A DNA stretch of 64,000 nucleotides from NCBI GenBank assembly GCA_016700315.1, contig CP065013.1, positions 257,449 through 321,448 of the forward strand, in the 5' to 3' direction. The notes below the pieces were generated by a model that was given only the letters and a program-made list of their open reading frames with translations, did no database searches and had not been told where the DNA came from. The translations under genes were made by a program, and so were the position numbers. The DNA is from Candidatus Saccharimonadota bacterium (lineage in GTDB: Bacteria > Patescibacteriota > Saccharimonadia > Saccharimonadales > SZUA-47). Shown piece after piece: positions 1-64,000 of the stretch. Within the stretch, counting starts at the first letter, position 1. The number at the start of each line of letters is the position of its first letter.

Positions 1-113
1 AACTTGCTAGACCCTGGACCATAGTCCGTAGGAGGTACGGAGTAAGCAGTACGGGGTACGAGGTGATAATTGCTCGTCCCTAGACCCTAATCCGTAGTCC
101 CTAGCCCTAATCA

Positions 114-155
114 CTCTAACCTCTAACCTCTAACCTCTAACCTCTAACCTCTAAC
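114..155. repeat. Perfect tandem heptamer array (CTCTAAC)x6, embedded in a longer 7-nt-periodic tract spanning 8-160
   Basis: Read directly. Six contiguous identical 7-nt units. Flanking sequence is also in 7-nt register (CCCTAGA CCCTAAT CCGTAGT CCCTAGC CCTAATC). Confidence 0.95.
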
Positions 156-228
156 CTAATTTTGTCTCTTCTATCAACTATAAACCCCCTCTGGCGCTTT
201 TGCGTCTACCCCTGTAGAATATCTACAA

Positions 229-303
229 GACCCCGTAGTTCAACGGATAGAATAACTCCGTCCTAAGGAGCAGATATTGGTTCGATTCCAGTCGGGGTTA
301 CCA
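229..303 (+). tRNA. tRNA-Arg (anticodon CCU), CCA encoded
   Basis: Cloverleaf folded by hand. Acceptor GACCCCG/CGGGGUU, D arm GUUC-AACGGAUA-GAAU, anticodon loop GU-CCU-AA, T arm AUUGG-UUCGAUU-CCAGU, discriminator A followed by CCA. Confidence 0.85.
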
Positions 304-383
304 AAGCTCTAAATATTTGACAAAAGTCTTGTCCTTTTCGTATTCGAATCAAGACCCAAAAATTTTGGTATTAGGATAATCGA

Positions 384-1484
384 GTGAAATTCCCAAAAAT
401 TATCGAACTTGAAAGGTTACTAAACAACTCAAACGCTAACTTAGATCAGGTTGTTTTGTTAGCGTGTCAGCACCTACTTGCTAGCAATGGCTCAGTCTTT
501 GAGGCATTAAATAAACATGGCTTGCAGTACCCTAATATGTTTATTATCGGCAAATGCTACTCGGCTAACGCTGATGTTTGCGAAGAACTCAAAAAACGAG
601 GGGCAAAAGTTTTAATACCAAAGAAACCAGATATACCACTTTCTTTTGACTACCGAAAGTCTTTGGCAAACGCAGCATCTCGTATGCTTGCAGAAATTAT
701 AAAACATACCTTAGTAGGTAAGAAACTTTCCACATTACTGATAGTCGATGATGGTGGCGAGATCATTACCAAAGCCAACGATATTTTAGATTTTCGGCTC
801 AAAATAGTAGCAGTCGAACAGACTAGAAGCGGGATCGATAGATTACGTTCGTTAATTTGTAGGTTTCCTGTGATTAATGTTGCTGAATCAGAAGAAAAAC
901 TTACAAAAGAAAGCCCCATAATAGCTCAGTCAATATTGGACCACATCAACGCAGCGGCCGTTATACCACCCCTAGAAAAGAGTAACGTTCTTATATTGGG
1001 CGCAGGATCAATCGGTAGCGCTGTATATAATCTAGTGCAAGAAGTCGCAAAAAGTGTGGAATCCTATGACACATTACACACAGGAACGATAAACGATAAG
1101 GAACTAGAAGAAACTCTACCCATAACTAACATAATTATTGGGACTACCGGGGCTAACTGTTTAAATCAACGGATAATAAATAACCTTAAGGAAGGGGCTG
1201 TTTTAATAAGTGCATCCTCTTCAAATACCGAGTTTATTCACGAAAGCTTTTTCGTTAATCCAACTGAAAAAATCTCAAAATTAGGCGGGGTACGTCAAAA
1301 TACAACACTCAGAAATAATTATGGCAATAAAGTAACTTTGATTAATGAAGGTTTTCCCATAAATTTTGATGGCTCTAAAGATCCAATATCTGTGAATAAA
1401 ATTAAACTCACTCGAATACTAATTACTAGAGGGATATTACAAGCCCTCAATGAACAAGCCAATGAAATTCGTACACTAAAATAG
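384..1484 (+). CDS. Divergent S-adenosylhomocysteine-hydrolase-fold NAD-binding protein (function unknown)
   Basis: GTG start. Rossmann motif LGAGSIGS. The motif order IVDDGGE / VEQTRSG / PVINVAESEEK / LGAGSIG / IIGTTGA parallels DDGGD / EETTTG / PAINVNDS / GYGDVGKG / TTTGN of AdoHcy hydrolase, but key residues differ and the protein is shorter. Confidence 0.55.
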   Translation: MKFPKIIELERLLNNSNANLDQVVLLACQHLLASNGSVFEALNKHGLQYPNMFIIGKCYSANADVCEELKKRGAKVLIPKKPDIPLSFDYRKSLANAASRMLAEIIKHTLVGKKLSTLLIVDDGGEIITKANDILDFRLKIVAVEQTRSGIDRLRSLICRFPVINVAESEEKLTKESPIIAQSILDHINAAAVIPPLEKSNVLILGAGSIGSAVYNLVQEVAKSVESYDTLHTGTINDKELEETLPITNIIIGTTGANCLNQRIINNLKEGAVLISASSSNTEFIHESFFVNPTEKISKLGGVRQNTTLRNNYGNKVTLINEGFPINFDGSKDPISVNKIKLTRILITRGILQALNEQANEIRTLK

Positions 1485-1485
1485 G

Positions 1486-1998
1486 CTACTTTTTCTTTTT
1501 TCGGGCTTGAGTATAGACTTCGTAAACCGTTTCATAATCAAACAGTTCACTTTCTGAAAACCAATGATCAATTTCCTGCTCAGCTTCTTTTGGATCACCT
1601 GAAGCATGAATTAGGTTAGGTATACCAATTCCCTCGCCATTGGCGTACTCAAAGCCCATGTGAGCGTAGTCGCCTCTGATAGTACCTGGTACTGCCTCTT
1701 TTGGAGCAGTAGTGCCAACCATTTTGCGTACCAAACTAACTGCATCAACCCCTTCGAGCACGACAGCAATCACAGGACCAAGGTTCATGAAATCTAGCGT
1801 TACATCGAAAGCCTCCTTGCCGCGTCTAGAAACCATTTGGCCGATGTTTTCATAATGATGATAATAATGATCATAATCAGGTTTTACCATCTTGGTACCA
1901 ACAATTTTCAAACCCACTCGCTCAAATCGAGTCAAAATCTCTCCGATAATTCCTCTTTGAACTGCATCTGGCTTTAGTACAATAAGCGTTCGTTCCAT
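1486..1998 (-). CDS. ndk: Nucleoside diphosphate kinase
   Basis: MERTLIVLKPDAVQRGIIGEI N-terminus and NLIHASGD active-site region are typical of NDK. Confidence 0.93.
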   Translation of the reverse strand: MERTLIVLKPDAVQRGIIGEILTRFERVGLKIVGTKMVKPDYDHYYHHYENIGQMVSRRGKEAFDVTLDFMNLGPVIAVVLEGVDAVSLVRKMVGTTAPKEAVPGTIRGDYAHMGFEYANGEGIGIPNLIHASGDPKEAEQEIDHWFSESELFDYETVYEVYTQARKKKK

Positions 1999-2076
1999 CT
2001 TATCCTTTCAATATGTATAACTTTCTTACTCAATTATACCAAAACCCCCGCTAAATCCCCTCATACCCTCATATGT

Positions 2077-2112
2077 ACGACATAAAAACCACGATCGTGG
2101 TTTTTATGTCGT
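2077..2112. repeat. 36-bp perfect palindrome ACGACATAAAAACCACGA|TCGTGGTTTTTATGTCGT (copy 1 of a 5-copy hairpin element), preceded by a C-rich tract and followed by a T run
   Basis: Read directly. The two 18-nt arms are exact reverse complements. Related copies lie at 20564-20599, 20786-20803, 23776-23814 and 24475-24514. Confidence 0.9.
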
Positions 2113-2175
2113 TTTTTTCAATCATAAGTACAGAAGGCATGTACTAGTTGCCGGCTTCCCTGATACTATACACTT

Positions 2176-3102
2176 ATGCTTTTTAGTAAACTAAAAACCG
2201 ACTTTCTGGAATATCTCGAGATTGAGCAGGGACGCTCACAAGCCACAATCAAAAACTACGACTTTTACTTGTCTAGGCTGATTGACTTTGAAGGTGATTT
2301 TGAGATAGAGCTGCTGGACGGCGAAATGGTAAGAAAGTGGCGGCTATGGCTAAACCGACTCGGTACTGCCACCAGTGACGAGCTGCAAAAAAACACTCAG
2401 AATTACCATCTGATAGCTCTAAGGGGATTTCTAAAATTCTGCGCCAAGCGTGACATAAAAGCTTTACCACCAGAGAAGATTGAGCTAGCAAAAGCCAAAC
2501 CAAAGCAGGTGACTTTTCTGAACGAAGAAGAACTGGAAAGACTTTTCAACATCCCAAAGCTAGACACCAAATCGGGCCTTCGTGACCGAGCTATCCTCGA
2601 GCTTCTTTACTCTAGCGGCTTGCGTGTTTCAGAGCTCACTGGGCTCAACCGCGACCACATCAACCTCAAGCGGCGCGAGTTTATGGTACGCGGCAAAGGG
2701 CAAAAGGACCGACCAATATTTATCAGCGAATCAGCCTCGTGGTGGCTTCAGAAGTACCTCGATAAGCGCGACGACAATGCACCTGCTCTTTTTATCCAGT
2801 ACAGCGGTAAATCAAGCAGTACAGACAACAGCGGCAGTTACCGCCGCCTCACTCCGCGCAGTGTCCAGCGCATGGTAAGCAAATCTGCCCTGCTCGCTGG
2901 CATAACAAAACACGTAAGTCCTCATACTCTCAGACATAGCTTTGCGACCGACATTCTAATGAACGGCGGCGACTTGCGTTCTGTCCAGGCCCTACTCGGC
3001 CACAGCAACATCTCTACCACCCAGATCTACACTCACGTCACTGATCCACACCTAAAAGCTGTCCACGACAAGTTCCACAAGGATATTAAGAGTAGCACTT
3101 GA
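2176..3102 (+). CDS. Tyrosine site-specific recombinase, XerC/XerD family
   Basis: C-terminal catalytic region HTLRHSFATDILMNGGDLRSVQALLGHSNISTTQIYTHV (R..HxxR..Y) and an N-terminal SAM-like domain. Confidence 0.9.
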   Translation: MLFSKLKTDFLEYLEIEQGRSQATIKNYDFYLSRLIDFEGDFEIELLDGEMVRKWRLWLNRLGTATSDELQKNTQNYHLIALRGFLKFCAKRDIKALPPEKIELAKAKPKQVTFLNEEELERLFNIPKLDTKSGLRDRAILELLYSSGLRVSELTGLNRDHINLKRREFMVRGKGQKDRPIFISESASWWLQKYLDKRDDNAPALFIQYSGKSSSTDNSGSYRRLTPRSVQRMVSKSALLAGITKHVSPHTLRHSFATDILMNGGDLRSVQALLGHSNISTTQIYTHVTDPHLKAVHDKFHKDIKSST

Positions 3103-3232
3103 TACGGCACCACTGATTACCGATTAGCGATAGAGATCCATACGTACTCCGTGCCCTTTACTGTTTGGCTAAAGACACGAGTCATGAGTTGTGAGTTTTG
3201 TGTTTTTTAGTTTTTGTATTTTTTCAAGTTTG

Positions 3233-3260
3233 TTTAGAATTTAGAGTTTAGGATTTAGAA
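3233..3260. repeat. Heptamer array TTTAGAA TTTAGAG TTTAGGA TTTAGAA within a 7-nt-periodic tract (about 3186-3297)
   Basis: Read directly. A near-identical array occurs inside the mutM coding region at 49454-49481. Confidence 0.9.
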
Positions 3261-3320
3261 TTTTACGCTTACTACCAACTACTTGCTACTATTTGTGGAT
3301 TAATACTTTATATATGACAC

Positions 3321-4340
3321 TTAATTACACCCGTTCTCAACCGTTGTTCCAGTAACGGTGTATAATTTGCAGATTTCATCCTTACTTTGCAGGCTGGCTT
3401 CGGGTTTAAGCGCCTGACTTTCAAAAGGCAAACGAACCTGAACACGCCGCAGTACATCGTTGGCACGACCAGTTGAGTCAACGACTACCTGAGCGTTAGC
3501 AAACGAAACTACATTCGTACCGGACTTACCGGCAACTTCTACGTTTGCCGAACTATATATGGATTTAATACGCGCATAGTAATTCATTGCAGGAAACCCG
3601 TTGACCGTAACCGAACAAGTATAGCCACCACTTTTGTCACAAAAAACCGCTTGGATATTCCCGCGTCGAGAACCACTGGCATCACCTGCTCTAAAGTTAG
3701 TATAGTTTACGGTTGTGACTGAAGCGCTACTATCTCCGCAAGGGTAAAAAAGAAATGTAGCTGTATTTTGATCTAGGAATTCTCGGTTCAGATTACCAGT
3801 TGCAGCATTCGGGAAAGGTATCAAATCAACTTCCAGCATTGCTACTCTGTCATCTCCCCACTGATTGAGAGCTGGAATCCGTCGTACATCGCAATCAGCA
3901 CCAGCGTTAACTCTAGCAGGATTGTTGTCGCTCCACCTAAAGTTCAGCTCTGTCGCCAAAGGATTGGTAAAAACTGGCACTACCCTAGCTCGGTCAGTTT
4001 TGATAAAGCCGTTATTGAACTTTAATTCTGTCGGCGTTGGATCAATCATGAGGCAAGTAAACCTCACTTCCGGTGTAGCAGAATCAATTGTCCCGTTATT
4101 ATATGTACTAACATCGCAATCATTCTTCTCAGCCAATACTCCGCCTCGCATCTTAGCAGCGGCGGCATTCACACCTGACTCAGCTGCGTAAAAAGCCTGC
4201 GTCGACAGCTGGTCATCAAGTGCTTGGCGCTGTTCACGACTAACCAAGCGCGCAAATCCTAACGTAATTAAAGAAAGGATCACCATTATCATGGCAGTAA
4301 CCATGATTGCAACCATTCCCGAGCGATTTTTTGTTGTCAT
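3321..4340 (-). CDS. PilX-like pilus assembly protein / large minor pseudopilin
   Basis: N-terminal hydrophobic helix MVAIMVTAMIMVILSLITLGFARLV followed by QAFYAAESG, as in the PilX N-terminal domain. It is the last gene of the minor-pilin block, and its start overlaps the upstream stop. Confidence 0.6.
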   Translation of the reverse strand: MTTKNRSGMVAIMVTAMIMVILSLITLGFARLVSREQRQALDDQLSTQAFYAAESGVNAAAAKMRGGVLAEKNDCDVSTYNNGTIDSATPEVRFTCLMIDPTPTELKFNNGFIKTDRARVVPVFTNPLATELNFRWSDNNPARVNAGADCDVRRIPALNQWGDDRVAMLEVDLIPFPNAATGNLNREFLDQNTATFLFYPCGDSSASVTTVNYTNFRAGDASGSRRGNIQAVFCDKSGGYTCSVTVNGFPAMNYYARIKSIYSSANVEVAGKSGTNVVSFANAQVVVDSTGRANDVLRRVQVRLPFESQALKPEASLQSKDEICKLYTVTGTTVENGCN

Positions 4341-4999
4341 TACTCGTTCCCCATTCTTCTAATAACTGTTGTAGATATTTCTGAAAAGCCGCAAAATTCT
4401 TTACCAACATCACTTCTGCAAACGGTGCGGCCATTCTCCTCAACCAGTAAATCACTACTACCAAACACCACGGTTACCGATACTCTCCAAATTCTTTGGT
4501 CGCCGCCAACAGGCTCTACGATTAATCTTGAAAGCCTCATATTCTCTGAAAGCAGCGAAGCGCTTGGCGCTGTAACATCTACGCCAAGATTAGCTTTCGG
4601 AGTAGTGCTGCTGCAAGGAGCAGCTAGCTGATCTCGTATAACAGCATTTTTTATCTGTTTGTCTGCCGCATTTACAGATGGGTTAGTAGCAATCTGTCTA
4701 TCAATTGCATAGGTATAGCGTTTTAAGCCAACACACATTATTCCGGATGGGTCAGCGGAAGGATCAACCATTGGCCCGGCCGGGCCAGTCGATGCCATTA
4801 TTGAGTCAGCGCTTAGCTGAATACCTTGACTAATCTCATTAACAATCTGCCTTGTTGCGTTCTGAACTTTTGTTAACGTAACCCCTTTGTAATAACTACG
4901 GCTGATTGACATCAGCGCTGTTAGACACAGTAGTAGCACCAGAGAAAACACCATTGTCGCAACCATCAATTCAATTATTGTGAAACCTCGCCTTTTCAT
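4340..4999 (-). CDS. Minor pilin with prepilin-type N-terminal cleavage/methylation motif
   Basis: MKRRG|FTIIELMVATMVFSLVLL gives Gly-1, Phe+1 and Glu+5. Confidence 0.8.
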   Translation of the reverse strand: MKRRGFTIIELMVATMVFSLVLLLCLTALMSISRSYYKGVTLTKVQNATRQIVNEISQGIQLSADSIMASTGPAGPMVDPSADPSGIMCVGLKRYTYAIDRQIATNPSVNAADKQIKNAVIRDQLAAPCSSTTPKANLGVDVTAPSASLLSENMRLSRLIVEPVGGDQRIWRVSVTVVFGSSDLLVEENGRTVCRSDVGKEFCGFSEISTTVIRRMGNE

Positions 5000-5418
5000 C
5001 TGTCATACCTGTAAACTATCTTGAGTTCATTTGGGTTACCAGCATTTTTGCCTAAGGCCAGCCAGTCAATTTTGACTGTGAAAAAGTCCGAGTTATCAGC
5101 ACCAACACCTTTTGAAACGGCAATATTATAAAAATCTTTTTTGCAAGCAGTATTAGACGAAGGCAAAATCGCCAGATTATCCAAACAAAAATCGGAGGTC
5201 TGTGAATAGAGCGTTGTTTTGGCCGTACTATCTAGCGCCCGGATCTGCTCAATCTGAGATTCGGCGTATTTTAGCGCCTCTGTGCGCTCTTGAGTTGTTC
5301 GACTAACTCCTAGACTCCGACTAACCATTGTGTAGGACGCGCCTAGCACCATTCCAATAATCGCCATGGAAACCAGGACTTCTATTATCGTGTCGCCTGT
5401 TCTGCTGCCTAGCCGCAT
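4996..5418 (-). CDS. Minor pilin (PilV-like), prepilin-type N-terminus
   Basis: SRTG|DTIIEVLVSMAIIGMVLG has Glu+5 and a hydrophobic helix. The gene overlaps its neighbours by 4 and 10 nt. Confidence 0.7.
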   Translation of the reverse strand: MRLGSRTGDTIIEVLVSMAIIGMVLGASYTMVSRSLGVSRTTQERTEALKYAESQIEQIRALDSTAKTTLYSQTSDFCLDNLAILPSSNTACKKDFYNIAVSKGVGADNSDFFTVKIDWLALGKNAGNPNELKIVYRYDR

Positions 5419-6233
5419 AGTCCTCCTTCGGGAAAATCAAGCTCGCTGCGAATGTTAGTTGGATCGCCTCTCTCTCCAATAACAATCCTAGCTAATCGGC
5501 CATCGTAACTAAGGCAGACCGAAACCCCGCCGGCTGGTTGTTCAATTGTGAGTTTATTCAAGCCTTCAATCTCTTGAGCATAATTGTCGACCGACTGGTT
5601 AAAACCAATTGTCGATGCATACAAAACAGTTTGCATCAAACCATTTTTTTGTGATGCAGCCGAGGCATCAAAGCCAGCCGCAACTGCCAACATACCATAC
5701 TCTTTAGATGGACTAGCATTATTGAAAATTTTTGTGACCCTTATACCAAACTTCAGTGGTTTATTTTCGTTAAGGTTTAGCCCAACTCCAGGGGTTGGAT
5801 CATAGGCCAACCTCGGTTTCATATCTATTACAGATGGTAGCGCTGCTTGTGAAAAGGGAGGTTTGACGCCAACCAAAGTACCCAACAAATATTGGCTCGG
5901 TTCAACACCATCAACATTAAACATCAGCACCTTCCCAACGGATGCACAACTATCGCTGCTGCCCTGTTCTTTACTCCCAGCCACAAACGCCACTCTCTCA
6001 AGTGCTCCGCTGCCTGACTTTGTACAGATTATATTGTTTTGCTTAGGGAAGAAACCAGAAGCAACGTCGTTAACAGCATCAGAAAACTGGTTCTCGGTCT
6101 CTCTAACGGCTTGCGAGTACTGCACTTGTTTCTGCCTTCCACCAATTGCAATGACCGCATATATAAACATTACGCTAGATACAGCCAAAAAAATCATGAC
6201 CTCTAGTATCGTGTATCCCCCACGCCTTTTCAT
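5409..6233 (-). CDS. Minor pilin, prepilin-type N-terminus (start moved to internal ATG)
   Basis: MKRRGG|YTILEVMIFLAVSSVMF begins at Met66 of the tracked ORF (ATG at 6231-6233). The upstream 65 codons run through a heptamer-repeat spacer and are unlikely to be coding. Confidence 0.75.
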   Translation of the reverse strand: MKRRGGYTILEVMIFLAVSSVMFIYAVIAIGGRQKQVQYSQAVRETENQFSDAVNDVASGFFPKQNNIICTKSGSGALERVAFVAGSKEQGSSDSCASVGKVLMFNVDGVEPSQYLLGTLVGVKPPFSQAALPSVIDMKPRLAYDPTPGVGLNLNENKPLKFGIRVTKIFNNASPSKEYGMLAVAAGFDASAASQKNGLMQTVLYASTIGFNQSVDNYAQEIEGLNKLTIEQPAGGVSVCLSYDGRLARIVIGERGDPTNIRSELDFPEGGLCG

Positions 6234-6393
6234 CTTGTTTAAAGTATAGCATAAGCGTAAAAAGTCTACATCAGAGAGAATTAGTGTACTAAAAGGCTGT
6301 ACCACATTACTCAGTACAGCGAAACTAGCGGCTTCGTTACCCCGTACCCCGTACCTTGTACAGCACTTACTCGGTAGCTCGCCTAACCAACCC

Positions 6394-7206
6394 CTAGCTC
6401 CCAAAAACCAGCCGGCTATACCAGTCAACCAGCCGGTTACCCGCCAGCTGCACCACGATAGCAGATATTATCAACAGCGGCCCGTAGGGTATTTTTTTAC
6501 TCAAGCCCCATTTCTTATTAATAAGAAGAGGCAGTGACACTAAGGTGCCGATTATCGATGACAAGAAAACCAGTATAAACGCCGCTAGCGGACTACCAAC
6601 CAAAAGTCCGAGACCAAAACCTAGGATACTGTCGCCGTCGCCGATCCAGCGCCCTTTACTAGCCTTATACAGCAACCAGAAAAAGCCACCACATAAAATA
6701 CCGCCCAACAATGCAGAAAAAAGCCCCGTTACACTGAACATATGGCCCGCCCACAACTGTGCCGCAGCCTCTAGACCAGCAAAAATGATAAGCGCCCTCA
6801 TAAACCGCTCTGGTAACAAGCACCACGTCAGATCATACCAAAACAAAGCAGCCAGCAGTGGCAAAATAACTACTAACCACAATCCAAAATGCAACCAGGC
6901 GGCTATTCCTACTAATGGCAGCGGCCAAAACAGATATGAGGCAAGCGCTACCATGCCAAGACCCAGCTCAGCCAAGAATAATCTAGGATCTAACTTATGC
7001 TTACAAAAACGGCAGCGACCACCCAAAGCCAACCAGCTAAGCACTGGCACCATATCTAGAGCTCCCAGTAGCTTATGGCAACGATCACAGCTACTTCTGC
7101 CCCTTACCCAATCTTTACCGGCATGCGTCCGCCAAGCCAAAACAAGGCTAAAGCTGCCCAAAGCAGCCCCAAGCATAAAAACTACAAACCCCTCAATCAT
7201 AAGCAC
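6394..7206 (-). CDS. pilD: Prepilin peptidase (A24 family)
   Basis: Zinc-binding CDRCHKLLGALDMVPVLSWLALGGRCRFCKHKL, a polytopic membrane profile and Asp-containing GDGD motif. Confidence 0.9.
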   Translation of the reverse strand: MLMIEGFVVFMLGAALGSFSLVLAWRTHAGKDWVRGRSSCDRCHKLLGALDMVPVLSWLALGGRCRFCKHKLDPRLFLAELGLGMVALASYLFWPLPLVGIAAWLHFGLWLVVILPLLAALFWYDLTWCLLPERFMRALIIFAGLEAAAQLWAGHMFSVTGLFSALLGGILCGGFFWLLYKASKGRWIGDGDSILGFGLGLLVGSPLAAFILVFLSSIIGTLVSLPLLINKKWGLSKKIPYGPLLIISAIVVQLAGNRLVDWYSRLVFGS

Positions 7207-7248
7207 TATTATACAGGGCTACCACCTCTACCAAAAGAACGGATAAAT

Positions 7249-7740
7249 TTATTTATTGTCTAAGCAAAGCACTGCGCCACCCTCTAGTGGTAGCATTAGA
7301 ACGTAATTCTTTGCTACAGCTCCAACGGCAGTTGAAGCTTCTTTATCGCAAATTCGACCAGTGACGTAGTAGATGGTTCCCACAGTGCTCACCGCATTAT
7401 CAGCCGTCCATGCAGCGGTAACCATATTTGAGCCAGTTGATGGGTCTTTGAGATTGACTCCGCTCAAGTAGCGAGAATGGAAACCACCACCTGTCAAAAT
7501 GCCCGTTGCCGCATTATTATCAGATGATGGGGGATTAGTCTGATTATTGCCAACAAAGGCATCTACCTCAACCTTGATACGGCCTGCTACGTTCTTCCTT
7601 GCAGTATTGCGCTGATTACGCTGCAACTGAGGAATTGCAACCAGAACAATCAGCATAATCAGCCCAGCTATCGCCAGCACGATCAATATCTCAATTATGG
7701 TAAAGGCTTTTTTTTCCTTCAAATCTACCTTTCCCGCCAA
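7249..7740 (-). CDS. Type IV pilin paralogue with Ala at the -1 cleavage position
   Basis: KEKKA|FTIIEILIVLAIAGLIMLIVLVAIPQLQRNQRNTARKN is highly similar at protein and DNA level to the neighbouring pilin. TTG start; an alternative TTG at 7722 has a GGAAAGG Shine-Dalgarno sequence. Confidence 0.85.
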   Translation of the reverse strand: MAGKVDLKEKKAFTIIEILIVLAIAGLIMLIVLVAIPQLQRNQRNTARKNVAGRIKVEVDAFVGNNQTNPPSSDNNAATGILTGGGFHSRYLSGVNLKDPSTGSNMVTAAWTADNAVSTVGTIYYVTGRICDKEASTAVGAVAKNYVLMLPLEGGAVLCLDNK

Positions 7741-7791
7741 GTGCGCTACATTAATCCTATGGAATCACCTAGCTAAAATTACGCTGCTCTT

Positions 7792-8289
7792 TTACTGATT
7801 ATCTAGACACTGGATGGCACCACCCTCAAGCTGTGTCCACATAGCGTATTGTCGTGCGGTTCCACCAGTCACAACAGACTCGCCGTTACAGGTACTTGAA
7901 GTCTGGTAGTTTATTCCACCAATTGCTGGAAGAGCAGCACCTGTAGGAATGCTTCCGGGAGAGGCACTACCGGCACCGGTTGTATACGTCAAGGACATAT
8001 TGGAGCCGCTTGATGGATCTTTCAGATTAACACCACTCAAATAACGTGTCGTTAGAGACGTCAGATCAGCCGCGCTGGCAGGGATATTACCGTTATTGTT
8101 CCCTGTGTATGAGTCAATTTCTGTTTTTATACGTCCTACTATGTTCTTTCTTGCTGTGTTTCTTTGGTTACGCTGCAACTGCGGTATGGCAATTAATACA
8201 ATCAGCATAATCAGACCAGCAATTGCTAGTACGATCATAACTTCGATGATTGTGAAGCCTTTTTTTAGTTGTTGTTTAGTGTGCCCCAT
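7792..8289 (-). CDS. pilA: Type IV major pilin candidate
   Basis: QQLKKG|FTIIEVMIVLAIAGLIMLIVLIAIPQLQRNQRNTARKN has canonical Gly-1/Phe+1/Glu+5. C-terminal Cys pair. Confidence 0.85.
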   Translation of the reverse strand: MGHTKQQLKKGFTIIEVMIVLAIAGLIMLIVLIAIPQLQRNQRNTARKNIVGRIKTEIDSYTGNNNGNIPASAADLTSLTTRYLSGVNLKDPSSGSNMSLTYTTGAGSASPGSIPTGAALPAIGGINYQTSSTCNGESVVTGGTARQYAMWTQLEGGAIQCLDNQ

Positions 8290-8386
8290 TAGATTTCCCC
8301 TTTATCTTAATAAGCTTATGTTAATTTATTGCGCTGTTCTTTGCAAGTATTCTTCAGTTTTACAGGTTGCGCTTACCAACCAAAAA

Positions 8387-9607
8387 CTACCTCAAAGCAC
8401 CACTGCCCACAAGCCCATAAATTGGCAGTAGAATCGCACCCACAATAACCAGCGATACAATTCCTAGAACTATCATCAAAACTGGCTCAATAACGGTCGA
8501 GATCGCTTTGACCTCATTATCAACTTCTTTTTCATAGTAAACAGCCGTGCGATCCAGCATCTGCTCTAAAGATCCGGAATCTTCACCAATTTTTATCATC
8601 TGCGGCACCAAATCCAAAAAGTAAGGGTCGCCACCTATAGACTCCGATAACGACTTGCCGCCTTTAACCTTTTCGGCTGCTTTGACCACTGATTCTTCTA
8701 TCAAAACATTGTCGATCGCCCTAGAAGTAACCTGCATTGTCTGGAGTAACGGCACACCGCTAGCAACAAGAGTAGTGCCGGTTCGAGTGAACCGCGCCAT
8801 GTAAAGCTTCTTAAACAAGCCACTTATCGGCCACATATTTAGCTTGGCTGTATCTATCGCCCGCTTTCCGCCCATAGTTCTGGCCCATCTTGTTGTAAAA
8901 AACGCAGCGATAGCTACTAGAATCAACACTAACCACCAAAATCTAATCGTAAAGTCTGAGATCGCAAGCAGCAACCTAGTCACGAAAGGTAAATTTGTAC
9001 CAGGAAGACCCTTATACAGCTCCTTTACTTGGGGCAACACGGCCACAACCATGAAACCAACCACTCCGCCCATCACCAACAACACAATCACCGGATAAAT
9101 CAGCGCCCCTCGCACTTTACTGGCCAGCTCAGCATCTTTTTCTTGCTGATTAGCTAGCCTCTCCAAAGCTTTGTCGAGTGTACCCGAAGTCTCACCAGCT
9201 GCAACCAGACTAGTATAGACCTGATTAAAAATGCTAGGGTGTTTTTCCAGTGAGACAGATAGCGCCTTACCGCCTTCGACATCGTTAATTACTTGTCCAA
9301 TAACAGCAGACAGTTTCTTGTTCTTAGTCTGAGACATAACTGTTCGTAAGCTCTGTACTAGAGGTAAACCAGCATTGATAAGCGTAGAAAGCTGGCGCGA
9401 AAAGATAACTTTATCTTTGGCTTTCACTCTATTTAAAAGCCGATCAACAATATTCGCATCACCTGCACCTTTTGGCGTCAGCTCTAGTACTGTCAGCCCC
9501 TGGGCCCGCACCATTTTTGTCGCAGAGTTTTCATTTTCAGCCTCAACACTGCCTTTAACTGCCTTGCCGCTAACCGCATCCTTCGCTGTATATCTATAAG
9601 TTACCAC
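8387..9607 (-). CDS. pilC: Type IV pilus platform protein (GspF/PilC family)
   Basis: Two GspF-type repeats, three TM segments, and position between pilT and the pilins. Confidence 0.9.
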   Translation of the reverse strand: MVTYRYTAKDAVSGKAVKGSVEAENENSATKMVRAQGLTVLELTPKGAGDANIVDRLLNRVKAKDKVIFSRQLSTLINAGLPLVQSLRTVMSQTKNKKLSAVIGQVINDVEGGKALSVSLEKHPSIFNQVYTSLVAAGETSGTLDKALERLANQQEKDAELASKVRGALIYPVIVLLVMGGVVGFMVVAVLPQVKELYKGLPGTNLPFVTRLLLAISDFTIRFWWLVLILVAIAAFFTTRWARTMGGKRAIDTAKLNMWPISGLFKKLYMARFTRTGTTLVASGVPLLQTMQVTSRAIDNVLIEESVVKAAEKVKGGKSLSESIGGDPYFLDLVPQMIKIGEDSGSLEQMLDRTAVYYEKEVDNEVKAISTVIEPVLMIVLGIVSLVIVGAILLPIYGLVGSGALR

Positions 9608-9652
9608 CGCTGGCCTCCTATGAAGTTATTTATTAGCAGCCTAACCATCACC

Positions 9653-10720
9653 TTAACCCCGCATCAGGCGGTCTAACTCCTCGATATCTACTGCGAAGTT
9701 CTTGGCCTCATCGTAACTTATTGTGCCTTCATGGATTAACTGAACCAAAGTCTTGTCCATGCTCTGCATACCGTACTCTGCACCTGTTTGAATAACAGCA
9801 TCAAGCTGGTGAGTTTTCCCTTCTCGGATAATGTTTCGCACCGCTGGTGTAGCTACCAAGATTTCGGCTGCAACCGTGCGTCCGCCTCCAATTGTTGGCA
9901 CCAAACGCTGTGAACATATACCCATAAGTATGTTGGAAAGCTGAGCCCTAATCTGTGGCTGCTGGTGTGGCGGAAAAACGTCAATCATACGGTCAATACT
10001 TTGCGCAGCTGAGTTGGTGTGCAGTGTCGCAAAAACCAAGTGACCAGTTTCGGCGATCGTAATTGCGCTTGCGATAGTTTCTAGATCACGCATCTCACCA
10101 ATCAATACTACGTCTGGGTCCTGCCTGAGAGCACTTCTAAGAGCAGTTGAGAAAGAATAAGTATCATAATGAACCTCTCGCTGCACCACTACCGATCGTT
10201 TGCTTCTGTGCGTAAACTCAATTGGATCTTCGATTGTAATAATATGTGTAGCTTTTTCGCTGTTAATTTTATCAACCACGGCCGCTAGGCTAGTCGATTT
10301 ACCTGACCCGGTCGGCCCCGTTACAAGCACCAAACCTCGGGGGTAGTCAGCAAATTTATTCATGATTGCTGGCAAGCCAAGTTGTTCAACAGTCAAAATC
10401 TCGTTGGGTATCAAACGCAGTGCTGCCGCCAAGTTCCCTCGCTCGTGAAAAGCGTTTACTCGAAACCGCCCCAAGTCGCCAAAGGCAAATGAGAAGTCAA
10501 ATTCCTTATCTTTTAGCAGCAATTGCTTCTGGTCTTCGTCCAAAATAGCGAACACCAAAGCCTCAACTGCCTCCTCGTTCAAAACTTCCGCTCCCGCAAC
10601 AGGCTTAAGCGCCCCATCAACCCTTATCATCGGCGGCAAACCGACCTGAAGGTGAAGGTCGCTACCCTTCTTCTTGATGACTTCTTCTAGTAGTATCTCG
10701 ATTCGTGGTTGTCCTTGCAT
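9653..10720 (-). CDS. pilT: Twitching-motility retraction ATPase PilT
   Basis: Walker A GPTGSGKSTSLAAV, Asp box, and the His box / AHLVFATLHTNSAAQSIDRMIDVFP region typical of PilT. Length 355 aa. Confidence 0.92.
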   Translation of the reverse strand: MQGQPRIEILLEEVIKKKGSDLHLQVGLPPMIRVDGALKPVAGAEVLNEEAVEALVFAILDEDQKQLLLKDKEFDFSFAFGDLGRFRVNAFHERGNLAAALRLIPNEILTVEQLGLPAIMNKFADYPRGLVLVTGPTGSGKSTSLAAVVDKINSEKATHIITIEDPIEFTHRSKRSVVVQREVHYDTYSFSTALRSALRQDPDVVLIGEMRDLETIASAITIAETGHLVFATLHTNSAAQSIDRMIDVFPPHQQPQIRAQLSNILMGICSQRLVPTIGGGRTVAAEILVATPAVRNIIREGKTHQLDAVIQTGAEYGMQSMDKTLVQLIHEGTISYDEAKNFAVDIEELDRLMRG

Positions 10721-10808
10721 CAGAATTCCCCCCTGATCTCATACTGTTTGGAACAGCCGTATAGAGCCCTGTGCCCTGAGCCCTGAGATATTCTTACTAA
10801 CCCCACCT

Positions 10809-10836
10809 GTCTCTTGTCTCTTGTCTCTTGTCTCTT
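10809..10836. repeat. Perfect heptamer array (GTCTCTT)x4; a second array GAGCCCT GTGCCCT GAGCCCT GAGATAT lies at 10764-10791
   Basis: Read directly in the pilB-pilT spacer. Confidence 0.95.
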
Positions 10837-10849
10837 CATATCCCCCCTT

Positions 10850-12619
10850 TTATGCGTCCTCAGCCGCTACGCGGTTTACTTCACTGATACTAGTCATGCC
10901 TGCCAGCGCCTTAAGGTACCCATCCTGACGCATAGTAATCATGCCCTCTGCTTGCGCTTGTTTTTGGATATCGGTACTTGTAGCTCGCTCTAGGATAAGG
11001 TGCTGGATAGCTTCACTGATTTCAAAAACTTCGTAAAGTCCCATCCTCCCCTTAAATCCGTTTGGACTGTTTGGTTCGGGCTTACCCTTAAATAAAGTAT
11101 AAGCGGAATCGGTACTCAGGGGCAAGCTCTTATAGCCCAAATCATCGCAGAACTTAGCCAAATCTTCCTTTGTCGGCGGCAATAAACCTTTTAGGGTGTT
11201 TTGTATAACTGTTGTTTCGGTCTCATTTGTCTGGTACTGTTCGCCGCCCGGCACAATCTTTCGGACTAAGCGCTGACCAATAACAGTATGAACTGTGCTG
11301 GCTATCAAAAAAGGCTCGATTCCCATGTCTAGAAGTCGTGGCAAAATTCCAGAAGCTGAGTTTGTATGAAGCGTGCTAAAAACCAAATGGCCTGTTAGCG
11401 CTGCCTGGACAGCCAGCTGAGCCGTTTCTTTATCGCGAATCTCACCAACCATTACTACATCTGGGTCTTGGCGGAGTATCGAACGCAGACCATTCGCAAA
11501 CGTCAAACCAACTTCGGCGTTAACCTGTATCTGGTTAATCCCGCTCATCTTATACTCAACAGGGTCTTCGAGTGTTACGATATTGATCTCTTCGCTCTTA
11601 ATTTCTTGTAGCAGAGCATAAAGAGACGTTGATTTACCCGAACCTGTTGGGCCGCTAGTCAGGATCATGCCATTGGGTCGCTCAAGTCCCTTCCGAATTT
11701 CCCTAAGAGCTCGGCCGTGATAGCCCATTTCTTCCAGCTTCAAGGTAGTACCCGATTTATCCAGAAGCCTAATCACCACTTGTTCTCCCCAGACAACTGG
11801 GCTGATTGCTATACGTAGATCAACAGATTTTCCACCAATATTAACGCTAAAGTTTCCGTCCTGCGGGATTCGATGTTCGTCGATCTTTAGGTTAGATGAT
11901 ATTTTTACTCTCGAGACTAGAGGCGCCTCAATCGATTTTGGTAACTGCATTATCTCGCGCAGCACCCCGTCAACACGGCAACGAATCTTTAAGACTTTTT
12001 CTAGTGGCTCTATATGAATATCGCTTGCTTTATTTTTAATCGCAAATTCCAAGATCGCATTTAAGGCTTTAGTTATCGGCGAGTCATTAACCGTATTTTG
12101 AACATCTTTTTTATCCTGAGTAACTTCATCTATGCCTAGCTGTTCGGCCAAAACACCAGTTACGTCTTGGCTAACGTCTTGGTCGTATTGTTGTAATACC
12201 TGATGAATACCTTCTTCACTGGCAGCATAAACCTTCAGCGGCCGACCAATTTTGTTACTCAAAAAGTCGGTCGCTTGAACATTATCGGGATCAAGCATGC
12301 CAATGATAATGCGATTACCGCTCTCGCCAAGAGGCACGGCCATGTAGCGCTGTGCAAGGTCTTGCGGCACTAACTGCAAAATGTCTGGATCAACTTTAGC
12401 GTTACTAAGATCGACGTAGGGCGTGTTACTGGCCCTGGCAATTAACTTAGTCAGATGTTCATTCGTAATAATCTTTTCAGCAATTAAGAGCCCAAAAAAC
12501 GGCATTTTTCTGTCTTCAGCTAGAGCATGAAGGCTCTGTAGCTTTTCGGCCGTAACTTCACCGCCTTCAACAAGACTTTCTTCTACCCTTTTCTGTATTT
12601 CAGCCGAGATCATACTCAT
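10850..12619 (-). CDS. pilB: Type IV pilus assembly ATPase (GspE/PilB family)
   Basis: N-terminal T2SSE_N-like domain, Walker A GPTGSGKSTSLYALL, and GHLVFSTLHTNSASG. Confidence 0.92.
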   Translation of the reverse strand: MSMISAEIQKRVEESLVEGGEVTAEKLQSLHALAEDRKMPFFGLLIAEKIITNEHLTKLIARASNTPYVDLSNAKVDPDILQLVPQDLAQRYMAVPLGESGNRIIIGMLDPDNVQATDFLSNKIGRPLKVYAASEEGIHQVLQQYDQDVSQDVTGVLAEQLGIDEVTQDKKDVQNTVNDSPITKALNAILEFAIKNKASDIHIEPLEKVLKIRCRVDGVLREIMQLPKSIEAPLVSRVKISSNLKIDEHRIPQDGNFSVNIGGKSVDLRIAISPVVWGEQVVIRLLDKSGTTLKLEEMGYHGRALREIRKGLERPNGMILTSGPTGSGKSTSLYALLQEIKSEEINIVTLEDPVEYKMSGINQIQVNAEVGLTFANGLRSILRQDPDVVMVGEIRDKETAQLAVQAALTGHLVFSTLHTNSASGILPRLLDMGIEPFLIASTVHTVIGQRLVRKIVPGGEQYQTNETETTVIQNTLKGLLPPTKEDLAKFCDDLGYKSLPLSTDSAYTLFKGKPEPNSPNGFKGRMGLYEVFEISEAIQHLILERATSTDIQKQAQAEGMITMRQDGYLKALAGMTSISEVNRVAAEDA

Positions 12620-12660
12620 ATTTTTGGTCTAAGCTCCTATTGGCTTTCCCTAAAGTCGGC

Positions 12661-12912
12661 TTACTGGCTAGCTTGGAAGGGTTTTGTATTATTACTTTCA
12701 CCAATTTTAATTAATTGTGTTGGATTAACTGCCTGATCGTTAAAGATACTACCGCTGACAGGTCGTTTAAACTCAGCGCTAATCACTGGTACAACCTCGA
12801 CTTTTACTTGTTTATCGGCGGGATTTCCGATTAGTAGTTTCGCCAGGAAAAACGCAGCAAAAGCACTTATCAGAGTTACGACTATAATTGTATTTCTATC
12901 CTTAGGCTTCAT
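12661..12912 (-). CDS. Small single-pass membrane protein of the pilus locus (unknown)
   Basis: One N-terminal TM helix (IIVVTLISAFAAFFLAKLLI). Lies between pilO-like and pilB. Confidence 0.5.
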   Translation of the reverse strand: MKPKDRNTIIVVTLISAFAAFFLAKLLIGNPADKQVKVEVVPVISAEFKRPVSGSIFNDQAVNPTQLIKIGESNNTKPFQASQ

Positions 12913-13013
12913 TTATCCCCTCCCCGTAGTACTAGAACTAGCTACTTTGCAACACCCAATCAAATGCCCTGCCTCAAAGGCCGCCAAGTACTGCGTACCG
13001 TGTACTGCGTACA

Positions 13014-13709
13014 TCACTTCACCACCTTAGTAGTTACGTCAAACCTAGCCTCAGGCTGGTAGTAAGTAGTTAGATCTGTATTAAGCGTCATTGAGCTATC
13101 AGAGCCAGAAAGACGCAAATTATTTACATAGAGCGGCCTGATTGATGATTCCAAAGTTTTTATAAATGCTTGGATTTTAGTGTAATCACCTGTTACCGAC
13201 AGGGGAACTTTTAGCTCTACCGGCGTTGCGCTGGCCAGTGCTGGCTGGGCTGCATTGCTTGCCGAGGAGGTAGAATTATCAGTCCCGCCCAACGCCGAAA
13301 TAGTTACTCCGCCTTGGCTCTGTACCAGTTTCTCGATGCTAGTCACAAAAGCCGGAAAATCGTATTGGCTTGGCAGCGCATCCAGCACAATTCTGCTGTT
13401 GTCGCCATCACGGGTAGCGCTACCACTTTTGCTCCCACCAAGGATATTGACATCTTCATTTGCAAACGAACCGTAGGAGCTAACCAAAGTGTCGATATTA
13501 GCCTTGTTAGTTTTCAAAGTTTTCAAGGCAGCTCGCTTTTCATTCATTACTCTTCCGTTAAATAGTGCCTGCCTCACCAGAGAACTGACGCCAAACAAGG
13601 CAAAAATAAGTGAAGCTACAGCTATCGAAGTCATTATTACGATCTTCTGATTAGCCTTATCTATCAAGGAATATTTAATGGAAAACCCTTTTTTTGAATC
13701 TCCGCCCAT
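13014..13709 (-). CDS. PilO-like pilus alignment protein (start moved to internal ATG)
   Basis: ATG at 13707-13709 lies one base after the pilN stop. Single TM then a periplasmic-type domain. Assignment rests on position after pilM-pilN. Confidence 0.55.
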   Translation of the reverse strand: MGGDSKKGFSIKYSLIDKANQKIVIMTSIAVASLIFALFGVSSLVRQALFNGRVMNEKRAALKTLKTNKANIDTLVSSYGSFANEDVNILGGSKSGSATRDGDNSRIVLDALPSQYDFPAFVTSIEKLVQSQGGVTISALGGTDNSTSSASNAAQPALASATPVELKVPLSVTGDYTKIQAFIKTLESSIRPLYVNNLRLSGSDSSMTLNTDLTTYYQPEARFDVTTKVVK

Positions 13710-13710
13710 A

Positions 13711-14376
13711 CTACTGACCCTCACTTTTGTTCTCAAATAACTGAGCCGGTTTCTCTGTCTCCGAACGAGTACTAACAATATCTGGTACCGTCAAAACTGG
13801 CTGTTTTGTAGCATCGCTCAGAACTGGTTCGTATTTTGCGCTGATCGAGAAACTGCTACTAATTCCGCCGCGTGTCAAAGTCGTAGATACCTGGCTAAAA
13901 GCCTTTGTTTCGCTGTTATCGCCGTCACTAACTTTTGCGAACTTCAGAGTATCGCTAAACCTGTTCACCACTTCCAGCGAAGGAGCAGTACCGGTAAAAG
14001 TCACGGTGTGATCAACAGCATTAAGCTCAAAACTAGCAAGCTTGACATCAGCTGGTGTTAGTTTATTTATGTATTCAAAGAACCTTGAAGAGATAGGCTT
14101 TTTGTCATGCAAGCCTGGCAATGCATTGAGTTGATTCTGGATCGTCAAGATCTTATCAAGGTCAGGGGTAGCCTGAATACTACTTTTTACACTTTTTATG
14201 TCGTTAGTCAGGTTGGCAGTCAGCTTATTTTGTCCCAGCACGAACATCAAAGCTAGTAGTGTAGCTCCGGCAGAGCCTAATATAACTAAAGTGCTAATAG
14301 TCATAATTCGGCGCTTCAACTGCCGTGCTTTGACGTACTTCAGCTTTACATCTGGCAGCAAGTTAAATTGAATCAT
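13711..14376 (-). CDS. pilN: PilN (fimbrial assembly) protein
   Basis: MIQFNLLPDVKLKYVK N-terminus (the PilM-binding NLLP motif) followed by one TM helix. Confidence 0.8.
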   Translation of the reverse strand: MIQFNLLPDVKLKYVKARQLKRRIMTISTLVILGSAGATLLALMFVLGQNKLTANLTNDIKSVKSSIQATPDLDKILTIQNQLNALPGLHDKKPISSRFFEYINKLTPADVKLASFELNAVDHTVTFTGTAPSLEVVNRFSDTLKFAKVSDGDNSETKAFSQVSTTLTRGGISSSFSISAKYEPVLSDATKQPVLTVPDIVSTRSETEKPAQLFENKSEGQ

Positions 14377-14427
14377 ACTTGAACTCCTAAGCGTATAGTC
14401 CCTAGTCCATAGTACATAGTCTTTGGC

Positions 14428-14600
14428 ATGAAAAGACTAACAGTTGAGTGCTCAGTGAGTTTTCTTGCTGAGTAGCGCAACGAGGCGTACATTTCGTACG
14501 ACGATCGAGCAACGGAAGCAAAAAACTCGCTGAGTGCCAACAGCAAATCAAAAAGCACAGCTTTGCTGGGGTTTTGGGTTTGTGATGTTAGTCTTTTCAT
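14428..14600. mobile_element. MITE-like insert between pilM and pilN bounded by 15-bp perfect inverted repeats ATGAAAAGACTAACA / TGTTAGTCTTTTCAT
   Basis: IRs read at 14428-14442 and 14586-14600. A second imperfect inner IR pairs GTTGAGTGCTCAGTGAGTTTT with AAAAACTCGCTGAGTGCCAAC. A heptamer array TAGTCCC TAGTCCA TAGTACA TAGTCTT abuts at 14394-14423. Confidence 0.6.
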
Positions 14601-15655
14601 TCGTCCCTCTCTGCTAAGCCAGCCGCAACCGAGAACTGATGCGAAACTGTCATCAATTCGTTTTGTCTCTCTTGTCCAAACAAGATATTGCGCCAGGCGT
14701 TCCCGATCTCAACCGTTACAGCAAACTTGTTGGCAATATTAAGAGGTAATTCCGGTAATGTCGAAGCCGCTCCCGTCACTATAATCCGTTCCAGTTTTGC
14801 ATCGCCATAACGAGCACTAAAGAACTTAATCGACTTCTCGATCTCACTCATCAAAATTTCGACAGAACTAGCAATAGCGTTGTGAATCTGTCCTTCTAGC
14901 TTATCTTTGCTCATTCCAAACTTATAGACGAATTGCTCAGCCTGTTTTTCGTCGATCCCTAGGTTTTGCATAGCCGCTTTTACTATCCCTGTGCTACCAA
15001 TAGGTATCGTACGCATCAGTCTCGGTACTCCGCCCAGCACAACTATAAGATCACTCGAAACATCGCCCATGTCTACCATTAGCGCCGCACCCATGGCTGT
15101 CGGGTCTAACAATGCTCTGCTAATCGCCAAGCTATCTGGCTCAAAAGCAATTACGTTCAGCCCGATCGACTCGAGCATATCCAGGCGCTTCTCTACAAAA
15201 TCATTAGCCACACTCGAAATAAGCACCTCTACCTTGCTGGCCTCTTTGGGCGAATCACCCAGTAGCGCCCAATCAATCTTGCTCTCGCTAAGAGGTGTTG
15301 GGATCAGTGAATCAGCTTGGTATTTAATAGTTTTCGCTAAATCTTCAGGGCTCAATCTGTCGATGTCGACGACCGCCGAAAAAACTTTATTGCTTGGGAT
15401 ACCAACGGCCACGTTGTTAGCACTAATCCCTACTTCGCTAATCAGCTCTCTAACAGCCATTGCCACTTTTTGCTGATCAGCTGCCGCATCGCTTTGGCTA
15501 ATCTTAGAATCTATCGCTTTAGCCCCATATTTAAACAAGGTTCTTTGTGCGCCACCCCGAAGCTGCACAACTCGAATAGAGCTAGTGCCTATATCAAGCC
15601 CAAAGAAATCACTTTGCCCACTCAAGATACCCATATTGCTTATATTGTAAAGCAT
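14597..15655 (-). CDS. pilM: PilM, actin-like pilus assembly ATPase
   Basis: FFGLDIGTSSIRVVQL phosphate-1 motif, actin/FtsA-like fold length, and position upstream of pilN. Confidence 0.88.
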   Translation of the reverse strand: MLYNISNMGILSGQSDFFGLDIGTSSIRVVQLRGGAQRTLFKYGAKAIDSKISQSDAAADQQKVAMAVRELISEVGISANNVAVGIPSNKVFSAVVDIDRLSPEDLAKTIKYQADSLIPTPLSESKIDWALLGDSPKEASKVEVLISSVANDFVEKRLDMLESIGLNVIAFEPDSLAISRALLDPTAMGAALMVDMGDVSSDLIVVLGGVPRLMRTIPIGSTGIVKAAMQNLGIDEKQAEQFVYKFGMSKDKLEGQIHNAIASSVEILMSEIEKSIKFFSARYGDAKLERIIVTGAASTLPELPLNIANKFAVTVEIGNAWRNILFGQERQNELMTVSHQFSVAAGLAERDE

Positions 15656-15683
15656 AAGCTATTTCATGCAAAGCCTGAAATTA

Positions 15684-16162
15684 GCTAGTCCCTAGACCCT
15701 TGTCGGTTGTCCCTAGTTATCAAGCTAGACTTTTAGAAAGCTTAGTCAGCATTTTTTGTATAATCTCTAGTTCTTCAATTATTGCGGCTATTCCAATTTT
15801 ATAAATGTCTTCAACCATTATTAGTTGGGTCTCTAGTTCTGCGGCAGAGCCCGATGCTATTCGCAAGAAATGTTTAAACTCTTTGTCATTCCTCCTCCTA
15901 TAGCCCTCTGCAATATTTGAAGGTATGCTCACGCTCGATCTCTTCATCTGAGAAGATAGTGCAAAGTCTTCTGTCTTTAGCAATTTTCTACATACTAAGT
16001 ACACTTCCTTGACTAGCGATCGTGATCTTTGCCACACTTTAAGATCATTAAAGTTTTTATCCATAAACCAAATATAGATTACAAAGTAGGGATAAACAAA
16101 AGCGCTACGCGCTATCCCGTCATAAACGGCTACGGACTAGGGACTACTAGCTAGGGTCTAGC
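15684..16162. mobile_element. Four-helix-bundle gene cassette bracketed by inverted heptamer arrays
   Basis: Left array GCTAGTCCCTAGACCCTTGTCGGTTGTCCCTAGTTA (15684-15719). Right array GGCTACGGACTAGGGACTACTAGCTAGGGTCTAGCC (16128-16162). They share reverse-complementary TAGTCCCTAG / CTAGACCC words. Confidence 0.65.
15720..16064 (-). CDS. Four-helix-bundle protein (TIGR02436 / '23S rRNA intervening-sequence protein' family)
   Basis: LKVWQRSRSLVKEVY...SQMKRSSVSIPSNIAEGY.R....F..FLRIASGSAAELETQL is the family signature. Confidence 0.88.
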   Translation of the reverse strand: MDKNFNDLKVWQRSRSLVKEVYLVCRKLLKTEDFALSSQMKRSSVSIPSNIAEGYRRRNDKEFKHFLRIASGSAAELETQLIMVEDIYKIGIAAIIEELEIIQKMLTKLSKSLA

Positions 16163-16205
16163 CACCAAGCTTTTAAATCGGATCGACCGATTAAAAGCTT
16201 GGTGG
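16162..16205 (-). terminator. ~20-bp stem-loop whose one arm is the last codons plus stop of the 838-aa gene (3' stabiliser / terminator candidate, no U tract)
   Basis: CCACCAAGCTTTTAAATCGG-ATC-GACCGATTAAAAGCTTGGTGG. The arms are complementary apart from one bulged A. The right arm encodes ...PPSF-stop. Confidence 0.5.
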
Positions 16206-18707
16206 TAAGCTATTCACCGACTCATAATCTCTAAACTGATTCTCTGGATTATTAACTGCCCCAGCTGGACTAGACAGGTAAAATTCAGGTGTTAGACGTA
16301 TCGTCTCACCCGCCGTGGTAATCGAGCCAGCAAAGGTTTCGTTTGGCGTTGACTGGTTCATCGTTCCCGCCAGCCGCCACAAGTTCAGTTTATTAGTGAT
16401 CACCGCCCCGTTTATCTGTAGTCTCTTGTCAAGGCAAGGGTTGGGTGACATCAAGCTGACATCTGTATCTTTGTTGGCGTTACCCCTCGGATCTCCGGCG
16501 TTCAGCGCCTCGGCATAGCAAGTATAAAGCGTACCATTAGCCACCAAAACGCCGTCGAACCGCGCCAGCCTAGGGCTAATATATATATTACCCGTTGCCA
16601 CAATAATTAGCGACGGCATGTTGCCTACGTTTGTCCAACCAGCGTTGTTATAGGCAATTGCCGCGTCGCCGCTTGGTCCAATGTACGCATCACCATCTAC
16701 ATAAATCCTGTACTTACCACTCACTGCGCCACTAGTCGTGAAGTAAGTATCGCCATTATAGCGCTGCACTGTGCTGCTGCCAGCAGGAGCAGTCGACAGC
16801 GAAACCGCGCCGCCAGCAGCACCGCCAGCCGGCATATCTGCCAACCAATCGGCCGTACACATTGGGTAACCAGCACGGCCACCCAGGTCTTCCTCGGCAG
16901 TTATTGTGCTATTAAACGCCGTCGCATAAGAGTTGGCATCTGGGAAGGTGTTGGCTAGCACCCGCCGCTGCGGGAAAGCATTGTCGGCCCCATTCTGCGT
17001 ACTCGTTCTAAAGCCGGTTATGGAGCCTTGCGCCGTCGCAAGTAGCTGCGATCCCGAACCAACCAAAGCAAACGGATCATTAGCTGTCCGATCCAAGTAA
17101 GTTCTTATGCCAGCAAGCTCATTTGTCTGACAAACCCCTCCCTGCTCAAACCCCGACCCCGCAATCAACTCCCCGCTATAAGCCCTAAAATATGGATAAT
17201 TAGACACCGAGAGCTCCAACGCCGGCACAGAACCATTACAATTTACTACTGTTGCTCCATTTCTGACACTTGCCAGCAGCGGATATATGCCCGGAGGCTT
17301 GTTCACCGTTTGCTCCACAATAATATCGTTCGACGATTGCTGAGGCGTCAAGCTATTATTGCCATTCAGCCCATAGGTAGTATTCGTGGTAACTCCCGCA
17401 GCACCAATCGAGATTAGGTCGATGCTCAGTGGCCAATCAGAGGCAGTTATGTTGCTACCGCCAGTTGCTGCCTCGTTCGTTACTTTAGCAATAACTCTCA
17501 CCCTACCACTTGGCTGAACATTTGGCAGTACGCTATTAATGACTTGGTAAGACAATGTACAGCTCGGCGATCCAGTAACCACCGGGCAACTTCTATTGAG
17601 CGACGAGAGTGATTCGTCGAATGGCATCCACACTTGTAACCCGTTTCTGGCCCCTATATCCCAAAATACCCAAGAGTAGCCGTAGCCCGCCCTAACCGTT
17701 ATAGGGTACTGCACAAAATCATCGTTACCACTTGCGACCCCAAAGTCGGACCTACCACTAGGATTTATAGTTCTAACTATTGCTCCACTTGGGTCGTATT
17801 CATATACCAGCATTTTCGGCATACCTCGCGAATTGAGTGTACCAGGCGGGTTCGACCCGACATTGGCATCGGCATCATATACTTTGAGGAATATTGTCGA
17901 ATCGTTCTGAATAGTGCATCCAGGCTTAAACGACAATGAATACTCCAGATCATTATTGGTTGGCAAGTCGGTCTTCAAGGCAAAAGCCCCCAGGCCGGTT
18001 GGACCCAACAGGGCCTTTCGATTATTCTGCCAGTTGTTTTGATTATACTTATCTGGAGCACCGTTGGTAGCGTTTGACATAGGATCCGCATCAGAGCTAA
18101 ATCCTACATATGATTGCCCAGAAAGAGCATGTGCCGTAAGCTTGCAGACAACATCTGTCGTAAGAGGATTAATAATTTGTGCAACTACTTTTGTAGTCTT
18201 ATATACACCGTTAGATAACAAGAAATCACTCGGTTGAAAAGTAACTGTCTGGGTACCGGTACCAATGAATGTCGTATCCCTGACGATACCTACGGCATTA
18301 ACGCTGGTAGTAGCATGAGCACACAACCATACCTTGACTCTTATCTGCTGAGCTACAGTTGGCTGAGTCCCCGAGTAAAGTATGAATGACGCATTTGGAG
18401 TATGTAGCGTCGAGCCGGGCGAGCCGTCACTATTAGCATAATAAGATGAAAGATAAACATAAGAACCATTAACATCGGGCCAGGTCGCAGATGTTGTGCG
18501 CGGCACGTTATTACAGTTGTTCGAGGCATTCTTAGCTAGCCCAGTTCTAGGGAAGTCAACCGCTGGAGTTTTGAAGTTAGCGTTAGCGCTGTTAAAACAG
18601 CTTGGCAGCGCTGCTGCTTTTTCGCTGTTTAGTAGCACTGTACATGTAGCGATTAGCCCCAGCAGCACAGCAAACAGTATTGGCCTAGCAAACCTGAATC
18701 TCATCAT
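16191..18707 (-). CDS. Large secreted protein (838 aa) of unknown function, co-oriented with the pilus locus
   Basis: Signal-peptide-like N-terminus MMRFRFARPILFAVLLGLIATCTVLL. G/S/T/N-rich, with no recognisable catalytic motif. Start overlaps the stop of the TPR-like gene. Confidence 0.75.
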   Translation of the reverse strand: MMRFRFARPILFAVLLGLIATCTVLLNSEKAAALPSCFNSANANFKTPAVDFPRTGLAKNASNNCNNVPRTTSATWPDVNGSYVYLSSYYANSDGSPGSTLHTPNASFILYSGTQPTVAQQIRVKVWLCAHATTSVNAVGIVRDTTFIGTGTQTVTFQPSDFLLSNGVYKTTKVVAQIINPLTTDVVCKLTAHALSGQSYVGFSSDADPMSNATNGAPDKYNQNNWQNNRKALLGPTGLGAFALKTDLPTNNDLEYSLSFKPGCTIQNDSTIFLKVYDADANVGSNPPGTLNSRGMPKMLVYEYDPSGAIVRTINPSGRSDFGVASGNDDFVQYPITVRAGYGYSWVFWDIGARNGLQVWMPFDESLSSLNRSCPVVTGSPSCTLSYQVINSVLPNVQPSGRVRVIAKVTNEAATGGSNITASDWPLSIDLISIGAAGVTTNTTYGLNGNNSLTPQQSSNDIIVEQTVNKPPGIYPLLASVRNGATVVNCNGSVPALELSVSNYPYFRAYSGELIAGSGFEQGGVCQTNELAGIRTYLDRTANDPFALVGSGSQLLATAQGSITGFRTSTQNGADNAFPQRRVLANTFPDANSYATAFNSTITAEEDLGGRAGYPMCTADWLADMPAGGAAGGAVSLSTAPAGSSTVQRYNGDTYFTTSGAVSGKYRIYVDGDAYIGPSGDAAIAYNNAGWTNVGNMPSLIIVATGNIYISPRLARFDGVLVANGTLYTCYAEALNAGDPRGNANKDTDVSLMSPNPCLDKRLQINGAVITNKLNLWRLAGTMNQSTPNETFAGSITTAGETIRLTPEFYLSSPAGAVNNPENQFRDYESVNSLPPSF

Positions 18708-19162
18708 GTTCCCAGTATTCCTGCCTCTCGCTCCAACTTGTCTTGTTCTTCCTTAGTAGGTGGTACCTCTGTCTCATCAAGCAGCGGCGCTAGGTTGTCG
18801 GCCATAGCATTTAGCCTTTCAGACTCCGTGCCAAGCCCTGCACTAGCGTAGTACTTAGCAGCTTCTTCGTAAGATTTTTGAGCGCTTTTTAAGTCGTTAT
18901 CAAATGAGTAACACCGCCCCAATGCTTCGTTAGTTGCAGCCAAATCTTTGGCTGCTGCCCCTTTGTCGGCTTGCTTGAGCTTGGCAAACGATTCACCACT
19001 GCACTTGCCTTCAAACAACTGCTGTTTTAGACCTTGACTCTTGTAGTAGTCAGCCGATCGGTTGCCGCTACTTCGAAACTTTAGGTAAAGCCCCAGACAA
19101 ACAACTGCCGCCAGGCCCACCAAGCCGCCCACCATTAGCTTCTTCCTATTAAGCTTAACCAT
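18704..19162 (-). CDS. Membrane-anchored TPR-like protein
   Basis: N-terminal TM (LMVGGLVGLAAVVCLGLYL) followed by Ala/Tyr-rich helical repeats (ALGRCYSFDNDLKSAQKSYEEAAKYYASAG). Confidence 0.6.
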   Translation of the reverse strand: MVKLNRKKLMVGGLVGLAAVVCLGLYLKFRSSGNRSADYYKSQGLKQQLFEGKCSGESFAKLKQADKGAAAKDLAATNEALGRCYSFDNDLKSAQKSYEEAAKYYASAGLGTESERLNAMADNLAPLLDETEVPPTKEEQDKLEREAGILGT

Positions 19163-19300
19163 TATTATTAATATACATCATAATTGAGCTTATTCACATA
19201 ATTAAGCACTAGCCGACTAGCTATAAAAGCACTAAACGCCCGTGTTTTACCACAAGCGTTTAGTATCTATGTACGAATAGCTTTTTGTTTTTAAGAGTAG

Positions 19301-20173
19301 CTACATCTCTCTAGCATTTATTCTAGAAATCGCCCCAGCCCGCACAGGGTAAAGATTCGCATCGCTGTATGGGTCTACACTGATGTTTGCTTTGAGTCCG
19401 TTTTGGACAGGCGCTGGGTGAGCTTCGTCCCATTTAGCCCTAGCATAGGCATCTAATGCGCCTGCTTGGCTAGAATTTAGTTCATCTTCTATGCCCGTAA
19501 AGCGAAACATCTGGCCGTAGTTGGTGTCTATACCTTCTTTATCAGAAGCAGGTTCAATAAACTTTAGGTCGCAGCGCTTAGCAATCGCTACCGCTTCTGG
19601 GCTGCCATCTACCTTAACCACATCACCTTCTTTGTTTCGGTGGTACATCTTAGTAAACAAACTCTTAGCTAGCTCTGGTTCGCCCTGCTGTCCGGCACAT
19701 AGTTCGGCTACTCTTTCTTCAAAGGTTGGGGCTTGGGTGGTGGTAGTGGTGTTAGCGGAGTTCTTCTTGGTGGATTTAGTTGTGCCGCCAGAGCTATTGC
19801 CATTGTTGCTTCCGCCGCCGTTGCCGCCGTTATTACCACCGCCATTGTTACCACCGCCTTGTGGCTTAGTGGTTGTGGTGCGAGGTTTGGTGGTGGAGGT
19901 GCGAGGGCGGGTGGTGGAGGTGCAGACTAGTATAATACCGCCATACTCATCCGTCGTCTGCACACACCCCTCAACCCGTTTCTCTGGTTGTAGTACTTGT
20001 GGGGCTTCTTGAGCTATTGCTTGAGCAGTCGGCACACCGAGTATTGGCGTTAGCACCATACCGGCTCTCAATAACAAGCCTTTTGGTTTCTTAGATTTGC
20101 TAACTTCAGCCATAGGCATAGCACCCATCTCTGGGGATCGTGATAATTCGTTGCTTCTGTTGCTTGCACTCAT
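19301..20173 (-). CDS. Secreted protein with T/P/R and G/N low-complexity linker, unknown C-terminal domain
   Basis: Hydrophobic N-terminal segment, a TSTTRPRTSTTKPRTTTTKPQGGGNNGGGNNGGNGGGSNNG linker, and a good AAGGAG Shine-Dalgarno sequence upstream of the start. Confidence 0.65.
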   Translation of the reverse strand: MSASNRSNELSRSPEMGAMPMAEVSKSKKPKGLLLRAGMVLTPILGVPTAQAIAQEAPQVLQPEKRVEGCVQTTDEYGGIILVCTSTTRPRTSTTKPRTTTTKPQGGGNNGGGNNGGNGGGSNNGNSSGGTTKSTKKNSANTTTTTQAPTFEERVAELCAGQQGEPELAKSLFTKMYHRNKEGDVVKVDGSPEAVAIAKRCDLKFIEPASDKEGIDTNYGQMFRFTGIEDELNSSQAGALDAYARAKWDEAHPAPVQNGLKANISVDPYSDANLYPVRAGAISRINAREM

Positions 20174-20563
20174 GGCTTTCTGCTCCTTACCTGAGACTTG
20201 GGGGGGTTTCTGCTCAGATGATTAGTTAACTTAACTTTGGTCTATCGGTGCTAGCGGGCATTTTACTGTCCCTTGCTGACTGCTTGTACCGATCTTTTTT
20301 TGGCACGTTTTGAGCGTTCGGGCTCTAAGTTTCACAGTTAGTTTACTTTTTCCAGCAGCCTTGTTTACTTACTAAACAACCAGCTACCGAAATACTGACT
20401 AACCTTAACCTTAAAGCACACCCCAACTATACCACACCCCCACCCCCGTTGTCAATAGCCCGATTCTAGCAATTAGCGGGAACGGTAACCTTTACTTATG
20501 ATCTAATGCGCCCCTCGCCTTCCATTACCTCCCACCCAACACCCCTACAGCCAACCTTCATGT

Positions 20564-20599
20564 ACGACATGTTTGCCACGATCGTGGTTTTTATGTCGT
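20564..20599. repeat. Palindromic hairpin element copy 2 (left arm variant ACGACATGTTTGCCACGA)
   Basis: The right arm is identical to copy 1. The left arm has GTTTG in place of AAAAA, giving a U-U internal loop. Preceded by a C-rich tract. Confidence 0.85.
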
Positions 20600-20785
20600 C
20601 TTTTTATACTCACACCCCTGTAATTCACAAGGTAGACCAGGCTGCTTTCACGACTGTCACTACGACTAAGGCGCAGTCAAAACGCTAACCGTTATGCATT
20701 TATCCACCATTTTGCTTATGTTTTACCCAGACTTATCCATACCCCATCCCCACCCCACCAAACACCACTACACCTCCCTTCACGT

Positions 20786-20803
20786 ACGACATGTTTGCCA
20801 CGA
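20786..20803. repeat. Half-copy of the palindromic element (left arm only), preceded by C4 runs
   Basis: ACGACATGTTTGCCACGA is identical to the left arm of copy 2 and is followed by CCAAGCG instead of the right arm. Confidence 0.75.
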
Positions 20804-20852
20804 CCAAGCGTTTTCTTGTAGGCTTCTTGGCTTTCGTATATTTTTTTGTTCG

Positions 20853-21602
20853 CTATACACGTTTACTACCCTCGACTAAGCCGAGTGAAGACTTTTGACT
20901 CAGGAAGTCAGATGTCTCATTAACCGCACGAGCTAACGCTCTCTCGGGTTCAAGATTATTGATTAAACCACTTACATACTCTGCGAAAAATGTGTCGCCT
21001 GCTCCTATAGTATCTCTTAACCCTTCAACTACATTAGACGGTACGAAATATCTTTGTGAATTGTAAAATAGCTCTACTCCAAATATACCATCTGTGATTA
21101 TTAGCATTTTCTTTTTTTGTTCTTCGACAACAGTTTTTGGTATATAACGCATTTCTTCCCTAGTACCTTTTAAGCAAAATATGCTTTTAGAAACCTCTTC
21201 TGCTGCTAACCAATTTTTTTTCCGGCCAAAAAAATCTCCATCTCTTACATAACCTTGTATATCTAAGAAAACAAGACTGTTATGAAAGTCCACGCTAGAA
21301 AGATCCCACTCATCTGATACTGTCGATACTACCACCCATTTTGCTAGTTTAATGTCTATTGTCTTACGTATCTGTCTAGGTTTTTTTATTACCCGACCTT
21401 TTTCGCCATCTCTAGTGACCAGAATTTCTACCTCCAAACTCTTACAAAGAGCGTCGTCAAACGGCACGAAGTTTTTCGAGAAGACACGTTCTAAGAAATA
21501 TGCTGGACCTCGGTAACTATCTTCCAGTAAATCTCCAGACTCACTAATAACTATGTCCCTACTCCGAGTAGAAATAATATAGACTCTGTCACTCTTATTC
21601 AT
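20853..21602 (-). CDS. PfkB-family carbohydrate/nucleoside kinase-like protein (short)
   Basis: C-terminal IGAGDTFFAEYVSGL is the PfkB signature-2 (GAGD). At 249 aa it is shorter than ribokinases. Confidence 0.65.
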   Translation of the reverse strand: MNKSDRVYIISTRSRDIVISESGDLLEDSYRGPAYFLERVFSKNFVPFDDALCKSLEVEILVTRDGEKGRVIKKPRQIRKTIDIKLAKWVVVSTVSDEWDLSSVDFHNSLVFLDIQGYVRDGDFFGRKKNWLAAEEVSKSIFCLKGTREEMRYIPKTVVEEQKKKMLIITDGIFGVELFYNSQRYFVPSNVVEGLRDTIGAGDTFFAEYVSGLINNLEPERALARAVNETSDFLSQKSSLGLVEGSKRV

Positions 21603-22137
21603 ACTTATTTACATATTCCCGCGCTTTACTAAAAGCTATGCTCACTGCTTGCTCTGGTGACTCTGCTGCTAGTACCATCTGTCTTTGTCTGTTATCCATA
21701 AATTGTCCGGCCAGCTTGTCTGACCATCCACCCATCCCTGAGACCACTACCATAGGTATACCTGCTTGATAGGCAACCGTTAGTTCGTTCAATGTCCCGG
21801 ACCCACCACTGATAGCTATTACTACATCACACGATAAGGCGAGTACAAACTCTCTCCCACCTCCTCTTTCCATACCAGTAGGTATAATTACGTCAGCATC
21901 AGATTGTAATATCTTCTTACCCTTACCATAAGTTATTCCTACCGTCAGACCACCTTTTCTTTTTGCGCCTCGACAAGCGACTGTGGAGAGAGAGTCTGAA
22001 TCTTTCTCCGCACCAAAAACCAGTATTCCGCCTTCCTCAGCGATTAACTCTCCTACTCTTTCTGCAATCAGTTCAACTTCCTTAGTATAATTAAGGTCAG
22101 CCATTGAACCCATGACTCCTATCTGAAGTTTACGCAT
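21595..22137 (-). CDS. TIGR00725 / LOG (SLOG) family Rossmann protein
   Basis: IGVMGS N-terminus and AISGGSGTLNELTVAYQAGIPMVVV (PGGxGTxxE-like motif). Overlaps the PfkB-like gene by 8 nt. Confidence 0.7.
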   Translation of the reverse strand: MRKLQIGVMGSMADLNYTKEVELIAERVGELIAEEGGILVFGAEKDSDSLSTVACRGAKRKGGLTVGITYGKGKKILQSDADVIIPTGMERGGGREFVLALSCDVVIAISGGSGTLNELTVAYQAGIPMVVVSGMGGWSDKLAGQFMDNRQRQMVLAAESPEQAVSIAFSKAREYVNKYE

Positions 22138-22260
22138 AATTATTTACTCCTTTTAGTATAATATTTGCATTAATTAATGGTAGATACTCTACTTTTTTTC
22201 ATAGAGTTTTTGCCTCCCGATTTCTTTGTACTAAACTTTCATTATTCTTTCTCCATACTA

Positions 22261-22287
22261 AAAACACCAGCTCGCGCTGGTGTTTTA
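22261..22287. terminator. Hairpin AAAACACCAGC-TCGC-GCTGGTGTTTT, bidirectional terminator candidate
   Basis: An 11-bp stem flanked by A runs and T runs on both sides, in the 520-bp spacer between the PP2C and LOG-like genes. Confidence 0.5.
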
Positions 22288-22659
22288 TTAAATTTAGTTT
22301 TCTACATCAATACGCGAACTTTGAAACTAGCAACATGGTGATGCAAATGGGACTGATTAAGGGATCTTTTCAAAGCTAGCATACTCGCATGCTAGCTCTT
22401 AGGTACCGATTTGTCAACAACCTGCACCCTTACGAGATCTTTCATAACCCAAGTAAAATAGTTTTTGTATAACCATATCGTATAACTAGCTATTGTGTAG
22501 AAGTTACATACTTTTATCAGTATTCGGCCCTACAAAGGCCAGAGAACATACAACGACAAACACAAGATTCGATAAGAGAGTAGACTCATTAAACGAATCA
22601 ACAGGGAGAAGTCTGACAGCAAAGGTTTCTTGCTTCTACGAATTAGCCACAGTTATTTA

Positions 22660-23394
22660 TTATCCCCCTACCTTAAAAACTATTAAACTTGCGTTATCTT
22701 CCGCACCATTATCGAAAACCAGCTGCATTAATTTTTTTACTATAACTTCAGGTTTTAGGCTACATAATTTAGCTATTTCATCTTTCGAAATTACTGGCGT
22801 TTCGTATTTACACTCAGTAACACCATCTGTCATAAGCAACAGTACGTCTCCACGCTCAAGTTTTATTTGATCAAATTTAGTTGCAGATAATACTGGCATA
22901 CGCGCCCTAAGACCCAAAAATGAGAAAGCTCCGAGCCATGTCTTCTCTACTTGCTGTTCGTGAATTATATGCCCATTTCTAACTAAAAACGCTAAGCTGT
23001 CTCCGTATGAATGTAGAATTAGCCTATCCTGTTTTATTTCAGCTGCCACGTAACTGCTTTCAGATGTCCTATCTTTTTCTTCGTCCATTTCACAATGTCC
23101 AAACTTTTTATAAATCATTGATTGTATTTTTAATGCGAAAGATACGGCTTCTGCCCTATTACTAATAAGCTTGCGGGATGACGCCCACACCCGCATAACC
23201 AAGACTGCCGCTTCTTCGCCCCAATGGCTGTCAGCAACAACAAACTTAAGTGTAGAGCTACCAAACTTAGCAAACCCTATCCTATCTTCATTAACATCTT
23301 TTACCAGCCCTCTTGTTGTGGCCATACAAAAATTGTTAGCATAAAAAGTTTGTATTTTTTGCTTGTTATCCTTGACGGGCAAGACGACTTTCAT
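22660..23394 (-). CDS. PP2C-family Ser/Thr protein phosphatase
   Basis: Motifs VADSHWGEEAA, LLMTDGV and AEDNASLIVFKV match the metal-binding Asp motifs of PP2C/SpoIIE-type phosphatases. Confidence 0.75.
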   Translation of the reverse strand: MKVVLPVKDNKQKIQTFYANNFCMATTRGLVKDVNEDRIGFAKFGSSTLKFVVADSHWGEEAAVLVMRVWASSRKLISNRAEAVSFALKIQSMIYKKFGHCEMDEEKDRTSESSYVAAEIKQDRLILHSYGDSLAFLVRNGHIIHEQQVEKTWLGAFSFLGLRARMPVLSATKFDQIKLERGDVLLLMTDGVTECKYETPVISKDEIAKLCSLKPEVIVKKLMQLVFDNGAEDNASLIVFKVGG

Positions 23395-23543
23395 TTTTTA
23401 GATCTCTGCCGTTTCAATGCTAAGGCCGATTGTTTGTAAGATATTAGAAAAATGGCAGGTTGAAGGCACTTTTCCAAATCAACCGTTGGATAAGGCGCAG
23501 GCCCATCTGAAGAAGGATTTGACTCTAATATGATTGTTTCCAT
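23391..23543 (-). CDS. Candidate 50-aa ORF translationally coupled to the PP2C gene
   Basis: ATG at 23541-23543 is preceded by AGAGGAAAG. Its TGA stop overlaps the PP2C ATG (ATGA). Translated by hand as METIILESNPSSDGPAPYPTVDLEKCLQPAIFLISYKQSALALKRQRSKK. Below the ORF-track size cut-off. Confidence 0.35.
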   Translation of the reverse strand: METIILESNPSSDGPAPYPTVDLEKCLQPAIFLISYKQSALALKRQRSKK

Positions 23544-23775
23544 TGTTTACTTTCCTCTAATTTTATTAAAAATCTCCCCTGAGGGAGACTTCCGTTTTTT
23601 ATTCGTAATAATAATCTAGCGGGCGCCTCCTGAAAGCAAATATGCATAATAATATCCTTCTGAAGGGTTAAGAGTTCTTTTTACCATACCGATCGATTAT
23701 AGTACCAACTTTAAATACCGTCAAACCACCCCTTCCCCCCGCCCTACCAAAAAACCTGACCTCACAAGCAATAGC

Positions 23776-24514
23776 GTCAACATAAAAACCACGACCAAAG
23801 GTTTTTATGTTGACTTATAGGGGTAAGACTACTAACATGCGGGTATTATGGGCAGCGGGAATGCGAGAAAGATTAAGCCGAGCAGGCTCAGACCAAGGAG
23901 CCCTAGCAAGGAGCTTACTTCTAAAATAATTGAGTCCGTCTTGAGAGCTAGCGTTTTAGCTGGTTTTACCGCTTCTGCACTACTGATACCAAACTCTCCT
24001 ATCGCCCTAGAGAAACCAGTTAAATTCTTCCTAGATAAATTGGATCAGAAAGAAAAAGAGCGCCAAATCCGCCGCGTAATTACTGAGATGAAACGGCAAA
24101 AAATCGTCAAAGGAAGCTACGAACATGGTCTTGAGATAACCAATAAAGGACGCGAGCGACTAGCAAAACTAGATTACGACAAACTCGAGATATCTGAACC
24201 ACCTTCTTGGGATAAAAAATGGCGCATAGTACTCTTCGACATTCCTTTTAACAAAGATGAGAAACGTAGAGATTTGTCAGAGAAACTAAAACTAACTGGG
24301 TTTCAGTTACTCCAGCTTAGCGTATGGGTGCATCCGTACCCCTGCCGCGATGAACTAAACAAAATATGTGAGCACTTAGGTGTTGCTAAGTATGTTACCC
24401 TCATAGAAACTGCCCACATTGACCACGAAGAATTACTAAAAAAGCGCTTCAAAAATCTCAAATTACAGTAGTGTGTCAACATAAAAACCTTTGGTCGTGG
24501 TTTTTATGTCGTAC
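23776..24514. mobile_element. Single-gene cassette bounded by 35-bp perfect terminal inverted repeats, each itself a hairpin
   Basis: Left GTCAACATAAAAACC-ACGACCAAA-GGTTTTTATGTTGAC (23776-23814). Right GTCAACATAAAAACC-TTTGGTCGT-GGTTTTTATGTCGTAC (24475-24514). The loops are reverse complements, and 23780-23814 is the exact reverse complement of 24475-24509. Confidence 0.7.
23848..24471 (+). CDS. PaaX-like regulator (winged helix plus Cas2/VapD-fold C-terminal domain)
   Basis: WDKKWRIVLFDIPFNKDEKRRDLSEKLKLTGFQLLQLSVWVHP matches the PaaX C-terminal pattern (W..W.lv.f.ipe..R..R..L...GF..l..svWv.P). A wHTH-like region lies upstream. Confidence 0.65.
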   Translation: MGSGNARKIKPSRLRPRSPSKELTSKIIESVLRASVLAGFTASALLIPNSPIALEKPVKFFLDKLDQKEKERQIRRVITEMKRQKIVKGSYEHGLEITNKGRERLAKLDYDKLEISEPPSWDKKWRIVLFDIPFNKDEKRRDLSEKLKLTGFQLLQLSVWVHPYPCRDELNKICEHLGVAKYVTLIETAHIDHEELLKKRFKNLKLQ

Positions 24515-24588
24515 ATTAGCTGTGTGAGCTAGAAGTACCCAATGGTTCTAGGGATGCTGCTTACGAAATTTATAACTTTGAAGATAGC

Positions 24589-25215
24589 CTACAAAAGTGT
24601 CGACCAGTAGTACCAGAACTTGTACAGAATTAGCCATATTACAGCTGCGTAGGTTACGAAAAGTACCAGTGCATGTTCTCGCCTAACCCAAGCGGCAGCT
24701 CGGGCCAAGCTACCTTTTACGGCTATATGCCCTTCGCTAATGTTATACAGCGTCGTGTAAAAAAACAGCGGGATCATTACCGCCCAGGTTGTCATACACC
24801 ATGGGCACAAAGCGCCAATCACAAAAATACTGTGGTACATCAGGTTGAGAACAAAGACAAGCCCGGCCAGCACGCCGAACTGTAGCGCTACCCAAAACCA
24901 TCGCTGTTTCGGTCGCCCAGTTAGAAGCATCATCACCCCGATGGCTATGAGTCCTGCAAAGGCTGGGATGCCAAAAACTGGATTTGGAATACCAAAAACA
25001 TGCGAGCTAGAAGACTTCATGACCGAACCGCAAGAAATAATCGGGTTAAGATCACACCCCAGCTGAGCGGTCGGGTTTTTAAGTAGATGCACCTCCTCAA
25101 CCATCAGAACTACCGCTGCCAGCAGTGCAACCGCACTAAAAACAATCAGCAAGTAAGGATAAATGCGCTTTAGATCCCAAGCGCTACGGTTCAAAAACTC
25201 ATTGATCCTTTTCAT
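24589..25215 (-). CDS. Vitamin K epoxide reductase (VKOR) family membrane protein
   Basis: Loop Cys pair CDLNPIISC, CPWC redox motif and 4-5 TM helices. Start placed at ATG 25213-25215; the tracked ORF extends to a TTG at 25296. Confidence 0.75.
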   Translation of the reverse strand: MKRINEFLNRSAWDLKRIYPYLLIVFSAVALLAAVVLMVEEVHLLKNPTAQLGCDLNPIISCGSVMKSSSSHVFGIPNPVFGIPAFAGLIAIGVMMLLTGRPKQRWFWVALQFGVLAGLVFVLNLMYHSIFVIGALCPWCMTTWAVMIPLFFYTTLYNISEGHIAVKGSLARAAAWVRREHALVLFVTYAAVIWLILYKFWYYWSTLL

Positions 25216-25311
25216 CGCCTCATTATACCTCACACTTGATACAAACTCTTTATTCGCAGGTGCTGTGACAGCTAAGCCATACAAAAAAGCGCGCAACGTT
25301 AAATTCGCAAA

Positions 25312-25716
25312 TTAGATTTTAGCAACAGGTAGTTCGGGCACTCTGCCAAAATCTGAATCTAGAGAAAGCAATAAACAATCGTACTCGAGTGTCAGAGCCG
25401 CGATCCACATATCGTTGGTATTGATTGGTGTGCCCTGCTGCTTAAGTTTTTTGAATATAGCGGCGAAGAGTTTGGTGGTTTTGTCACTGATCGTAACTGT
25501 ATTAACATTCGGCATGTCTAGAAACTTCTGGAGGAGTGCTTCGTTTTCTTTCGGCCTGTTTCCAAGTGCGAAGCCAGCTCTTAGCTCGCCAACGACAACA
25601 AGCGGCACTAAAACTTGCGAATCTGGCCGAAAATATTCACGCAAGCGGCCATCGCCTCTGTTGAATGCCGAATAAGCACTAGTATCAATCAGCAGTTTCA
25701 CTTTGCTCACTGCCAT
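25312..25716 (-). CDS. vapC: PIN-domain toxin VapC
   Basis: LLIDTSAYSAF N-terminal acidic motif with distal D residues, 134 aa, and a 10-nt overlap with the upstream antitoxin. Confidence 0.85.
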   Translation of the reverse strand: MAVSKVKLLIDTSAYSAFNRGDGRLREYFRPDSQVLVPLVVVGELRAGFALGNRPKENEALLQKFLDMPNVNTVTISDKTTKLFAAIFKKLKQQGTPINTNDMWIAALTLEYDCLLLSLDSDFGRVPELPVAKI

Positions 25717-25958
25717 AACTTTTTATCTATTTTAGACAAATCAGCAATCGCTTCGTCAAATGACCCATCAAGTGTGTTAGCTCCAAAAAGCCAATCGAAC
25801 CCAGTCTCAGCTTGAATCTGCGTAGTTCCGAAAGTTTGCATAGTTAACAAATCTACTACTGTCTGGTTAAAAGATTTTCCAGTTCTTTGAGAGCGCTTTT
25901 TTATAACCATGTCAACCGCTGGTGGTATATTCCTTATAGTGTATTGAATTTTACTCAT
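25707..25958 (-). CDS. vapB: VapB-type antitoxin (RHH/FitA-like)
   Basis: MSKIQYTIRNIPPAVDMVIKKRSQRTGKSFNQTVVDLL is a ribbon-helix-helix type N-terminus. Start moved to ATG 25956-25958. Confidence 0.75.
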   Translation of the reverse strand: MSKIQYTIRNIPPAVDMVIKKRSQRTGKSFNQTVVDLLTMQTFGTTQIQAETGFDWLFGANTLDGSFDEAIADLSKIDKKLWQ

Positions 25959-26026
25959 GTATACATTGTATGCAGTATATACACTTACGTCAATCCGCTG
26001 GATCAATACTGATGACTTACACGGCT

Positions 26027-26082
26027 CTTGATACTTTATCCCTGATACTTGATACTAGTTATTATGAGTTTACAGATTGGGA
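26027..26082 (+). repeat. 56-bp direct repeat, copy A: decayed duplicate of the ychF promoter-proximal region and first 6 codons
   Basis: CTTGATACTTTATCCCTGATACTTGATACTAGTTATTATGAGTTTACAGATTGGGA differs from copy B (28110-28165) at 3 of 56 positions. Confidence 0.92.
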
Positions 26083-26201
26083 CAGATACTGCGCAGCCCA
26101 ATTACCTTTTGTGCTAAGACTAACTATGCTACCGACGGATAGAGGTGATCGTAGCTATTCCAACGAACGTACTGTTAAGACAAATGAAGAGTTACAGACC
26201 T

Positions 26202-28088
26202 CTAGCTCTTAGGCTTACTGCGTAAAGCTTTCGTGATAGTACCGAAATTCTTTGCTAGGTCGTAATCACTCCGCCCAGCAACTATTGCCTCATAAATAGC
26301 GTCATCACCAGCAAGCTTTTTAAGCCTGTTATTGAGCTGTCTCATAATTGTTTTAGGATCTTTGTCATGTACACCATTCTGACTTGCGAAGTGACTAAGC
26401 TCTTGAGCGTCAGCAGGACGCTCTGACGGGTTAAAGAGCGGTAGTGTTTCTGGACGTACTTCACGCTGTCGTGCACGAAATGCACCACTTTGCTCGGAGA
26501 GCTCTATGACTCGTTGCTCACCAACTGCGTCTAGCGCTAAAATCTGTAGTTCGTAATCACTAAAAATTAGATTTTCGGCACTTCTCCAGCCAGGTATAGG
26601 TACTGTCCTTTTACCGTCGTAGTCAGCAATTATTACCTTAACACGATCTTGCTCAAAACCACCGCTTGCTTTGTCTAAAGCAAAAAGTGTAGCTACTTCT
26701 ACAGGATCCAGCTTTCCTCTCAGTTGATAAGCGATACTTAGAATATCCTCTGGCAAATGATAATCTTCAGGCATTTCTGGCAATTGTGCGGCTGCCTTGA
26801 GATATTCAGTTGTAGCGTTTTCACGGACACCTTCACGCCCAGACTTACTGAGCCGGGGATTTACAGAGGTACTTCTGATTAACCTTTGAACGTAGTCGGT
26901 CAGTCCAACAAATGCTTTTGTCTTTACCCTACTCGTTTCGAACAATTGCATAAGCTGTCCGACAGCTCGGACTTCTGTTCGGTCTAAATGTTCAATTGCT
27001 GAACCTGCGTCCTCACCTAGTGCCCACGTTGCATCAATAATGGTAGACACTGACGATCCATCTTTGTCTACAGTTACAAATGTATTCCAAGCGTGTCCAC
27101 TTCCTTCACCGGTGCTCGTACTAAAACCGTCTGCTCGTGAGTCAGCATAACCCGCACCGTCTTTACCTCCGCCGTAAACAGCATAAGTATTATTTAGCAT
27201 ACTTAGTTCGGTTTGTGTTGCCTTGAGAGCTTCAAATACAGCCTTTACGTTTGAGGCTACGTTTCTGCAAACGCCGTTACCCTTCCAATTAGGGTCTTTC
27301 CTGCTAGCTATGCCTTCTCTTAGTAACTCAGAAGTGGTTGACTGGTCAGCTCTTGATAAATCTTTTAAGCCAATGTCCTCGTAGGTGTACCGTGAGACAC
27401 TTTGAACAAACGCAGCACTAAGCTTTACCGCTTGTTCGGGAGTCAAGTGACTTAATGAACGAATCTTTAGACTCTCTACTAACTGTTGACCGCTTTTGTC
27501 GTTTTGGAGGTAGTGAGCAAGGACAGTACGCAACTCCGTTTGCCAGCCTTCTTCCTCTACTGTATTGCGATAGGTGTGGTCGCCATTGCCACAGTCAGTT
27601 AGTGACGCTTCCAAGTAATCAGGCACAGGGTACGTTTCGCGGCTTGGTGCTACTTTAGGATTGTAGTGCTCAAGGGTCGTAAAACTAGCAAATGCTGTGT
27701 CTGTCATCTCAATGTGAGCTAAAGAACGTGTATGAACCGTCTCCAATGTACGCATTCGTTCCAGGCTATCGTGCAACGCTAACTCAACGTCCTTACCAGC
27801 ACCTACTACTTCTTTTTTTGTTCTACCTTCCTGTGAACCTGAGCCAATAATAATTCTGTGCTCACCCTCAGGGGTCCTGCCTATGAACTGTTCATCAGCG
27901 CGATAAAAATGCCCTGCCGATACTACAACACCTGATAAACCAACACGTCCAATAGCAGGTATGGCACCACTTTGTTCGGTTGGTAATTGATCTGGGCTTA
28001 TTAGAGGCTTTTGTTCTAGTACTGCGGTCATAGTTTTTATTTTTGCTTTACTCTCTGTTATCTTATCAAATAACTTGACAAATGTCAA
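26202..28088 (-). CDS. Transglutaminase-like (Cys-His-Asp) domain protein, 628 aa
   Basis: NGVCRNVASNVKAVFEAL (nucleophile Cys), GSGHAWNTFVTV (His) and IIDATW (Asp) occur in the order and spacing of the transglutaminase-core cysteine protease fold. No signal peptide seen. Confidence 0.65.
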   Translation of the reverse strand: MTFVKLFDKITESKAKIKTMTAVLEQKPLISPDQLPTEQSGAIPAIGRVGLSGVVVSAGHFYRADEQFIGRTPEGEHRIIIGSGSQEGRTKKEVVGAGKDVELALHDSLERMRTLETVHTRSLAHIEMTDTAFASFTTLEHYNPKVAPSRETYPVPDYLEASLTDCGNGDHTYRNTVEEEGWQTELRTVLAHYLQNDKSGQQLVESLKIRSLSHLTPEQAVKLSAAFVQSVSRYTYEDIGLKDLSRADQSTTSELLREGIASRKDPNWKGNGVCRNVASNVKAVFEALKATQTELSMLNNTYAVYGGGKDGAGYADSRADGFSTSTGEGSGHAWNTFVTVDKDGSSVSTIIDATWALGEDAGSAIEHLDRTEVRAVGQLMQLFETSRVKTKAFVGLTDYVQRLIRSTSVNPRLSKSGREGVRENATTEYLKAAAQLPEMPEDYHLPEDILSIAYQLRGKLDPVEVATLFALDKASGGFEQDRVKVIIADYDGKRTVPIPGWRSAENLIFSDYELQILALDAVGEQRVIELSEQSGAFRARQREVRPETLPLFNPSERPADAQELSHFASQNGVHDKDPKTIMRQLNNRLKKLAGDDAIYEAIVAGRSDYDLAKNFGTITKALRSKPKS

Positions 28089-28109
28089 TATGCTTATGTA
28101 TTAAACATA

Positions 28110-28165
28110 CTTGATACTTTATCCCTCATACTTGATACTAGTTATTATGAGTTTATCGATTGGGA
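28110..28165 (+). repeat. 56-bp direct repeat, copy B: functional ychF 5' region
   Basis: See copy A. Contains the heptamer array GATACTT TATCCCT CATACTT GATACTA and the ychF ATG at 28147. Confidence 0.92.
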
Positions 28166-29238
28166 TTGTTGGGCTGCCGAATGTCGGCAAGAGCACTCTT
28201 TTTAATGCGCTGACAGATGCGAATGCGCTGGCGGCTAATTACCCTTTTGCCACGATTGAACCAAACACCGGCATTGTACCGGTACCAGACGAGCGCCTAG
28301 GCAAGCTGGCCGATATGTACAAAAGTAAGAAAATTGTGCCCGCCACAGTAACTTTTGTAGATATTGCGGGGCTAGTTGAAGGTGCAAGTAAAGGCGAAGG
28401 CCTGGGCAATCAGTTCTTGAGTCATATACGTGCTTGTGATGCAATCCTACAGGTTGTGAGAGCCTTTGAAAGTGGCGATGTAATCAGAAGCGATAGTTCA
28501 CGAGACCCAGAACACGACATAGATGTAGTCGCTACTGAGTTAGTGCTAGCTGACCTGCAAACAGTCGAAAAACGCCTGCCCCGTATTCAAAAAGAGGCCA
28601 AAGCCAATCTAAAATTAAAACCCATGCTAGATTACATAGAGACGGTACACGGAATACTTGACTCAGGCAAGCCTCTTTTTTCAGAGTCAGGAGTCATGAG
28701 CCATGAGCTAAGAGGTTGGCTCCAAAAAGAACTGCAGCTTATGACTTTAAAGCCGATTCTGTATCTATTTAACATCGATGACGACGCACTAAGTAGCAAC
28801 GAGCTGAAAACTAAGCTTCGTAACATCGTCACACCCGCCCCCGCTCTTTTTGTTAGCGCCAAGCTAGAAGATGAGCTGCGTGGACTAGATGATATCGACA
28901 GGGCTGAAATGCTGGCAAGCTACGGCGCTAGTGAGTCTGGGCTCAACCAAGTTATCCACTCGGCCTATGACCTACTGGGGCTGCAAAGCTACTTAACCGC
29001 TGGCGAGCAAGAAGTCCGCGCCTGGACCATAAAAAAGGGTTGGACGGCACCACAAGCAGCCGGCGTAATACATGGCGACTTCGAAAGAGGCTTCATAGCT
29101 GCACAAATCGTAGACTATAACGACCTAGTTGCGGCCGGCAGCGAGCAAGCAGCCAAGTCGGCTGGCAAGGTTCGCACCGAAGGCAAAACCTACCAGATGC
29201 GTGAGGGCGATGTGGTAGAGTTCAGGTTCAACGTCTAG
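28147..29238 (+). CDS. ychF: Ribosome-binding ATPase YchF (Obg family)
   Basis: MSLSIGIVGLPNVGKSTLFNALT G1 motif, DIAGLVEGASKGEGLGN, and C-terminal GDFERGFIAAQIV. Start moved to the ATG at 28147. Confidence 0.93.
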   Translation: MSLSIGIVGLPNVGKSTLFNALTDANALAANYPFATIEPNTGIVPVPDERLGKLADMYKSKKIVPATVTFVDIAGLVEGASKGEGLGNQFLSHIRACDAILQVVRAFESGDVIRSDSSRDPEHDIDVVATELVLADLQTVEKRLPRIQKEAKANLKLKPMLDYIETVHGILDSGKPLFSESGVMSHELRGWLQKELQLMTLKPILYLFNIDDDALSSNELKTKLRNIVTPAPALFVSAKLEDELRGLDDIDRAEMLASYGASESGLNQVIHSAYDLLGLQSYLTAGEQEVRAWTIKKGWTAPQAAGVIHGDFERGFIAAQIVDYNDLVAAGSEQAAKSAGKVRTEGKTYQMREGDVVEFRFNV

Positions 29239-29336
29239 CCTAAGAAGTGTAAGCTTTGGCATCAACTTTCGCCACATACAACTAAAGTGGTGAGCTTTAA
29301 ATAAACACCTGTTTGTGTAATTGGTACTTTAGTTAC

Positions 29337-29371
29337 ATAACAGGGTCTGACCCTGACATCTGTTATTTTTT
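29337..29371 (+). terminator. Rho-independent terminator candidate after ychF
   Basis: ATAACAGGGTCTGACCCTGACATCTGTTAT (inner stem CAGGG/CCCTG, outer stem ATAACAG/CTGTTAT) followed by TTTTT. Confidence 0.55.
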
Positions 29372-29393
29372 GTTATATGGATTATTTAAGAGT

Positions 29394-30347
29394 TTAGAGG
29401 TTGGCTTTGATTATTTTAGCTAGGTCGCCAATTTTGTATAGACTGCTACCTTCGCTAAAAATCGCTACTGACAATTGAGTGCCGTCGGATAAAGTGATGA
29501 TAGCAACATCGTTATTTGCTGAGCCCAAAAACCCGACTTTATCGGCAACTTCTGCGCCAGCAAAGCCGCGTGGTATTCCCTGCCTATAGACCTGAGACTT
29601 CATATAGCCGATCAACTTTTGTCGGCTAGCTGCCGACAATCGCTCTTCAAAAGAAATTGCATTCAGCAACTTCACCGAATCTTTGGCTGTAAACATAAGA
29701 CCATTTAGTTCAGTATTTTTTAAGCCCAGATCTCTAAAAAGTTTATTGAGTGGATTGTAGCCATACTTACGCGCTATGGCCTGACCACAATCGTTATCTG
29801 AGTTTATAATCATCAGCTTTATACACGTTCCAATACTCTTTCCTGGCAGTGCTTCAGTTTCGGCTTTCCACTTACCGCTATCAATCATTAAAAACGCAGC
29901 GTAGGCAGCGTAGAGTTTATAGACACTTGCGCCAAAAAACTGCTTGTCACCAGATATATCTACCAACGTTTCTTGGTTTTCCTGATTTTGTACAACTACA
30001 CTAAAACTACCGGGCTGTTGGCTTATCCACGCCCGAACAGCGTCTTCTAGCTTGTTGCCGGACTTCACAAAAACAATTGGCTTTATCTCTTTCAAATCTA
30101 ATTTCTCATTATCGGACCTGTTACTCTCTGCCTCTGCATAGGCTAGCGGCTGAACGCTGTTAGAGGCGCTTACAAACAAACTAGCAGCGATACTATTGAC
30201 CATAGTTCCAACAATAATAAGTACACTCAATACTCGAACAAATTGAAACAAACCACGCTTACGCTTGCCCACTCTTCGAGGTTGATCGTAAATATAACTC
30301 TGCCCGGCCAACTTTCGCAGGCCCGACGTAAACGGAATAACGCTCAT
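29394..30347 (-). CDS. Membrane-anchored serine hydrolase, class A beta-lactamase / DD-peptidase-like
   Basis: SVYK (SxxK), SDN and KVG motifs occur in the canonical order. N-terminal TM helix. Confidence 0.7.
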   Translation of the reverse strand: MSVIPFTSGLRKLAGQSYIYDQPRRVGKRKRGLFQFVRVLSVLIIVGTMVNSIAASLFVSASNSVQPLAYAEAESNRSDNEKLDLKEIKPIVFVKSGNKLEDAVRAWISQQPGSFSVVVQNQENQETLVDISGDKQFFGASVYKLYAAYAAFLMIDSGKWKAETEALPGKSIGTCIKLMIINSDNDCGQAIARKYGYNPLNKLFRDLGLKNTELNGLMFTAKDSVKLLNAISFEERLSAASRQKLIGYMKSQVYRQGIPRGFAGAEVADKVGFLGSANNDVAIITLSDGTQLSVAIFSEGSSLYKIGDLAKIIKANL

Positions 30348-30470
30348 TTTAAAGTTTTTGTCTCTTTTTTAACCAAAAAACCCTAACGAACCAAGTAAGA
30401 ATTTTTTAGCTTTTGTTTAATAATTTTTGTTCTTTATTGAACTGAGCATAGTTTAGCTCAAGTCCTTCTA

Positions 30471-31244
30471 TTAACGCAAGCTTTTTAGCATATAAAATCG
30501 CTCGACGTTTCCTTTGCTACCGGCAAGTCCAGAATCAGCTTTGTCAACTATTTTGAACAAATTTTGTACCCAGCTTTCGAAGTCGTGAATAATTTCGCGA
30601 CGAACTTTGCTATTTTTGATTACACCCCTGTTAATTTGCTCCTTGCCTGCTTCAAACTGAGGCTTGAGCATAGCTATGATTAATGTTTTGTTATTAACGA
30701 ATAAAGAGATGTGAGGTAGTATTTTTCGCATCGAAATAAAGCTCACGTCAATCACTACTATGTCTGGTACTTCGGAGAGTACTACTCTTCGTTCCTCGTT
30801 CTTCGTTCCTCGTTCTATTTGGCTACTTTGTAGCCAAATCTCACGAATATCAGTCTTTTCGTGCAGTTCAATTTTGGGATTTCCTAACAGTGTTGGGTGA
30901 AGTTGATCCGTGCCAACATCAACTGCAACAACTTTACTAGCACCATTTTGCAGTGCAAAATCCGTGAAGCCTCCCGTGCTACTGCCCACGTCCAAAACGA
31001 CTTTATTTGTAAAATCTAGCCCTAGCTCTCTCGCTACAGAAGCCAGCTTCTCGCCTGCTCGTGATACGTACTTTCCTGCTGTAGCTGAAACTACAATTTT
31101 GTCACTAGCTGAAACCTCGAAAGCCGGTTTTGTAATAACATTACCGTTAACTCGCACCGTGCCGCGCTTAATCAAATCCTCGGCCCTAGACCGCGACTGA
31201 GTCTTGCCTGACAAAAATAAAACTTGATCAAGCCGCCGCTTCAT
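30471..31244 (-). CDS. tlyA: TlyA-family 16S/23S rRNA (cytidine-2'-O)-methyltransferase
   Basis: N-terminal S4 domain (RLDQVLFLSGKTQSRSRAEDLIKRGTVRVNG) and FtsJ-type SAM motif VLDVGSSTGGFTD. Confidence 0.88.
   Translation of the reverse strand: MKRRLDQVLFLSGKTQSRSRAEDLIKRGTVRVNGNVITKPAFEVSASDKIVVSATAGKYVSRAGEKLASVARELGLDFTNKVVLDVGSSTGGFTDFALQNGASKVVAVDVGTDQLHPTLLGNPKIELHEKTDIREIWLQSSQIERGTKNEERRVVLSEVPDIVVIDVSFISMRKILPHISLFVNNKTLIIAMLKPQFEAGKEQINRGVIKNSKVRREIIHDFESWVQNLFKIVDKADSGLAGSKGNVERFYMLKSLR
30787..30839. repeat. Intragenic module inside tlyA: heptamer array (CTTCGTT CCTCGTT)x2 plus adjacent 9-bp-stem hairpin ATTTGGCTA-CTTTG-TAGCCAAAT
   Basis: Read directly. Translated in frame as WLQSSQIERGTKNEERRVV. 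Confidence 0.9.
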
Positions 31245-31959
31245 TTCCCAACCGTATACCAGCGAACATTATTCGTTCTGCTGGAAGTGTAATTATTTCA
31301 CCAAATGCCATACCCTGATAGTACAAATCGACCACGCTTAGCATTCCTAGTATCGGCCCTAGAGGCAGTTCTTGCTTTTTGTCGCTTACCTCAAACCACT
31401 CCTCGAACTTTGGACCAGTGCCCGGTTTATCATCACCATTGTTAGATTGCTCATCAATTAGTAACTTGTCTAGTAATGAATTGCGGAAACTTTGTGTGAA
31501 GTTTGCCGCAATACCAAAGGCATCAAAAACCCTTTCACCATCTAGTATTGACGCAGCCAACGTAGCACCCAGGTAAGAAATTCCTTCACTGGCCGCATAT
31601 TCGAGCAGACTGTCTACTTGGTGCGTTTCAAAACGTACACAATGCAAGAGTTCGTGAAAGGCATACTGCACACTATCTATTATTTCCAAATCACTACGAG
31701 CAATTTTCCTGCGAGCTATCCTATCTGCTGGATAGTTAAGATCAAATTTTGTTTGATCGTATGATTCCCCGGAAGTAGGCCATGTCCGACTGCACTGATA
31801 AATCGCAGCCCGCTTTGAGGTTCGTGGTTCAACCCCAAGATCTCCAGTTATGTCCTCTGTCAAACCTAAAACCGTCTTAATGATGGGTTGCATATATTTT
31901 CTATGCGACCTTAACCATGTACCACCCCACACAAATTCAATCCCGTTGTAGGGTTTCAT
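31228..31959 (-). CDS. Hypothetical protein with HExxH motif (putative zinc metallopeptidase)
   Basis: AFHELLHCVRFE contains HELLH. No other recognisable motif. Confidence 0.45.
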   Translation of the reverse strand: MKPYNGIEFVWGGTWLRSHRKYMQPIIKTVLGLTEDITGDLGVEPRTSKRAAIYQCSRTWPTSGESYDQTKFDLNYPADRIARRKIARSDLEIIDSVQYAFHELLHCVRFETHQVDSLLEYAASEGISYLGATLAASILDGERVFDAFGIAANFTQSFRNSLLDKLLIDEQSNNGDDKPGTGPKFEEWFEVSDKKQELPLGPILGMLSVVDLYYQGMAFGEIITLPAERIMFAGIRLGNEAAA

Positions 31960-31970
31960 AATTTACCTTT

Positions 31971-32534
31971 CTACTTCTTTCGTTCGCGGTAGGAACCGTC
32001 TTCTGTGCTGACACTTATCGTGTCGCCCACTTTGATAAAAGCTGGCACACGAGTTTCAACACCGGTTTCTAGTGTTGCTGGCTTAGTGAGTGCGCTGCTT
32101 GTGTCACCACGTACGACATCTTCGGTATAAGTTACTTTTAGCCAGACATTTTTGGCAAGCTCGATGCTGACGGCATTGCCGTCGAGCAGCATCACCTTTA
32201 CATTGTCGCCTTCTTTTAGGTAGCCGACTTGATCCTCAACGGATTCTTTGGACAGTTCAAACTGTTCGTAAGTTTCGCCGTCCATAAAATACCATTTAGC
32301 GCCGTCGTTATAAAGATACTGAACATTTTTGTACGCTAGATCTGCTCTGTCTAGTTGTTCGTTGCCTTTAAAAGTTTTTTCTAACACACGACCGTCCAGA
32401 AGACTTTTGATGCGCACATTAACAATGGAACCACCGCGTCCCATGACTTTTTGTGAGTAGTCTAGTACTTGTTGCGGCACGCCTTCGTACATGAAGATAG
32501 TACCTTTTTTTAGTTCTGTAATTGATAATGCCAT
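31971..32534 (-). CDS. efp: Elongation factor P
   Basis: MALSITELKKGTIFMYEGVPQQVLDYSQKVMGRGGSIVNVRIKSLLDG is a typical EF-P KOW-like N-terminus. 187 aa. Confidence 0.93.
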   Translation of the reverse strand: MALSITELKKGTIFMYEGVPQQVLDYSQKVMGRGGSIVNVRIKSLLDGRVLEKTFKGNEQLDRADLAYKNVQYLYNDGAKWYFMDGETYEQFELSKESVEDQVGYLKEGDNVKVMLLDGNAVSIELAKNVWLKVTYTEDVVRGDTSSALTKPATLETGVETRVPAFIKVGDTISVSTEDGSYRERKK

Positions 32535-32546
32535 TTTAAATCCTTT

Positions 32547-32906
32547 TTAGTTGTAATCTGGGTCACTTGCTTTATGTAAAAGCTCAGCTACTTCGTGGGT
32601 TGCTTGGCTTAGATATTGATAACTTGCGTCTTTCATAATTCCTGCTTGATGCAAAACAAGCAAGTTTTCAGTAATCTCGCCCATCTCACGTTCCGCGCCC
32701 TTAAAAGCCAAAACTTGATCTGTTGCGTTGAAGGCCCCACCACTCTCATAAATGAGCTGGCGTATGTTCCCCAGATGATTATGCAAAGCAAAAATCACAT
32801 GATCTGGGAACATGGTGTTTTTCAGGCCTTCAACATTCAGCTCTTGAAAGCCACCAACTTGCGAAAGCAGCCGGTCAATCGCCGCTTTTAGGTTATCAAT
32901 ATCCAT
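32547..32906 (-). CDS. Hypothetical protein (119 aa)
   Basis: ORF with coding-like composition, in an operon position between rpsR and efp. No motif recognised. Confidence 0.5.
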   Translation of the reverse strand: MDIDNLKAAIDRLLSQVGGFQELNVEGLKNTMFPDHVIFALHNHLGNIRQLIYESGGAFNATDQVLAFKGAEREMGEITENLLVLHQAGIMKDASYQYLSQATHEVAELLHKASDPDYN

Positions 32907-32919
32907 AGCTACTATTTAA

Positions 32920-33123
32920 CTAGTTTGCCGAAACAAATGGCAGTAGTGCCAAATGTCGTGCACGCTTAACAGCTGCGCTCAAATGACGCTGCTGACTTTC
33001 GGTCAAGCCTGTCTTTTTACGAGTTTCAATAGCACCGTATTGATTAACATAGCGCTGCAATGTTTTAAAATCTTTGTAATCAAAAAATGCTACGTCTGTT
33101 CTGTGTTTAAAAATTTTCGCCAC
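32920..33123 (-). CDS. rpsR: 30S ribosomal protein S18
   Basis: FFDYKDFKTLQRYVNQYGAIETRKKTGLTESQQRHLSAAVKRARHLALLPF. GTG start with an AGGAGG Shine-Dalgarno sequence. Confidence 0.93.
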   Translation of the reverse strand: MAKIFKHRTDVAFFDYKDFKTLQRYVNQYGAIETRKKTGLTESQQRHLSAAVKRARHLALLPFVSAN

Positions 33124-33169
33124 TGTAAAAATCCTCCTGATTTTTAGATTAATGTTTGATGATTAACGA

Positions 33170-33543
33170 TTAAAGAATCTTTTCACCGTTAACCTTTATG
33201 AGTTTTATTAAAGCCGCTTTTAGTTCTTCTACTTTTGATATTAACTCTGCTTCCAAAACGCTAGAAAGGTAGTTTGTTTTTTTGATATTCCTATCTGAGC
33301 TTCTAGTTCAAATAATGAGCCGAGTGCATGTCGATAAAACTGCTCTTTCTCTCTGGCACTTCTTCTGCCAAAGCCTTCTGCGATATTAGATGGCAAAGAT
33401 ACAGCAGCTCGTCTCATTTGCGAAATCAAGCCAAAAACTTCTTCTTTAGGAAAAGCCGAAGTAACTTGGTAGACACTCAGACAAATAGACTCCGAAATCT
33501 GCCAAACCCTTAAGTCTTTAAAGGACTTTATCGTCGTACTCAT
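33170..33543 (-). pseudogene. Four-helix-bundle protein gene with a -1 frameshift in an A7 run (or homopolymer sequencing error), between ssb and rpsR
   Basis: LRVWQISESI...SQMRRAAVSLPSNIAEGFGRRS...ALGSLFELEAQ is the family signature. After the A7 run (T7 at 33277-33283 on the plus strand) the +1 frame stays open for 37 codons (KTNYLSSVLEAELISKVEELKAALIKLIKVNGEKIL-stop at 33170-33172), restoring a typical ~124-aa length. Confidence 0.6.
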
Positions 33544-33585
33544 TCTTCGTAAATCCTTAATCGTTAATCTTTAATCAACTAAGGC

Positions 33586-34062
33586 CTAGAAAGGTATATC
33601 ATCGAGATTGATTGGCTCGTCGTCTACATCTTCGATCTCGGCTTCTTTTTTCTTGGATGGTTTACCGCTAGGGGCGTCTGAACTTGCAGAGCTACTGCTT
33701 GAGCCATGATCGTTGCTACCGCTACTACCTTGTCCACCGCCAAGGAATGTTACATCTTGTGCCACAACCTCGACTTTACTGCGCTTTTGACCATCTTGCT
33801 CCCAAGAACGGCTTTGCAGCCGGCCGTTTACGAGTGCTGGCCTGCCCTTTGTCAGGTATTGAGCCACACGCTCCCCGAGTGGACCCCAAGCTACGATATC
33901 GATGAAATCTGTAGCTTCCTGCCACTCGCCGTTGCTACTTTTGTAACTGCGGTTCAAAGCTAGGCTAAAGCTACAAACGCTTTGACCGCTAGGCGTGCTC
34001 CTAAGCTCTGGATCACGCGTTAAGTTGCCCATGAGAATGACTTGGTTGAATGACCTTGCCAT
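33586..34062 (-). CDS. ssb: Single-stranded DNA-binding protein
   Basis: OB-fold N-terminus MARSFNQVILMGNLTRDPELR, a G/S-rich linker, and the acidic tip DDIPF. Confidence 0.93.
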   Translation of the reverse strand: MARSFNQVILMGNLTRDPELRSTPSGQSVCSFSLALNRSYKSSNGEWQEATDFIDIVAWGPLGERVAQYLTKGRPALVNGRLQSRSWEQDGQKRSKVEVVAQDVTFLGGGQGSSGSNDHGSSSSSASSDAPSGKPSKKKEAEIEDVDDEPINLDDIPF

Positions 34063-34179
34063 AAAAACCTCCTTGCAGGAACTAAGTCCTAGTTATTTAT
34101 TGTATTTTCAATGTACTCTCTTGCAAGCCATCCGTGCAAGTGTTATTTTTACTACCCTTAGAAAGAGCAACTTTCTGAA

Positions 34180-34497
34180 CTAGCTGTTGCGTACTGACAC
34201 TATCTTCTCTGCCTTGGCATCAAACTTCCATTCAGCACATGTACCTTTACCTATTCTACGGCCACAAATAAGGACTGCGCCAAAAAAAATTCTCTGTTCG
34301 CCTATGGATTCGTATATTAAACCCCTTACTTCGGGAGTAATGCCGCCGATGCGTATTGCCTCAAGTTCATCTGCAATAGAAACCTCAGCAGCAGCTTCAA
34401 GCAGTTTACCTGCAGCTGCTTTGTAGACGTCGTCGCTCCACCCTTCATCCCTGCCGTTTCTGGTGCATCTAGGGCATACTTCAGGTAGACAGTTCAT
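34180..34497 (-). CDS. Hypothetical 105-aa Cys-containing protein inserted between rpsF and ssb
   Basis: ATGA overlap with the rpsF stop. CPRC motif near the N-terminus. No family recognised. Confidence 0.45.
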   Translation of the reverse strand: MNCLPEVCPRCTRNGRDEGWSDDVYKAAAGKLLEAAAEVSIADELEAIRIGGITPEVRGLIYESIGEQRIFFGAVLICGRRIGKGTCAEWKFDAKAEKIVSVRNS

Positions 34498-34880
34498 TAC
34501 TCTTCGTCCTTGTCGTCTTCTTCGTCGTCAGCCGAGGTGCGCTTGGCAGCTTTTTCGGCTTTTTCGGCTTTCAAAGCTTCTGCTTTTGCAATCGCCTTTA
34601 GGTCAGGCTTGGTCAAAAGAAATCTTATAACTTCTTCTGTAATGTTAAGCTGATCGTTAATAGCCTTTACGCCTTCTGCCGGAAGCTCTAGCGTGTAGAA
34701 CACGTAGACGGCATGGTTAACGCCTTTGATAGTGTAAGCCATCTTACGCTTACCCCAGTTATCGGTAGCCTTGATTTCACCCTTAACACTTTTGACTAGT
34801 TTCTCGATTTTGCCGGTAGCTTTGTCGAGATCTGCCTCAAGATCAGGGTGAATTAACACCGCTAATTCGTATTGTGACAT
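34497..34880 (-). CDS. rpsF: 30S ribosomal protein S6 with acidic C-terminal tail
   Basis: MSQYELAVLIHPDLEADLDK...WGKRKMAYTIKGVNHAVYVFYTLE. Confidence 0.92.
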   Translation of the reverse strand: MSQYELAVLIHPDLEADLDKATGKIEKLVKSVKGEIKATDNWGKRKMAYTIKGVNHAVYVFYTLELPAEGVKAINDQLNITEEVIRFLLTKPDLKAIAKAEALKAEKAEKAAKRTSADDEEDDKDEE

Positions 34881-34910
34881 TCGTCACTCCTTTCTTCTGC
34901 GAAGAAACGA

Positions 34911-34988
34911 GTTAGTAGTTAGTAGTTGGTAGTTGGTAGTTAGTAGCCTCATGAGCTACCATCTACCATCTACCTTCTACCTTCTACC
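34911..34988 (-). promoter_or_regulatory. Long imperfect hairpin in the rpsF leader built from two inverted heptamer arrays
   Basis: GTTAGTAGTTAGTAGTTGGTAGTTGGTAGTTAGTAGC (34911-47), a 7-nt loop, then GCTACCATCTACCATCTACCTTCTACCTTCTACC (34955-88). Hand pairing gives runs of 5-7 bp separated by mismatches roughly once per heptamer unit. Confidence 0.6.
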
Positions 34989-35114
34989 GACCTGTAACTT
35001 CTTTCGGTTTCTAGGTTAGGCGCACCAGAGGCCCCAACCAAGAAGTTAATTAATATTAAATATAGTATAAAGTATTATGAATAAAGTATCAAGTGCTAAG
35101 TGCTAACAAATGCG

Positions 35115-37331
35115 TTAGATTTCGCGTTCAAAGTCAGTTAGCGGCTCATCTTCAGGTGAAACCACGGCAGACTCATCGCCGTCAGTAGTTGCCCCGCCAA
35201 AAACATCATCGAGCGAGCTAACCAACACTTCGCGCGGCTTACTGCCATCGGCATGGCCAACAATGCCAGCTTCTTCCATCTCATCGATTAGCCTCGAGGC
35301 ACGACCATAGCCTATACGCAGTCTACGCTGTAGGAGTGAGGTTGATGCCTTACGATTTTCTATGACTACTCGCACGGCATCGCGGAACATATCATCATCA
35401 CTATCACTGTTGCCACCGCCGGCTGGCTCAGGAACTATGCCGCCTTTACCATTAAGAACAACTGGCATACTCACCACTTCGTCATCATACTGAGGTGGTC
35501 GCTGCATACGCAGAAAATCTGTCACTTTGTTGATTTCATCACCCATGATCAAAGCACCCTGAACGCGGATTGGTTTGGGCATGTCAGCTGTTACATAAAG
35601 CATATCACCAGTACCCAAAAGTTTTTCAGCCCCAACTTGGTCGAGTATTATTCTACTTTCAACCTGCCCGGCAACTGTAAAGGCAATGCGAGCCGGTACG
35701 TTAGCTTTAATTAGTCCAGTTATAACATCTACACGCGGACTCTGTGTTGCCAAAACTAAGTGAATACCAGCAGCGCGTGCTTTTTGGGCAATTCGGACAA
35801 TTAAAGCCTCAACTTCACGGCCAGCAAGCATCATGAGATCAGCCATTTCGTCTACAACGATCACGATGTAAGGCATACCAGCTTCGGCCTGCCTATCATT
35901 GTACTCAGCAATTGAGCGCGCGCCGTGCTCTTTAAACTGACGAAGACGCCTCTCCATCTCCGCAACTGCCCACTTGAGAGCGCTAATACACTTCTCGGGC
36001 TCAGTAATTACAGGTGTTAAAAGGTGTGGAATGTCGTTATAGGATGTTAGCTCAACCTGTTTTGGATCGACCAGAATAAGTTTGAGATCAGACGGAGAAT
36101 TACGATACAGCAAACTAACCAGAAGAGTATTAATCATGACCGACTTACCAGAACCAGTCTGACCAGCTATCAAAAGATGAGGCATGCGATCGAGAGAACC
36201 AACAATAGGTACCCCTGCAATATCCTTGCCAACCGCTAAACCGAGCGGCTGTTGGTTACTTTTCCAAGCGTCGCTATCGATTACGCCAGCCAGACGAACT
36301 GTCGCTGGTTTGACGTTTGGCACTTCTATGCCAACAGCTCGCTTGCCAGGAATAGGTGCTTCCATACGAATGCTGCGTGCCGCCAAATCAAGAGCTAGGT
36401 TATCATCAAGCGCAGTAATCTTTGACAGCTTAATACCTTGAGGTGGTTTGAGCGTAAACTGTGTTACACGTGGACCAACATTCACTTCCTCCATTTCTAC
36501 ATCAATACTAAAGTTACTAAGTGTGCTCTTGATAATTTCGGCGTTAGTCTCATAGTCACCAGCGTCGGCCTTGTCCTGCTTTTGATTAAGTAGATTCAAG
36601 CTTGGGAATTGCCAGTTTGGATCGCTTTTCTCTGTTAGAGCTTCGTGGTCTTCTTGCGGGGTTAGTGCAGCAGCGGCATTCTTGACCGGATTTTTTGAAA
36701 CTGAATTTCGCTCAGCTTGGCTATGATGCTCTACAGGCACACCTTCGTTTAATTTGAAGTGAGGCTCGCGTGTTTTTAGCTCATCTAAATCTGTGTCACC
36801 TTCTTGACGACGTAGGCTAAGTAATTTATCGAACAATCCACGGACCGAAACATCAAAAGTCCAACAAAATGCTAGAAACGTTAGGACAAAAAACACAATG
36901 CTCGTAGGTACCTTGTCTAAGAGTGCCAATAGTGCGTTGCCTATAGTTCTACCGACAGCCCCGCCGTAGCCACCCGCCCAAGGCAGTTCAGACGAGTCAC
37001 GGGTAGCAAACCCTGTGTGCAACCATGCGCTGGCAACGATTACAAAACTTGCCATGCTAGCAATGTTTCTGAAAGGTACAACTTTTTCTTCATGTTTGAA
37101 CTTGTGCACCGCCCAGTAAAAACACGCTAAGGGAGCAAAGTAGCCCGCTAGGCCAAAAGCATCGTAAACCCAACCAAAAAGTTTAACCGGCAATGACCCG
37201 CCAGTACCAAAGCCTCCTAGTAGCAGAAGGAGCCCCAAAACTACCAAAAAAACGCCGCGCATAACACGCCAAAACATACTTGGCTCTTTTGGAGCTTGTT
37301 TCTTGCTTGTTCGTTTTTTTCTTTTTGCCAT
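35115..37331 (-). CDS. ftsK: DNA translocase FtsK/SpoIIIE
   Basis: N-terminal TM helices, Walker A GQTGSGKSVMIN, VVDEMADLMM, and the C-terminal gamma winged helix LLQRRLRIGYGRASRLIDEMEEAGIVG. Confidence 0.93.
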   Translation of the reverse strand: MAKRKKRTSKKQAPKEPSMFWRVMRGVFLVVLGLLLLLGGFGTGGSLPVKLFGWVYDAFGLAGYFAPLACFYWAVHKFKHEEKVVPFRNIASMASFVIVASAWLHTGFATRDSSELPWAGGYGGAVGRTIGNALLALLDKVPTSIVFFVLTFLAFCWTFDVSVRGLFDKLLSLRRQEGDTDLDELKTREPHFKLNEGVPVEHHSQAERNSVSKNPVKNAAAALTPQEDHEALTEKSDPNWQFPSLNLLNQKQDKADAGDYETNAEIIKSTLSNFSIDVEMEEVNVGPRVTQFTLKPPQGIKLSKITALDDNLALDLAARSIRMEAPIPGKRAVGIEVPNVKPATVRLAGVIDSDAWKSNQQPLGLAVGKDIAGVPIVGSLDRMPHLLIAGQTGSGKSVMINTLLVSLLYRNSPSDLKLILVDPKQVELTSYNDIPHLLTPVITEPEKCISALKWAVAEMERRLRQFKEHGARSIAEYNDRQAEAGMPYIVIVVDEMADLMMLAGREVEALIVRIAQKARAAGIHLVLATQSPRVDVITGLIKANVPARIAFTVAGQVESRIILDQVGAEKLLGTGDMLYVTADMPKPIRVQGALIMGDEINKVTDFLRMQRPPQYDDEVVSMPVVLNGKGGIVPEPAGGGNSDSDDDMFRDAVRVVIENRKASTSLLQRRLRIGYGRASRLIDEMEEAGIVGHADGSKPREVLVSSLDDVFGGATTDGDESAVVSPEDEPLTDFEREI

Positions 37332-37344
37332 AGTACTTCACTTA

Positions 37345-37425
37345 CGCTTCAGAGGACAACTACGTTTTCCTCTGGTCGCTCCGGGCAAAAAGCGTCGTTT
37401 TTGCTCGGGCTACTCTTTTCCTTTT
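37345..37425 (-). repeat. Two-hairpin intergenic element, copy B (between rnj and ftsK)
   Basis: AGAGGACAAC-TAC-GTTTTCCTCT and GCAAAAA-GCGTCG-TTTTTGC followed by GGCTACTCTTTTCC. Alignable with copy A at 40735-40826. Confidence 0.75.
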
Positions 37426-37518
37426 TTAATACTGTTACAGTATACCGCTTATCTTAAATTTCAGATATACCGAATGTTGTAATAATAACAAAATTCTTAT
37501 GCTTTGTCAACTGATTGA

Positions 37519-39633
37519 TCAGTCTACTCGGGCGTCTTGGCCTAGCAGGCTGGCCCGCATTTTGGCGAAGCGCTCCTGCTGTTCGGCGGCAATTTGTTCA
37601 GGCGTTTTTGGTTCCGGCTTTGACTCGCCTACCGCATTTTCTGCTACTAGTTGCCCTGCACCGACCGTGCCATTTGCGTTCTTGACGCTACTGTTGCCAA
37701 CCACGTTGACTACCGGTATGACGATCGGGCTGCGCTGAGTCTGCTCGTACAGAAAATGTGTAACGTAATCCTTGAGCTCGGCTTTGAAACGATCTAGATC
37801 AACTCTCTTGTAGCGCTGCTGAACCGCCCGGCGAAGTTCTATTCTAAACAAATTCATCAACTCTTCCTGGCCGCGCATGTAGATGAAGCCGCGGCTAATA
37901 ATATCTGGGCTAGTAAGCAGCTGCCCCGTTTTCTTATCAATTGTTAAGATGACCGCTACAAGTCCTTCCTCGCTCAATACTAGGCGATCTTTGACCACCA
38001 CACTGTTTACGATTGCACCTGTTTGATCAACCAAAACTGTACCAACTGGCACTTCTCCGATTACCTCCATCTTGTCTCCGTTGATTGCTACAACTTGACC
38101 ATTTTCGGCATTGAGACAGTTGCTTCTCGGTACACCTAGCTCGACTGCAAGATCAATATGGCTTTTCTTGCTGCGGATTGAACCGTAGATTGGCAAGAAA
38201 AACTTAGGACGAAGCATCTGGATCATCTCGGCGTACTCGTCTCGACTTGCATGACCCGAAACATGTAGCGGTCCAACCTTATCTAACTCATGAGTCATGT
38301 GCTGAAAAACGTGAACACCCATACGCACCATGTTGTCGACCATACCGCCGATAAGTGCGTCGTTTCCGGTCTCTGGGATTGGCGTACTTGAAAGCACAAC
38401 CGTGTCTTGCTCTTTAAGCTTAATATGCTTGTGAGCGCCGCTAGCCATACGCTGCAGCGCCGAATTTGGTTCGCCTTGACTACCCGTACAAACCACTACT
38501 ACTTCGTGATCTTTCATGGTTGGGACGGCACTGATCGGCACGATTGTGCCTTTCTGAATCCTGACAAAACCGTGACGAATCGCCATTTCAAGTGTGCTAA
38601 TTAGACTGCGACCATCAAGTGCGATCTTTTTGTTGTGGTGAATCGCAGCGTTGATGATCATTTGAATACGGTTGATATTGGTAGAAAACATCGACATGAA
38701 ACAGCGTCCTGGCGCATTCTCCATAATGTCGATGAAGCTCTGCTCGATTGTCGATTCGCTAGGGGTGCGGCCCAATCGCTCAGTTGTTGTACTCTCGCTC
38801 ATAAGTAGCAGTACACCTTCGCGGCCAAGCTCGGTTAGCCTTTCCATGTCAGAGCGTTCGTGATCGAGCGGATTTGGGTCAAAACGGAAGTCGCCGGTGT
38901 TTATCACACGTCCAACCGGAGTATCTAGCACTACTACAGTACTGCCTGGAATAGAGTGAGTGATACGCACTAACTCGACAAAAAAGACTCCAACTTTTAG
39001 TTTTTCGTGGGTGTTCTCGTTCATGGGTACTACTTCGAGCTTGAAGCCTTCTGGCATAGGCAGGCCAAAGTTCTCGAAAATTTCCTGCACGCGCCCACAA
39101 GTAAATCGGCTACCATAAACTGGCGCTGGATACTTAGGAATGATGTGCGGCAAAGCCCCAATGTGATCAAGGTGCCCGTGAGTTATAACGTAGCCTTTTA
39201 TCTTGTGCTTGATAGTATCTAGATAGCTTGTATCGCAGATGCCATAGTTGATACCAGGCAGGTCAACCCCAAGGTCGTTACCCGCGTCAATGATAACCGC
39301 ATCGTTTTGGTACTCAACAAGCATCATGTTTTTGGAGCCACCACCGTCCATACCACCCAAGCCGATTACCTTCAGTCTAGGACTGTCATCTATGAAATTT
39401 GCTCGGCGTGGCTGGTTGCCATTTTGGGCCGGTGTGTCGTACAACTTTGCGATTCGGTCAGCATCTTCGTGAGCACGTTTTTGGGCTCTGATAGCTTCGC
39501 CGCGGCTTGCCGCACGAGCCTGAGGCGTCGTCCGAGGTCTAGCCTTAGCAGGCGCGTTCTGCCCCTGTTTTGGTGCTGAGTTTCTCGGGCGATTACCGCC
39601 ACCAGAACGGTTTTGTTTAAAATTGTTATTCAT
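37519..39633 (-). CDS. rnj: Ribonuclease J with basic N-terminal extension and extended C-terminus
   Basis: Metallo-beta-lactamase motif ITHGHLDHIGALP and beta-CASP region. About 90 aa of R/N/Q/G-rich N-terminal low complexity. Confidence 0.88.
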   Translation of the reverse strand: MNNNFKQNRSGGGNRPRNSAPKQGQNAPAKARPRTTPQARAASRGEAIRAQKRAHEDADRIAKLYDTPAQNGNQPRRANFIDDSPRLKVIGLGGMDGGGSKNMMLVEYQNDAVIIDAGNDLGVDLPGINYGICDTSYLDTIKHKIKGYVITHGHLDHIGALPHIIPKYPAPVYGSRFTCGRVQEIFENFGLPMPEGFKLEVVPMNENTHEKLKVGVFFVELVRITHSIPGSTVVVLDTPVGRVINTGDFRFDPNPLDHERSDMERLTELGREGVLLLMSESTTTERLGRTPSESTIEQSFIDIMENAPGRCFMSMFSTNINRIQMIINAAIHHNKKIALDGRSLISTLEMAIRHGFVRIQKGTIVPISAVPTMKDHEVVVVCTGSQGEPNSALQRMASGAHKHIKLKEQDTVVLSSTPIPETGNDALIGGMVDNMVRMGVHVFQHMTHELDKVGPLHVSGHASRDEYAEMIQMLRPKFFLPIYGSIRSKKSHIDLAVELGVPRSNCLNAENGQVVAINGDKMEVIGEVPVGTVLVDQTGAIVNSVVVKDRLVLSEEGLVAVILTIDKKTGQLLTSPDIISRGFIYMRGQEELMNLFRIELRRAVQQRYKRVDLDRFKAELKDYVTHFLYEQTQRSPIVIPVVNVVGNSSVKNANGTVGAGQLVAENAVGESKPEPKTPEQIAAEQQERFAKMRASLLGQDARVD

Positions 39634-39664
39634 TTTTCTTTTCCCTTTCTATTTATTAGAGAAA

Positions 39665-40270
39665 TTATTTAGTTTCATTGTTATTAATTTGCTTCAGAAG
39701 ACTTGGAATTACTGCAAAATCTTCTAAAAGCGTAGCCCTCAAGCCGCCGTTATATAGTGCTGCGGCTGGGTGGTACAAAGGCAAAATAACTAATTTTGAC
39801 TCTGTATGCTCCAGCATAACCTTTATTCTTTTAGCTTGCCCGTGTTCTCGGCTGATAAACAGATCTGGCAGGAAGGCTAAGCCACTGTGTCGGCCTAACG
39901 TAACTATGATTTTAGGCTTGATGATAGCAATTTGCTTTTTCAGGTAAGGCAAAAAAGCTAGTTTTTCTTCTGGGAGTGGGTCTCGATTGTTCGGCGGACG
40001 ATACTTCACAATGTTGGTAATGTAGATGTCTCGCCTTTTCAGCCCGATACTGCTTAACATCTCATCTAGAAACTTGCCCGCTGCTCCGACAAATGGCAAG
40101 CCTTTAATATCTTCGTTTTTACCCGGGGCTTCGCCGACAAACAGCAACTCTGCCTCTGGGTTGCCATCACCAAAAACTAGCTGAGTCGCCTGTTCAGCTA
40201 GCTCTGGCGTCGGATTGTCAGCCAGTATCTTGGCCTGCAGAGCGTCTAATTGTTCCTGGTTACTCATCAC
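39665..40270 (-). CDS. Uracil-DNA glycosylase, family 4
   Basis: [27 protein letters not shown] and the HPAAALY motif. Confidence 0.88.
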
Positions 40271-40469
40271 TTCTTAAATTCTCCATTTTGCAGATAACAT
40301 AAGAGTGAGCTGATCTGCTACTGACTTGGGGATGCCTGCCTGCTCTCTAAGCTGTCTAATCACTCTAACAGCAAACTCAAGCATTCGCCTTTCAAGCAAC
40401 TGATGCCTAGTCTGTTCTCTGTCATCTGCTAAATCTCTGTTTTCTGTCATCTGTTTTCTGTTAAATTGC

Positions 40470-40658
40470 TTACTTTCTACTGACCAAACTGTAAAGATTT
40501 TTTAGCGTAAGGTATGCGAACAAAAAGAACGGTACGTACCAGATTAGGCCGCGGTCAATCGCGATGCTGGCGAACAAGTAGGTTAGTGCAGCATAGACCA
40601 AAACCCTAACTAGTGTTTTCTTGGTATTAGCCTGATTAACTACTTCTACTTTTGCCAT
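40470..40658 (-). CDS. Small two-TM membrane protein (62 aa)
   Basis: GAAGGGG Shine-Dalgarno sequence upstream. Two hydrophobic helices. Confidence 0.5.
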   Translation of the reverse strand: MAKVEVVNQANTKKTLVRVLVYAALTYLFASIAIDRGLIWYVPFFLFAYLTLKNLYSLVSRK

Positions 40659-40686
40659 CTGTACGCCCCTTCTATACTCTATAAAA

Positions 40687-40826
40687 TTACTTTTCTACAG
40701 CTTTCATTGACAATTTGCTGCGGCCTTTGTCGCCTTCGGCTTTTGAGGACAACCTACGGTTTTCCTCAACGCGCAGTGCAAAAAAATGTGATTTTTTGCT
40801 CTGGCTACTCTTTCCCCTTAAATACA
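40687..40826 (-). repeat. 48-bp duplicate of the pnp 3' end (40687-40734) plus ~92-nt two-hairpin element, copy A (40735-40826)
   Basis: TTACTTTTCTACAGCTTTCATTGACAATTTGCTGCGGCCTTTGTCGCC matches pnp 40827-40874 with 3 mismatches in 48. Element hairpins are GAGGACAACC-TAC-GGTTTTCCTC and GCAAAAAAA-TGTGA-TTTTTTGC. Confidence 0.88.
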
Positions 40827-42980
40827 TTACTTCTCTACAGCTTTCATTGACAATTTGCTTCGGCCTTTGTCGTCGATACCGACTAGTTTAACATCTACAA
40901 TGTCGCCAACTTTGACAACATCGCTCGGTTTCTCGACACGCTCGTTTTTCATCTCGCTGACATGTACTAAACCCTCTTGACCCTTCATAAATTCTACGAA
41001 TGCGCCGAAATCTAAGACGCTAACAACACGCGCTCCACGGTAAACTTTGCCAACTTCTGGCTCGGCTGTAAGGCTTTTGATCCACTCAAGCGCTTTTTCG
41101 ATCGCCTCAGTATTAACTGCAGCGACTGTAATCAAACCAGTGTCTTTGATGTCGATCTCAGCGCCTGTTTCTTTGGTGATTGCGTTGATTGTTTCACCAC
41201 CCTTACCAATAACAGCACCGATTTTCTCTGGGTTGATCATAATTTTCTCAATCCTTGGAGCGTGTGGGCTTAGACTAGCCCGAGGTCTGCCTAGGGTGCT
41301 TAACATGTGCCGTAAAATCTCAGCACGGCCTTCCTTGCCCTGCTCTAAAGCTTTTCGCAGAACCTCAACAGGCAAGCCGTGAACTTTCATATCCATCTGC
41401 AGAGCTGTGATACCCTTGTTGGTGCCTGCCGTTTTGAAGTCCATGTCACCTGCGAAATCTTCAGCGTCAGCAATATCACTCATGACGTAGGCATTGTCGC
41501 CGTCCATCATCAGCCCCATCGCAATACCAGACACTGGAGCTTTGAGGGGCACACCTGCATCCATAAGCGCCAGACAGCTGGAACAAGTCGCAGCCATGCT
41601 GGTACTACCGTTTTGGCTCATAATTTCTGTAACCGATCGAATAGCGTACGGAAAGTCTTCTTCGCCTGGTAGAACTGCAGTTAAGGCTCTTTCAGCGAGG
41701 TAGCCATGACCAATTTCACGACGTCCCGGACTACCAAGTCGGCGGACTTCGCCAACAGTGTATCCTGGAGCGTTATAGTGGTGCATATAACGGCGTTCAC
41801 CGTCACTTACTTCCATTGTGTCGACGATTTGGGCGTAGCTAAGCGGTGCGAGCGTTACGATGTTCATACCTTGAGTCACGCCTCGAGTAAACAAGCTCGA
41901 ACCGTGCGCTCTTGGCAAGATACCAACTTCGCTCGACAGCTGCCTAATCTCAGTTAGCTTACGGCCGTCAGGGCGAGTTTGGCTTTTTACAATACCATCA
42001 CGTACGTCTTTGTGAAGCGCCATAGTAAAGGCTTCATCGTATTCATCCCGCAGATCAGCGTAGTTCTCGCCGACTTTTTCAGCCATTTGCCCGTGAAAAT
42101 CCCAGCGAAGCTCGTTGATCATTTCGTTGCGTTCAGGGTAAGGACGGTGGAGTTTTTCGCCCAGCTTTCCTTCTACCCATGCATCAACTGCGCCCTGGAT
42201 CTCGTCATTTGGCTTGACTAGCTCGTACTCCAGCGGCTCTACACCAACTTTGGCGACTAGTTCTTTTTGAATCTTAAAGGCTGGAGCCATTTCGTTTAGA
42301 GCCCACTGCATGGCCTCTAAGACTTTTTCTTCGCTGACTTCATTAGCGCCCGCTTCTACCATCATAATGCCGCCTTCGCGGGCCGCAACTACTAGATCCA
42401 GCTCGCTAGCTTTCATCTCTGCATAGCTCATAAATGCCTTGAACTGGCCACTGTCATCTAGGCCGACTCGAAGTCCGGCAACTGGGCCGTCGAACGGTGC
42501 ACCTGTGAGCATAAATGCTGTACTCATGGCGATCATTGCCACCATGTCTGGCCTAAAGCTTGGGTCGCTGCTCAAAACACTAGCGACACCTTGTACTTCT
42601 TGTCGGTAGCCCTTGGGCCAAAGAGGTCGGATTGGTCGATCAATCAGCCGTCCGATCAAAATCGCCTCTTCACTTGGGCGACCTTCGCGCTTAATAAAGC
42701 GACTACCGCTGATTTTGCCTGTAGCGTAAAATTTTTCTTCGTAGTCGATGCTTAGCGGGAAATAGTCCATGCCGCTGATAGGTCGATTGCCAACCATGGC
42801 GGTCCCTAGCACAACCGTGTCGCCGTAGCTTACGAGAACACTTGAGGTACTCCTAAAACCAACGCGGTTGATTTCTAACTTTAGCTCTCGGCCGCAAAGC
42901 TCGGTGCTAACACTTATTATTTCTTTACCCTGGGGATTTATTGTCATTTTTTCCTTTTCCTTTTCGAAGTTTGGGCGCAA
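40827..42980 (-). CDS. pnp: Polyribonucleotide nucleotidyltransferase (PNPase)
   Basis: Two RNase PH domains plus KH and S1 domains (GKVYRGARVVSVLDFGAFVEF). The true start may be Met12 (42947). Confidence 0.94.
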   Translation of the reverse strand: MRPNFEKEKEKMTINPQGKEIISVSTELCGRELKLEINRVGFRSTSSVLVSYGDTVVLGTAMVGNRPISGMDYFPLSIDYEEKFYATGKISGSRFIKREGRPSEEAILIGRLIDRPIRPLWPKGYRQEVQGVASVLSSDPSFRPDMVAMIAMSTAFMLTGAPFDGPVAGLRVGLDDSGQFKAFMSYAEMKASELDLVVAAREGGIMMVEAGANEVSEEKVLEAMQWALNEMAPAFKIQKELVAKVGVEPLEYELVKPNDEIQGAVDAWVEGKLGEKLHRPYPERNEMINELRWDFHGQMAEKVGENYADLRDEYDEAFTMALHKDVRDGIVKSQTRPDGRKLTEIRQLSSEVGILPRAHGSSLFTRGVTQGMNIVTLAPLSYAQIVDTMEVSDGERRYMHHYNAPGYTVGEVRRLGSPGRREIGHGYLAERALTAVLPGEEDFPYAIRSVTEIMSQNGSTSMAATCSSCLALMDAGVPLKAPVSGIAMGLMMDGDNAYVMSDIADAEDFAGDMDFKTAGTNKGITALQMDMKVHGLPVEVLRKALEQGKEGRAEILRHMLSTLGRPRASLSPHAPRIEKIMINPEKIGAVIGKGGETINAITKETGAEIDIKDTGLITVAAVNTEAIEKALEWIKSLTAEPEVGKVYRGARVVSVLDFGAFVEFMKGQEGLVHVSEMKNERVEKPSDVVKVGDIVDVKLVGIDDKGRSKLSMKAVEK

Positions 42981-43103
42981 AGTTCAGCTATACGACGAAA
43001 TGCTATGAGCCGTATATCTATTTCTTTGCAACCAAAATTCTGATGGTTAGTTTATGCATTCCATTGTCCGCTTTATTTATTAGCGAACTAGCAAAGCACA
43101 AAT

Positions 43104-43370
43104 TTAGCGGCGTAGGCCGAGCTTCTTAATAAGGCTTAGGTATTTTGCACTGTCACGATCAGCAATGTATTTGAGCAGTTTTTTGCGCTGTCCAACCATT
43201 TGGAGTAGACCGCGTCGGGCTGCAAAATCTTTTTTGTTGATCTTCATGTGGTCAGTCAGTTCGTTGATACGAGCTGTCAGCAAACCAACTTGAGTAGAAG
43301 CCGAACCAGTATCAGTTTTGCTCACGCCCAAATCAGCCACAATTGCCTGTTTTTTCTCTAGAGTCATCAT
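43104..43370 (-). CDS. rpsO: 30S ribosomal protein S15
   Basis: TGSASTQVGLLTARINELTDHMKINKKDFAARRGLLQMVGQRKKLLKYI. Confidence 0.93.
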   Translation of the reverse strand: MMTLEKKQAIVADLGVSKTDTGSASTQVGLLTARINELTDHMKINKKDFAARRGLLQMVGQRKKLLKYIADRDSAKYLSLIKKLGLRR

Positions 43371-43428
43371 ATATTAGTTACTACTGTAGCACATCTGTTA
43401 GTCAGATGCAACTTTGAATCTAGCTTTT

Positions 43429-43638
43429 CTAGTCAATGAGAGCCCTGGTCGCCATACCACCAACGACTAAAACACTACGCCCTTCACCCAGTTTTCGCAA
43501 ACCATTATCACCAGTTAAAGCCAACATGTCTTTATCAACTACGCCATTCCAGCCAGTTATGGGTTGGCCTAGCTCGTCTGCTGTAGGCTCTTTAAGTTCC
43601 GACAACTCACCATAAAAACTACCTTCAATTTCCGTCAT
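43429..43638 (-). CDS. Hypothetical protein (69 aa)
   Basis: ORF in operon position between truB and rpsO. No motif recognised. Confidence 0.4.
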   Translation of the reverse strand: MTEIEGSFYGELSELKEPTADELGQPITGWNGVVDKDMLALTGDNGLRKLGEGRSVLVVGGMATRALID

Positions 43639-43675
43639 TTCTGCTCCTTATTTCGAATCAATACTACAACAGCGC

Positions 43676-44383
43676 CTAGATATCTTCAATAGTTTTAGCA
43701 TCTTTTACTTCATAGCCTCCGATTTTCGTACGTCGAAGCTCAAGACAGTAAGCACCCGTACCAAGTTCTTTGCCAATATCTTCCGCAAGGGTACGAATGT
43801 ATGTGCCGCTGGAGACATGGGCACGTACTTTTATTTCTGGCCAGACGTACTCAAGCAGCTCCAGGCTATAAATCGTTACTTGGCGTGGTTTCAGTTCGAC
43901 TTTTTTGCCCGCCCTAGCAAGCTCATAAGCCTTTTTGCCGTTAACCTTGATAGCCGAATACTGCGGCGGCACCTGCGTGATCTCACCAACAAACTTAGCT
44001 AGCGCCTTTTGTACCTCTTCAGTAGATGGTAGATGGTAGTTAGTAGTTGGAGTGGCTTCTCTTCGTTCATCGTTCAGCATCCCTCGTTCTGTGATTTCCC
44101 CTTCCGGATCACCGGTCGTCGAGACAGCCCCAAGTCGAAAAGTCGCCTCATAGACCTTATCTTGCTTCATAAACTCGTCCTGACGCTTCGTGGCACTGCC
44201 AATCAGGATTATCAGCAGCCCCGTAGCAAAAGGATCGAGCGTGCCACTGTGGCCTACTTTTAGTTTCTGTTTACCGTTTACTGAGGACTGAGGACTATTT
44301 TTTCGTAAATCAGAGCGGATTTTGGCCACCACATCAAAACTAGTCCACCCCGATGGTTTATCTATCAGAATTACTTGATCCAT
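43676..44383 (-). CDS. truB: tRNA pseudouridine(55) synthase
   Basis: KVGHSGTLDPFATGLLIILIG catalytic Asp motif, and QVPPQYSAIKVNGKKAYELAR. Confidence 0.92.
   Translation of the reverse strand: MDQVILIDKPSGWTSFDVVAKIRSDLRKNSPQSSVNGKQKLKVGHSGTLDPFATGLLIILIGSATKRQDEFMKQDKVYEATFRLGAVSTTGDPEGEITERGMLNDERREATPTTNYHLPSTEEVQKALAKFVGEITQVPPQYSAIKVNGKKAYELARAGKKVELKPRQVTIYSLELLEYVWPEIKVRAHVSSGTYIRTLAEDIGKELGTGAYCLELRRTKIGGYEVKDAKTIEDI
44022..44088. repeat. Intragenic heptamer arrays inside truB: GTAGATG GTAGATG GTAGTTA GTAGTTG (44022-49) and CTTCGTT CATCGTT CAGCATC CCTCGTT (44061-88)
   Basis: Read directly. Translated in frame as ERGMLNDERREATPTTNYHLPST. The E. coli TruB sequence as I recall it is about 14 residues shorter here. 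Confidence 0.85.
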
Positions 44384-45026
44384 CCAAAAACTCCTGCTGA
44401 ATCAATTCCCCAATTTCCGTACGGTATTCGCCTAAGGCATTACGACACACTAAAGTTGCCATGGTTGATATATCTTCAACGCAAAATTCAGCAACTCTGC
44501 TACTTTCGATACTACGAGTGTCTGTAACACCGGCCAGTACAAAACTGACTCTAAAGAGATTACGTCTAGTGTAAACGCCCGTACCCCCTACCTCACTGAC
44601 TACGCCAGGTTGGTTGGGTACGGGTGGCAGTAGCGCTTCTAGGCCTTCGTTGACTATGTCAAAAGTCGGAAAAGCTTCGCCTTTTACGACTCTTGATCGC
44701 CAGCTGTAATGTCGGCTACCTTTCGAAGCTTGCTCGCCTTTTTCAGCGATAATCTCCGAGCCGCTATTAATAATTATCTCTTTGACTTTATCATCAGTAA
44801 CCCCAGCCCGTCTTAAATAGCCAGCTATGCAAGCAATTAGGGTCGTATCGCTACCGTAAGACATGTTGAATAGTTTTAATCTAGGATCATCATGCTCAGG
44901 CCTCTGTTTTATATCGCCGCTCCAAGCGGCGATAAGGATGTCACCGTGACCAAAATACCCATATTCAATATTTCTATCAACTCCAAAATTTGTAGGGGGC
45001 AACTGCCTCCTTAACCTCTCATACAT
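44358..45026 (-). CDS. Hypothetical protein (222 aa)
   Basis: Coding-like ORF that overlaps the truB start by 26 nt. No motif recognised. Confidence 0.55.
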   Translation of the reverse strand: MYERLRRQLPPTNFGVDRNIEYGYFGHGDILIAAWSGDIKQRPEHDDPRLKLFNMSYGSDTTLIACIAGYLRRAGVTDDKVKEIIINSGSEIIAEKGEQASKGSRHYSWRSRVVKGEAFPTFDIVNEGLEALLPPVPNQPGVVSEVGGTGVYTRRNLFRVSFVLAGVTDTRSIESSRVAEFCVEDISTMATLVCRNALGEYRTEIGELIQQEFLDGSSNSDR

Positions 45027-45330
45027 ATTACCCGTATTCTGACAAATACTTTAGCCGCAATCAACCATAAAGTATTGCAAAACTAAAAAGCGTCGCAAAT
45101 CAAAGCCACTTCAATGGCGCAACTAAAGTTCTCTGCAGCCACGGATTCCTAAACTCAAGCCCAAAATCCACTCCCCTAAGCCAGATAATCCAGCAAATAT
45201 TCCACAAAAATTCACACAATACAGCCCTCAAATCAACAGATACAAAATTCAAAATTCACATTTCCCTCCCCTGTATAAGGACGGACCTTATACAGAGGAG
45301 CGGGGAGCGATTTGGTTGGTTTCAGTGGTA

Positions 45331-47097
45331 CTATTTCGCTTCGGCCTGGCCGCTTGGGTCAAAGAACTGGGGCGTCATCACTATTGGCGGCGGAACTTCT
45401 GGAGGTGAGTTTGGATCTTTTACCTCTGGTTTTGGTGCTTCAGGCTGTGCTGCTTCTGCACCAGAATTTAGGTTTTCCAACGCAGGTATTGCGTTAAGCG
45501 CTTCGATTGGCTTCATCGTTGGCTCGGCTAGTGCTTTTGCGGTTTCGGCTTCTTGCTTGATAGTAGCTCGAGCAGCCTCCTGGTCAACTTTCGGCGCGGT
45601 CATAGCGTGAGCACTGCCAATTAACTTCTCAATGTCGGCCAAGGTATCGCTAGAATTAGGTTGCGCTTTAACTGGAGCAGGAACAGATACAGAAGGTGCT
45701 ACAGCTTCAGCCTGCGAAGGTGCGGGTGGAATAGCCACTTCTTCTACTACTGTTGGCTGGGCTGCAGGCTCACTCGGCAAACTTTCTGGTTGCATAATTG
45801 GCTCAACCGGTTCCGGCAGCTGTGTCTCTCCGACCCCTTCTCCATCTTCAGCTAGAGGCCGCAGGGTTTTACCGCGCGTCATAATTGGTCCTGGCTTAGG
45901 CGGTAAATTAAAGCTCATTGCATCAGTTGACGGTTCGTTCACAACTCGCTCTGGCTCTGTGTTAGCTGTAAGTTGGCCTGTATTTTTAGGTTGCTGTTCA
46001 ATTCTCTCTCGAGTAACTTGTTCATTGGTTGGCTGCTCTGCCTCCTGAACCTCACCTGCCACTTGTGTTTCTTCGATCACGACTGGTTCTTGAGCCTCCA
46101 CAACTGGCTCGTCCTCTGCAACAGGTAACTCTTGTTCGTAAACTTCTTGCTTTTCTACTGGCACATCAAAGGCTGGTTCGCTACTGTTTACTTCTTCATT
46201 GAACTCTGAAGATTTATCATGAGCAATAGACATGCTGCCATCGTCGTTTACTACTATATCGTCTTGCTCGCCGATTTCCTCTGCTGGCTCCGTCCCGTTA
46301 AAATCTGCTTCGGGCAGCACCGCTTCTTCAAATTGAGCAGCTGGTGGTTCTGGTTTTTCCAGCTCATCAGCCACCAGCTGTTGATTAGCTCCTGCCGCCA
46401 TGAGCTGGGCGGCCAACTGCATAACTCTCGGACTAGTGTTTTGATTTCGGAAGCGGTCTGTTTGTGCCACCAAGCCCGTCAAAAGCGAAGTTGCAATCTG
46501 ATCGTCAAGACCGTCTGGATCAAGCTGAGCACAGATACGTGCTGCCATTTCTGAGAGTCCAGACGCACGATCATCATGCAAGTTGATAGAACCGATATCC
46601 GTTGCCACATCACCAACCGACACACCTATCACTGTTGCATCGTGTAATATTCGGCCGTGAGCCAGTATAGCTTCATCAAGATCTTCTCTCGTCATGACAC
46701 CAAGAGCCACAACAGCCTCCACGTTGAAATCGCCCTGACTAAAATCAAAATCATTGGCTGCGAGACTAGTTCGGTAAGGCGTTATGAATATCTTAACGAC
46801 ATCTCCTTCTACCTTGTAACGGAGTTTGTCAGCCTTGGCCTTATCAAGTGAAATAATAAAATCACGAAGTGAATCTGTATTGCCTTCTATGGTCTCTTCA
46901 GGATTCAAGAAATCAAGTACTGGTGGGATTTGACCGCTAAAGACCGCTGCTCCATGCTTATTAAGCTTATTAATAAACAGGGTCATACCAATACAGGCCG
47001 CTAATTGGTCTAACGACGGGTTCCGGCTAACCGTAATCATAATAGTATTTGCCTGTTTAAGGCGTTCAACTATCTGTTGGAGTACTTGTGGATCCAT
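45331..47097 (-). CDS. Protein with a DHH/NrnA-like N-terminal half (catalytic motifs not evident) and a ~330-aa E/P/Q/A-rich tail
   Basis: The N-terminal ~250 aa follow the DHH-family layout (IMITVSRNPSLDQLAACIGMTLFINKL..., ...VVALGV...) but lack DHH residues. The remainder is low complexity. Confidence 0.35.
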   Translation of the reverse strand: MDPQVLQQIVERLKQANTIMITVSRNPSLDQLAACIGMTLFINKLNKHGAAVFSGQIPPVLDFLNPEETIEGNTDSLRDFIISLDKAKADKLRYKVEGDVVKIFITPYRTSLAANDFDFSQGDFNVEAVVALGVMTREDLDEAILAHGRILHDATVIGVSVGDVATDIGSINLHDDRASGLSEMAARICAQLDPDGLDDQIATSLLTGLVAQTDRFRNQNTSPRVMQLAAQLMAAGANQQLVADELEKPEPPAAQFEEAVLPEADFNGTEPAEEIGEQDDIVVNDDGSMSIAHDKSSEFNEEVNSSEPAFDVPVEKQEVYEQELPVAEDEPVVEAQEPVVIEETQVAGEVQEAEQPTNEQVTRERIEQQPKNTGQLTANTEPERVVNEPSTDAMSFNLPPKPGPIMTRGKTLRPLAEDGEGVGETQLPEPVEPIMQPESLPSEPAAQPTVVEEVAIPPAPSQAEAVAPSVSVPAPVKAQPNSSDTLADIEKLIGSAHAMTAPKVDQEAARATIKQEAETAKALAEPTMKPIEALNAIPALENLNSGAEAAQPEAPKPEVKDPNSPPEVPPPIVMTPQFFDPSGQAEAK

Positions 47098-47180
47098 TTT
47101 ATTTGTTTTTTATTTTTTGCTGATACAAGCTCACAATACCATATGAAAATGCTTATGACAATATAATAGTATTGGATCGA

Positions 47181-47210
47181 TTGTTGTATTTTTGTATGTT
47201 CAGTTATAAT
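47181..47210 (+). promoter_or_regulatory. Candidate sigma70-type promoter of rpsT
   Basis: TTGTTG (47181-86), an 18-nt spacer, then TATAAT (47205-10). AAAGGAGA Shine-Dalgarno sequence before the ATG at 47249. Confidence 0.4.
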
Positions 47211-47248
47211 GTATTTAAGAAAGCGAAAAATTAAAGGAGAAACAGTAA

Positions 47249-47632
47249 ATGCCAATTATCAAATCAGCCAAGAAGCGCGTCAAAGTTGCCCGTAAAGCTA
47301 CTGTCAGAAACGCTAAAACCAAGAAAAGCGTACGAGGTGCACTAAAGGCTTTTGCCAGCGCAGTGTCTGGCAAAAAAGCCGTTTCATCTAGCCGCAGCAA
47401 GGCCCAAAGTGCCATCGACAAGGCAGTCAAAAAAGGTGTAATGAGCAAAAAGCGTGCAGCACGTAAAAAAAGCCAGCTGAGCAAATCCGCCAAAGCTAGC
47501 GGTGCCAAAGTTGAGAAGCGCTCTGCCCCAAAGAAAACTCAGCTCAAAAAAGCTAGCGTCAAGAAAGCCGCTCCAAAGAAATCTACAGCCAAAAAACCAG
47601 CTGCCAAAAAAGTTTCTGCAAAGAAAAAATAG
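47249..47632 (+). CDS. rpsT: 30S ribosomal protein S20 with Lys/Ala-rich C-terminal extension
   Basis: MPIIKSAKKRVKVARKATVRNAKTKKSVRGALKAF followed by a ~45-aa KKAAPKK-type tail. Confidence 0.9.
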   Translation: MPIIKSAKKRVKVARKATVRNAKTKKSVRGALKAFASAVSGKKAVSSSRSKAQSAIDKAVKKGVMSKKRAARKKSQLSKSAKASGAKVEKRSAPKKTQLKKASVKKAAPKKSTAKKPAAKKVSAKKK

Positions 47633-47676
47633 TTTCTAGCAGAATAAATAAAAAGCCGCTCAAACATGGGCAGCTT

Positions 47677-48591
47677 TTAGAAGCCAACGATTAGGGTTCT
47701 TAGTGCCTCATCAATGTCATAACTAGATGTTTTAGCGCGGTATTCAATATCTACAAGATCGGCAGCAACCGCTTTTATATCTTTAAGTGTCATGTTTCTA
47801 CTCAAACTTAGTGCCTTCTCAGCTGAATAAGGGCTTAGTCGGGCTTTGCGCGCCAGATTACTTGCCGAACTTTCGCCGCTAGTTTTGGCAAGAGCAATTT
47901 GATGAAGTTGCCAGCCTATCATACTCAAAATCGCAAAAGGTTCAACCTTTTGCGCACGCTGCTGCTCATAAAGCTCCAGGGCCTTCTTGTGCTGGCCCGA
48001 AAAAGCCGCACTCAAAAGATCAAAAATGCTGCTCTCAGGCGTTGGGTCAGTCAAAAGATGAATTGACTCCCGGTTAATATCAGTCGAATAAGTCGCCAGC
48101 TTGTCTATCTCTTGCGCTAGCAAGCTCTGATCACCACCAACCCTTTCAATCAAATATTGCGCATCGGCAGGACTCAGGCTGGCTTTGCGCTCACGGGCTT
48201 CTTCTACACACCAGCTCGCTATGTTGGCACTTTGTGCGGCCCCATGCTCGCGGAACTCAGGCCGTTTTTTCAAAGTCTTATAGTAAACCGAACGTTTGTC
48301 CAACTTACCTTCGACCAGCAAAAGGTCATTACCACCTTCTGCAGCATGTAGAACCTGCTCAACGTTATCTGCTATTTCTTTGTTTTCGCTTCCGCGGCGC
48401 AATACTACTAGTTTCTTGCTAGCCAAAAACGGCAAGCTATTGAGAGCTCCTATCACATCATTGACAGTGGTATCTTCCCCCTCGAAACGTTCTAGTGAAA
48501 GGTCACCAAACTTTTCCAAAAACCTAGCACAAACCTTGTCGGCCGCTTGTTTGATTGCCCAACCATTCTCCCCGCAAAGTATAGTAACCAT
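47677..48591 (-). CDS. holA: DNA polymerase III delta subunit
   Basis: Length and the N-terminal pattern (...LPFLASKKLVVLR...) fit HolA. C-terminal helical domain. Confidence 0.72.
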   Translation of the reverse strand: MVTILCGENGWAIKQAADKVCARFLEKFGDLSLERFEGEDTTVNDVIGALNSLPFLASKKLVVLRRGSENKEIADNVEQVLHAAEGGNDLLLVEGKLDKRSVYYKTLKKRPEFREHGAAQSANIASWCVEEARERKASLSPADAQYLIERVGGDQSLLAQEIDKLATYSTDINRESIHLLTDPTPESSIFDLLSAAFSGQHKKALELYEQQRAQKVEPFAILSMIGWQLHQIALAKTSGESSASNLARKARLSPYSAEKALSLSRNMTLKDIKAVAADLVDIEYRAKTSSYDIDEALRTLIVGF

Positions 48592-48628
48592 ACATATAGG
48601 TTATAGCTAAAACGCAGCACATAAAAGT

Positions 48629-48770
48629 GCTAGAGCTTCTCCTGGCAGCTCGGGCACAGATGTGTGCCTCGCCCAGCAGGGTTTGTTCTAGGAGGGGCAC
48701 ACCCCTCCGCTTCAAAACTGAAGTAAATTCAGTTTTTCGCCCTCCCCCTAAAGGCAGTGCTTACAGCTCT
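48629..48770 (-). repeat. ~50-bp duplicate of the mutM 3' end (48629-48678) plus ~92-nt two-hairpin element, copy C (48679-48770)
   Basis: CTGGCAGCTCGGGCACAGATGTGTGCCTCGCCCAGCA is identical in both copies (second copy at 48781-48817). The duplicate keeps frame and stop (…GRGTHLCPSCQEKL-stop versus …CQQL-stop). Hairpins are GGAGGGG-CACA-CCCCTCC and AAAACTGAA-GTAAA-TTCAGTTTT. Confidence 0.88.
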
Positions 48771-48771
48771 G

Positions 48772-49743
48772 CTAGAGTTGCTGGCAGCTCGGGCACAGAT
48801 GTGTGCCTCGCCCAGCAACTCTTGTTTTAATGATGGTGGTTTGGCAGCGTGGGCACGGGGCACCTTCTTTGCGGAAGACTCTAGCGAAATCTATGTAACT
48901 TCCCCGCTTGCCTTCAGCGTTGACATAGTTACGGTCGGTGCTGCCGCCTTTTTCGATCGACAACTTGAGTACATAAATAATTTCAGAGTGCAGCTTAGTC
49001 AGTCTGGCATTTGAGAGATCCCGGACCAAGCTTGCCGGATGAATACTAGACCCCCAAAGCGATTCGTCAGCGTAGATATTGCCCACTCCTGCCAGAACTG
49101 TTTGATCCAAAAGCGCCGCCTTAATGCTGCTATTTTTGCGCTTTTGCAGTCTTTTGATTAAGACTTTGGGCATAAAATCTTCTTCTAGCGGTTCAGGCCC
49201 AACCTTTTTCATAAAATCAATTTCGGCGACAGCAATCGTCGGCATTAACCTTACCCAGCCAAACTTACGCTGGTCATTGAAGTATAGGTGCTCGCTATCC
49301 CCAAGAAAGAAATCTACCCTTGTCGATTTATCGGGCAGGTTACCTACTAGCGAATTGTTTGGATGCCCAGCCCCAAACCGAGTCTCTGTCTCGGAAAATT
49401 CTAAATCATGAGGACCATATCCTAAATTTTTTTCTTTTTTGTTTTTATTATTTTTTAGAATTTCGGATTTAGATTTTAGGGTTTTTCTTTGTCCGACAAA
49501 GACTAGTTGCCCTGTCATTTTAAGATGAATAACAAAAGTGTAGCCAGTCGACAAATCGATCATCAAAACTTTAGCTCGGCGACGCACATCAATAATTTTG
49601 GCGCCGATTGCAAACTTACTTACCTCTGTTTCTGGGTTTGGGAAGCTTTTTGCCCAGTCGTGAGTAATTTTTGTGATCGACTTACCAACAATCAAACTAA
49701 CTAGTCCGAGTCGGACGGTTTCAACTTCAGGCAGCTCTGGCAT
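48772..49743 (-). CDS. mutM: Formamidopyrimidine-DNA glycosylase
   Basis: MPELPEVETVRLGL N-terminus, H2TH region, and C-terminal zinc finger CPRCQTTIIKTRVAGRGTHLCPSCQ. Confidence 0.9.
   Translation of the reverse strand: MPELPEVETVRLGLVSLIVGKSITKITHDWAKSFPNPETEVSKFAIGAKIIDVRRRAKVLMIDLSTGYTFVIHLKMTGQLVFVGQRKTLKSKSEILKNNKNKKEKNLGYGPHDLEFSETETRFGAGHPNNSLVGNLPDKSTRVDFFLGDSEHLYFNDQRKFGWVRLMPTIAVAEIDFMKKVGPEPLEEDFMPKVLIKRLQKRKNSSIKAALLDQTVLAGVGNIYADESLWGSSIHPASLVRDLSNARLTKLHSEIIYVLKLSIEKGGSTDRNYVNAEGKRGSYIDFARVFRKEGAPCPRCQTTIIKTRVAGRGTHLCPSCQQL
49454..49481. repeat. Intragenic heptamer array in mutM: TTTAGAA TTTCGGA TTTAGAT TTTAGGG
   Basis: Read directly. Same unit family as the intergenic array at 3233-3260. 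Translated as KTLKSKSEILK. Confidence 0.88.
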
Positions 49744-49755
49744 AAAGACATTGTA

Positions 49756-50727
49756 TCAAGCCGCCAAAGCCAGACGCCCCAAATCAACCGCAAAAGGCGT
49801 ATACTTCTTCATTTCGAATTGTTTTTTGGGTGCTTCAACCAAGTCTTTAGCAGCACTGACTAGGGCACGCGCAATCGGCTCTGGCTCTTTCATAAATGTA
49901 GTATGAGTGCCAGATAATACCAAAGCCCTAGAATCTTTCAAAGCTTTAGCAGCTCCTTCAATAATATCTTGGTCGTGAAAAATGTGCCCAACCGGAACAT
50001 GAGACCGTCGAAGATCTTGTATCGGCTCGGCGAGACCAACGCTCTTCAAGTACCTCAGTTCTCCTATCATGTAGCCCCACTCGAGTAGTAGCAGCGGGTT
50101 TCTTAAATTTTTTTCGACTAGCTGACATAACTGCTTCCGCTCAAGTGACAAAACGCCCTCAGAAACATGTTTTACTAGTCTGAAAAGACCACTGACAAGA
50201 TCAATACCCTCATAGTCCATTGCGTCATATACACCTGGTGCGTTTATAGTGACTACACCGTAAGGTAAGCCACTTTTACGGCTTTCACGCTGCTTATCAC
50301 GACGATCTAGGGCAACATCAATTGCTGTTACACCTCCTTGAGATTGACCTCCATACAGCACAGCACTTGGCCTTAATGTGCGTTCGGTCTCTTCCGCACC
50401 CTTGTTAAAAGCTTTTAGCCTTAAGTACCTGGAATAGCTTGTATCCTCAGCTACGAAGGCAGCTTTAAATGCTTTTCTAAGGTCATACGGTCTAACTGTG
50501 CCAACTGTTGCTACCGAAACTTCGCCACTTCCTATATCAATCATGGCTTCTGTAATCTCTCCTAGTGAGTGAGAGCCATCATCGCCCAGCCCACCCTTCA
50601 GCACTATCAACGGTGAGTCTTCAGGGTCTTTGGCCGGGAAGAAGTTTAGATGAAAACCACAACGCCCAAAGTTTGGGTCGCGTCTTTCGTTCCATCTACC
50701 GGGTTTGAATTCTGGGCTACTTAACAT
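49756..50727 (-). CDS. Alpha/beta-hydrolase-fold protein
   Basis: Nucleophile elbow GQSQG (GxSxG) in LYGGQSQGGVTAIDVAL. Size is typical of the fold. Confidence 0.55.
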   Translation of the reverse strand: MLSSPEFKPGRWNERRDPNFGRCGFHLNFFPAKDPEDSPLIVLKGGLGDDGSHSLGEITEAMIDIGSGEVSVATVGTVRPYDLRKAFKAAFVAEDTSYSRYLRLKAFNKGAEETERTLRPSAVLYGGQSQGGVTAIDVALDRRDKQRESRKSGLPYGVVTINAPGVYDAMDYEGIDLVSGLFRLVKHVSEGVLSLERKQLCQLVEKNLRNPLLLLEWGYMIGELRYLKSVGLAEPIQDLRRSHVPVGHIFHDQDIIEGAAKALKDSRALVLSGTHTTFMKEPEPIARALVSAAKDLVEAPKKQFEMKKYTPFAVDLGRLALAA

Positions 50728-50814
50728 GTTTTTCTCTTTATTAGTGCCTATCTGGATAATACTCCTAGTTTTTGATTATGGCCATATCTAGATAAACAAG
50801 AATATAATAGCTAT

Positions 50815-51054
50815 ATGGACTCAGTAAGCAACATAATCGGCAGACGAGTGCCAGATGAAAAACAGTTTTTAGAAGATATTAAGCGCTATATCGGCGAGCA
50901 TTACGATTCATATTGCAGCGTCTCGGTTTCCCAGAGAAATTACGTCTTAGCCGTAGCCAGTGCCAGTCTGGCCAGCACGCTCCAGATGGAACGCATCAAA
51001 ATAGCAAAGGCTTGCGGTCTCGACAAACCTCTACGAATTAGAATCGGCGACTAG
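50815..51054 (+). CDS. Small DUF721/DciA-like protein (tentative)
   Basis: 79 aa ending ...KPLRIRIGD, as in DUF721 proteins. Weak. Confidence 0.35.
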   Translation: MDSVSNIIGRRVPDEKQFLEDIKRYIGEHYDSYCSVSVSQRNYVLAVASASLASTLQMERIKIAKACGLDKPLRIRIGD

Positions 51055-51615
51055 AAGTTCCTCTAGATCAGATTTAAATTTATCAAAGCCCGTAAACAAG
51101 ATAGCGCTGAGCCCAGCTTCAACGGCAGCAGCACAATATTCGTCACGATCATCTGTAAAAATAGCTTCGTTAGGCATGATAGCAAGTTTTTTTAGTGTAT
51201 GCTCATAGATTTCCGCATCTGGTTTACCGACTCCAATGGCACCGCTCTCAACCACCACGTCAAAATACTGAGCAAGTTCTTCTGCGGAAAACCTTCGACT
51301 AATTCCACCTTCCGAAACATTACTCAAAATCGCTGTTTTATACCGCTTTTTCAACTCCAAGATGTAAGCAAAAAGTCTTGTGTCACGACCTTCATGGCTT
51401 GCGACCAACTGAGTCCACTCTTCTGCGCTAATTCCTAAGACTTGCGCGTGTTGTTCGCGCGCTTCTTTGGCTGTCAAAAGCCCCAAGTTTGCAGCATTCA
51501 TTATATCGCGTAAATCTTGTCGCTGCCGACCGCTAACGCTCAGAGTGCCAACCGCCGCATCCATTGAGTCGTTCAAAAGCACACCAAAACAGTCAAAAAT
51601 AATTGCCTTGATCAT
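51031..51615 (-). CDS. HAD-superfamily hydrolase
   Basis: MIKAIIFDCFGVLL motif I, and TDD late motif. Confidence 0.78.
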   Translation of the reverse strand: MIKAIIFDCFGVLLNDSMDAAVGTLSVSGRQRQDLRDIMNAANLGLLTAKEAREQHAQVLGISAEEWTQLVASHEGRDTRLFAYILELKKRYKTAILSNVSEGGISRRFSAEELAQYFDVVVESGAIGVGKPDAEIYEHTLKKLAIMPNEAIFTDDRDEYCAAAVEAGLSAILFTGFDKFKSDLEELLVADSNS

Positions 51616-51665
51616 CTACAACTAGTTTACAGTCTCAATAATATTTAGGCCAGACGTGGCTGTCT

Positions 51666-52268
51666 CTACAACAGGCCGAAATCGCCAAAAAACTTAGCGT
51701 ATTCCGGTATTTGTTCGTTGAATAATAGCCTAACTGCGCCTGATGCCTTTGAATTACCACTATTGCCGCAGCTAGTAGCCCAGGTTCGCACCAGAGGCAT
51801 GTCAGACTCATCTAAAATTGAATAAATATAACGTCGGCCCATTGGGCAAAAGCCTCTTTCGTCTTCAGTAACTCCACTTGTTTTACTGTCAAAGTTCAAC
51901 TTACCGATAGACCGCATAAATACTTCGTAGGCTTGTTGGCTGTTGGCAGATGATTGTTCTTTTGTAACGACACCATCGTAACCGCGAATAAGCTGTACCC
52001 TACGCTCACTTGGCGTAATAGTGATTTTGTATGATTTGAAATCTTCATTTCCCTTAACTGGTCCTTGGACTTCCAGCTGTGCCCCATTGCCGTTAGTAAT
52101 GAATTTTTCATAATTATCAGATGCAGTAATGGTCGTTATACCGGCAACTTTTGATCCTGAAGGCCTAAAGACTCTCTTGCCGATTGCAAAAACACCCCAA
52201 ACACTTAGTATCAACAGTACTCCCAAAAATACAGTAAAGCCGATCGTTAGTCCCAATTTCCTAACCAT
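51666..52268 (-). CDS. Membrane-anchored hypothetical protein (start moved to Met54)
   Basis: MVRKLGLTIGFTVFLGVLLILSVWGVFAIG signal-anchor. The longer tracked ORF would overlap the divergent ABC gene. Confidence 0.5.
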   Translation of the reverse strand: MVRKLGLTIGFTVFLGVLLILSVWGVFAIGKRVFRPSGSKVAGITTITASDNYEKFITNGNGAQLEVQGPVKGNEDFKSYKITITPSERRVQLIRGYDGVVTKEQSSANSQQAYEVFMRSIGKLNFDSKTSGVTEDERGFCPMGRRYIYSILDESDMPLVRTWATSCGNSGNSKASGAVRLLFNEQIPEYAKFFGDFGLL

Positions 52269-52348
52269 AATGGTCGTATTATATAACAGTTTTATCTCTA
52301 TTGCAATAGCTCCGTAAAGCACGAATTCATTTATAATAAGCATAAGCG

Positions 52349-54655
52349 ATGAGTGGGGATGATATTGGTATGAAACAGAAGTTGCTAGAAGCCATAGATA
52401 TGGCTGTGGCAAGTGGCGTTCCGACATCTATGCTTGGTGACGTGCTTACCAGCCAGGGTTGGCCTGCCGAGATTGTTAATGAGACTGTCGAACAATGGCT
52501 GCAAACCCACCATGAGGAGTCGCAGCGTTCTGGCTTTAGGGTTTGGCTAGAAAAATATCACAAAAAAGCAAGACCAGCAGTAGTTGTAGTAGTTTTGATA
52601 GGTATGGTTCAGGCAGGCATTGCCCTGCTCAAACCTTGGCCAACCAAAATCCTAGCCGACTCAGCCTTCGGTGATATCCCAGCTTGGGGCCCGCTTGAGC
52701 CATACACTCACACTCCAACTCTTATACTTATCACCGCACTAATGAGTATCGCTCTTTTTGTCTTGGGAGCTGCCTTTGATTTTTTCAGCGACTTTATTCT
52801 GCTTAAAATTGGTTTTTGGCTGAACCGCTCTATCAAGCAAGAGTCTTTACGTCACATTTTGCATTTACCGCTTTTTCATCAGGAGCGTTTAGCAAAGGGC
52901 GACTATGTTTATCGTCAAAACGTCGTTACCAACAGCCTTTCGGATCTGGTTCTAGGCACTACTTCGGCCATAATCGGTTCTATCATCATGATCATTGGTG
53001 TGTTGGCCATCATGATAAGTTTTAATCCTAAACTGACACTAGTATCGGTTGTCTTAATGCCGCTTTTGTACCTAACTATGCGTATTTTTGGCCCCAAGTT
53101 GGGCTTTTATAACCAACAGCTTACGGAGGTAGCCAGCGATACAGCAGCCAGCATAAACGAGTCAGTAGACAACGCCGAAACGGTTCAGGCCTTCACACTT
53201 GAGGATAAGCAAATAAACAAAATCGACCGTCTTTGGATGAGAAGCTACTACCTAACTAAAAAAACAATGATGTGGGGCAACTTACTCCAGGACGCCAATT
53301 CCTTTCTGGTGATTATCGCAACATCGATTGTGATGTATTTTGGAGGCACGGCTGCGCTCAACGGCCAGCTGACTTTTGGTGAGCTACTCATTTTCATGAC
53401 TTACATGGGCTACTTACTGGGGCCAATAGAAGGCTTGGTACAGGAAATCACCAGTCGCAACCAAAAACTAATCGACGTAGGCCGTGTTTACGAAGTTATA
53501 AGCGATCACCAAGGCATAGAAGACCTTAGGCGAGATGCCCACGTACCTCCAAATATCAAAGGAGTTATAGACTTCAGAGATGTATCTTACACATACGGTA
53601 GTCAGACCATTTTCAACAATCTCAACTTGCATATCAAAGAAGGCGAGAAAGTCGGCGTCATCGGTCCTTCGGGTTCTGGGAAAAGCACTATTCTAAAACT
53701 AATGCCCCTTTTCATTGAGCCAAATCAGGGCAAAATTTTTATTGACGGTATCGACACGCAATCAGTCTCGCTGCATGAACTAAGGCAAAAAATCGCCTGG
53801 GTAAGTCAAAGTCCTCAGCTTTTCACAGGTACGATACTAGACAACCTCTACGACGGAGACGCATACCATGAAATATCAGACGAGAGAGTTAAAGATGCGA
53901 TAATTGTTAGTAACGTGGCCGAGTTTGCTGTACGCCTGCCACTGGGTATTAACTCGCCAGCTGGTGAAAATGGCTCTTCGCTGTCCGGCGGTCAGCGTCA
54001 ACGTGTCGCTATAGCTAGAGCTTTAATCAAAGACGCCCCCATTGTGTGCCTCGACGAGCCAACAGCCGCTCTGGACGCCAAAAGTGAAAACTATATCCGA
54101 GACTCGCTTATGCAAATGGTGCAAGGCAAAACCGTACTTATGGTAACCCACCGCAAGGCTCTGCTCGCCCTGATGGACACAATTTACGTTCTTGATAGCG
54201 GCACGCTTACCAATGTGAATGAACTTGGCGGCCTTGATTACTACCTAAGTGTTTTGGAAGGTCTAGACCAAAAGAATGTTGAAGCTGAGATACAAGACGA
54301 ACAGGCTTATATAGACCCAGCTATCCTGGACAAATTTTTGGCTCTGCAGGCAGCCGAACAACGTAATGATGTAATCGAACAGCCAGAGCAACTTGCCGAA
54401 GCACCGCAAATAATAGAATACGTTGGCCAGCCTACGGCTGATCAAGCAGTCATTTCTGGCGAAACTGAACAGCATTATGTTGCCCAACAGCAGACAAACG
54501 AACCCCAGCAAGCTGAATATGTTGAGTCGCAAAACATGATAAACAACGAACAGCGTTCATACCAGCAAGCTTTGCCCCAGCAAGAACAGGTTATAGAAAA
54601 CCAACAACCTCCTGAGCCGGAAGAGAGTCAGGAGATTGAGGTTAAGTTACACTAA
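52349..54655 (+). CDS. ABC exporter, fused permease/ATPase (MsbA-like) with N-terminal soluble extension and Q-rich C-terminal tail
   Basis: Six-TM region, Walker A GPSGSGKST, signature LSGGQRQR and Walker B VCLDEPT. About 120 aa of Q/E-rich tail. The start may be the ATG at 52370. Confidence 0.88.
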   Translation: MSGDDIGMKQKLLEAIDMAVASGVPTSMLGDVLTSQGWPAEIVNETVEQWLQTHHEESQRSGFRVWLEKYHKKARPAVVVVVLIGMVQAGIALLKPWPTKILADSAFGDIPAWGPLEPYTHTPTLILITALMSIALFVLGAAFDFFSDFILLKIGFWLNRSIKQESLRHILHLPLFHQERLAKGDYVYRQNVVTNSLSDLVLGTTSAIIGSIIMIIGVLAIMISFNPKLTLVSVVLMPLLYLTMRIFGPKLGFYNQQLTEVASDTAASINESVDNAETVQAFTLEDKQINKIDRLWMRSYYLTKKTMMWGNLLQDANSFLVIIATSIVMYFGGTAALNGQLTFGELLIFMTYMGYLLGPIEGLVQEITSRNQKLIDVGRVYEVISDHQGIEDLRRDAHVPPNIKGVIDFRDVSYTYGSQTIFNNLNLHIKEGEKVGVIGPSGSGKSTILKLMPLFIEPNQGKIFIDGIDTQSVSLHELRQKIAWVSQSPQLFTGTILDNLYDGDAYHEISDERVKDAIIVSNVAEFAVRLPLGINSPAGENGSSLSGGQRQRVAIARALIKDAPIVCLDEPTAALDAKSENYIRDSLMQMVQGKTVLMVTHRKALLALMDTIYVLDSGTLTNVNELGGLDYYLSVLEGLDQKNVEAEIQDEQAYIDPAILDKFLALQAAEQRNDVIEQPEQLAEAPQIIEYVGQPTADQAVISGETEQHYVAQQQTNEPQQAEYVESQNMINNEQRSYQQALPQQEQVIENQQPPEPEESQEIEVKLH

Positions 54656-54664
54656 AGCTTTTTT

Positions 54665-55039
54665 CTAAATTGCTCTGGGAGTATTAACCCCAGGCCGATA
54701 GGTTTTTGGCGGTGGGTACACAACGGACTTGGGCTTGTATACCTCATCATAGCCATTGGAGTTTCCTCTACTATAACCACCGGTTGCTACAGGTGGCTTA
54801 CTAGGCTTTTTGGTAGACAATGACGGTTTTTTCATCAAAGTACTTCTCGCCCAATCATTATCTTCTCGGTCAGCTTTAGCCTGAACTGAGGCAGCTGCTT
54901 GTCGCTTGAGCATTGAGTCGAAATTTTGCTTGGCTTTGGTCTGCTGGCCTCTTTGGGCAAGCGAAGCGTCATTTGCAACTTGCATCTTGAAGAATGCCCG
55001 GGGGCTGGGGCCGGTTGCGGCTTTCTTTGTTTGCATCAT
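54665..55039 (-). CDS. Basic low-complexity protein; probably the C-terminal fragment of a split gene
   Basis: The sequence just upstream of its ATG continues a repeat module of the preceding ORF in another frame (see findings). Confidence 0.45.
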   Translation of the reverse strand: MMQTKKAATGPSPRAFFKMQVANDASLAQRGQQTKAKQNFDSMLKRQAAASVQAKADREDNDWARSTLMKKPSLSTKKPSKPPVATGGYSRGNSNGYDEVYKPKSVVYPPPKTYRPGVNTPRAI

Positions 55040-55073
55040 GAAGGAAAGGGTGGGCTTCTCTAAGCCTTCTGGA

Positions 55074-55514
55074 TCAACTGTTCAAACCGCTATCACTGTC
55101 TTGACTATGTTTGCCAGTTCCTACAACATATAAATTCTTTGCGGCCTCATAGCCTGTGGCACCGTGTCTACCAGTTACGGGTGAGGTCGGCTTAATGTCT
55201 GTTGCTCCATTACGAGCTGCTTCGCCACTGAGAGAGCCAGGTTTTGCGACTGGCGCACTATTTCTACCTTTGTTTGGATCATCAACATAGGACATAGTGG
55301 TGGGCTTTTTCCCTAAGCCTTCTGGATCAACTGTTCGGAAAATAGGAGGTTCTCCGGAGCTATCACTGTCTTGACTATGTTTGCCAGTTCCTACAACACT
55401 TCTAGCCTTTTGGGCTGCTAATCTAGCAGTTTGGTTAATTCTCAATACTGTTGGGTCGTCCACTTTGGCTCCTTTGTTTGTTTTGTTACTTTTGTGCTTT
55501 ACTTTGTGTTTCAT
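55074..55514 (-). CDS. Basic low-complexity protein with internal repeat VVGTGKHSQDSDS...TVDPEGL
   Basis: ORF containing two copies of an ~80-100-nt module (55299-55398 and 55049-55128). Confidence 0.5.
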   Translation of the reverse strand: MKHKVKHKSNKTNKGAKVDDPTVLRINQTARLAAQKARSVVGTGKHSQDSDSSGEPPIFRTVDPEGLGKKPTTMSYVDDPNKGRNSAPVAKPGSLSGEAARNGATDIKPTSPVTGRHGATGYEAAKNLYVVGTGKHSQDSDSGLNS

Positions 55515-55519
55515 TTTTA

Positions 55520-56584
55520 TTACCTCACCACATTTCTACGTACTGGGCTAACAGGTAGCGGCGAGTCGTTTTTGCCAAAAATTGCATTTTTAGAATGTTT
55601 GTCGTAGGCGGCAGCCTTAGTGACCCATTGTTCAAAGGCTTTCTTTTTCACTGGGTCCGCGTTGATTTCTTTGAGTTTGTTTTCATTGTTAGTCGCACCT
55701 TTTACCCATGTTTCAAAGGCCTTCTTTTTGGCTGGATCCGCGCTAATTTCTTTGAGTTTTTGTGCTTGCGCAGCTGACAATGTAGAAGATTTGAAGTTCT
55801 TCATGCTTTGGCTTTCAGAGCCGCGCTGAGTCAGCGCCGAATGGTTCTCGACCATCATCTTGTTCCAGGCTTTTTGCTGATCTGGCGTTAACTTGCCATA
55901 GGCATTAGCAAATTTATCTAAGTCATTTCCAGTAATTTTCTTGTCTTTGCCATTAGCGTCTTTAATAATAATTGTTTTATTAGCGCCCGGCGCTCCGGGG
56001 TGTTGGCCCTGTCCAATTGTAGTTGACCCAGATCCGCCACTTTTGTTTGCTTCTATCCATTTATCTCTTTGTTCGGGTGTTAGCTTGTTGAGCGTTGCGG
56101 CAAACTTGGCTACGTCACTTTTGTTCAAAGTCTGACTGTTAACCGTGATTTTGTCGTCTTTGGGAGGTACTTGACCACCGTTTTTGGCCATGGCTTCGAA
56201 GTCTTTCCACCTCTGGCTGGGCTGATTGTGATGAGCCATCGCCCAAGAGCTGTCGGCGGCAATACGACTCATTTTTTGGAAGGCTTCCCACTCTGCATCA
56301 CCCCAGTACTTAGTGTCTTTGTTGAACTGAGCGATCTGCTCTTTACTGTGACCTCCCGGATGCTGACCTGGTGCAAACTTCAGTTCGCGGTTCGGCTGGC
56401 GAAGGTTCCAACTATCTGCCGATTTAAGTCCCGTACCGCTAATGTGCGTGTCACCACTTGGGGCTGGTTTATTGTCCATAGGCTTTGTTAGCTTGAGACC
56501 GCTTTTAGCACTAAGCATAATTGCAGCCGAGCCAGCTGCCGAGTTCATAAATTGATTTGTAGTTGAATTTCGACGTTTTGTCAT
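55520..56584 (-). CDS. K/G/P/N-rich hypothetical protein (354 aa) with helical repeats
   Basis: Repeats KFAATLNKLTPEQRDKWIE / KFANAYGKLTPDQQKAWNK and ADPAKKKAFETWV / ADPVKKKAFEQWV. No signal peptide. Confidence 0.6.
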   Translation of the reverse strand: MTKRRNSTTNQFMNSAAGSAAIMLSAKSGLKLTKPMDNKPAPSGDTHISGTGLKSADSWNLRQPNRELKFAPGQHPGGHSKEQIAQFNKDTKYWGDAEWEAFQKMSRIAADSSWAMAHHNQPSQRWKDFEAMAKNGGQVPPKDDKITVNSQTLNKSDVAKFAATLNKLTPEQRDKWIEANKSGGSGSTTIGQGQHPGAPGANKTIIIKDANGKDKKITGNDLDKFANAYGKLTPDQQKAWNKMMVENHSALTQRGSESQSMKNFKSSTLSAAQAQKLKEISADPAKKKAFETWVKGATNNENKLKEINADPVKKKAFEQWVTKAAAYDKHSKNAIFGKNDSPLPVSPVRRNVVR

Positions 56585-56800
56585 CTTAACTCTCTTTTTT
56601 ATTGTTTTTGTGTTTTAATTTATACCCGAACAATATCATATATAACCATAAGTAACAACGACTTATCCACACCCTGCATGCTATCATTTTTTCTTCCCAA
56701 CCTTTCCAAGGATAGTCCTTGGAAAGAAAAACCACACTTACGCGTTCAAAAGCTTGAGCTGCTTGACCAGTTGTCTCTGCTTGTCTCTGCACTTCCTCGT

Positions 56801-57290
56801 TCAGCGCAATTCTAGCGCCTTATCGATTATGGATAGTGTCTTGGGAACAAGTTTATCTATACCTTTGACGGCCTGTGCAACTTCTTCAATCGTGCCGCAA
56901 ACCACGTCGCAGGTACTAAAAACAAACGGGTCTTTGTAGTTTTGGATTATCTTACCGTCCATTTCTTTTTCACAACCGTTAAACTTACCGCCGTACGGTG
57001 CAAAACCAATCACAGGCTTGCCCAGATACTTTGCTATCAAGATCTCTTGTGAGCCACCCACACTAATATCGTCAGATAAATAGACAATTATGAAATCGGC
57101 TTTGTATATTAATTTGCAGTCTTTTGAAAAAATCCTGAAAATAACTCATAAAACTCTTGAATTCTTTTGTAGGATCAAGATTTTCTAAGAATTCCGCCAA
57201 ATCTGAAATTTCTGCGCAAAAATCATCTCTCCAATGGTCAGTTTCAAAAAATGATTTTTTTGATACCTTACCAGCTATATAAACTTTCAA
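56801..57290 (-). pseudogene. Nucleoside 2-deoxyribosyltransferase-like gene split by a +1 frameshift in a T6 run (or homopolymer error)
   Basis: TTG start at 57288-57290 with an AGGAGG Shine-Dalgarno sequence, then LKVYIAGK... After the run at 57127-57132 the reading continues in the next frame as SKDCKLIYKADFIIVYLSDDISVGGSQEILIAKYLGKPVIGF, the family's core motif. Confidence 0.6.
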
Positions 57291-57411
57291 CGTATTCCTC
57301 CTAAGGTATTGACTTAAGCCTCGCATCCAGCCGTTGTTTTGAGTTTTGTCGGCTCGCAGCATTTTATATTAACCCACTGATCTCTTCAAAATATACCAAA
57401 CTTCCGACACT

Positions 57412-57753
57412 TCACTGTCTTGCAAGATTAACGAGCCTAAACCCAAAAATATGCACTAGCTGGTTTGTTAAGGCTTCTATTCTTTCTACTCTATAAAAGG
57501 CTTTGGGCTCGCCGATACTGTATTGAATCTTTGACCCAAGTTCTTCTTTAATTTTCTTAGCAAAACAGTCCTTCAAGCTTTGGCATTAAACAGTCATTTT
57601 TTTATTCTGCCGCCAGGAAGATCCCCACCACCGAACTTATCTTTTACCATAAGCAATCCCACAACCCTTACGAACTCATGCCTTTACAGCAACAAAATAC
57701 GTGTCTTTGTCTCCATCTGTGGCGATAACTTTATTGCCTGCTATAATTTTCAT
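57412..57753 (-). pseudogene. NUDIX-hydrolase-like pseudogene
   Basis: Hand translation gives MKIIAGNKVIATDGDKDTYFVAVKA, then a frameshift, then HEFVRVVGLLMVKDKFGGGDLPGGRIKK..., then an in-frame TAA, then ...SLKDCFAKKIKEELGSKI. These look like remnants of the NUDIX box (PGG...REUxEExGU). Confidence 0.4.
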
Positions 57754-58374
57754 TTTGTTATCGATGCCATCATTAAACTACGTAAACTCTCACCAGTAAA
57801 GCCCTTGAAATCAAAGTAATAGACAGTGCAACATAAGAAACTTTATTTTCTCCAATATTTTTGGCTTGGCCGTAGGCCCCAGTTATACTAGAGCAAAACT
57901 ATAAGAGATAAGACATCAACCCATCAAATTTTCATTGATCACACCCTATGTTAAGTTTTGCCGTAAATAGTCTGGTTCAAATCCACGAAAAATATTCCAC
58001 GTTGAAAGCAAAATAGGACATAATCGAGACCAGTGGTTAATTAACGCTCGTACCCTAAAATTGCCTTTGGTTATCCAAGCCTATCAACTTACAAATAGCC
58101 GAGCTATTAGAATAAACCTCAATAAAATAATGGAGAAATGGTGGTAACTCATCTTTAAATACCCACCAAACTGCCATGTATCAAAAACATGACAATCAAA
58201 AGATAATAGCCACCCAATGCTAAAAGCCCAAGATAAACATTTTTATCGAAGAGCTGAACTCTTTGCGTAATAGGCCTGTGGTTCTTTTCTAGATCTCGAC
58301 AAGCAAACTCAAAATTATCCATATCCCTTGCCAACTATACCGTAAAATGAAATACCTGTAAAACTCGTGGTTAA

Positions 58375-61083
58375 TCATAGCTCCCCCCATGTTTTACCGG
58401 TGGATATGTCTACACGCAGTTTTACGCCCAGCTCTGGATAAATATTTTCCATAGTCTGCTTCATCATTTTGCCAACCCGCTCAGCATCAGCTTCGGCACA
58501 TTCAACCAAAATACTGTCATGTATCTGCAATATCTGTCTCGGCTCTTCCTCGTTCCTCGTTCCTCGTTCCTCGTTCCAGTGTCTAAATTGGCTTTCTAAT
58601 TTAGACATTGCCATCTTGGTTATATCAGCAGCGCCTCCCTGAATTGGCATATTGATTGCGGCCCGCAAAGCTGCCTCACGTACGACAAAATTGCTGCTCC
58701 GAGCATCCGGCGTTGGGCGGCGACGTCCGAGCGGCGTCTCCACAAAACCTTTGTTTTTGGCTTGGTCACGAAAACGCTCCATCATTGCCTTCAGTTTGGG
58801 GCGCACCTCGAAGTATTTATCGATAAACTTTTTGGAATCGGCGTAGCTCATGCCCGTTCCTTCACTGAGTCCGTGAACACCTTGCCCATACAAAATACCG
58901 AAATTAACAGCTTTGGCCGCGTAGCGCATCTCTTTGCTGACTTCTTCGGGCTTGACACCTTGAACCAAAGCGGCCGTCTCGATATGAATGTCTCGATCAG
59001 AGTTAAACGACTCAATCATTGCTTGATCACCGCTCAGTGCCGCGGCAATGCGAAGCTCAAACTGACTGTAGTCGGCACTCACCAATACATTGCCAGGCTC
59101 GGCGATAAAGCCAGTTCTGATCTCTCGACCAATTTCGGTGCGGATAGGAATGTTCTGCAAGTTGGGATCGTTGCTACTAAGCCGGCCAGTTGCTGCGACC
59201 GTCAGCGCCAGTGTTGTATGTATACGATTGTTCTCATCTACCTGCTCTGGCAGCGTATCTACGTAGGTACTTTTGAGCTTTGTGTACTCACGATATTTCT
59301 CGATATCGTTGATGATCGGGTGAAGGTCTTTTAGTTTAGCGAGTACGTTACTGGCTGTGCTGAAGTGGCCAGCCTTCCCTTTCTTGCTTGCGATTGTAGG
59401 CAAGTTTAGCTTCACAAACAAAATATCACTCAGCTGGCTAGGACTTGAGATATTAAACTCTTGGTCGGCATAGCCATAAATTGTTTGTTCAATGTCACTA
59501 ATTTGATCTGTTAACTTGTCAGATAAAACCTTGAAAAAGCTTGGCTCAATCTTCACCCCAGTACGCTCAATTCGAGCTAAGACTGGTATCACTGGCCAGT
59601 CCACTTGCTCGGCCATTTTGATCAAACTTGTAACCTCGCTCATTTGCTCACCCTGTCGCTCAGCAAGCCCCCGGATCACAGCGCAGATTTCTGGTAGCTT
59701 AATTAGCGCTTCATCATCATCAATATTGTCGAGCTCACCAGCGTAGTTTAGATCCTCGCTCGCAAGCGCCGTAAGCGAAAAATCTCGCCTCAGAGAATTA
59801 ACAATAAATGCGCCAACTTGTGTGTCGTGGCTTACCTGCGGCAAGTTTTCTATCCCAAGCTCGAGTAAAATTTGAAAGATATTCTTTAAATCGTGCCCGG
59901 TAACGGCTTTGCCGTTTAGTAGTTGGTCGATGGTAGATGGTAGATGGGAATTAGCTACTGATTTTCTTAAATCAAAAATATAGCAATTTGTTTTGTCAGA
60001 TAGCGCCAAAACAGTTGGCTCGTGACCGTGCTTACCACTGCTGCGAGCAAAAATTACTACATCCCCTTCAAGCTGCAGCGATGACACTGCGGAGCTCTCC
60101 TGAACGTAGACAGGTGTCGGGGTTTTGAGATCGAGGATTGCCGCACTTATGTTTGACGAAAGGTCATTTGTCGATTCTGCAACTGCTACTTTGGACGAAT
60201 CACTACGCATTCCTTGTGGCAAGTTGCGCAGCAGGCTCCTGAACTCTAGGCGCTTTAGTATGCTTGCCAGCTCATTCGTATCTAGCTTATTTATGTCCAT
60301 TTGTTCAAGGTCCAGCTCGATTGGCGCATCTGCGTAAAGTCGAGCAATTTCTTTACTCATGTAGGCCGAATCTCGCCCCGCTTCAAGCTTTTTCTGTACT
60401 GCGCCCTTGGTGAGAGCAACATTCTCGTAAACACCATCGAGAGTTTTGTATTGTTTAAGTAGTTCAACCGCTGTTTTTTCACCAATGCCAGGAACACCGG
60501 GAATGTTGTCCGACGAATCGCCTTTTAGAGCTTTTAAGTCCAGAAATTGCTCAGGCTCGAGGCCGTATTTATCACGAAATTGTTCTGGCCGATAAAGCTC
60601 GATATTTGTTAGTCCTTTTTTGAGCGCATAGACATGGGTGTTCTCGCTAATGCACTGCAGTGCATCAAGATCACTGGTGATTAGCATTGTCTCTAACCCG
60701 GCGGCATCAGCTTTTTTAGCCAGGCCACACATAATATCGTCTGCCTCGTAATCATCGAGTTCGTATAGCGGCCAATTTAGTGCTCTTAGCAGCTCGTGAA
60801 GAATAGGAATTTGTACATAAAAGTCTGGCGGTGCCGGCTTTCGTCCTGCCTTGTAGTCTGGGTAGACGGCTAGTCGTTTTCGGATATTGGTTTTTGGTTT
60901 ATCCCAAGCTACACAAACATAATCTGGTTTGAGCCGCTTAATCAGCTCCAGCGCCATTGCTGCGAAGCCATAAACTCCCCCTGTTGGCGTCCCGTCGGCG
61001 GTCGAAAGCCCCGGCATCGCGTAATAGCCACGGTAAAAGACTGACTTTCCGTCGATAATCGCAAGTTTTTTTCTACTCTCCAT
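58375..61083 (-). CDS. polA: DNA polymerase I
   Basis: 5'-nuclease domain, DYSQFELRIAA (motif A), KAVNFGILYGQG (motif B) and QIHDSILVE (motif C). Confidence 0.94.
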   Translation of the reverse strand: MESRKKLAIIDGKSVFYRGYYAMPGLSTADGTPTGGVYGFAAMALELIKRLKPDYVCVAWDKPKTNIRKRLAVYPDYKAGRKPAPPDFYVQIPILHELLRALNWPLYELDDYEADDIMCGLAKKADAAGLETMLITSDLDALQCISENTHVYALKKGLTNIELYRPEQFRDKYGLEPEQFLDLKALKGDSSDNIPGVPGIGEKTAVELLKQYKTLDGVYENVALTKGAVQKKLEAGRDSAYMSKEIARLYADAPIELDLEQMDINKLDTNELASILKRLEFRSLLRNLPQGMRSDSSKVAVAESTNDLSSNISAAILDLKTPTPVYVQESSAVSSLQLEGDVVIFARSSGKHGHEPTVLALSDKTNCYIFDLRKSVANSHLPSTIDQLLNGKAVTGHDLKNIFQILLELGIENLPQVSHDTQVGAFIVNSLRRDFSLTALASEDLNYAGELDNIDDDEALIKLPEICAVIRGLAERQGEQMSEVTSLIKMAEQVDWPVIPVLARIERTGVKIEPSFFKVLSDKLTDQISDIEQTIYGYADQEFNISSPSQLSDILFVKLNLPTIASKKGKAGHFSTASNVLAKLKDLHPIINDIEKYREYTKLKSTYVDTLPEQVDENNRIHTTLALTVAATGRLSSNDPNLQNIPIRTEIGREIRTGFIAEPGNVLVSADYSQFELRIAAALSGDQAMIESFNSDRDIHIETAALVQGVKPEEVSKEMRYAAKAVNFGILYGQGVHGLSEGTGMSYADSKKFIDKYFEVRPKLKAMMERFRDQAKNKGFVETPLGRRRPTPDARSSNFVVREAALRAAINMPIQGGAADITKMAMSKLESQFRHWNEERGTRNEEEPRQILQIHDSILVECAEADAERVGKMMKQTMENIYPELGVKLRVDISTGKTWGEL
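58548..58607. repeat. Intragenic module inside polA: perfect (CCTCGTT)x4 plus adjacent 10-bp-stem hairpin TGTCTAAATT-GGCTTTCT-AATTTAGACA
   Basis: Read directly. Translated in frame as KLESQFRHWNEERGTRNEEEPRQ, just upstream of motif C. Confidence 0.92.
59917..59951. repeat. Second intragenic heptamer array in polA: TAGTAGT TGGTCGA TGGTAGA TGGTAGA TGGGAAT
   Basis: Read directly. Same unit family as the truB and rpsF-leader arrays. Translated as ANSHLPSTIDQLL. Confidence 0.85.
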
Positions 61084-61146
61084 TAGGTGTAATTATACTC
61101 TTAAACCCTACCAATTAAACCGCATAATGTTTACAATATCACTTAG

Positions 61147-63216
61147 ATGATCAAAGTCTTTGAACTAGTTGTCAGTAAATCACAGGTGACAAAAGAAGAT
61201 TTTTTTGAATTATATAATACTCTTACAGCTCATCTCGGTACATTCTCGAGCGTTAAATTCCACATTTTAATGCGGGAAAATCACTTTAGGTATTTTGTTG
61301 AAAGCGATAGAGATCTTAGTTCAATATCTGGGAGTGTGCACTTTTGTGTTCTACGAGAAGTCCAAGAAAAAGAAATAGAATTGCCAAAACACGTCTCCAG
61401 AGAGAGGTTCGTAAATTTTGTGACAAGTGGATCACTGACAACGTTAAAAGAAAAAATGTCCTTAAGACGAGGCAAGATGCTTGAACATTTCGTTTGCCAG
61501 GTGACGAGGGTAAATTTTGAGTATGCTCACGTAAAAATGCTGCTCTACTTCAAAAACGCTAAAGGCGATTACTCACTTGCAAAAAAGATAACCAACAAAT
61601 TCCCCGCCCACTTATTCGCAATGGATTTTGAAGTTTCCAATAACTTTATGCGAACCGAGACCCCGAAGTATCTTAATATTGAAAAGGCTCTACATATAAT
61701 TAACTCCGAAAATATGAACGCAATCTTGGAGGTAGACACGTTCCCATATTTTCCTCAGCCATATTACTTAGCACTCCCTACGTACGAATTTGATAAGCAT
61801 TCAATGATTGTTGGAGCTTCGGGAAGTGGCAAATCAAAGTTCATTGAATTGTTTATAGATAGACTAAGTCGAATGCCGAATAGGTTCAATTATCGTGTTG
61901 TAGTTATTGACCCGCATGCCAACTTAGCTGAAGACTTGAAGCATATAGACTCGTCAAAAATCATTGACTTTAAAGCCGAAAACACAGAACTTTTTGCTGG
62001 GGCAGAAGCCGACACAACTGCTGCTACTGAACTAACGTCGACTCTGATGAAGTCACTAATGGGAGATAGTTTTAACCCTAGAGTAGAAAGAGTAATGCGT
62101 TTTACGCTATACGTGTTGTTTACTGCAAAATCTATGTCATTAAGCATGTTGAAGCGTTTTTTGACAGACGTAGAAGTACGACAGCAAGTGCTAGATCATG
62201 TTCAGGGGCACGTTCCGCATAATATCAGCCACTTCTTTGCTACTGACTACAACGAAATCCGCACCGCATTTTATAACGAAGGCATTCTTCCGATTATCGC
62301 AATCGTCGACGAACTCGAGCTACAACCTGCTCTAATGGCCGAGGGAGGGCTTTCAATACAAAGCACCATTAGAGATAGCTTTTTGACCGTTTTTTCGTTA
62401 AACAAGGTTAGCATGGGCGAAAAGGTCGTCAAGACAATTGCGGGCCTACTAATTCAGCAGATATTCCTACTTGCACAGTCCAGAGCCTTTAACGAAAAAG
62501 TCCTACTTTTCATCGACGAAGTGTCGGTAGTTCAGAACCCCGCCCTGTCGGCAATCTTGAGTGAAGCCAGGAAGTTTAACCTTTTTGTAATTCTTACTCA
62601 GCAATACTTTGCTCAAGTCGATAAGAGCCTACGAGATTCAATATTCGCAAACGTATCAAACTACTATTGCTTTAGAGTCGCAGAAGAAGATGCCATCCAA
62701 CTAGTTGGTAATTTACCAATGGAGCTGCCCAATGAAACTCTAGTTGAGGCGAAAGAAAAAGGGATCAAAGAAGAAACAATAAAGATACGACATTTGACAG
62801 ATTTACACCCAAGAGAATGCATAGTCCGTATTGCGAGTAATGGCATGCTACTCCCCTGCTTCAAAGCTAAGACTCTGGATACGCGGCAGCACGTAATAGA
62901 GACCAGCGTTACAAAGGACTATAAACCTCAAATGTATGAAGGGCCAGTAATTTCAATCGACAACTTTTTCGCAAAGGCGGAAGCCGCAATTGAGGGCGCT
63001 AAATTAGATTCGTCTGACTATGCTGGTATCATACGCGACTTAGAGCCTTTTGTCCTGAAAGACAGTAGCAGCTCTTCAAGTCATCTTAGTATACAAAATG
63101 AACCACCTCCAGACAGGAAACCGCCAGACTTACGGCCAAATCCTGCACAGGAGAGGCCTGTCAGTTTGGATGCAATCATGAACGAGCAATCAACAAAAGA
63201 AAATGGAAAGGAGTAA
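61147..63216 (+). CDS. HerA/FtsK-superfamily ATPase (DUF87-like)
   Basis: Walker A VGASGSGKSKF followed by VVVIDPHANLAEDL (the DPHGEY-type motif of HerA/DUF87), Walker B LLFIDEVSVV and ILTQQ. A ~220-aa N-terminal domain and no TM helices. Confidence 0.65.
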   Translation: MIKVFELVVSKSQVTKEDFFELYNTLTAHLGTFSSVKFHILMRENHFRYFVESDRDLSSISGSVHFCVLREVQEKEIELPKHVSRERFVNFVTSGSLTTLKEKMSLRRGKMLEHFVCQVTRVNFEYAHVKMLLYFKNAKGDYSLAKKITNKFPAHLFAMDFEVSNNFMRTETPKYLNIEKALHIINSENMNAILEVDTFPYFPQPYYLALPTYEFDKHSMIVGASGSGKSKFIELFIDRLSRMPNRFNYRVVVIDPHANLAEDLKHIDSSKIIDFKAENTELFAGAEADTTAATELTSTLMKSLMGDSFNPRVERVMRFTLYVLFTAKSMSLSMLKRFLTDVEVRQQVLDHVQGHVPHNISHFFATDYNEIRTAFYNEGILPIIAIVDELELQPALMAEGGLSIQSTIRDSFLTVFSLNKVSMGEKVVKTIAGLLIQQIFLLAQSRAFNEKVLLFIDEVSVVQNPALSAILSEARKFNLFVILTQQYFAQVDKSLRDSIFANVSNYYCFRVAEEDAIQLVGNLPMELPNETLVEAKEKGIKEETIKIRHLTDLHPRECIVRIASNGMLLPCFKAKTLDTRQHVIETSVTKDYKPQMYEGPVISIDNFFAKAEAAIEGAKLDSSDYAGIIRDLEPFVLKDSSSSSSHLSIQNEPPPDRKPPDLRPNPAQERPVSLDAIMNEQSTKENGKE

Positions 63217-63220
63217 AAAG

Positions 63221-63910
63221 ATGAACGACCAAAAAGCACAAGAAATCGCCGACAAAATAATTGGCCAGATATTCGGACTCCAAAATCCATTTACACTAGA
63301 GCAGTTCGCTGCAAAATTCGCATTTGATATTCGTTTAACTGGAGAAGTTTTTGAAACAAAAACAGGTGAGTCAACCTGGGCGCAAAACACAAAGCATAGT
63401 AAATACCTGACGTTTGATAGTCTAAAAAACGAAGAAGAAAAGTTAGAGCCAAAAAAACCAATCAACTCCGTTGAAGATATAATGCGCTATTGGCAAGAAA
63501 CCAATTACACTGCGACTGAAAGAACGCTAAATTCAATCAACATCGCAAAAAGTGATGCAATTTATGGTTCACAAAATATCTACAGATCGATAGATATTCA
63601 CGACTCCAAAAATATTCTTTTTAGCGAAAGTTCGCATGACTCAGAATTTTCCGCTGCCATCCAAAGATCTGGAACCTGCGTATACTCTCTACGTGTTGAC
63701 GATAGTAAAAATATATCCAAGAGTTTTCAGGTTTCTTGGTCCGGGAATATTTCAAATTGCCTCTTCATCAAGGACTCTAATGGTTTATCGGACTGCATGT
63801 TCTGCTCGCAGTTAACTAATCGCCGCTTTTGCATTGCTAATATGCAGTTTACTGAAGAAGAGTACCGAAAATGGGAAAAAATCGTTAAAGAGTGGGTGCT
63901 AGCTAGCTAG
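63221..63910 (+). CDS. Hypothetical protein, partner of the HerA-like ATPase
   Basis: ATG at 63221 lies 7 nt after an AAGGAG Shine-Dalgarno sequence and just after the upstream stop. The C-terminal half has a short periodic S/N/D-rich pattern. No family recognised. Confidence 0.55.
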   Translation: MNDQKAQEIADKIIGQIFGLQNPFTLEQFAAKFAFDIRLTGEVFETKTGESTWAQNTKHSKYLTFDSLKNEEEKLEPKKPINSVEDIMRYWQETNYTATERTLNSINIAKSDAIYGSQNIYRSIDIHDSKNILFSESSHDSEFSAAIQRSGTCVYSLRVDDSKNISKSFQVSWSGNISNCLFIKDSNGLSDCMFCSQLTNRRFCIANMQFTEEEYRKWEKIVKEWVLAS

Positions 63911-64000
63911 TCCTGCTACCAAGCCGCGAGATAAATTCGCGCAAGAACTCTACCTGGGATGCTCGCCATTCGGGCGGAAACGAATCGACAGTTTCTAGAG

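Follow-up and report, generated by a model that had tools for sequence, protein, structure and literature searches.

Two palindromic sites bracket a PaaX-type gene in Patescibacteria and are predicted to be its own operators

The PaaX-like gene and its two flanking hairpins

The DNA analyzed here (the window) is a stretch of 64,000 nucleotides from a Saccharimonadota genome. It contains a single copy of a unit in which a PaaX-like gene lies between two hairpin-forming sites, with the following features (a raised dot in site sequences marks the dyad):

23722..23750, minus strand, tract that is C-rich on the plus strand, outside the upstream site; read outward it is G-rich, GGTAGGGCGGGGGGAAGGGGTGG
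23776..23814, no strand, upstream site (left hairpin), perfect 15-bp stem and 9-nt loop ACGACCAAA
23810..23838, plus strand, promoter-like site, by consensus match only
23848..24471, plus strand, PaaX-like gene of 207 amino acids, characterized by profile match, fold match, and dN/dS
24475..24514, no strand, downstream site (right hairpin), beginning 3 nt past the stop codon

An earlier note on this DNA had described the hairpins as 35-nt inverted repeats, and segments 23780-23814 and 24475-24509 are indeed 100% complementary, with 660 nt between them; the left loop ACGACCAAA and the right loop TTTGGTCGT are likewise reverse complements of each other. The window has two occurrences of the arm pattern where 0.01 would be expected, and none of 100 shuffled sequences reached two. 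The 15-bp stem reported for both ends holds for the left end only, because the right stem (24479-24489 paired with 24499-24509) is perfect over 11 bp, the outer four positions carrying mismatches of the GTCA/CGTA type. The gene-distal half of the upstream site, GTCAACATAAAAACCACGA, is a canonical half-site, and the gene-proximal half, CCAAAGGTTTTTATGTTGAC, has lost the TCGT half of the core and is shifted by 1 nt. Half of the center is missing at both sites of the window lineage (ACGA·CCAAA and TTTGG·TCGT), so weaker or different binding is possible there. No transposase is encoded inside the unit, as the note had said, and no direct repeat that would mark a target-site duplication abuts the 35-nt arms.

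The enclosed gene is intact and, in agreement with its earlier description, encodes a PaaX-type protein composed of a winged helix and a Cas2-like fold. Residues 119 to 195 match the PaaX_M profile PF20803 (74.9 bits against a cutoff of 24). In the predicted structure, a low-confidence N terminus is followed by a winged helix (residues ~52 to 111), modeled with a confidence of 60 to 75 only and weakly matched by CggR_N, and by a Cas2-like ferredoxin fold (residues ~119 to 200) with the order beta-alpha-beta-beta-alpha-beta and pLDDT values above 90. The best structural match is Escherichia coli PaaX (8a39; 186 columns, probability 1.0, E value 1.8e-5). The PaaX_C effector domain gave no match, as the protein stops ~10 residues past the Cas2-like domain, and the PaaX equivalog TIGR02277 reached 33.9 bits against a cutoff of 264.55. 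The Cas2 profile TIGR01573 scored 21.2 bits, below its cutoff of 24.5, PADLOC Cas2 matches were weak, and the window contains no CRISPR-like array. A family profile found no match among the sequences of solved structures. The FDIP sequence of the Cas2 beta-1 motif has an invariant aspartate. Compared with a relative that is 96% identical (L126), the gene has a dN/dS of 0.11, and it is under purifying selection. Its neighbors encode PP2C, SLOG, PfkB, VKOR, and PIN/RHH proteins, with no paa genes among them, and the gene contexts of the homologues are varied.

The promoter-like site overlaps the upstream hairpin: the -35 element TTGACT lies in the right arm of the site and is separated by a 17-nt spacer from the -10 element TAACAT, and the ATG follows 10 nt past the latter, a leaderless-type arrangement. 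The same layout is present in the relative.

Bracketing by a lineage-specific palindrome across the family

Of 80 homologous loci from Patescibacteria, 55 have the gene between two copies of a 36-bp palindrome that is specific to the lineage. With the threshold placed at the 99th percentile of a null distribution from mismatched loci, 68.8% of the PaaX-like genes scored above it, compared with 1.0% of 396 control genes from the same loci (Fisher p = 2e-47). The claim that the unit is a cassette flanked by Xer/pdif-type sites survives in its first half, since gene and flanking repeats form one discrete module, and is unsupported in its second, as described below. The family comprises 5,756 clusters at 50% identity and is confined to Patescibacteria; phage, viral-contig, and plasmid collections yielded no relatives except distant true PaaX proteins. 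A literature search for this gene family or for the bracketed layout found nothing, and the layout, of which the window unit is most likely the version of one lineage, is widespread in Patescibacteria and apparently undescribed.

The sites share a common anatomy, in which dyad symmetry extends to exactly position 18 and each half consists of an inner core, a looser spacer, and an outer arm. The consensus of the center is GCGA·TCGC, and 96% of half-sites have C at position 3. The outer arms stand ~16 to 22 bp apart over the promoter, and 35 of 50 upstream copies have a TAnnnT motif within 16 nt on the right side of the dyad, often followed by an ATG 6 to 8 nt beyond; the upstream copy overlaps the -35 element in the window lineage and the -10 element in most others. 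The downstream copy begins at the stop codon or just past it (overlapping the stop in 14 of 52 cases). At 30 of 53 loci, the gene that follows is convergent, and there the downstream copy is therefore not an operator of that gene. The two copies are in direct orientation at 16 loci, inverted at 9, and near-symmetric at 27; such freedom is expected of a symmetric dimer and speaks against a recombination system, for which orientation would matter. Their spacing has a median of 646 bp, and no helical phasing was found (Rayleigh p > 0.3).

The sites are specific to the protein that they enclose. In genomes with two paralogous units, both units have recognizable and differing sites in six of eight cases, so a single host recombinase cannot be their reader. 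The outer arms track the winged helix (partial Mantel r = 0.23, p = 0.001) and not the Cas2-like domain (r = -0.01), and the inner core tracks the Cas2-like domain (partial Mantel r = 0.23, p = 0.0005) and not the winged helix, these correlations being modest and phylogeny being handled by permutation alone. This joint divergence of arms and winged helix makes the gene a partner of the sites and not their passenger. In addition, the half-sites of both copies covary within syntenic, vertically inherited groups. Further copies of the sites are rare, amounting to ~6 to 7 in 540 kb of flanking DNA and to two solo sites in the window.

Across the family, both sides of the unit carry G-rich tracts that read outward (p ≈ 1e-19), and the tract at 23722..23750 is the instance of this outer layer in the window. 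Strict G-quadruplex motifs are rare among the tracts (3 of 158), and "G4" was therefore dropped as a general label. A plain operator model does not predict these mirrored tracts.

Solo sites, the Xer gene, and strain-level rearrangements

Outside the unit, the window contains the following related features:

2077..2112, no strand, solo canonical site with the specificity of the unit's sites, a perfect 18+18 palindrome (ACGACATAAAAACCACGA·TCGTGGTTTTTATGTCGT) with the center ACGA·TCGT
20564..20599, no strand, second solo site (S1), canonical core and imperfect left arm (ACGACATGTTTGCCACGA·TCGTGGTTTTTATGTCGT)
20788..20822, no strand, remnant of the ancestral upstream site, left half ACGACATGTTTGCCACGA followed by CCAAG...
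20826..23788, no strand, strain-specific 2.96-kb block with PfkB-like, SLOG, and PP2C genes

The first solo site lies in the divergent intergenic region between ndk and xerC, has a C-rich tract (2040-2075) on its ndk side, is followed by T7, and ends 64 nt upstream of a gene for a XerC/D/A-like recombinase (2176-3102). The earlier note had placed a copy of the element beside a Xer-type gene; the recombinase is there, and the palindrome next to it is a different hairpin. The second solo site, with a C-rich tract at ~20505-20560, is kept in the relative, where it stands 233 bp upstream of the gene-proximal site.

Between the remnant of the ancestral upstream site and the gene lies the 2.96-kb block, which is missing in the relative. 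The boundaries of the block fall at a decamer that the sites share, CCACGACCAA, and the block explains how the upstream hairpin came by its new left arm. In the relative, the left site is no hairpin and the right site is canonical (GTCAACATAAAAACCACGA·TCGTGGTTTTTATGTCGTAC); the perfect 35-nt identity is specific to the lineage of the window. We had considered that a cassette was inserted at the center of an empty palindrome, and this was demoted as the main model because the left site of the relative is not a hairpin and because bracketing is the rule elsewhere. A "mini-cassette remnant" at 20788-20850 was also discarded, as two metagenome contigs (L001 and L002) show that the 20822/20823 junction is an unrelated breakpoint. 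Other indels between the window and the relative (25247-28132 and 30483-30486) have no family sites at their borders.

In the Xer/pdif model, the gene would be the passenger of a cassette that the XerC-like recombinase (2176-3102) moves or inverts. Such an enzyme is encoded near a related perfect palindrome, the flanking sites are inverted as in pdif modules, and the window sites, half-site chimeras joined at CCACGA·, could be read as reciprocal crossover products at CCACGA. The sites, however, differ between paralogues of one genome and codiverge with the enclosed protein; their 18+18 geometry, in which the center is conserved and the arms vary, reverses the logic of a dif site, the central lengths are unequal between partners (8 versus 9 nt), and relative orientation is mixed across the family. 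Furthermore, xerC has no second site behind it and was rejected as the "gene" of a module, and another strain has kept the solo palindrome beside ndk, with the xerC side replaced by other DNA. Inverted or empty forms were sought and none was seen in a limited sample of five metagenome contigs (L001 to L005) and the relative, in all of which the position and orientation of the gene are unchanged, and the left hairpin itself is absent from the relative. The Xer/pdif model is largely refuted, and we regard it as extremely improbable.

It was also considered that the hairpins act in RNA, as bidirectional terminators or stabilizing structures that were duplicated by chance and are read by no protein. 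As RNA, the hairpins form stable structures (-20 to -23 kcal/mol, z scores of -4.4 to -7.2; dG of -20.3 and z of -6.1 for the left hairpin), the right site occupies a terminator position in a convergent gap, the solo palindrome at 2077 precedes a T-run, and the arm sequence AAAAACC...GGTTTTT is frequent in ordinary metagenome terminators. Against this, divergent genes border both the left site and the solo site, which overlap promoter elements and hence are not in the 3' end of any transcript. The right hairpin is followed by CGTACATTAGC, which is not the U-tract of an intrinsic terminator, and only 9 of 52 downstream palindromes have a T-run behind them, G-rich tracts coming there instead. 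Selection on a hairpin would keep stems paired; it would neither maintain the likeness of the upstream and downstream copies as lineages diverge nor couple the arms to the winged helix, and the center is conserved as a sequence. A purely RNA-level role is very improbable. An Rfam scan of the window returned only a tRNA.

The arms themselves are poor markers of the family. The pattern ACATAAAAACC-N6-12-GGTTTTTATGT was found in more than 120 metagenome contigs, nearly all of them discarded as ordinary terminator-like stem-loops in which the "loop" prolongs the stem; because the information in a perfect palindrome amounts to only ~11 nt, the arms cannot identify the family by themselves. The sole match with a ACGATCGT center (L115) lies between genes of the same strand and was set aside as an apparent chance terminator. 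A scan of the genome collection for the exact family center gave zero matches.

Possible signs of mobility

Several strain-level breakpoints fall at the sites or within ~30 nt of them (27 to 31 nt), and the 2.96-kb indel lies exactly at a site center. Some units that are 70 to 78% identical at the nucleotide level, including paralogues within one genome, have dissimilar flanks, and their homology starts and stops at the palindromes. Together, these observations hint at recombinogenic or mobile behavior.

In a self-mobilizing module, the terminal palindromes would be the substrate of the enclosed protein, which would excise, copy, or move the unit of ~650 to 700 bp. The Cas2-fold domain would be a nuclease or strand-transfer partner, the promoter overlap a transposase-style autoregulation, and the solo palindromes footprints or targets. 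The compact order of site, reading frame, and site resembles an insertion sequence, down to the downstream sites that overlap the stop codon; the half-site chimeras, the invariant aspartate of the FDIP motif, and the mirrored outer G-rich tracts, which prolong the terminal symmetry, would also fit. On the other hand, there are one to three units per genome and no near-identical copies (the best identity between loci outside orthologues is 78.6%), and many units are stably syntenic across deep divergence. The ends are direct or inverted alike, the window unit shows no target-site duplication, the five contigs and the relative contain neither an empty nor an inverted form, and the phage, viral-contig, and plasmid collections yielded only true PaaX as relatives. 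In PaaX, moreover, Cas2-fold domains are dimerization modules. We consider mobilization by the enclosed protein unlikely.

A more specific form of this idea, in which G-rich tract, palindrome, gene, palindrome, and G-rich tract make up an autonomous selfish module whose protein cuts, pairs, or primes at its own termini, seems quite doubtful to us, and so does the corresponding notion that this activity would serve excision, copying, or local replication of the unit. If true, this element, built on a Cas2 fold, would have no counterpart among described transposons and might shed light on the origin of Cas2.

A proposed autoregulated repressor with two operators

The bracketing, its specificity to this gene family, the anatomy of the sites, the promoter overlap, the paralogue-specific sites, and the domain-specific codivergence point to both hairpins as the predicted cognate operators of the enclosed PaaX-type repressor, and not Xer sites; we put the probability of this reading at about 0.6. 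From these sequence patterns we infer binding and repression, and by inference only a role for the downstream copy. The protein would be a minimal PaaX-type repressor, a winged helix joined to a Cas2-fold dimerization domain, and would sit as a dimer on a ~36-bp palindrome, with each winged helix reading the lineage-specific outer arm (positions 9 to 18 from the dyad) and the Cas2-fold pair positioned over the conserved center. Because the upstream copy overlaps the promoter, the bound protein would turn off its own synthesis. The downstream copy, of the same specificity, would most likely be an auxiliary operator that loops with the promoter site or, as a bound roadblock, shields the unit from neighboring transcription. 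Additional targets would be the few solo copies, such as the one between ndk and xerC. The exact 35-nt inverted identity and the odd 9-nt loops of the window would reflect recent, lineage-specific rearrangement with copy correction between the two sites and not a designed recombination substrate. The need of a repressor for a second operator behind its own stop codon is not obvious.

Patescibacteria (CPR) are uncultivated bacteria with tiny genomes and few recognizable regulators, and their gene control is almost unstudied. If the operator reading is true, thousands of family members each carry their own site written twice beside the gene, which would provide ready-made protein-site pairs for regulon prediction from sequence alone and a natural library of orthogonal repressor/operator pairs. 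We know of no standard bacterial regulatory layout in which mirrored G-rich tracts occur together with a second operator directly behind the stop codon of the regulator gene, and this unusual arrangement points to a new mode of gene insulation or to a selfish element. A palindrome beside a Xer gene is not necessarily a dif-like site.

Comparison with known systems

PaaX is the repressor of the phenylacetate catabolon in E. coli and Pseudomonas and has a helical C-terminal effector domain for phenylacetyl-CoA. E. coli PaaX binds an operator of two inverted repeats, TGATTC-N27-GAATCA (~39 bp), and represses its own promoter by occluding RNA polymerase (PMC9493321). Both proteins have an N-terminal winged helix followed by a Cas2-like central domain, and the geometry of the predicted operators, 36-bp palindromes at the promoter, is similar. 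Unlike PaaX, the present family has 180 to 207 residues, no C-terminal effector domain, and no paa genes nearby; it is confined to Patescibacteria, with thousands of divergent members, and its predicted operator has a conserved central core. A second site behind the stop codon and mirrored G-rich tracts are unreported for PaaX.

The Xer-dependent pdif modules of Acinetobacter plasmids are similar in that a short gene segment lies between two palindromic sites, inverted in the window, in a genome with a Xer-family gene. They differ in having sites of 28 to 31 bp that are common to all modules of a genome, with conserved recombinase arms of ~11 bp around a central region of 6 to 8 bp (11-6-11), compared with 18+18, a conserved center, and variable arms here, where the sites vary among the modules of one genome, match the enclosed protein, and are free in orientation, and where the module shows no structural polymorphism (contigs L001 to L005 and relative L126). 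Insertion sequences with the transposase promoter in a terminal repeat also have a reading frame that fills the gap between protein-specific terminal sites, the upstream one over the promoter; in the present family, each end is a palindrome, the ends are direct or inverted, and target duplication, multicopy expansion, and a transposase fold are missing.

In REPtrons, RAYT genes are flanked by presumably cognate REP palindromes, further solo copies of which occur in the genome. The likeness lies in the gene of a DNA-binding protein between two presumed cognate palindromes, with additional solo copies. RAYTs are homologues of HUH/Y1 transposases, and REPs occur in tens to hundreds of copies, whereas the present proteins combine a winged helix with a Cas2 fold and extra copies are rare. 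Auxiliary operators and DNA looping are known from LacI (O1-O2), GalR, and DeoR, which resemble the present units in having two sites of the same specificity several hundred base pairs apart, one at the promoter and the other a better palindrome without a promoter role. The loop here would enclose exactly the repressor's own gene, and helical phasing is undetected.

The origin recognition boxes of archaea, in which a dyad and a G-string occur in inverted copies adjoining orc1/cdc6, offer a lead only: there too, mirror-image dyads with a G-rich element lie by the gene of a winged-helix reader. The present units are bacterial, number several per genome, encode no AAA+ domain, and bracket a gene instead of an unwinding element.

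A PaaX-like gene bracketed by inverted palindromes

As the earlier note had claimed, the 35 nt at 23780-23814 are the exact reverse complement of 24475-24509. The two stretches are separated by 660 nt, and the window contains two occurrences of the arm pattern where 0.01 would be expected. The 15-bp stem described for each end is found at the left (upstream) site but not at the right (downstream) one. A single ORF lies between both sites, and three further hairpin relatives are present within the window.

23776-23814: left site, 15-bp perfect stem, loop ACGACCAAA
23848-24471, + strand: PaaX-like ORF, 207 aa
24475-24509: right site (complementary stretch), 11-bp perfect stem, loop TTTGGTCGT, outer pairs imperfect
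2077-2112: solo palindrome, perfect 18+18 (ACGACATAAAAACCACGA, TCGTGGTTTTTATGTCGT), between divergent ndk and XerC/D/A-like gene
20564-20599: solo copy (ACGACATGTTTGCCACGA, TCGTGGTTTTTATGTCGT)
20788-20822: remnant copy

The Pfam profile PaaX_M, which describes the central, Cas2-like domain of PaaX, matches the 207-aa protein with 74.9 bits (cutoff, 24) and a winged-helix profile matches it weakly; it falls far under both the NCBIfam PaaX and Cas2 cutoffs, and PADLOC Cas2 models give weak scores. In the AlphaFold model (mean pLDDT, 70.7) the Cas2-like domain exceeds 90, and residues 1 to 58 are of low confidence. Structural ranking places E. coli PaaX first (8a39; probability, 1.0; 186 columns), followed by Rv0674 and then by Cas2 and VapD proteins, which together with the PaaX_M match bears out the proposed winged helix plus Cas2/VapD-fold (PaaX-type) architecture. 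Unlike PaaX, the protein has no C-terminal effector domain. Family members share an invariant Cas2 beta-1 motif, WR.V.FDIP; the family comprises 5756 cluster representatives (50% identity, E ≤ 1e-3), nearly all of 180 to 200 aa. The dN/dS value of 0.11 against a 96%-identical relative (L126, see below) indicates that the gene is functional.

Bracketing is general in the PaaX-like family

Distant homologues at 54%, 43%, and 31% identity are likewise bracketed by matching palindromes, of different sequence, ahead of the start codon and behind the stop. For the best 80 of at least 591 loci, from species-representative genomes that are nearly all Patescibacteria, and with heuristically assigned start codons, bracketing was scored as the best ungapped segment common to the 200 nt upstream and the 200 nt downstream.

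Bracketing scores
Gene set; n; mean score; score > 14
PaaX-like genes; 80; 19.4; 55/80 (68.8%)
Other genes, same loci; 396; 8.7; 1.0%
Mismatched-locus null; 300 pairs; 8.7; 99th percentile = 14

Another 12 PaaX-like loci exceed only the 95th percentile of the null, giving 67/80 in total. Palindrome bracketing is general in the PaaX-like family, beyond the window, and is specific to it (Fisher p = 2e-47 and Mann-Whitney p = 7e-39 in the comparison with the 396 neighbouring genes).

Site anatomy and promoter overlap

Dyad symmetry reaches as far as position 18 in either half and drops to background beyond it, which makes the site 36 bp long. The core (positions 1 to 4) has the consensus G-C-G/T-A before and T-C/A-G-C after the dyad, and 96% of half-sites have C at position 3. 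Positions 5 to 8 are looser, and the outer arms (positions 9 to 18) are strongly symmetric and lineage specific in sequence. The gene-proximal arm of the upstream copy usually contains a -10-like TAAAAT or TACAAT, with the ATG following after 6 to 8 nt as in a promoter of leaderless type (TAnnnT in 35/50 upstream copies). The subfamily of the window differs in that its site overlaps the -35 (TTGACT at 23810, 17 nt, TAACAT). Start codons directly after or 6 to 8 nt after -10-like boxes (TATTATG..., TAAAAT-N6-ATG) are seen at 28120-28150 and 23830-23850 and in many loci, suggesting that leaderless transcripts are common for these genes.

The better palindrome is usually the downstream copy, which overlaps the stop codon in 14/52 loci. 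Dyad-to-dyad spacing has a median of 646 bp and shows no helical phasing. Their relative orientation varies: 16 loci have direct copies, 9 have inverted ones, and in 27 the pair is near-symmetric. The geometry of the 36-bp palindrome is reminiscent of the E. coli PaaX operator, TGATTC-N27-GAATCA, and PaaX represses its own promoter (PMC9493321).

Sites co-diverge with the two protein domains

Paralogous units within one genome differ in their arms and often in their cores, which argues against a shared host factor as the reader of the sites. Co-divergence was assessed by partial Mantel tests (51 loci, 2000 permutations).

Partial Mantel tests
Site part, protein domain (controlled domain); r; p
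Outer arms, winged helix (Cas2-like); 0.23; 0.001
Outer arms, Cas2-like (winged helix); -0.01; 0.60
Inner core, Cas2-like (winged helix); 0.23; 0.0005
Inner core, winged helix (Cas2-like); -0.18; 0.998

The arms track the winged helix and the core tracks the Cas2-like domain, a double dissociation of modest signal. In groups that are syntenic and vertically inherited, half-sites change together in the upstream and the downstream copy.

The next gene downstream is convergent in 30/53 loci, whereas ~30% of background neighbours lie on the opposite strand; the downstream copy is thus generally not the operator of that gene. Nor are the downstream copies classic terminators, as a T-run follows in only 9/52 loci. 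A small number of additional solo copies lie within 6 kb of the surveyed units; one is conserved in three orthologous Saccharimonadales loci (L140 ~9346, L141 ~9708, L145 ~9499), downstream of an NYN-like gene and 64 to 100 nt upstream of a metallo-beta-lactamase-fold gene, which its position marks as a candidate regulon member.

In the proposed mechanism, a dimer would lie on the 36-bp palindrome with its winged helices at the outer arms and the Cas2-fold pair above the core. Binding of the promoter copy would bring about autorepression; the stop-codon copy, of the same specificity, may act as an auxiliary operator by looping, or, when bound, serve as a roadblock or insulator, and solo copies would be additional targets. 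PaaX-type repressors and long-spaced inverted-repeat operators are already known; the searchable literature yielded nothing on this minimal Patescibacterial PaaX-like family, on a pair of putative operators bracketing the gene of their own regulator, or on mirrored G-rich tracts as described below.

G-rich tracts outside the sites

On the + strand, the 50 to 60 nt outside the upstream copy are C-rich and those outside the downstream copy are G-rich; the G-rich strand therefore reads outward on both sides (units versus controls, p ≈ 1e-19).

Outward G-excess in intergenic windows
Windows; n; mean; above 0.2
Units' outer windows (intergenic only); 81; 0.149; 28%
Controls; 472; 0.000 ± 0.10; 2%

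The outward strand is G/T-rich and C-poor (seen at loci L128, L130, L134, L158, L163, L173, and others), and strict G-quadruplex motifs are rare. The window has four C-rich instances of this outer layer:

2040-2075
~20505-20560
20735-20785
23722-23750

Any transcript running into the unit, from the left or the right, would be rich in C and poor in G, as Rho-loading sites are, and by this analogy the tracts could be insulators.

Recombination and mobility

The earlier note had likened the unit to a gene cassette between Xer/pdif-like recombination sites or to a non-autonomous element with a passenger gene; however, no relocated or inverted form was seen, the unit keeping its position and orientation in five metagenome contigs with an identical gene and in the close relative L126 (GCA_029781765.1). 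In another strain, the solo palindrome at 2077 remains with ndk, but on the side of xerC the sequence is a different one from 27 nt beyond the palindrome; no second palindrome was found after xerC. Many units are syntenic across deep divergence, and no relatives except distant true PaaX turned up in phage, viral-contig, and plasmid collections. Some mobility is suggested by other units at 70 to 78% nucleotide identity, including same-genome paralogues: their flanks are without similarity, and their homology begins and ends at the palindromes. In addition, strain breakpoints cluster at or within ~30 nt of sites. We take these data to point to recombinogenic palindromes and to duplication or transfer of the unit as one block, not to a dedicated recombination system.

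Two contigs from sample 3300045332 depart from the window close to a site, L003 (1-48, left of window 23745) at 31 nt outside the left hairpin and L213 (1-130, beyond window ~2139) at 27 nt outside the solo palindrome; these may be either real strain rearrangements next to the sites or assembly chimeras. Among the five metagenome contigs, L001 (1-4856) and L002 (1-3437) show that other strains in the same metagenomes carry, left of window 20823, an IS30-like gene (HTH_38 + rve), a DDE_Tnp_1 fragment, and a 79-aa gene; in the window this place is taken by an intergenic region (20173-20822) that contains two copies of the palindrome.

In L126, the PaaX-like gene lies at the same location, adjoining VKOR. 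Its downstream site is canonical (GTCAACATAAAAACCACGA, TCGTGGTTTTTATGTCGTAC), its upstream site (ACGACATGTTTGCC ACGA, CCAAA GGTTTTTATGTTGAC) is non-hairpin, and the inverted match between them is 15 nt only. Both the left hairpin and the perfect 35-nt identity are therefore particular to the lineage of the window. The distal arm of the window's left site has no counterpart in L126; the sole difference in the right loop is TTTGG replacing ACGA, a change by which the right site becomes exactly complementary to the left one. Relative to L126, the window has a 2.96-kb block at 20826-23788 (PfkB, SLOG, PP2C) that ends on a shared decamer, CCACGACCAA. Identity is ~100% in the left flank (18500-20560) and 89 to 95% in the gene-VKOR block (23795-25246), with a sharp step at the 20564 site; this step places a recombination breakpoint at the palindrome sites and suggests allelic replacement. 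Perfect identity of 30 to 38 nt between both copies recurs elsewhere, inverted in L150 and L151 and direct in L165, L168, and L206. The simplest account of the window's special form would be that the sites were first rearranged and that gene conversion or template switching then corrected one copy against the other.

Other repeats and genes

A second 2.9-kb insertion relative to L126 (25247-28132) holds a PIN/RHH toxin-antitoxin pair and a 628-aa gene (26202-28088) with no family match, and L126 has an EamA gene (13763-14635) absent from the window; neither segment has palindrome-family boundaries. The 628-aa gene is flanked by a 56-bp direct repeat (~95% identical; 26027-26082 and 28110-28165), both copies of which contain a promoter-like CTTGATAC...TATTATGAG with a start codon at the end. 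A 290-aa protein (19301-20173, - strand), conserved in L126, contains TT(K/R)PRT repeats as well as a stretch rich in glycine and asparagine; its gene has tandem repeats of 15 and 21 nt (19824-19923). Perfect heptamer tandem repeats (CTCTAAC x6, TGTCTCT x4, AGTTAGT x5, CTACCAT x5, TTCCTCG x5) lie at 114-157, 10808-10836, 34910-34988, and 58546-58577.

Follow-up and report, generated by a model that had tools for sequence, protein, structure and literature searches.

An in-frame heptanucleotide array and hairpin inserted in the tlyA gene of a Saccharibacteria bacterium

The tlyA gene of the Saccharibacteria (CPR) bacterium studied here, an essential rRNA methyltransferase gene, carries a lineage-specific in-frame insertion of 17-18 codons, made of an array of seven-nucleotide units and a perfect hairpin. 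The same class of hairpin-plus-heptamer modules pervades this Saccharimonadales genome, at a lower density in other Saccharimonadales, as seen from the window, the whole stretch of 64,000 nucleotides that was analysed. The best reading is that the tlyA module is a relative of the STRR of cyanobacteria and of long simple sequence repeats (LSSR). With a probability of about one half, it is a hairpin-anchored heptanucleotide repeat, grown by slippage or template switching and passively translated in a tolerant loop.

The host gene (30471..31244, minus strand), identified by its open reading frame, Pfam, PDB and Foldseek, encodes a 16S/23S rRNA 2'-O-methyltransferase of 257 aa, identical to QQS65189.1, which is encoded in a 988,272-bp genome. 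Pfam places S4 (5e-13) and FtsJ (1e-33) domains in this protein, its best solved relatives are the TlyA structures 3hp7 and 7s0s (E ~1e-29, PDB alignment), and its AF2 model, with a pLDDT of 86, has TlyA proteins as its best Foldseek matches. The product has the N-terminal S4 domain, the FtsJ-type Rossmann methyltransferase domain and the similarity in both sequence and fold that characterize the TlyA family.

The inserted segment comprises 18 codons, W137-V154 (30783..30836, minus strand), delimited by codon comparison with the sister species L086, the gaps in PDB alignments, the 13-14 aa baseline and pLDDT; its ends are uncertain by 1-2 codons, giving a size of 17-18 codons or 51-54 nt. More than half of the 54 nt is microsatellite. 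TRF reports the array at 30786..30816 with period 14, 2.2 copies and 100% matches, an exact doubling of a 14-nt double unit, and the sequence-only reading had given its composition correctly: positions 30787-30814 hold CTTCGTT CCTCGTT twice in succession, followed by CT and then by the hairpin, all inside the tlyA coding sequence. In the coding sense the array reads AACGAGG AACGAAG twice and is translated as ERGTKNEERR. The hairpin, ATTTGGCTAC-TTT-GTAGCCAAAT (30817..30839, 23 nt), had also been recognized, although as a 9-bp stem with a 5-nt loop, where the stem is in fact 10 bp and the loop 3 nt; its outer ATT is codon I136, and its folding z, as DNA, is -7.5. Array and hairpin are translated in frame as WLQSSQIERGTKNEERRVV, residues 137-155 (W137-V155). 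The insert site is a surface connector, where the Rossmann fold crosses over from beta-3 to beta-4, ahead of the DVSFIS motif; the block of lowest pLDDT in the AF2 model (55, residues 141-150) lies within the insert, which seems from the same model to form a small protrusion like a beta-hairpin, IWL...VVL.

That this segment is a lineage-specific insertion, as had been proposed from the letters alone, holds in the comparison with orthologues. A connector of 13-14 residues occupies the site in 59 of 80 Saccharimonadales orthologues and likewise in the solved TlyA structures, whose PDB alignments show a gap of 12-15 residues opposite the insert, so that in other TlyAs strand beta-3 is indeed followed almost at once by the DVSFIS motif, much as the same reading had stated. 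Codon-level comparison shows the sister species L086 without the insert, and across species the extra residues at the site range from 0 to 47 and are unrelated in sequence. The species tree was built from three proteins (EF-P, YchF and FtsK), a TlyA-only NJ tree having been dropped as too star-like. In this tree the window genome and L086 are joined with 100% bootstrap inside a 100% clade of insert-free taxa, and therefore the window insert is a derived gain. Fitch parsimony requires at least 10 gains or losses in this loop, with the baseline state at the root. The whole TlyA protein tracks the species tree, with 70% identity between window and L086 and 57-61% to the others, and a metagenome scan for closer relatives returned none above 60% identity, L086 (70% TlyA identity) being the nearest other species. 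An assembly artefact was excluded, as the identical protein is present on 15 contigs and near-identical variants with the insert occur in independent NCBI, ENA and Logan assemblies. Among 12 full-length strain variants, aligned from the protein cluster of tlyA, the insert has the same length and a single substitution only; a phase-variable contingency locus was rejected, all 12 being 257 aa long with the same insert.

The second host gene of this module type is polA (58375..61083, minus strand, 902 aa; Pfam, PDB alignment), in which the sequence-only reading had already noticed the same array family beside a hairpin, now confirmed at 58546-58607. TRF finds the unit TTCCTCG 4.6 times at 58546..58577, in coding sense AACGAGG, translated as NEERGTRNEEE, and this array adds approximately 12 residues ahead of the QIHDS motif of PolA, the loop measuring 43 aa, whereas 67 of 120 relatives have the baseline length of 31 aa. 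The adjacent hairpin, TGTCTAAATT-8 nt-AATTTAGACA (58580..58607, 10-bp stem), encodes MSKLESQFRH, which aligns with a native helix of insert-free PolA. A second polA module (59902..59947) consists of the 6-bp hairpin AACGGC-TTT-GCCGTT, then TA, then an array of the units GTAGTTG, GTCGATG, GTAGATG and GTAGATG, in coding sense CCATCTA. The third host gene, truB (43676..44383, minus strand, 235 aa, Pfam TruB_N), holds two adjacent in-frame arrays without a hairpin (44022..44089, translated TERGMLNDERRE.ATPTTNYHLPST), namely CCAACTA/CCATCTA four times at 44022-50 and a degenerate GAACGAG array at 44061-89, and its product has about 13 extra residues compared to 1sgv.

Regarding the intergenic sites, the element upstream of rpsF (34891..34991) folds as one long stem-loop (z = -6.1), in which the hairpin TTTCTTC-TGC-GAAGAAA is followed by five AGTTAGT units, a spacer and an inverted array of five CTACCAT units; at the orthologous rpsF-leader site L086 carries a drifted unit, CTATCAA, 3.6 times. 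In both the window and the species L022, the genes of the rpsF-ssb-rpsR operon are flanked by arrays and inverted arrays. In addition, the intergenic array AAGTGCT x2.3 (35091..35106) differs by one 7-nt unit between strains, three of five (L081, L083 and L084) showing a 7-nt gap relative to the window.

Across the window, 24 period-7 TRF rows were found against 0.65 expected from dinucleotide shuffles, an excess of about 37-fold, and an exact scan of periods 4 to 12 showed only period 7 to be enriched. The 14-mer, allowing up to 2 mismatches, occurs 7 times (0.42 expected), there are 10 perfect hairpins with stems of 10 bp or more (0.73 expected), and a perfect hairpin of at least 7 bp lies within 8 nt of 5 of 23 arrays (0.57 expected); the period-7 arrays are often hairpin-anchored or paired with their own inverted copy. 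Eight arrays are strong, four of them intergenic and four in tlyA, truB and polA. Genic arrays always stand in a stop-free orientation, and intergenic units mostly contain stops on both strands. Outside tlyA, heptamer density is three times higher in insert-bearing genomes (p = 0.003). This genome-wide period-7 phenomenon, intergenic as well as genic, had been missed by the earlier reading. The AACGAGG unit, which gives NEERGTR, is common to the three unlinked genes tlyA, polA and truB. Meanwhile, the hairpins differ completely between sites of the window genome, those of tlyA and polA being unrelated to each other, and a dispersed hairpin family was rejected, as the 64 kb contain the tlyA hairpin only once, even when up to 3 mismatches are allowed. 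A known RNA family or terminator was likewise rejected, given no Rfam match at gathering score or with E <1 and no terminator-like site.

When the sites are compared between species, hairpins prove gene-specific and common to species at the same codon position, while array units vary from one species to another, those of tlyA being loosely alike (consensus GAGNNAN). L176, L175 and L080 carry the tlyA hairpin at the same codon position as the window, and in this stem comparison, whose sequences were picked for having the hairpin, pairing holds in 94% of cells and both sides have changed in 5 of 7 pairs, a score reached by 0 of 500 shuffles. Six of the seven stem pairs are common to the window and the distant L176, at the same codon offset. 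The polA hairpin lies at the same codons and covaries in L089, L090 and L092, with 5 of 10 pairs changed in a set selected in the same way, and no hairpin exists at these codons in the insert-free L093; polA hairpin and array co-occur or are jointly absent between species. The palindrome is kept through amino-acid covariation, for example L/K vs I/Y. Most orthologues are without the whole module, the same-site tlyA hairpin being present in 6 of 35 insert-bearing species vs 1 of 92 baseline sequences. In L022, the native D-I-R codons (GAC ATT AGA) form part of the tlyA array unit, and an inverted copy comes next, array and inverted array also occurring in L006, L009 and L044; in addition, near-identical (GGATTTT)n-spacer-(AAAATCC)n elements are dispersed between the genes of L022.

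For the favoured explanation, that of a repeat growing in place, the following sequence of events is proposed. A hairpin-forming palindrome would stall replication, after which the nascent strand may realign by 7-nt or 14-nt steps (slippage) or, alternatively, copy itself or the opposite arm (template switching), events that would create and resize the array and yield inverted array copies. The palindrome would stay perfect because a change in one arm is copied onto the other. Such array events would happen genome-wide, and those in essential genes would survive under three conditions only: a length that is a multiple of three, a unit that is stop-free in every coding-strand frame, and a tolerant surface connector. 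As 7 leaves a remainder of 1 on division by 3, the array is read in all three frames and gives a peptide with a 7-residue period. The charged ERGTKNE peptide would then be a floppy loop, passively translated and needing no function of its own.

Dynamics in place are indicated by the exact 14-nt doubling, the 7-nt strain indel, the drifted unit of L086, the native-codon unit of L022 and the inverted arrays, whereas filtering by translation is indicated by the stop-free genic arrays, the lowest pLDDT at the insert and the insert length fixed among strains. From these we infer stalling, slippage or template switching as the cause, together with neutrality of the peptide. The presence of AACGAGG in three unlinked genes argues against independent local seeding and points to homogenisation or dispersal, or to a very narrow translation filter. 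That the unit was seeded by the neighbouring hairpin arm or native flank can be seen clearly in L022 alone, and perhaps in L080 and L006; for the window tlyA and polA modules it is unconvincing. A native quasipalindrome just upstream of the insert, CACGAA-N10-TTCGTG in the HEKTDIR codons, was rejected as a hot spot causing the insertion, as it is not stronger in insert-bearing species (3.09 vs 3.71 paired bases of 6, p = 0.98).

It is rather unlikely, in our estimate, that hairpin and array were inserted together as a small mobile or horizontally spreading cassette of the RPE, REP or MITE kind, moved by a hairpin-recognising enzyme (e.g. Y1/HUH, of IS200 or RAYT type) or spread among Saccharimonadales as insert-bearing alleles are taken up by natural transformation and exchanged by homologous recombination. 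Such a cassette would be compatible with the many gains or losses in one tlyA loop and the derived state of the window insert, with the unit family common to tlyA, polA and truB, with the joint presence or absence of polA hairpin and array, and with the dispersed elements of L022. Moreover, the window and the distant L176 have near-identical hairpins at one and the same codon offset, with loosely related units, and this likeness combined with a derived insert speaks for either passage between lineages or precise loss that happened repeatedly. Intragenic REPs and RPEs are also documented, including in replication and repair genes (PMC3733652, PMC10969869). However, a transposing unit would give the opposite of gene-specific hairpins with arrays that vary among species, which argues against transposition but not against spread by recombination; hairpins are wholly different between sites and single in the 64 kb for tlyA, terminal inverted repeats and target duplications are not visible, the polA hairpin is made of codons aligning with a native helix, and TlyA overall follows the species tree. 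Regarding the enzyme, three insert-bearing loci (L176, L044 and L036) have Y1_Tnp genes at a distance of up to 10 kb from tlyA, and none of the baseline Saccharimonadales loci compared does, but the 64-kb window gave no tblastn match to Y1_Tnp and the hairpins flanking the Y1 genes of the relatives are unrelated to the modules, so a Y1 transposase link was set aside for the 64 kb covered. As a tentative and on the whole doubtful proposal, the modules may form an undescribed class of hairpin-anchored heptamer arrays colonising essential-gene loops and operon spacers, with the hairpin actively maintained, judging by the compensatory changes between species, and the unit reset in each genome. If so, a dedicated mechanism would be at work instead of generic slippage, be it an HUH/Y1-type or CPR-peculiar replication or repair enzyme or a selected DNA or RNA structure, and natural transformation would carry alleles with the insert from one lineage to another.

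The covarying stems could reflect selection for structure instead of self-correction, and a functional nucleic-acid element in the coding sequence, that is, a DNA or mRNA hairpin with a repeat platform whose peptide is a by-product, would have candidate roles in mRNA processing or stability, ribosome pausing, protein binding or replication control. The compensatory changes in two genes (5 of 7 pairs in tlyA, 5 of 10 in polA), the amino acids that covary while the palindrome is preserved and the arrays flanking the rpsF-ssb-rpsR genes agree with it, as does the regulatory role proposed for heptamers upstream of ribosomal-protein genes (PMC4679880). Nevertheless we hold it to be quite improbable, as only 6 of 35 insert-bearing species keep the hairpin and the compared sequences were selected for it, the array units are too varied for a single binding specificity, neither Rfam match nor terminator signature is present, and template-switch self-correction yields equal covariation without function (PMC7202029). 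An adaptive extension of the TlyA loop at the protein level, for example a CPR-specific ribosome contact with incidental repeat character, is very improbable: the near-invariance of the insert among the 12 strain variants and the protrusion suggested by the model would suit it, but the extra residues vary in number and sequence across species, the peptide is exactly heptamer-encoded and recurs in polA and truB, nucleotide pairing is conserved where the peptide is not, and the closest species, L086, manages without the insert.

Among known systems, the heptanucleotide LSSR/STRR (STRR of Calothrix and Nostoc, GGGAATC of Xanthomonas; PMC4692102) are the most alike, and in the reports on them (Mrazek et al. 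2007; PMC4692102) they share tandem 7-nt units with over-representation of period 7, several dispersed unit families, some of them inverted pairs forming stem-loops, and lengths that differ between close relatives, with slippage as the proposed cause. The window arrays present the same head-to-tail units, period-7 excess, recurrent unit families and unit-number polymorphism. However, the same reports describe LSSR/STRR as essentially intergenic, whereas here location is not predominantly so, half of the strongest arrays (4 of 8) lying in frame in core enzymes. The window arrays differ further in that a perfect hairpin, conserved at orthologous codons through compensatory changes, anchors many of them, and in the CPR host; a literature search found no report of such heptamer repeats in a CPR bacterium. 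The TAACTGA repeats of Beggiatoaceae, Cyanobacteria and Bacteroidetes (PMC4679880) stand in 2-6 copies just upstream of start codons, including those of ribosomal-protein operons, and the rpsF-leader unit of the window, TAACTAC/TAACCAA in mRNA sense, resembles them; their few copies inside ORFs take only the stop-free orientation, like the genic arrays here. Nonetheless, TAACTGA is one dominant unit whose copies within genes are found at the ends of proteins or within hypothetical ones (PMC4679880), while the present arrays have many units, internal loops of conserved enzymes and associated hairpins.

The sequence-only reading had likened the module to Rickettsia palindromic elements (RPE), and the likeness holds for behaviour: palindromic DNA in frame in unrelated housekeeping genes at tolerant, fold-compatible positions, here a low-confidence loop, where it adds a peptide (PMC10969869). 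Membership of an RPE-like mobile family is not supported, as RPE are approximately 150 bp (range ~100-150 bp) and form ten sequence families, each with a conserved peptide (PMC10969869), while this insert is 51-54 nt, its hairpin is unique in the 64 kb, and polA and truB repeat no more of it than the microsatellite part. Intragenic REPs, GTAG/CGTC-tagged and RAYT-linked, are palindromes of 20-40 bp with 5-13 bp stems and loops of 2-20 nt, often in inverted pairs, notably in replication and repair genes, where dimers encode 20-30 residues (PMC3733652). The tlyA palindrome (23 nt, 10-bp stem, 3-nt loop) falls within these dimensions, but REP families are conserved in sequence, have many copies and bear an unpaired GTAG or CGTC tag (PMC3733652), and here the flanks are TCT and CTC, the GTAG of GTAGCCAAAT lies in the stem, and the 64-kb window has neither a second hairpin copy nor Y1_Tnp, which occurs near tlyA in L176, L044 and L036. 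Compared to a MITE, one internal hairpin and a direct array are seen, with no terminal inverted repeats or target duplication relative to the L086 empty site, which at ~72-80% nucleotide identity is too divergent for base-level resolution.

Template-switch mutagenesis at quasipalindromes makes and keeps perfect inverted repeats, with paired arm changes without selection (PMC7202029), and is known as a mechanism of point-mutation hot spots in E. coli, phage T4 and yeast (PMC7202029). It is not known to give rise to long-lasting coding-region hairpins with microsatellites alongside. In the in-frame tandem repeats of Borgs, the length of genic units is reportedly divisible by three. With the 7-nt unit found here, translation passes through all three frames and the frame is kept only by three-unit changes; Borg repeats are alike in evolving rapidly and adding disordered, low-complexity protein segments (PMC9879509).

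The model of slippage or template switching gives no reason for the period of 7. In many bacteria heptamers outnumber every other class of long SSR, and slippage governed by the polymerase footprint has been put forward as a model (Mrazek 2007, as relayed by PMC4679880 and PMC4692102); template switching, for its part, makes quasipalindromes perfect (PMC7202029). With presence or absence at orthologous codons, gene-specific hairpins vs units that vary among species and a one-unit strain polymorphism, these repeats form a compact natural system, which can be used to test slippage, template-switching and enzyme-driven models against each other. It also offers a route for minimal genomes, here an ultra-small CPR one, to gain charged, disordered protein loops. 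Heptamer inserts explain length-variable regions that confuse the alignment and annotation of CPR proteins, and the arrays can serve as strain-typing markers. Besides AACGAGG, recurring units in the window are GTAGATG/GTAGTTG, at 34910, 34956 (reverse complement), 44022 and 59919, and TTTAGAA, at 3233 and 49454.

The module lies within an ORF on the minus strand (30471-31244, 257 aa) carrying S4 and FtsJ domains, the tlyA rRNA methyltransferase gene of a host that belongs to the Saccharimonadales (Saccharibacteria, CPR). Its product is identical to QQS65189.1, encoded in a 988,272-bp genome, and the closest solved structures by sequence search are the TlyA proteins 3hp7 and 7s0s, also recovered by Foldseek from the AlphaFold model (pLDDT 86). 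The sequence-only reading had described a heptamer array with an adjoining hairpin inside this gene, and both are found: the array reads CTTCGTT CCTCGTT CTTCGTT CCTCGTT on the plus strand (30787-30814) and is separated by a CT dinucleotide from the perfect palindrome ATTTGGCTAC-TTT-GTAGCCAAAT (30817-30839), whose geometry, given earlier as a 9-bp stem with a 5-nt loop, is slightly better at 10 bp and 3 nt. The array is a 14-nt double unit duplicated exactly (TRF: period 14, 2.2 copies, 100% matches), and the module encodes residues 137-155. These features exceed chance, as the 14-mer family occurs 7 times in the window against 0.42 expected, the hairpin folds with z = -7.5, and the window has 10 perfect hairpins with stems of 10 bp or more where shuffles give 0.73.

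The earlier proposal of a lineage-specific in-frame insertion is confirmed. HMMER alignments with 3hp7, 7s0s and 3opn, the best three matches among solved TlyA sequences, open a gap of 12-15 residues at exactly this site. Across 80 orthologous loci of species-representative genomes, the segment between EKTDIR and DVSFIS has 13-14 residues in 58, 15 in one and 20-60 in 21, with 31 in the window. The nearest other species, L086, whose TlyA is 70% identical, lacks the insert; against it the extra piece is, per codon, W137-V154 (54 nt, 30783-30836, each end uncertain by 1-2 codons), which is in essence the hairpin and the array. It falls in the beta-3 to beta-4 crossover, where model confidence is lowest (block 141-150, pLDDT 55). 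In a species tree of EF-P, YchF and FtsK (1169 columns, 100 bootstraps), the window and L086 pair with 100% bootstrap and join two other insert-free species in a clade that also has 100%. On 49 taxa, Fitch parsimony reconstructs the root as insert-free and needs 10 changes or more to account for the 12 insert-bearing taxa, indicating that insertion into the TlyA loop, or its clearance, happened many times. Among strains of the species the insert is fixed, as all 12 full-length variants (98-100% identity) have 257 aa, with T147M as the single change inside it.

In other species this same TlyA loop carries inserts of different types: L063 has a perfect palindrome with a 20-bp stem, L047 an 11-bp stem, L001 an insert of 47 residues whose ends, GCTTTC..GAAAGC, are inverted, and L005 and L036 a common GC-rich insert encoding AGPAARST. 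In L086, identity to the window falls from 70% over the whole protein to only about 42% in the 33 residues past the loop (PDLILVDVSFISVRMILAHIAEQMSAKSELVVM); the window keeps to the Saccharimonadales consensus there and L086 deviates from it.

Among periods 4-15, only period 7, plus its multiple 14, is enriched in the window by exact and degenerate scans, with 24 period-7 rows in TRF against 0.65 in dinucleotide shuffles. The units vary by site yet group into families: AACGAGG/AACGAAG in tlyA, polA and, in degenerate form, truB; GTAGATG/GTAGTTG at four sites; and TTTAGAA at two. As the sequence-only reading had stated, polA carries a member of the tlyA array family with an adjoining hairpin. 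The eight strongest arrays are equally intergenic and genic (four each; one in tlyA, one in truB and two in polA). Compared with Taq polymerase and with 67 of 120 Saccharimonadales fragments, the first array makes polA about 12 residues longer ahead of the QIHDS motif, and truB has about 13 extra residues relative to 1sgv. Since 7 mod 3 = 1, every frame of a heptamer array encodes one cyclic 7-residue peptide, hence ERGTKNEERR (tlyA), NEERGTRNEEE (polA) and ERGMLNDERRE (truB). Genic arrays stand without exception in a stop-free orientation and intergenic units mostly carry stops on both strands, a clear translation-imposed filter. The longest perfect array, CTCTAAC x6.3 (114-157), follows degenerate CCCTAAT/CCCTAGA heptamers; the sole tRNA gene (229-300) is about 70 nt downstream of it.

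Comparison between species shows that the hairpins are gene-specific and covarying, with array units that vary by species. In four species the tlyA hairpin starts at nucleotide 21 or 22, counted after the first base of the EKTDIR codons, and the array behind it is different in every one: ATTTGGC[TAC-AAA-GTA]GCCAAAT and AACGAGG/AACGAAG in the window, GTTTGGC-CAC-GCCAAAC and GAGCAAN x8 in L176, CTCTGGT-TGG-ACCAGAG and AGNGTCA x5 in L175, and TGTTCGCC-TAA-GGCGAACA and CAAAATG x3-4 in L080; L044 has a decayed version. In the aligned tlyA stems 94% of cells are paired, both sides have changed in 5 of 7 pairs, and the covariation score was reached by none of 500 shuffles, the tlyA and polA sets consisting of sequences chosen for having the hairpin. 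Stems of at least 6 bp occur at the tlyA site in 6/35 insert-bearing species, against 1/92 sequences with the baseline loop. In polA, stems of 8-10 bp cover the same codons in the window, L089, L090 and L092, with residue pairs such as L/K and I/Y co-varying between species, and are followed by AACGAGG, GGGAGAA, a 14-nt period and ATGGAAA, respectively; both hairpin and array are absent from the insert-free L093. The tlyA and polA hairpins of the window are unrelated, and that of tlyA occurs only once in the 64 kb.

Across the window, arrays and hairpins are associated: for 5 of 23 arrays a perfect hairpin of 7 bp or more lies no farther than 8 nt away (0.57 expected, P < 0.0005). In the region ahead of rpsF, an array pairs with its inverted copy (34891-34991) in a single long stem-loop (z = -6.1). 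In mRNA sense the array there (34907-34947) reads TAACTAC/TAACCAA, close to the TAACTGA repeats of Beggiatoaceae, which are reported ahead of start codons and within ribosomal-protein operons (PMC4679880). L022 has 13 period-7 arrays in 11.6 kb, with near-identical (GGATTTT)n-spacer-(AAAATCC)n elements between almost all genes of its rpsF-ssb-rpsR region (7640-9000); in its tlyA loop the unit includes the native D-I-R codons and an inverted copy follows, an arrangement of array and inverted array also seen in L006, L009 and L044. Outside tlyA, heptamer density is threefold higher in insert-bearing than in baseline genomes (0.67 and 0.22 per 10 kb, respectively; p = 0.003), and reaches 3.75 in the window. 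Further palindromes are present: three perfect ones (44912-44934, 47350-47375, 47932-47954), with stems of 9-10 bp, fall within ORFs and have no adjoining heptamer array, and a dispersed intergenic family ACATAAAAACC...GGTTTTTATGT has 11-16 bp stems (2077-2112, 23776-23814, 24479-24509), one copy being followed by a T-run and resembling a terminator.

The best-supported reading, with a probability of about one half, is that the tlyA module is a hairpin-anchored heptanucleotide microsatellite. Slippage would lengthen and shorten the arrays, template switching would yield inverted copies and perfect palindromes, and survival in essential genes would need a tolerant connector, a stop-free orientation and a total length divisible by three. 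Copy-number change is seen in place: three of five strains (L081, L083, L084) have a single-unit (7-nt) indel relative to the window in the AAGTGCT array (35091-35106), and no other array differs in the 20 kb compared (97.7-98.5% nucleotide identity); at the orthologous site of L086 the rpsF-leader array persists (CTATCAA) with a drifted unit and changed copy number. The heptamer preference agrees with the general bacterial pattern, and the polymerase-footprint idea, credited to Mrazek et al. 2007, may hold here as well (PMC4679880, PMC4692102).

Three points lie outside the microsatellite reading and keep two rivals alive: one unit is common to three unlinked genes, the window tlyA stem is nearly identical to that of the distant L176 although the window insert is phylogenetically derived, and the period being 7 is not accounted for. 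A mobile or recombination-spread cassette is rather doubtful; a Y1/HUH transposase lies near tlyA in three insert-bearing relatives (L176, L044, L036), but the window has none and the hairpins flanking the transposase are unrelated to the hairpin-array modules. Selection on DNA or RNA structure is less probable still, and the covariation can be mimicked, since template switching turns quasipalindromes perfect (PMC7202029) and therefore can resemble compensatory evolution; a dedicated mechanism maintaining the hairpin, if true, would make the module more interesting. The L176 transposase gene (13640-14372, 204 aa) matches PF01797, with a weak REP_Tyr_transpos match, and is flanked by inverted copies of the hairpin repeat AGAGGAC(T/A)GTCCTCT in a REPtron-like layout; homologues lie near tlyA in L044 and L036.

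Compared with known systems, the insert is nearest in working and appearance to heptanucleotide LSSR/STRR (long simple sequence repeats and cyanobacterial heptamer repeats) and to the Beggiatoaceae TAACTGA repeats. Unlike LSSR, the window arrays are found within genes as often as between them and are tied to covarying hairpins. Rickettsia palindromic elements (RPE) and intragenic REP, palindromes linked to Y1-type transposases, are similar in their effect on genes (PMC10969869, PMC3733652). The RPE analogy drawn from sequence holds for behaviour but not for membership: the insert does not fit RPE in size or family membership, has no REP tag and, within the 64 kb, lacks the copy number of REP. 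No published account of such modules in Saccharibacteria or other CPR bacteria was found in the literature.

Elsewhere in the window, a segment of about 2.9 kb (25246-28134) is absent from five same-species strains. It carries a small upstream ORF together with the genes for a PIN-type toxin (25312-25716) and a hypothetical protein of 628 aa. Near the right-hand end of the segment, the gene for the 628-aa protein is bracketed by a 56-nt direct repeat (26027-26082 and 28110-28165, 95% identical) that duplicates the 5' end of the ychF-like gene. Between ssb and rpsR, a 100-aa ORF on the minus strand (33241-33543) belongs to the 23S_rRNA_IVP family (PF05635), with a second copy farther along the strain loci in the gene tables.

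Follow-up and report, generated by a model that had tools for sequence, protein, structure and literature searches.

The stretch of DNA analysed here (the window, 64,000 nt in full length) contains, on its minus strand, a feature lodged in the ssb-rpsR spacer, with rpsF, orf105, ssb, rpsR, orf119, and efp as its neighbours. The upstream host gene, ssb (33586-34062; PF00436, 1.1e-36), ends with a TAG stop codon at 33586-33588, and rpsR together with its own SD motif occupies 32920-33138 (gene 32920-33123; PF01084, 4e-18; AGGAGG at 33133-33138; GTG start codon at 33121-33123). Between them, also on the minus strand, lie a leftover of the host spacer (9 nt, GCCTTAGTT, 33577-33585, from the ssb stop codon to the cassette), a first array of 7-nt repeats (33544-33576), a gene of the four-helix-bundle (4HB) family PF05635/TIGR02436 (33170-33543), and a second heptad array (33139-33174) that directly precedes the SD motif of rpsR. 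A sequence-only reading had proposed that the 4HB gene separates two genes that are normally adjacent, and a survey of the ssb-rpsR junction in 78 related Saccharimonadales species bears this out: 40 of them have an empty spacer of 9-44 nt, and excising 33139-33576 in silico leaves a 24-nt stop/SD/start spacer that resembles these empty sites. The gene order around ssb is unchanged in all relatives. A scan of the window for promoters and terminators gave counts no higher than shuffle expectation and none within the cassette, an Rfam search of the window at gathering thresholds returned one tRNA only, and no rRNA genes are present in the window, the cassette being located between two protein genes and not in an rRNA helix. 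The same reading had called this a second cassette, and the window indeed holds another one (15683-16162, minus strand), in which an intact 114-aa 4HB gene (15720-16064) lies between a 5' array (16130-16162, minus strand; TAGACCC, TAGCTAG, TAGTCCC, TAGTCCG) and a 3' array (15683-15719, minus strand; CTAGGGA, CAACCGA, CAAGGGT, CTAGGGA).

Family membership of the gene at ssb-rpsR is clear. With its frame repaired it encodes 124 aa, which score 114.9 bits against PF05635 (cut-off 33.8) and 105.3 bits against TIGR02436 (cut-off 24) and match the sequence of XCC0516 (PDB 2GSC) with an E value of 7.6e-19; the present-day ORF (33241-33543, minus strand), whose 100 aa end in an out-of-frame tail, is likewise listed as PF05635. 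The R-x3-S-x3-N-x2-E(G) motif described for this family (PMC3936711) is present as RRAAVSLPSNIAEG, and S49, S52, N53, I54, A55, E56, and G57 are invariant in the family alignment (A2). The predicted model of an intact syntenic orthologue (P0011) has four helices (pLDDT 96.4) and resembles 2GSC (TM 0.92) as well as the structures 4DWL and 8UB7 of Avd and the DGR RNP (TM ~0.8), and both 2GSC and 2RLD contain five chains. No recombinase or nuclease domain was found in the 4HB protein. An assignment to DGR Avd itself was rejected, with scores of 16.4 for NF033474 (cut-off 80) and 19 for PF22296 (cut-off 40), and neither a reverse transcriptase nor a template or variable repeat was found near the window cassette.

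The reading frame is broken at 33275-33283 (minus strand), beside an A7 run at 33277-33283 (T7 on the forward strand). The sequence-only reading had placed the lesion in this run and offered decay of the cassette, a homopolymer sequencing error, or slippage-dependent expression as explanations. The run is present and one added A does restore a 124-aa product ending at 33170; however, an alignment of 20 loci identifies the lost base as a T that directly followed AAAAAAAC (ancestral AAAAAAAC-T-AAAC, lost between 33276 and 33275), and not as an A of the run. The allele with this T reads KKLNYLSS, whose L90 shows conservation of at least 90% in the family alignment. In the 18 public samples of this species, whose SSB or S18 is identical, A7 is always found and A8 never, whereas the T is absent from 13 and kept in five. 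A7 in every sample implies that neither a sequencing error nor slippage accounts for the frame break, and it is thus highly improbable that programmed slippage at A7 expresses the ORF or that the frameshift is an artefact, although the run adjoins the break and an extra A yields the full-length protein. Moreover, the allele that is in frame at this position differs by a nearly invariant Leu codon base outside the run and is itself killed by TGA at codon 21, two other loci have TAA at codon 42, and eight loci carry a second 1-nt deletion. At least three independent lesions over the 18 samples leave decay as the explanation that holds: the 4HB ORF died independently in different strains, and the window gene is a pseudogene of the PF05635 family, whose 1-nt deletion cuts helix 4 short. 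A protein identical to that of the 100-aa ORF (P0001) has been called in other assemblies. The 4HB protein would no longer be made in the window lineage, where the element may persist as a remnant.

The two arrays consist of heptads in tandem. The 5' array (GATTAAA, GATTAAC, GATTAAG, GATTTAC, GAAGA; four heptads at 33549-33576) abuts the 4HB start codon and is rich in G (7) but poor in C (2), and the 3' array (TTTAATC, GTTAATC, ATCAAAC, ATTAATC, TAAAAATC; four heptads at 33147-33174) is C-rich and G-poor and includes the stop codon of the repaired frame (33170-33172). ORFs of orthologues run into the 3' array, which gives them C-terminal tails such as ..SNPKSLISNP.. Complementarity between the flanks, as had been claimed from the sequence, is exact over 13 bp: GATTAACGATTAA (33161-33173) and TTAATCGTTAATC (33557-33569) are reverse complements of each other, with no further exact copies of the pair in the 64-kb window. 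This inverted repeat extends to arms of 31 nt with 77% complementarity. None of 5000 sets of shuffled flanks reached 13 (maximum 12), and the same measure was mostly 4-7 for the remaining window ORFs with 120 aa or more, with two exceptions of 9 and 23, the latter being a separate inverted repeat around the ORF at 23848-24471. One GATTAAA unit is absent from the allele of five samples (L001, L005, L008-L010, L016). The 5' array of the window matches that of locus L023 exactly over ~29 nt, although the two proteins share just 58% identity; this looks more like sequence recognition than a need for pairing alone. No other convincing copies of GATTAAN that could mark a regulon were found in the window. 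The window contains 14 arrays of period 7 and none of period 5, 6, or 8-11. The leader of rpsF in the same operon carries an ORF-less inverted heptad hairpin (34907-34991, minus strand) with arms of five GGTAGAA/GGTAGAT and five ACTACCA/ACTACTA units, whose RNA MFE is -48.2 kcal/mol (z -7.8) and which is conserved in close strains.

We examined 84 diverse 4HB genes with 110-nt flanks for such stems, using 320 control genes. A flanking stem was detected for 70 of the 84, compared with 7 of the 320 controls, and inverted heptad arrays thus flank most members of the 4HB family. The stems are imperfect, with a median of 29 bp (~four heptads) and a median arm length of 4.1 units (interquartile range 3.6-5.0); none is perfect, and the mismatches (median five in 29 bp) are partly periodic, recurring at lag 7 with a frequency of 0.28 vs ~0.17 at other lags. 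Autocorrelation of the flanks at lag 7 was 0.42 and 0.39 (0.27 and 0.26 in controls). The heptad unit itself is different in each cassette, and the complementarity of a cassette's own flanks exceeded the 99th percentile of cross-cassette pairs in 48/84 cases vs 1/300 control genes. In 60 cassettes the 5' arm is rich in G, and in eight it is rich in C (p 6e-11); of 73 cassettes, 70 (96%) follow an upstream gene of the same direction (median gap 47 nt). The earlier suggestion that highly transcribed contexts are preferred is thereby supported in part, as a preference for a position just downstream of a co-directional gene. Additional operon positions include accB-accC in Xanthomonas, where the cassette flanks are the published GGGAATC repeats, and cmr3-cmr2 (PMC3936711). 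Period-7 arrays distant from the cassettes were also more frequent in 4HB loci (48 in 402 kb) than in 4HB-free Saccharimonadales loci (6 in 804 kb), both sets being fragments, and 9 of these 48 share the unit of the cassette itself.

The distribution of the gene among relatives is sporadic. It is present at ssb-rpsR in only 4 of the 78 species, and the interpretation as a cassette therefore survives a test for universal presence; ORF-less heptad hairpins occupy this junction in three species (L033, L039, L049), and the nearest species (L027 and L028, S18 97% identical) have unrelated elements there. Rfam searches of the other junction elements of relatives returned nothing meaningful. Identity of the 4HB proteins does not follow that of the host EF-P (Spearman rho 0.05). 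Between L055 and L103, whose EF-P and S6 are 96% identical, the cassettes are only 63% identical, and the drop from ~90% identity of the flanking DNA to ~60% is limited to arrays plus ORF. Comparison of these two sequences shows replacement of the whole block between near-identical hosts, and the cassette boundaries are the array boundaries. Related cassettes also occur in unrelated contexts: those that are 66-80% identical and have the same GGATTCNAGG arrays showed non-homologous neighbours in every testable pair. Sporadic presence, the replacement in L055/L103, and unrelated contexts together point, indirectly, to a mobile or exchanged unit consisting of arrays and ORF, and it is supported that the 4HB gene and its arrays behave as an inserted cassette. 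Alternatively, the gene might be an ancient component of the rpsF-ssb-rpsR operon that is inherited vertically, has a role connected with the ribosome, and was lost in many lineages, considering that the closest full-length homologues (54-58% identical in local alignments) are all in the same operon, preceding rpsR in L021 and L023 and following it in L025 and L026, and share arrays of GATT/AATC type. This appears quite improbable in view of the four occupied junctions, the unrelated elements in L027 and L028, the lack of co-divergence with the host, the block swap between L055 and L103, and the death of the gene in the window species via several independent lesions; the idea, prompted by the syntenic homologues, was rejected on the basis of the species survey and the comparison of hosts with cassettes. 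An IS- or MITE-type transposon was considered as well and rejected, as the 4HB gene is the sole ORF of the cassette, with no transposase or recombinase, and no target-site duplication is visible at the window boundaries or in the L055/L103 comparison.

Proteins of the same family (S23p) are encoded by intervening sequences (IVSs) in the 23S rRNA of Coxiella burnetii and Leptospira. The Coxiella IVS has 428 nt (~440 nt for the window cassette), a 28-bp terminal stem that is cut by RNase III, a variable number of GACAGAT heptamers before the ORF, and a decaying ORF (PMC4990558). The window cassette and the 23S IVSs are alike in their terminal inverted repeats, which in the window cassette might form a stem of ~30 bp, in heptamers of strain-variable copy number before the start codon, in ORF decay, and in sporadic distribution (PMC4990558), but they differ in the host RNA, which is helix 9, 25, or 45 of 23S rRNA for the IVSs and the ssb-rpsR mRNA spacer for the window cassette. 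We consider it probable that the feature is a degenerate, horizontally exchanged cassette of the IVS type, whose arms would pair into a stem on the host transcript that would be cut by RNase III. Such a unit, a PF05635 gene between inverted arrays of ~four 7-nt repeats in the stop-to-SD spacer of ssb-rpsR in a Saccharimonadales (CPR) bacterium, would have neither promoter nor terminator of its own and would be carried on the transcript of the host operon. Its two arms would pair into an imperfect stem of ~30 bp that loops out the insert, and RNase III would cut this stem, as experiments have demonstrated for the homologous 23S rRNA IVSs; with the insert looped out and cut, the host junction (stop, SD, and start) would still work and the insert would be nearly neutral.

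The terminal stem is contained in the RNA MFE structures of L021, L023, L043, L055, L103, L119, L131, L147, and the other window cassette (15683-16162), where the 5' flank contributes 31 nt to pairing with the 3' flank. For the window copy at ssb-rpsR (477-nt RNA), each arm is folded on itself in the MFE structure and the terminal stem is missing (z -1.6), and we therefore do not claim stem formation for this copy, although the duplex of the arms (-24 kcal/mol) is more stable than the two self-folded arms (-13.9 kcal/mol). The stem is AU-rich and presumably weak, in contrast to the 23S IVS stems that are cut by RNase III. Across 70 stems, G.U mismatches (74) were not more frequent than A.C mismatches (78), implying that the mark which selection on an RNA helix of the sense strand usually leaves is missing. 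No RNase III signature motif was found in the window, a 64-kb piece in which this search is uninformative. By analogy with related systems, the likeliest role of the stem would be that of an RNase III substrate, of a platform to which the 4HB pentamer binds, or of both.

It is possible, if doubtful, that the heptad stem serves mainly as such a platform for autoregulation or mobility, with about one heptad and a periodic unpaired base per protomer, which would be compatible with cutting by RNase III. The similarity of the P0011 model to 2GSC and to the Avd and DGR RNP structures, together with the five chains of 2GSC and 2RLD, favours this idea. Avd, the DGR accessory protein, has the same fold and pentameric barrel and binds an RNA stem-loop encoded beside its own gene; in the DGR RNP, all five protomers of the Avd pentamer grip an 11-bp stem-loop via bases flipped out between protomers (bioRxiv 10.1101/2023.10.23.563531). 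The number of units per arm, the recurrence of mismatches at lag 7, the absence of a G.U excess, and the conservation of the array shared with L023 beyond what pairing needs fit as well. However, units differ widely between close homologues such as L055 and L103 (63% identity), so that 4HB specificity would have to change quickly, neutral slippage that homogenises each arm separately can also yield periodic mismatches, and the arrays are intact in the window although the protein is dead. Alternatively, the arrays may act as DNA, in the form of single-stranded hairpins or cruciforms that serve as substrates for recombination or replication slippage and so move or copy the cassette, comparable to REP flanking RAYT genes or to IS200/IS605 ends. 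In REP/REPIN-RAYT systems, a small gene lies between inverted copies of a short repeat that is also dispersed without an ORF in intergenic regions of the same genome. The resemblance is an analogy only; RAYT is a transposase and REPs are single palindromes, whereas no catalytic domain is known in the 4HB protein and its repeats are tandem heptads. The missing wobble asymmetry, the mobility evidence (L055/L103 and unrelated neighbours), the ORF-less hairpins at ssb-rpsR and in the rpsF leader, the polymorphic copy number of units in the window species and in Coxiella (PMC4990558), and the many ORF-less convergent GGGAATC pairs in Xanthomonas (PMC4692102) are compatible with action as DNA. Nevertheless, the strong gene-relative strand asymmetry of the arms and the co-directional upstream neighbours point to a constraint at the transcript level, the protein lacks recombinase and nuclease domains, and target duplications were not observed, which makes a DNA-level role rather unlikely.

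Heptanucleotide repeats have been reported independently of this family. GGGAATC is over-represented in Xanthomonas and TAACTGA in Beggiatoaceae, Cyanobacteria, and Bacteroidetes, for which G-quadruplex formation or translational control has been proposed, with no mention of the 4HB family (PMC4679880, PMC4692102), and tandem heptanucleotides are also on record for Calothrix PCC 7601. They share with the cassette arrays the 7-nt period, the intergenic location just before start codons, and the convergent pairs, but most of these arrays have no ORF between them, unlike the cassettes. A Xanthomonas protein that is 85% identical to XCC0516 is encoded by the accB-accC insert with inverted heptad arrays, and XCC0516 and BT_0352 (PDB 2RLD) are intact 4HB proteins with solved structures, published with no account of the genomic architecture, whereas the window copy is a pseudogene. 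In the literature covered, which included few subscription journals, a link between the 4HB family and heptamer arrays is stated for Coxiella only. We mention, as a speculation with a low probability, that 4HB pentamers and heptad hairpins could form one system, in which the protein recognises stems of about five units and maintains, copies, or moves the hairpins. By analogy with the way Avd grips its stem-loop, one protomer would bind per 7-nt unit; cassettes would be autonomous copies, with non-autonomous derivatives in the many ORF-less arrays and hairpins, including the rpsF-leader hairpin, Xanthomonas GGGAATC, Beggiatoaceae TAACTGA, and the heptanucleotide repeats of cyanobacteria.

The IVS architecture, in which complementary arms enclose an ORF whose start codon is preceded by heptamers, is not specific to rRNA. 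It is a general package of the 4HB family that is exchanged as a block and that is also located in the stop-to-SD spacers of ordinary operons, such as ssb-rpsR and accB-accC of Xanthomonas. This bears on the ~30-year question of the function of proteins encoded in rRNA IVSs and on the noted, unexplained 4HB copies in unrelated operons, e.g., cas loci, and it ties the family to heptanucleotide tandem arrays for which just G-quadruplex or translational roles had been suggested. For CPR annotation, it matters that the arrays break short-read assemblies and that read-through of the arrays generates odd C-terminal tails. If 4HB proteins and heptad hairpins do form one system, this would explain the function of S23p, the origin of rRNA IVSs, and the excess of heptanucleotide repeats in bacteria.

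The operon studied here runs on the minus strand in the order rpsF (34497-34880), a 105-aa ORF (orf105, 34180-34497), ssb (33586-34062), the cassette region (33139-33585), rpsR (32920-33123), a 119-aa ORF (orf119, 32547-32906) and efp (31971-32534). The present-day cassette ORF (33241-33543, minus strand, 100 aa) is a member of the PF05635/TIGR02436 four-helix-bundle (4HB) family, and its frame-repaired product of 124 aa scores 114.9 bits against PF05635 (cut-off 33.8) and 105.3 bits against TIGR02436 (cut-off 24) and matches the Xanthomonas 4HB protein XCC0516 (PDB 2GSC) with an E-value of 7.6e-19; the cassette gene is a pseudogene member of this family. orf105 and orf119 are lineage-specific additions to the same operon: the former overlaps the rpsF stop and is missing in some conspecific strains, and the latter is common to two compared loci (L027 and L028). 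Neither has a convincing Pfam match, and the NCBIfam search gave no match for orf105 and only 19 bits (cut-off 750) for orf119.

Both arms of the cassette are formed by tandem heptads, namely GATTAAA GATTAAC GATTAAG GATTTAC ahead of the ATG and TTTAATC GTTAATC ATCAAAC ATTAATC TAAAAATC spanning the stop codon and beyond. The 13-bp inverted repeat that the sequence-only reading had described around the gene is exact, is the single such pair within the 64-kb window and was equalled in none of 5000 flank shuffles; around this core the arms extend to 31 nt and are 77% complementary. Excising 33139-33576 would leave a stop codon, 9 nt, AGGAGG, 9 nt and GTG, just as in a junction that carries no insert.

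The same reading had placed the frame break in an A7 run lacking one A and had offered cassette decay, a homopolymer sequencing error or slippage-dependent expression as explanations. Exact-protein look-ups with the window SSB and S18 retrieved 20 loci from 18 public samples (Logan, ENA, JGI and NCBI GCA_041909835.1), all of which have the cassette at the same position and all of which read A7. A T is missing at the frame break in 13 samples, as in the window, and within this T-less group eight loci have an extra 1-nt deletion in the downstream A4 run and two have CAA changed to TAA at codon 42. Five samples are in frame (AAAAAAAC-T-AAAC), with TGT changed to TGA at codon 21 and one GATTAAA unit missing. 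Since the T allele is in frame and its product (KKLNYLSS) contains a Leu that is at least 90% conserved across the family, the break is a real deletion of a T adjoining the A7 run; the lost base is this T outside the run rather than an A. The uniform A7 argues against sequencing error, and the in-frame T allele, itself carrying a stop at codon 21, argues against slippage, so that both were rejected as causes. Decay is borne out by lesions at several sites across the 18 samples, and these alleles show that inactivation of the cassette gene occurred in several independent events.

The nearest full-length homologues are syntenic (54-58% identical in local alignments), lying between ssb and rpsR in L021 and L023 and just after rpsR in L025 and L026, which first suggested vertical inheritance. 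However, a survey of one genome per species by S18 alignment, which yielded 80 Saccharimonadales loci (78 with both genes), and a comparison of hosts with cassettes countered this explanation. The ssb-rpsR spacer is empty (9-44 nt) in 40 of the 78 species, holds an ORF-less hairpin of heptad arrays in three (L039, z -6.7) and contains unrelated small ORFs or other non-coding elements in the remaining ones; an intact 4HB gene was found in only 4/78, in place of the universal presence that the sequence-only reading had set against a cassette. Both of the closest species (97% identity in S18) are without the gene, and 4HB identity did not track host EF-P identity (Spearman rho 0.05). Between the hosts of L055 and L103, identity is 96% for EF-P and S6 and about 90% for flanking DNA. 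Their cassettes encode proteins only 63% identical and differ in heptad units, and the point where similarity breaks off coincides precisely with the outer array ends. Among cassettes that share GGATTCNAGG arrays and are 66-80% identical, the neighbours proved non-homologous in all pairs that could be tested. The sporadic occurrence, the L055/L103 boundary and the unrelated neighbours indicate that the unit gained, lost and replaced consists of the arrays plus the ORF; the cassette is no universal operon gene but an insert that occurs sporadically and is exchanged. Two conserved non-coding elements also occupy this spacer in other Saccharimonadales (L027, L028, L035, L040, L059, L064, L076, L094 and L106, and also L061, L079, L083 and L047). 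One begins GGCTGCACATTYCGGGCGAAAGCCTGCGTCAAAA, and the other, inverted in L047, reads GGAAAAGAGCAGCCCGAG...GCGATGAGAAAAACCGNAGGNTTGTCTC; neither matched any Rfam family.

A metagenome scan by protein similarity alone provided 80 diverse loci which, with the Saccharimonadales loci, gave 84 full-length 4HB genes. Lag-7 autocorrelation upstream/downstream was 0.42/0.39 versus 0.27/0.26 in 1024 control gene flanks, with lag 14 likewise raised and other lags not. A tandem run of at least three 7- or 8-nt units, upstream or downstream, was present in 45/84 cassettes (controls 16/1024), own-flank pairing exceeded the 99th percentile of cross-cassette pairing in 48/84 (controls 1/300), and a stem was found with 110-nt flanks in 70/84 (controls 7/320). 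Although the unit varies (e.g., GCGTGAA, GGGGTCA, GTGGTCA, CTTCTAA and GGATTCA), each 3' array complements its own 5' array. The median stem has 29 bp (4.1 units), the 5' arm ending a median of 16 nt ahead of the ATG and the 3' arm starting a median of 3 nt past the stop codon; none of the survey stems is perfect (a median of 5 positions are mismatched), and recurrence of mismatches is higher at lag 7 (0.28) than at the remaining lags (about 0.17). G-rich/C-poor 5' arms occur in 60 cassettes versus the opposite in 8 (p 6e-11), and the upstream neighbour is co-directional in 70/73 (median gap 47 nt). Cultured Xanthomonas campestris offers an independent example, with accB and accC separated by the gene for a protein of 85% identity to XCC0516 and the arms reading GGGAATC GGGAGTG GAGAATC GGGAATC / CATTCCC CATTCTC GACTCCC TATTCCC. 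The arms are those GGGAATC repeats that Rehm et al. described as forming quadruplexes and as making up 70 convergent pairs in this genome; the 4HB gene is not mentioned there (PMC4692102). At L157 (2396-2758) and L160 (2501-2878), the arrays on both sides are direct instead of inverted copies, and the downstream one may belong to the next unit as its 5' array. In many Saccharimonadales orthologues (P0016-P0031; L025 3001-3414; L026 3001-3405), the ORF reads through the 3' array, giving C-terminal tails with a 7-residue period (e.g., ..SNPKSLISNP.. or ..FVNR).

Heptads also occur elsewhere: across the whole window, 14 tandem arrays have period 7 and none has period 5, 6 or 8-11 (112-159, 3185-3206, 6335-6361, 10764-10838, 14396-14420, 28684-28708, 30786-30816, 44021-44048, 45238-45264, 58544-58579 and 59922-59950, among others); 74 related 4HB-free loci contain 6 arrays in 804 kb. 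Several window arrays fall within ORFs, and units recur (TAGTCCC at 14396 matches window cassette 1, the intact 4HB cassette at 15683-16162; GGTAGAT has three sites and CCTCGTT two). The rpsF leader (34907-34991) holds an ORF-less hairpin of five plus five inverted heptads (GGTAGAA/GGTAGAT and ACTACCA/ACTACTA), preceded by a promoter-like site (35092-35064), followed by the start of rpsF and kept in close strains, with a predicted RNA MFE of -48.2 kcal/mol (z -7.8) and small internal loops separating successive short helices. Logan contigs (L002, L019 and others) often stop within such hairpins, e.g., midway through that of the rpsF leader, so that heptad elements fragment short-read assemblies. 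In L092, the unit CAGATTA is repeated 11 times, almost without deviation, in a long array (9531-9609) about 3.5 kb from its 4HB cassette. Of the remaining window ORFs of 120 aa or more, just one has long flanks that complement each other (23848-24471, plus strand, 207 aa; 23-bp perfect inverted repeat CGACCAAAGGTTTTTATGTTGAC, ~23792-23814 and 24478-24500); it is not 4HB and its flanks lack heptads. A 44-nt near-perfect palindrome (CCACCAAGCTTTTAAATCGGATCGACCGATTAAAAGCTTGGTGG, 16163-16206) just upstream of cassette 1 follows an 838-aa gene and may be its terminator.

In the mechanism we infer, the operon transcript would carry the cassette along (a promoter/terminator scan found neither inside it), its arms would pair and be processed or at minimum loop the insert out, and the host junction would stay functional, because rpsR retains its own AGGAGG directly past the 3' array. 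In MFE predictions for window cassette 1 and eight further cassettes, the two flanks pair with each other; in the window copy between ssb and rpsR, the terminal stem is missing and the AU-rich arms each self-fold. G.U pairs were not in excess over A.C mismatches in the survey stems (74 versus 78), which, together with a 5' array identical over about 29 nt with L023 (proteins 58% identical), weakens a purely RNA-helix view, whereas the G-rich 5' arm and co-directional context argue for transcript-level constraint. The model of P0011, an intact syntenic orthologue (pLDDT 96.4), resembles 2GSC (TM 0.92) and, at TM ~0.8, Avd, the accessory protein of diversity-generating retroelements (DGRs), and the DGR ribonucleoprotein, in which the flipped-out bases of an adjacent stem-loop are gripped by each of the five Avd protomers. 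By analogy only, a four-to-five-heptad stem with periodic unpaired bases would suit a 4HB pentamer, compatible with RNA processing. The element itself is not a DGR, given the lack of a reverse transcriptase and an Avd score of 16.4 (cut-off 80), and neither a transposon with a recognisable enzyme nor a programmed frameshift.

Among experimentally studied systems, the nearest precedent is the intervening sequence (IVS) in Coxiella 23S rRNA, of 428 nt with a 28-bp terminal stem cut by RNase III and GACAGAT heptamers of variable copy number ahead of a decaying 4HB (S23p) ORF (PMC4990558). The element between ssb and rpsR corresponds to this architecture in every point, with a putative terminal stem, but it sits in mRNA and thus falls outside the strict rRNA IVS class despite the same build. 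Terminal stems of rRNA IVSs, the Coxiella heptamers, and 4HB genes between cas genes (PMC3936711) or in CPR 16S and 23S insertions (PMC11270868) were already known. In the searchable literature, from which subscription journals were mostly absent, we found no statement of a general rule of 4HB packaging between inverted heptad arrays, no account of 4HB cassettes residing as exchangeable blocks in the spacers of mRNA operons and no tie of 4HB genes to heptanucleotide repeat families. The value of this locus is that it exposes a testable, family-wide architecture.
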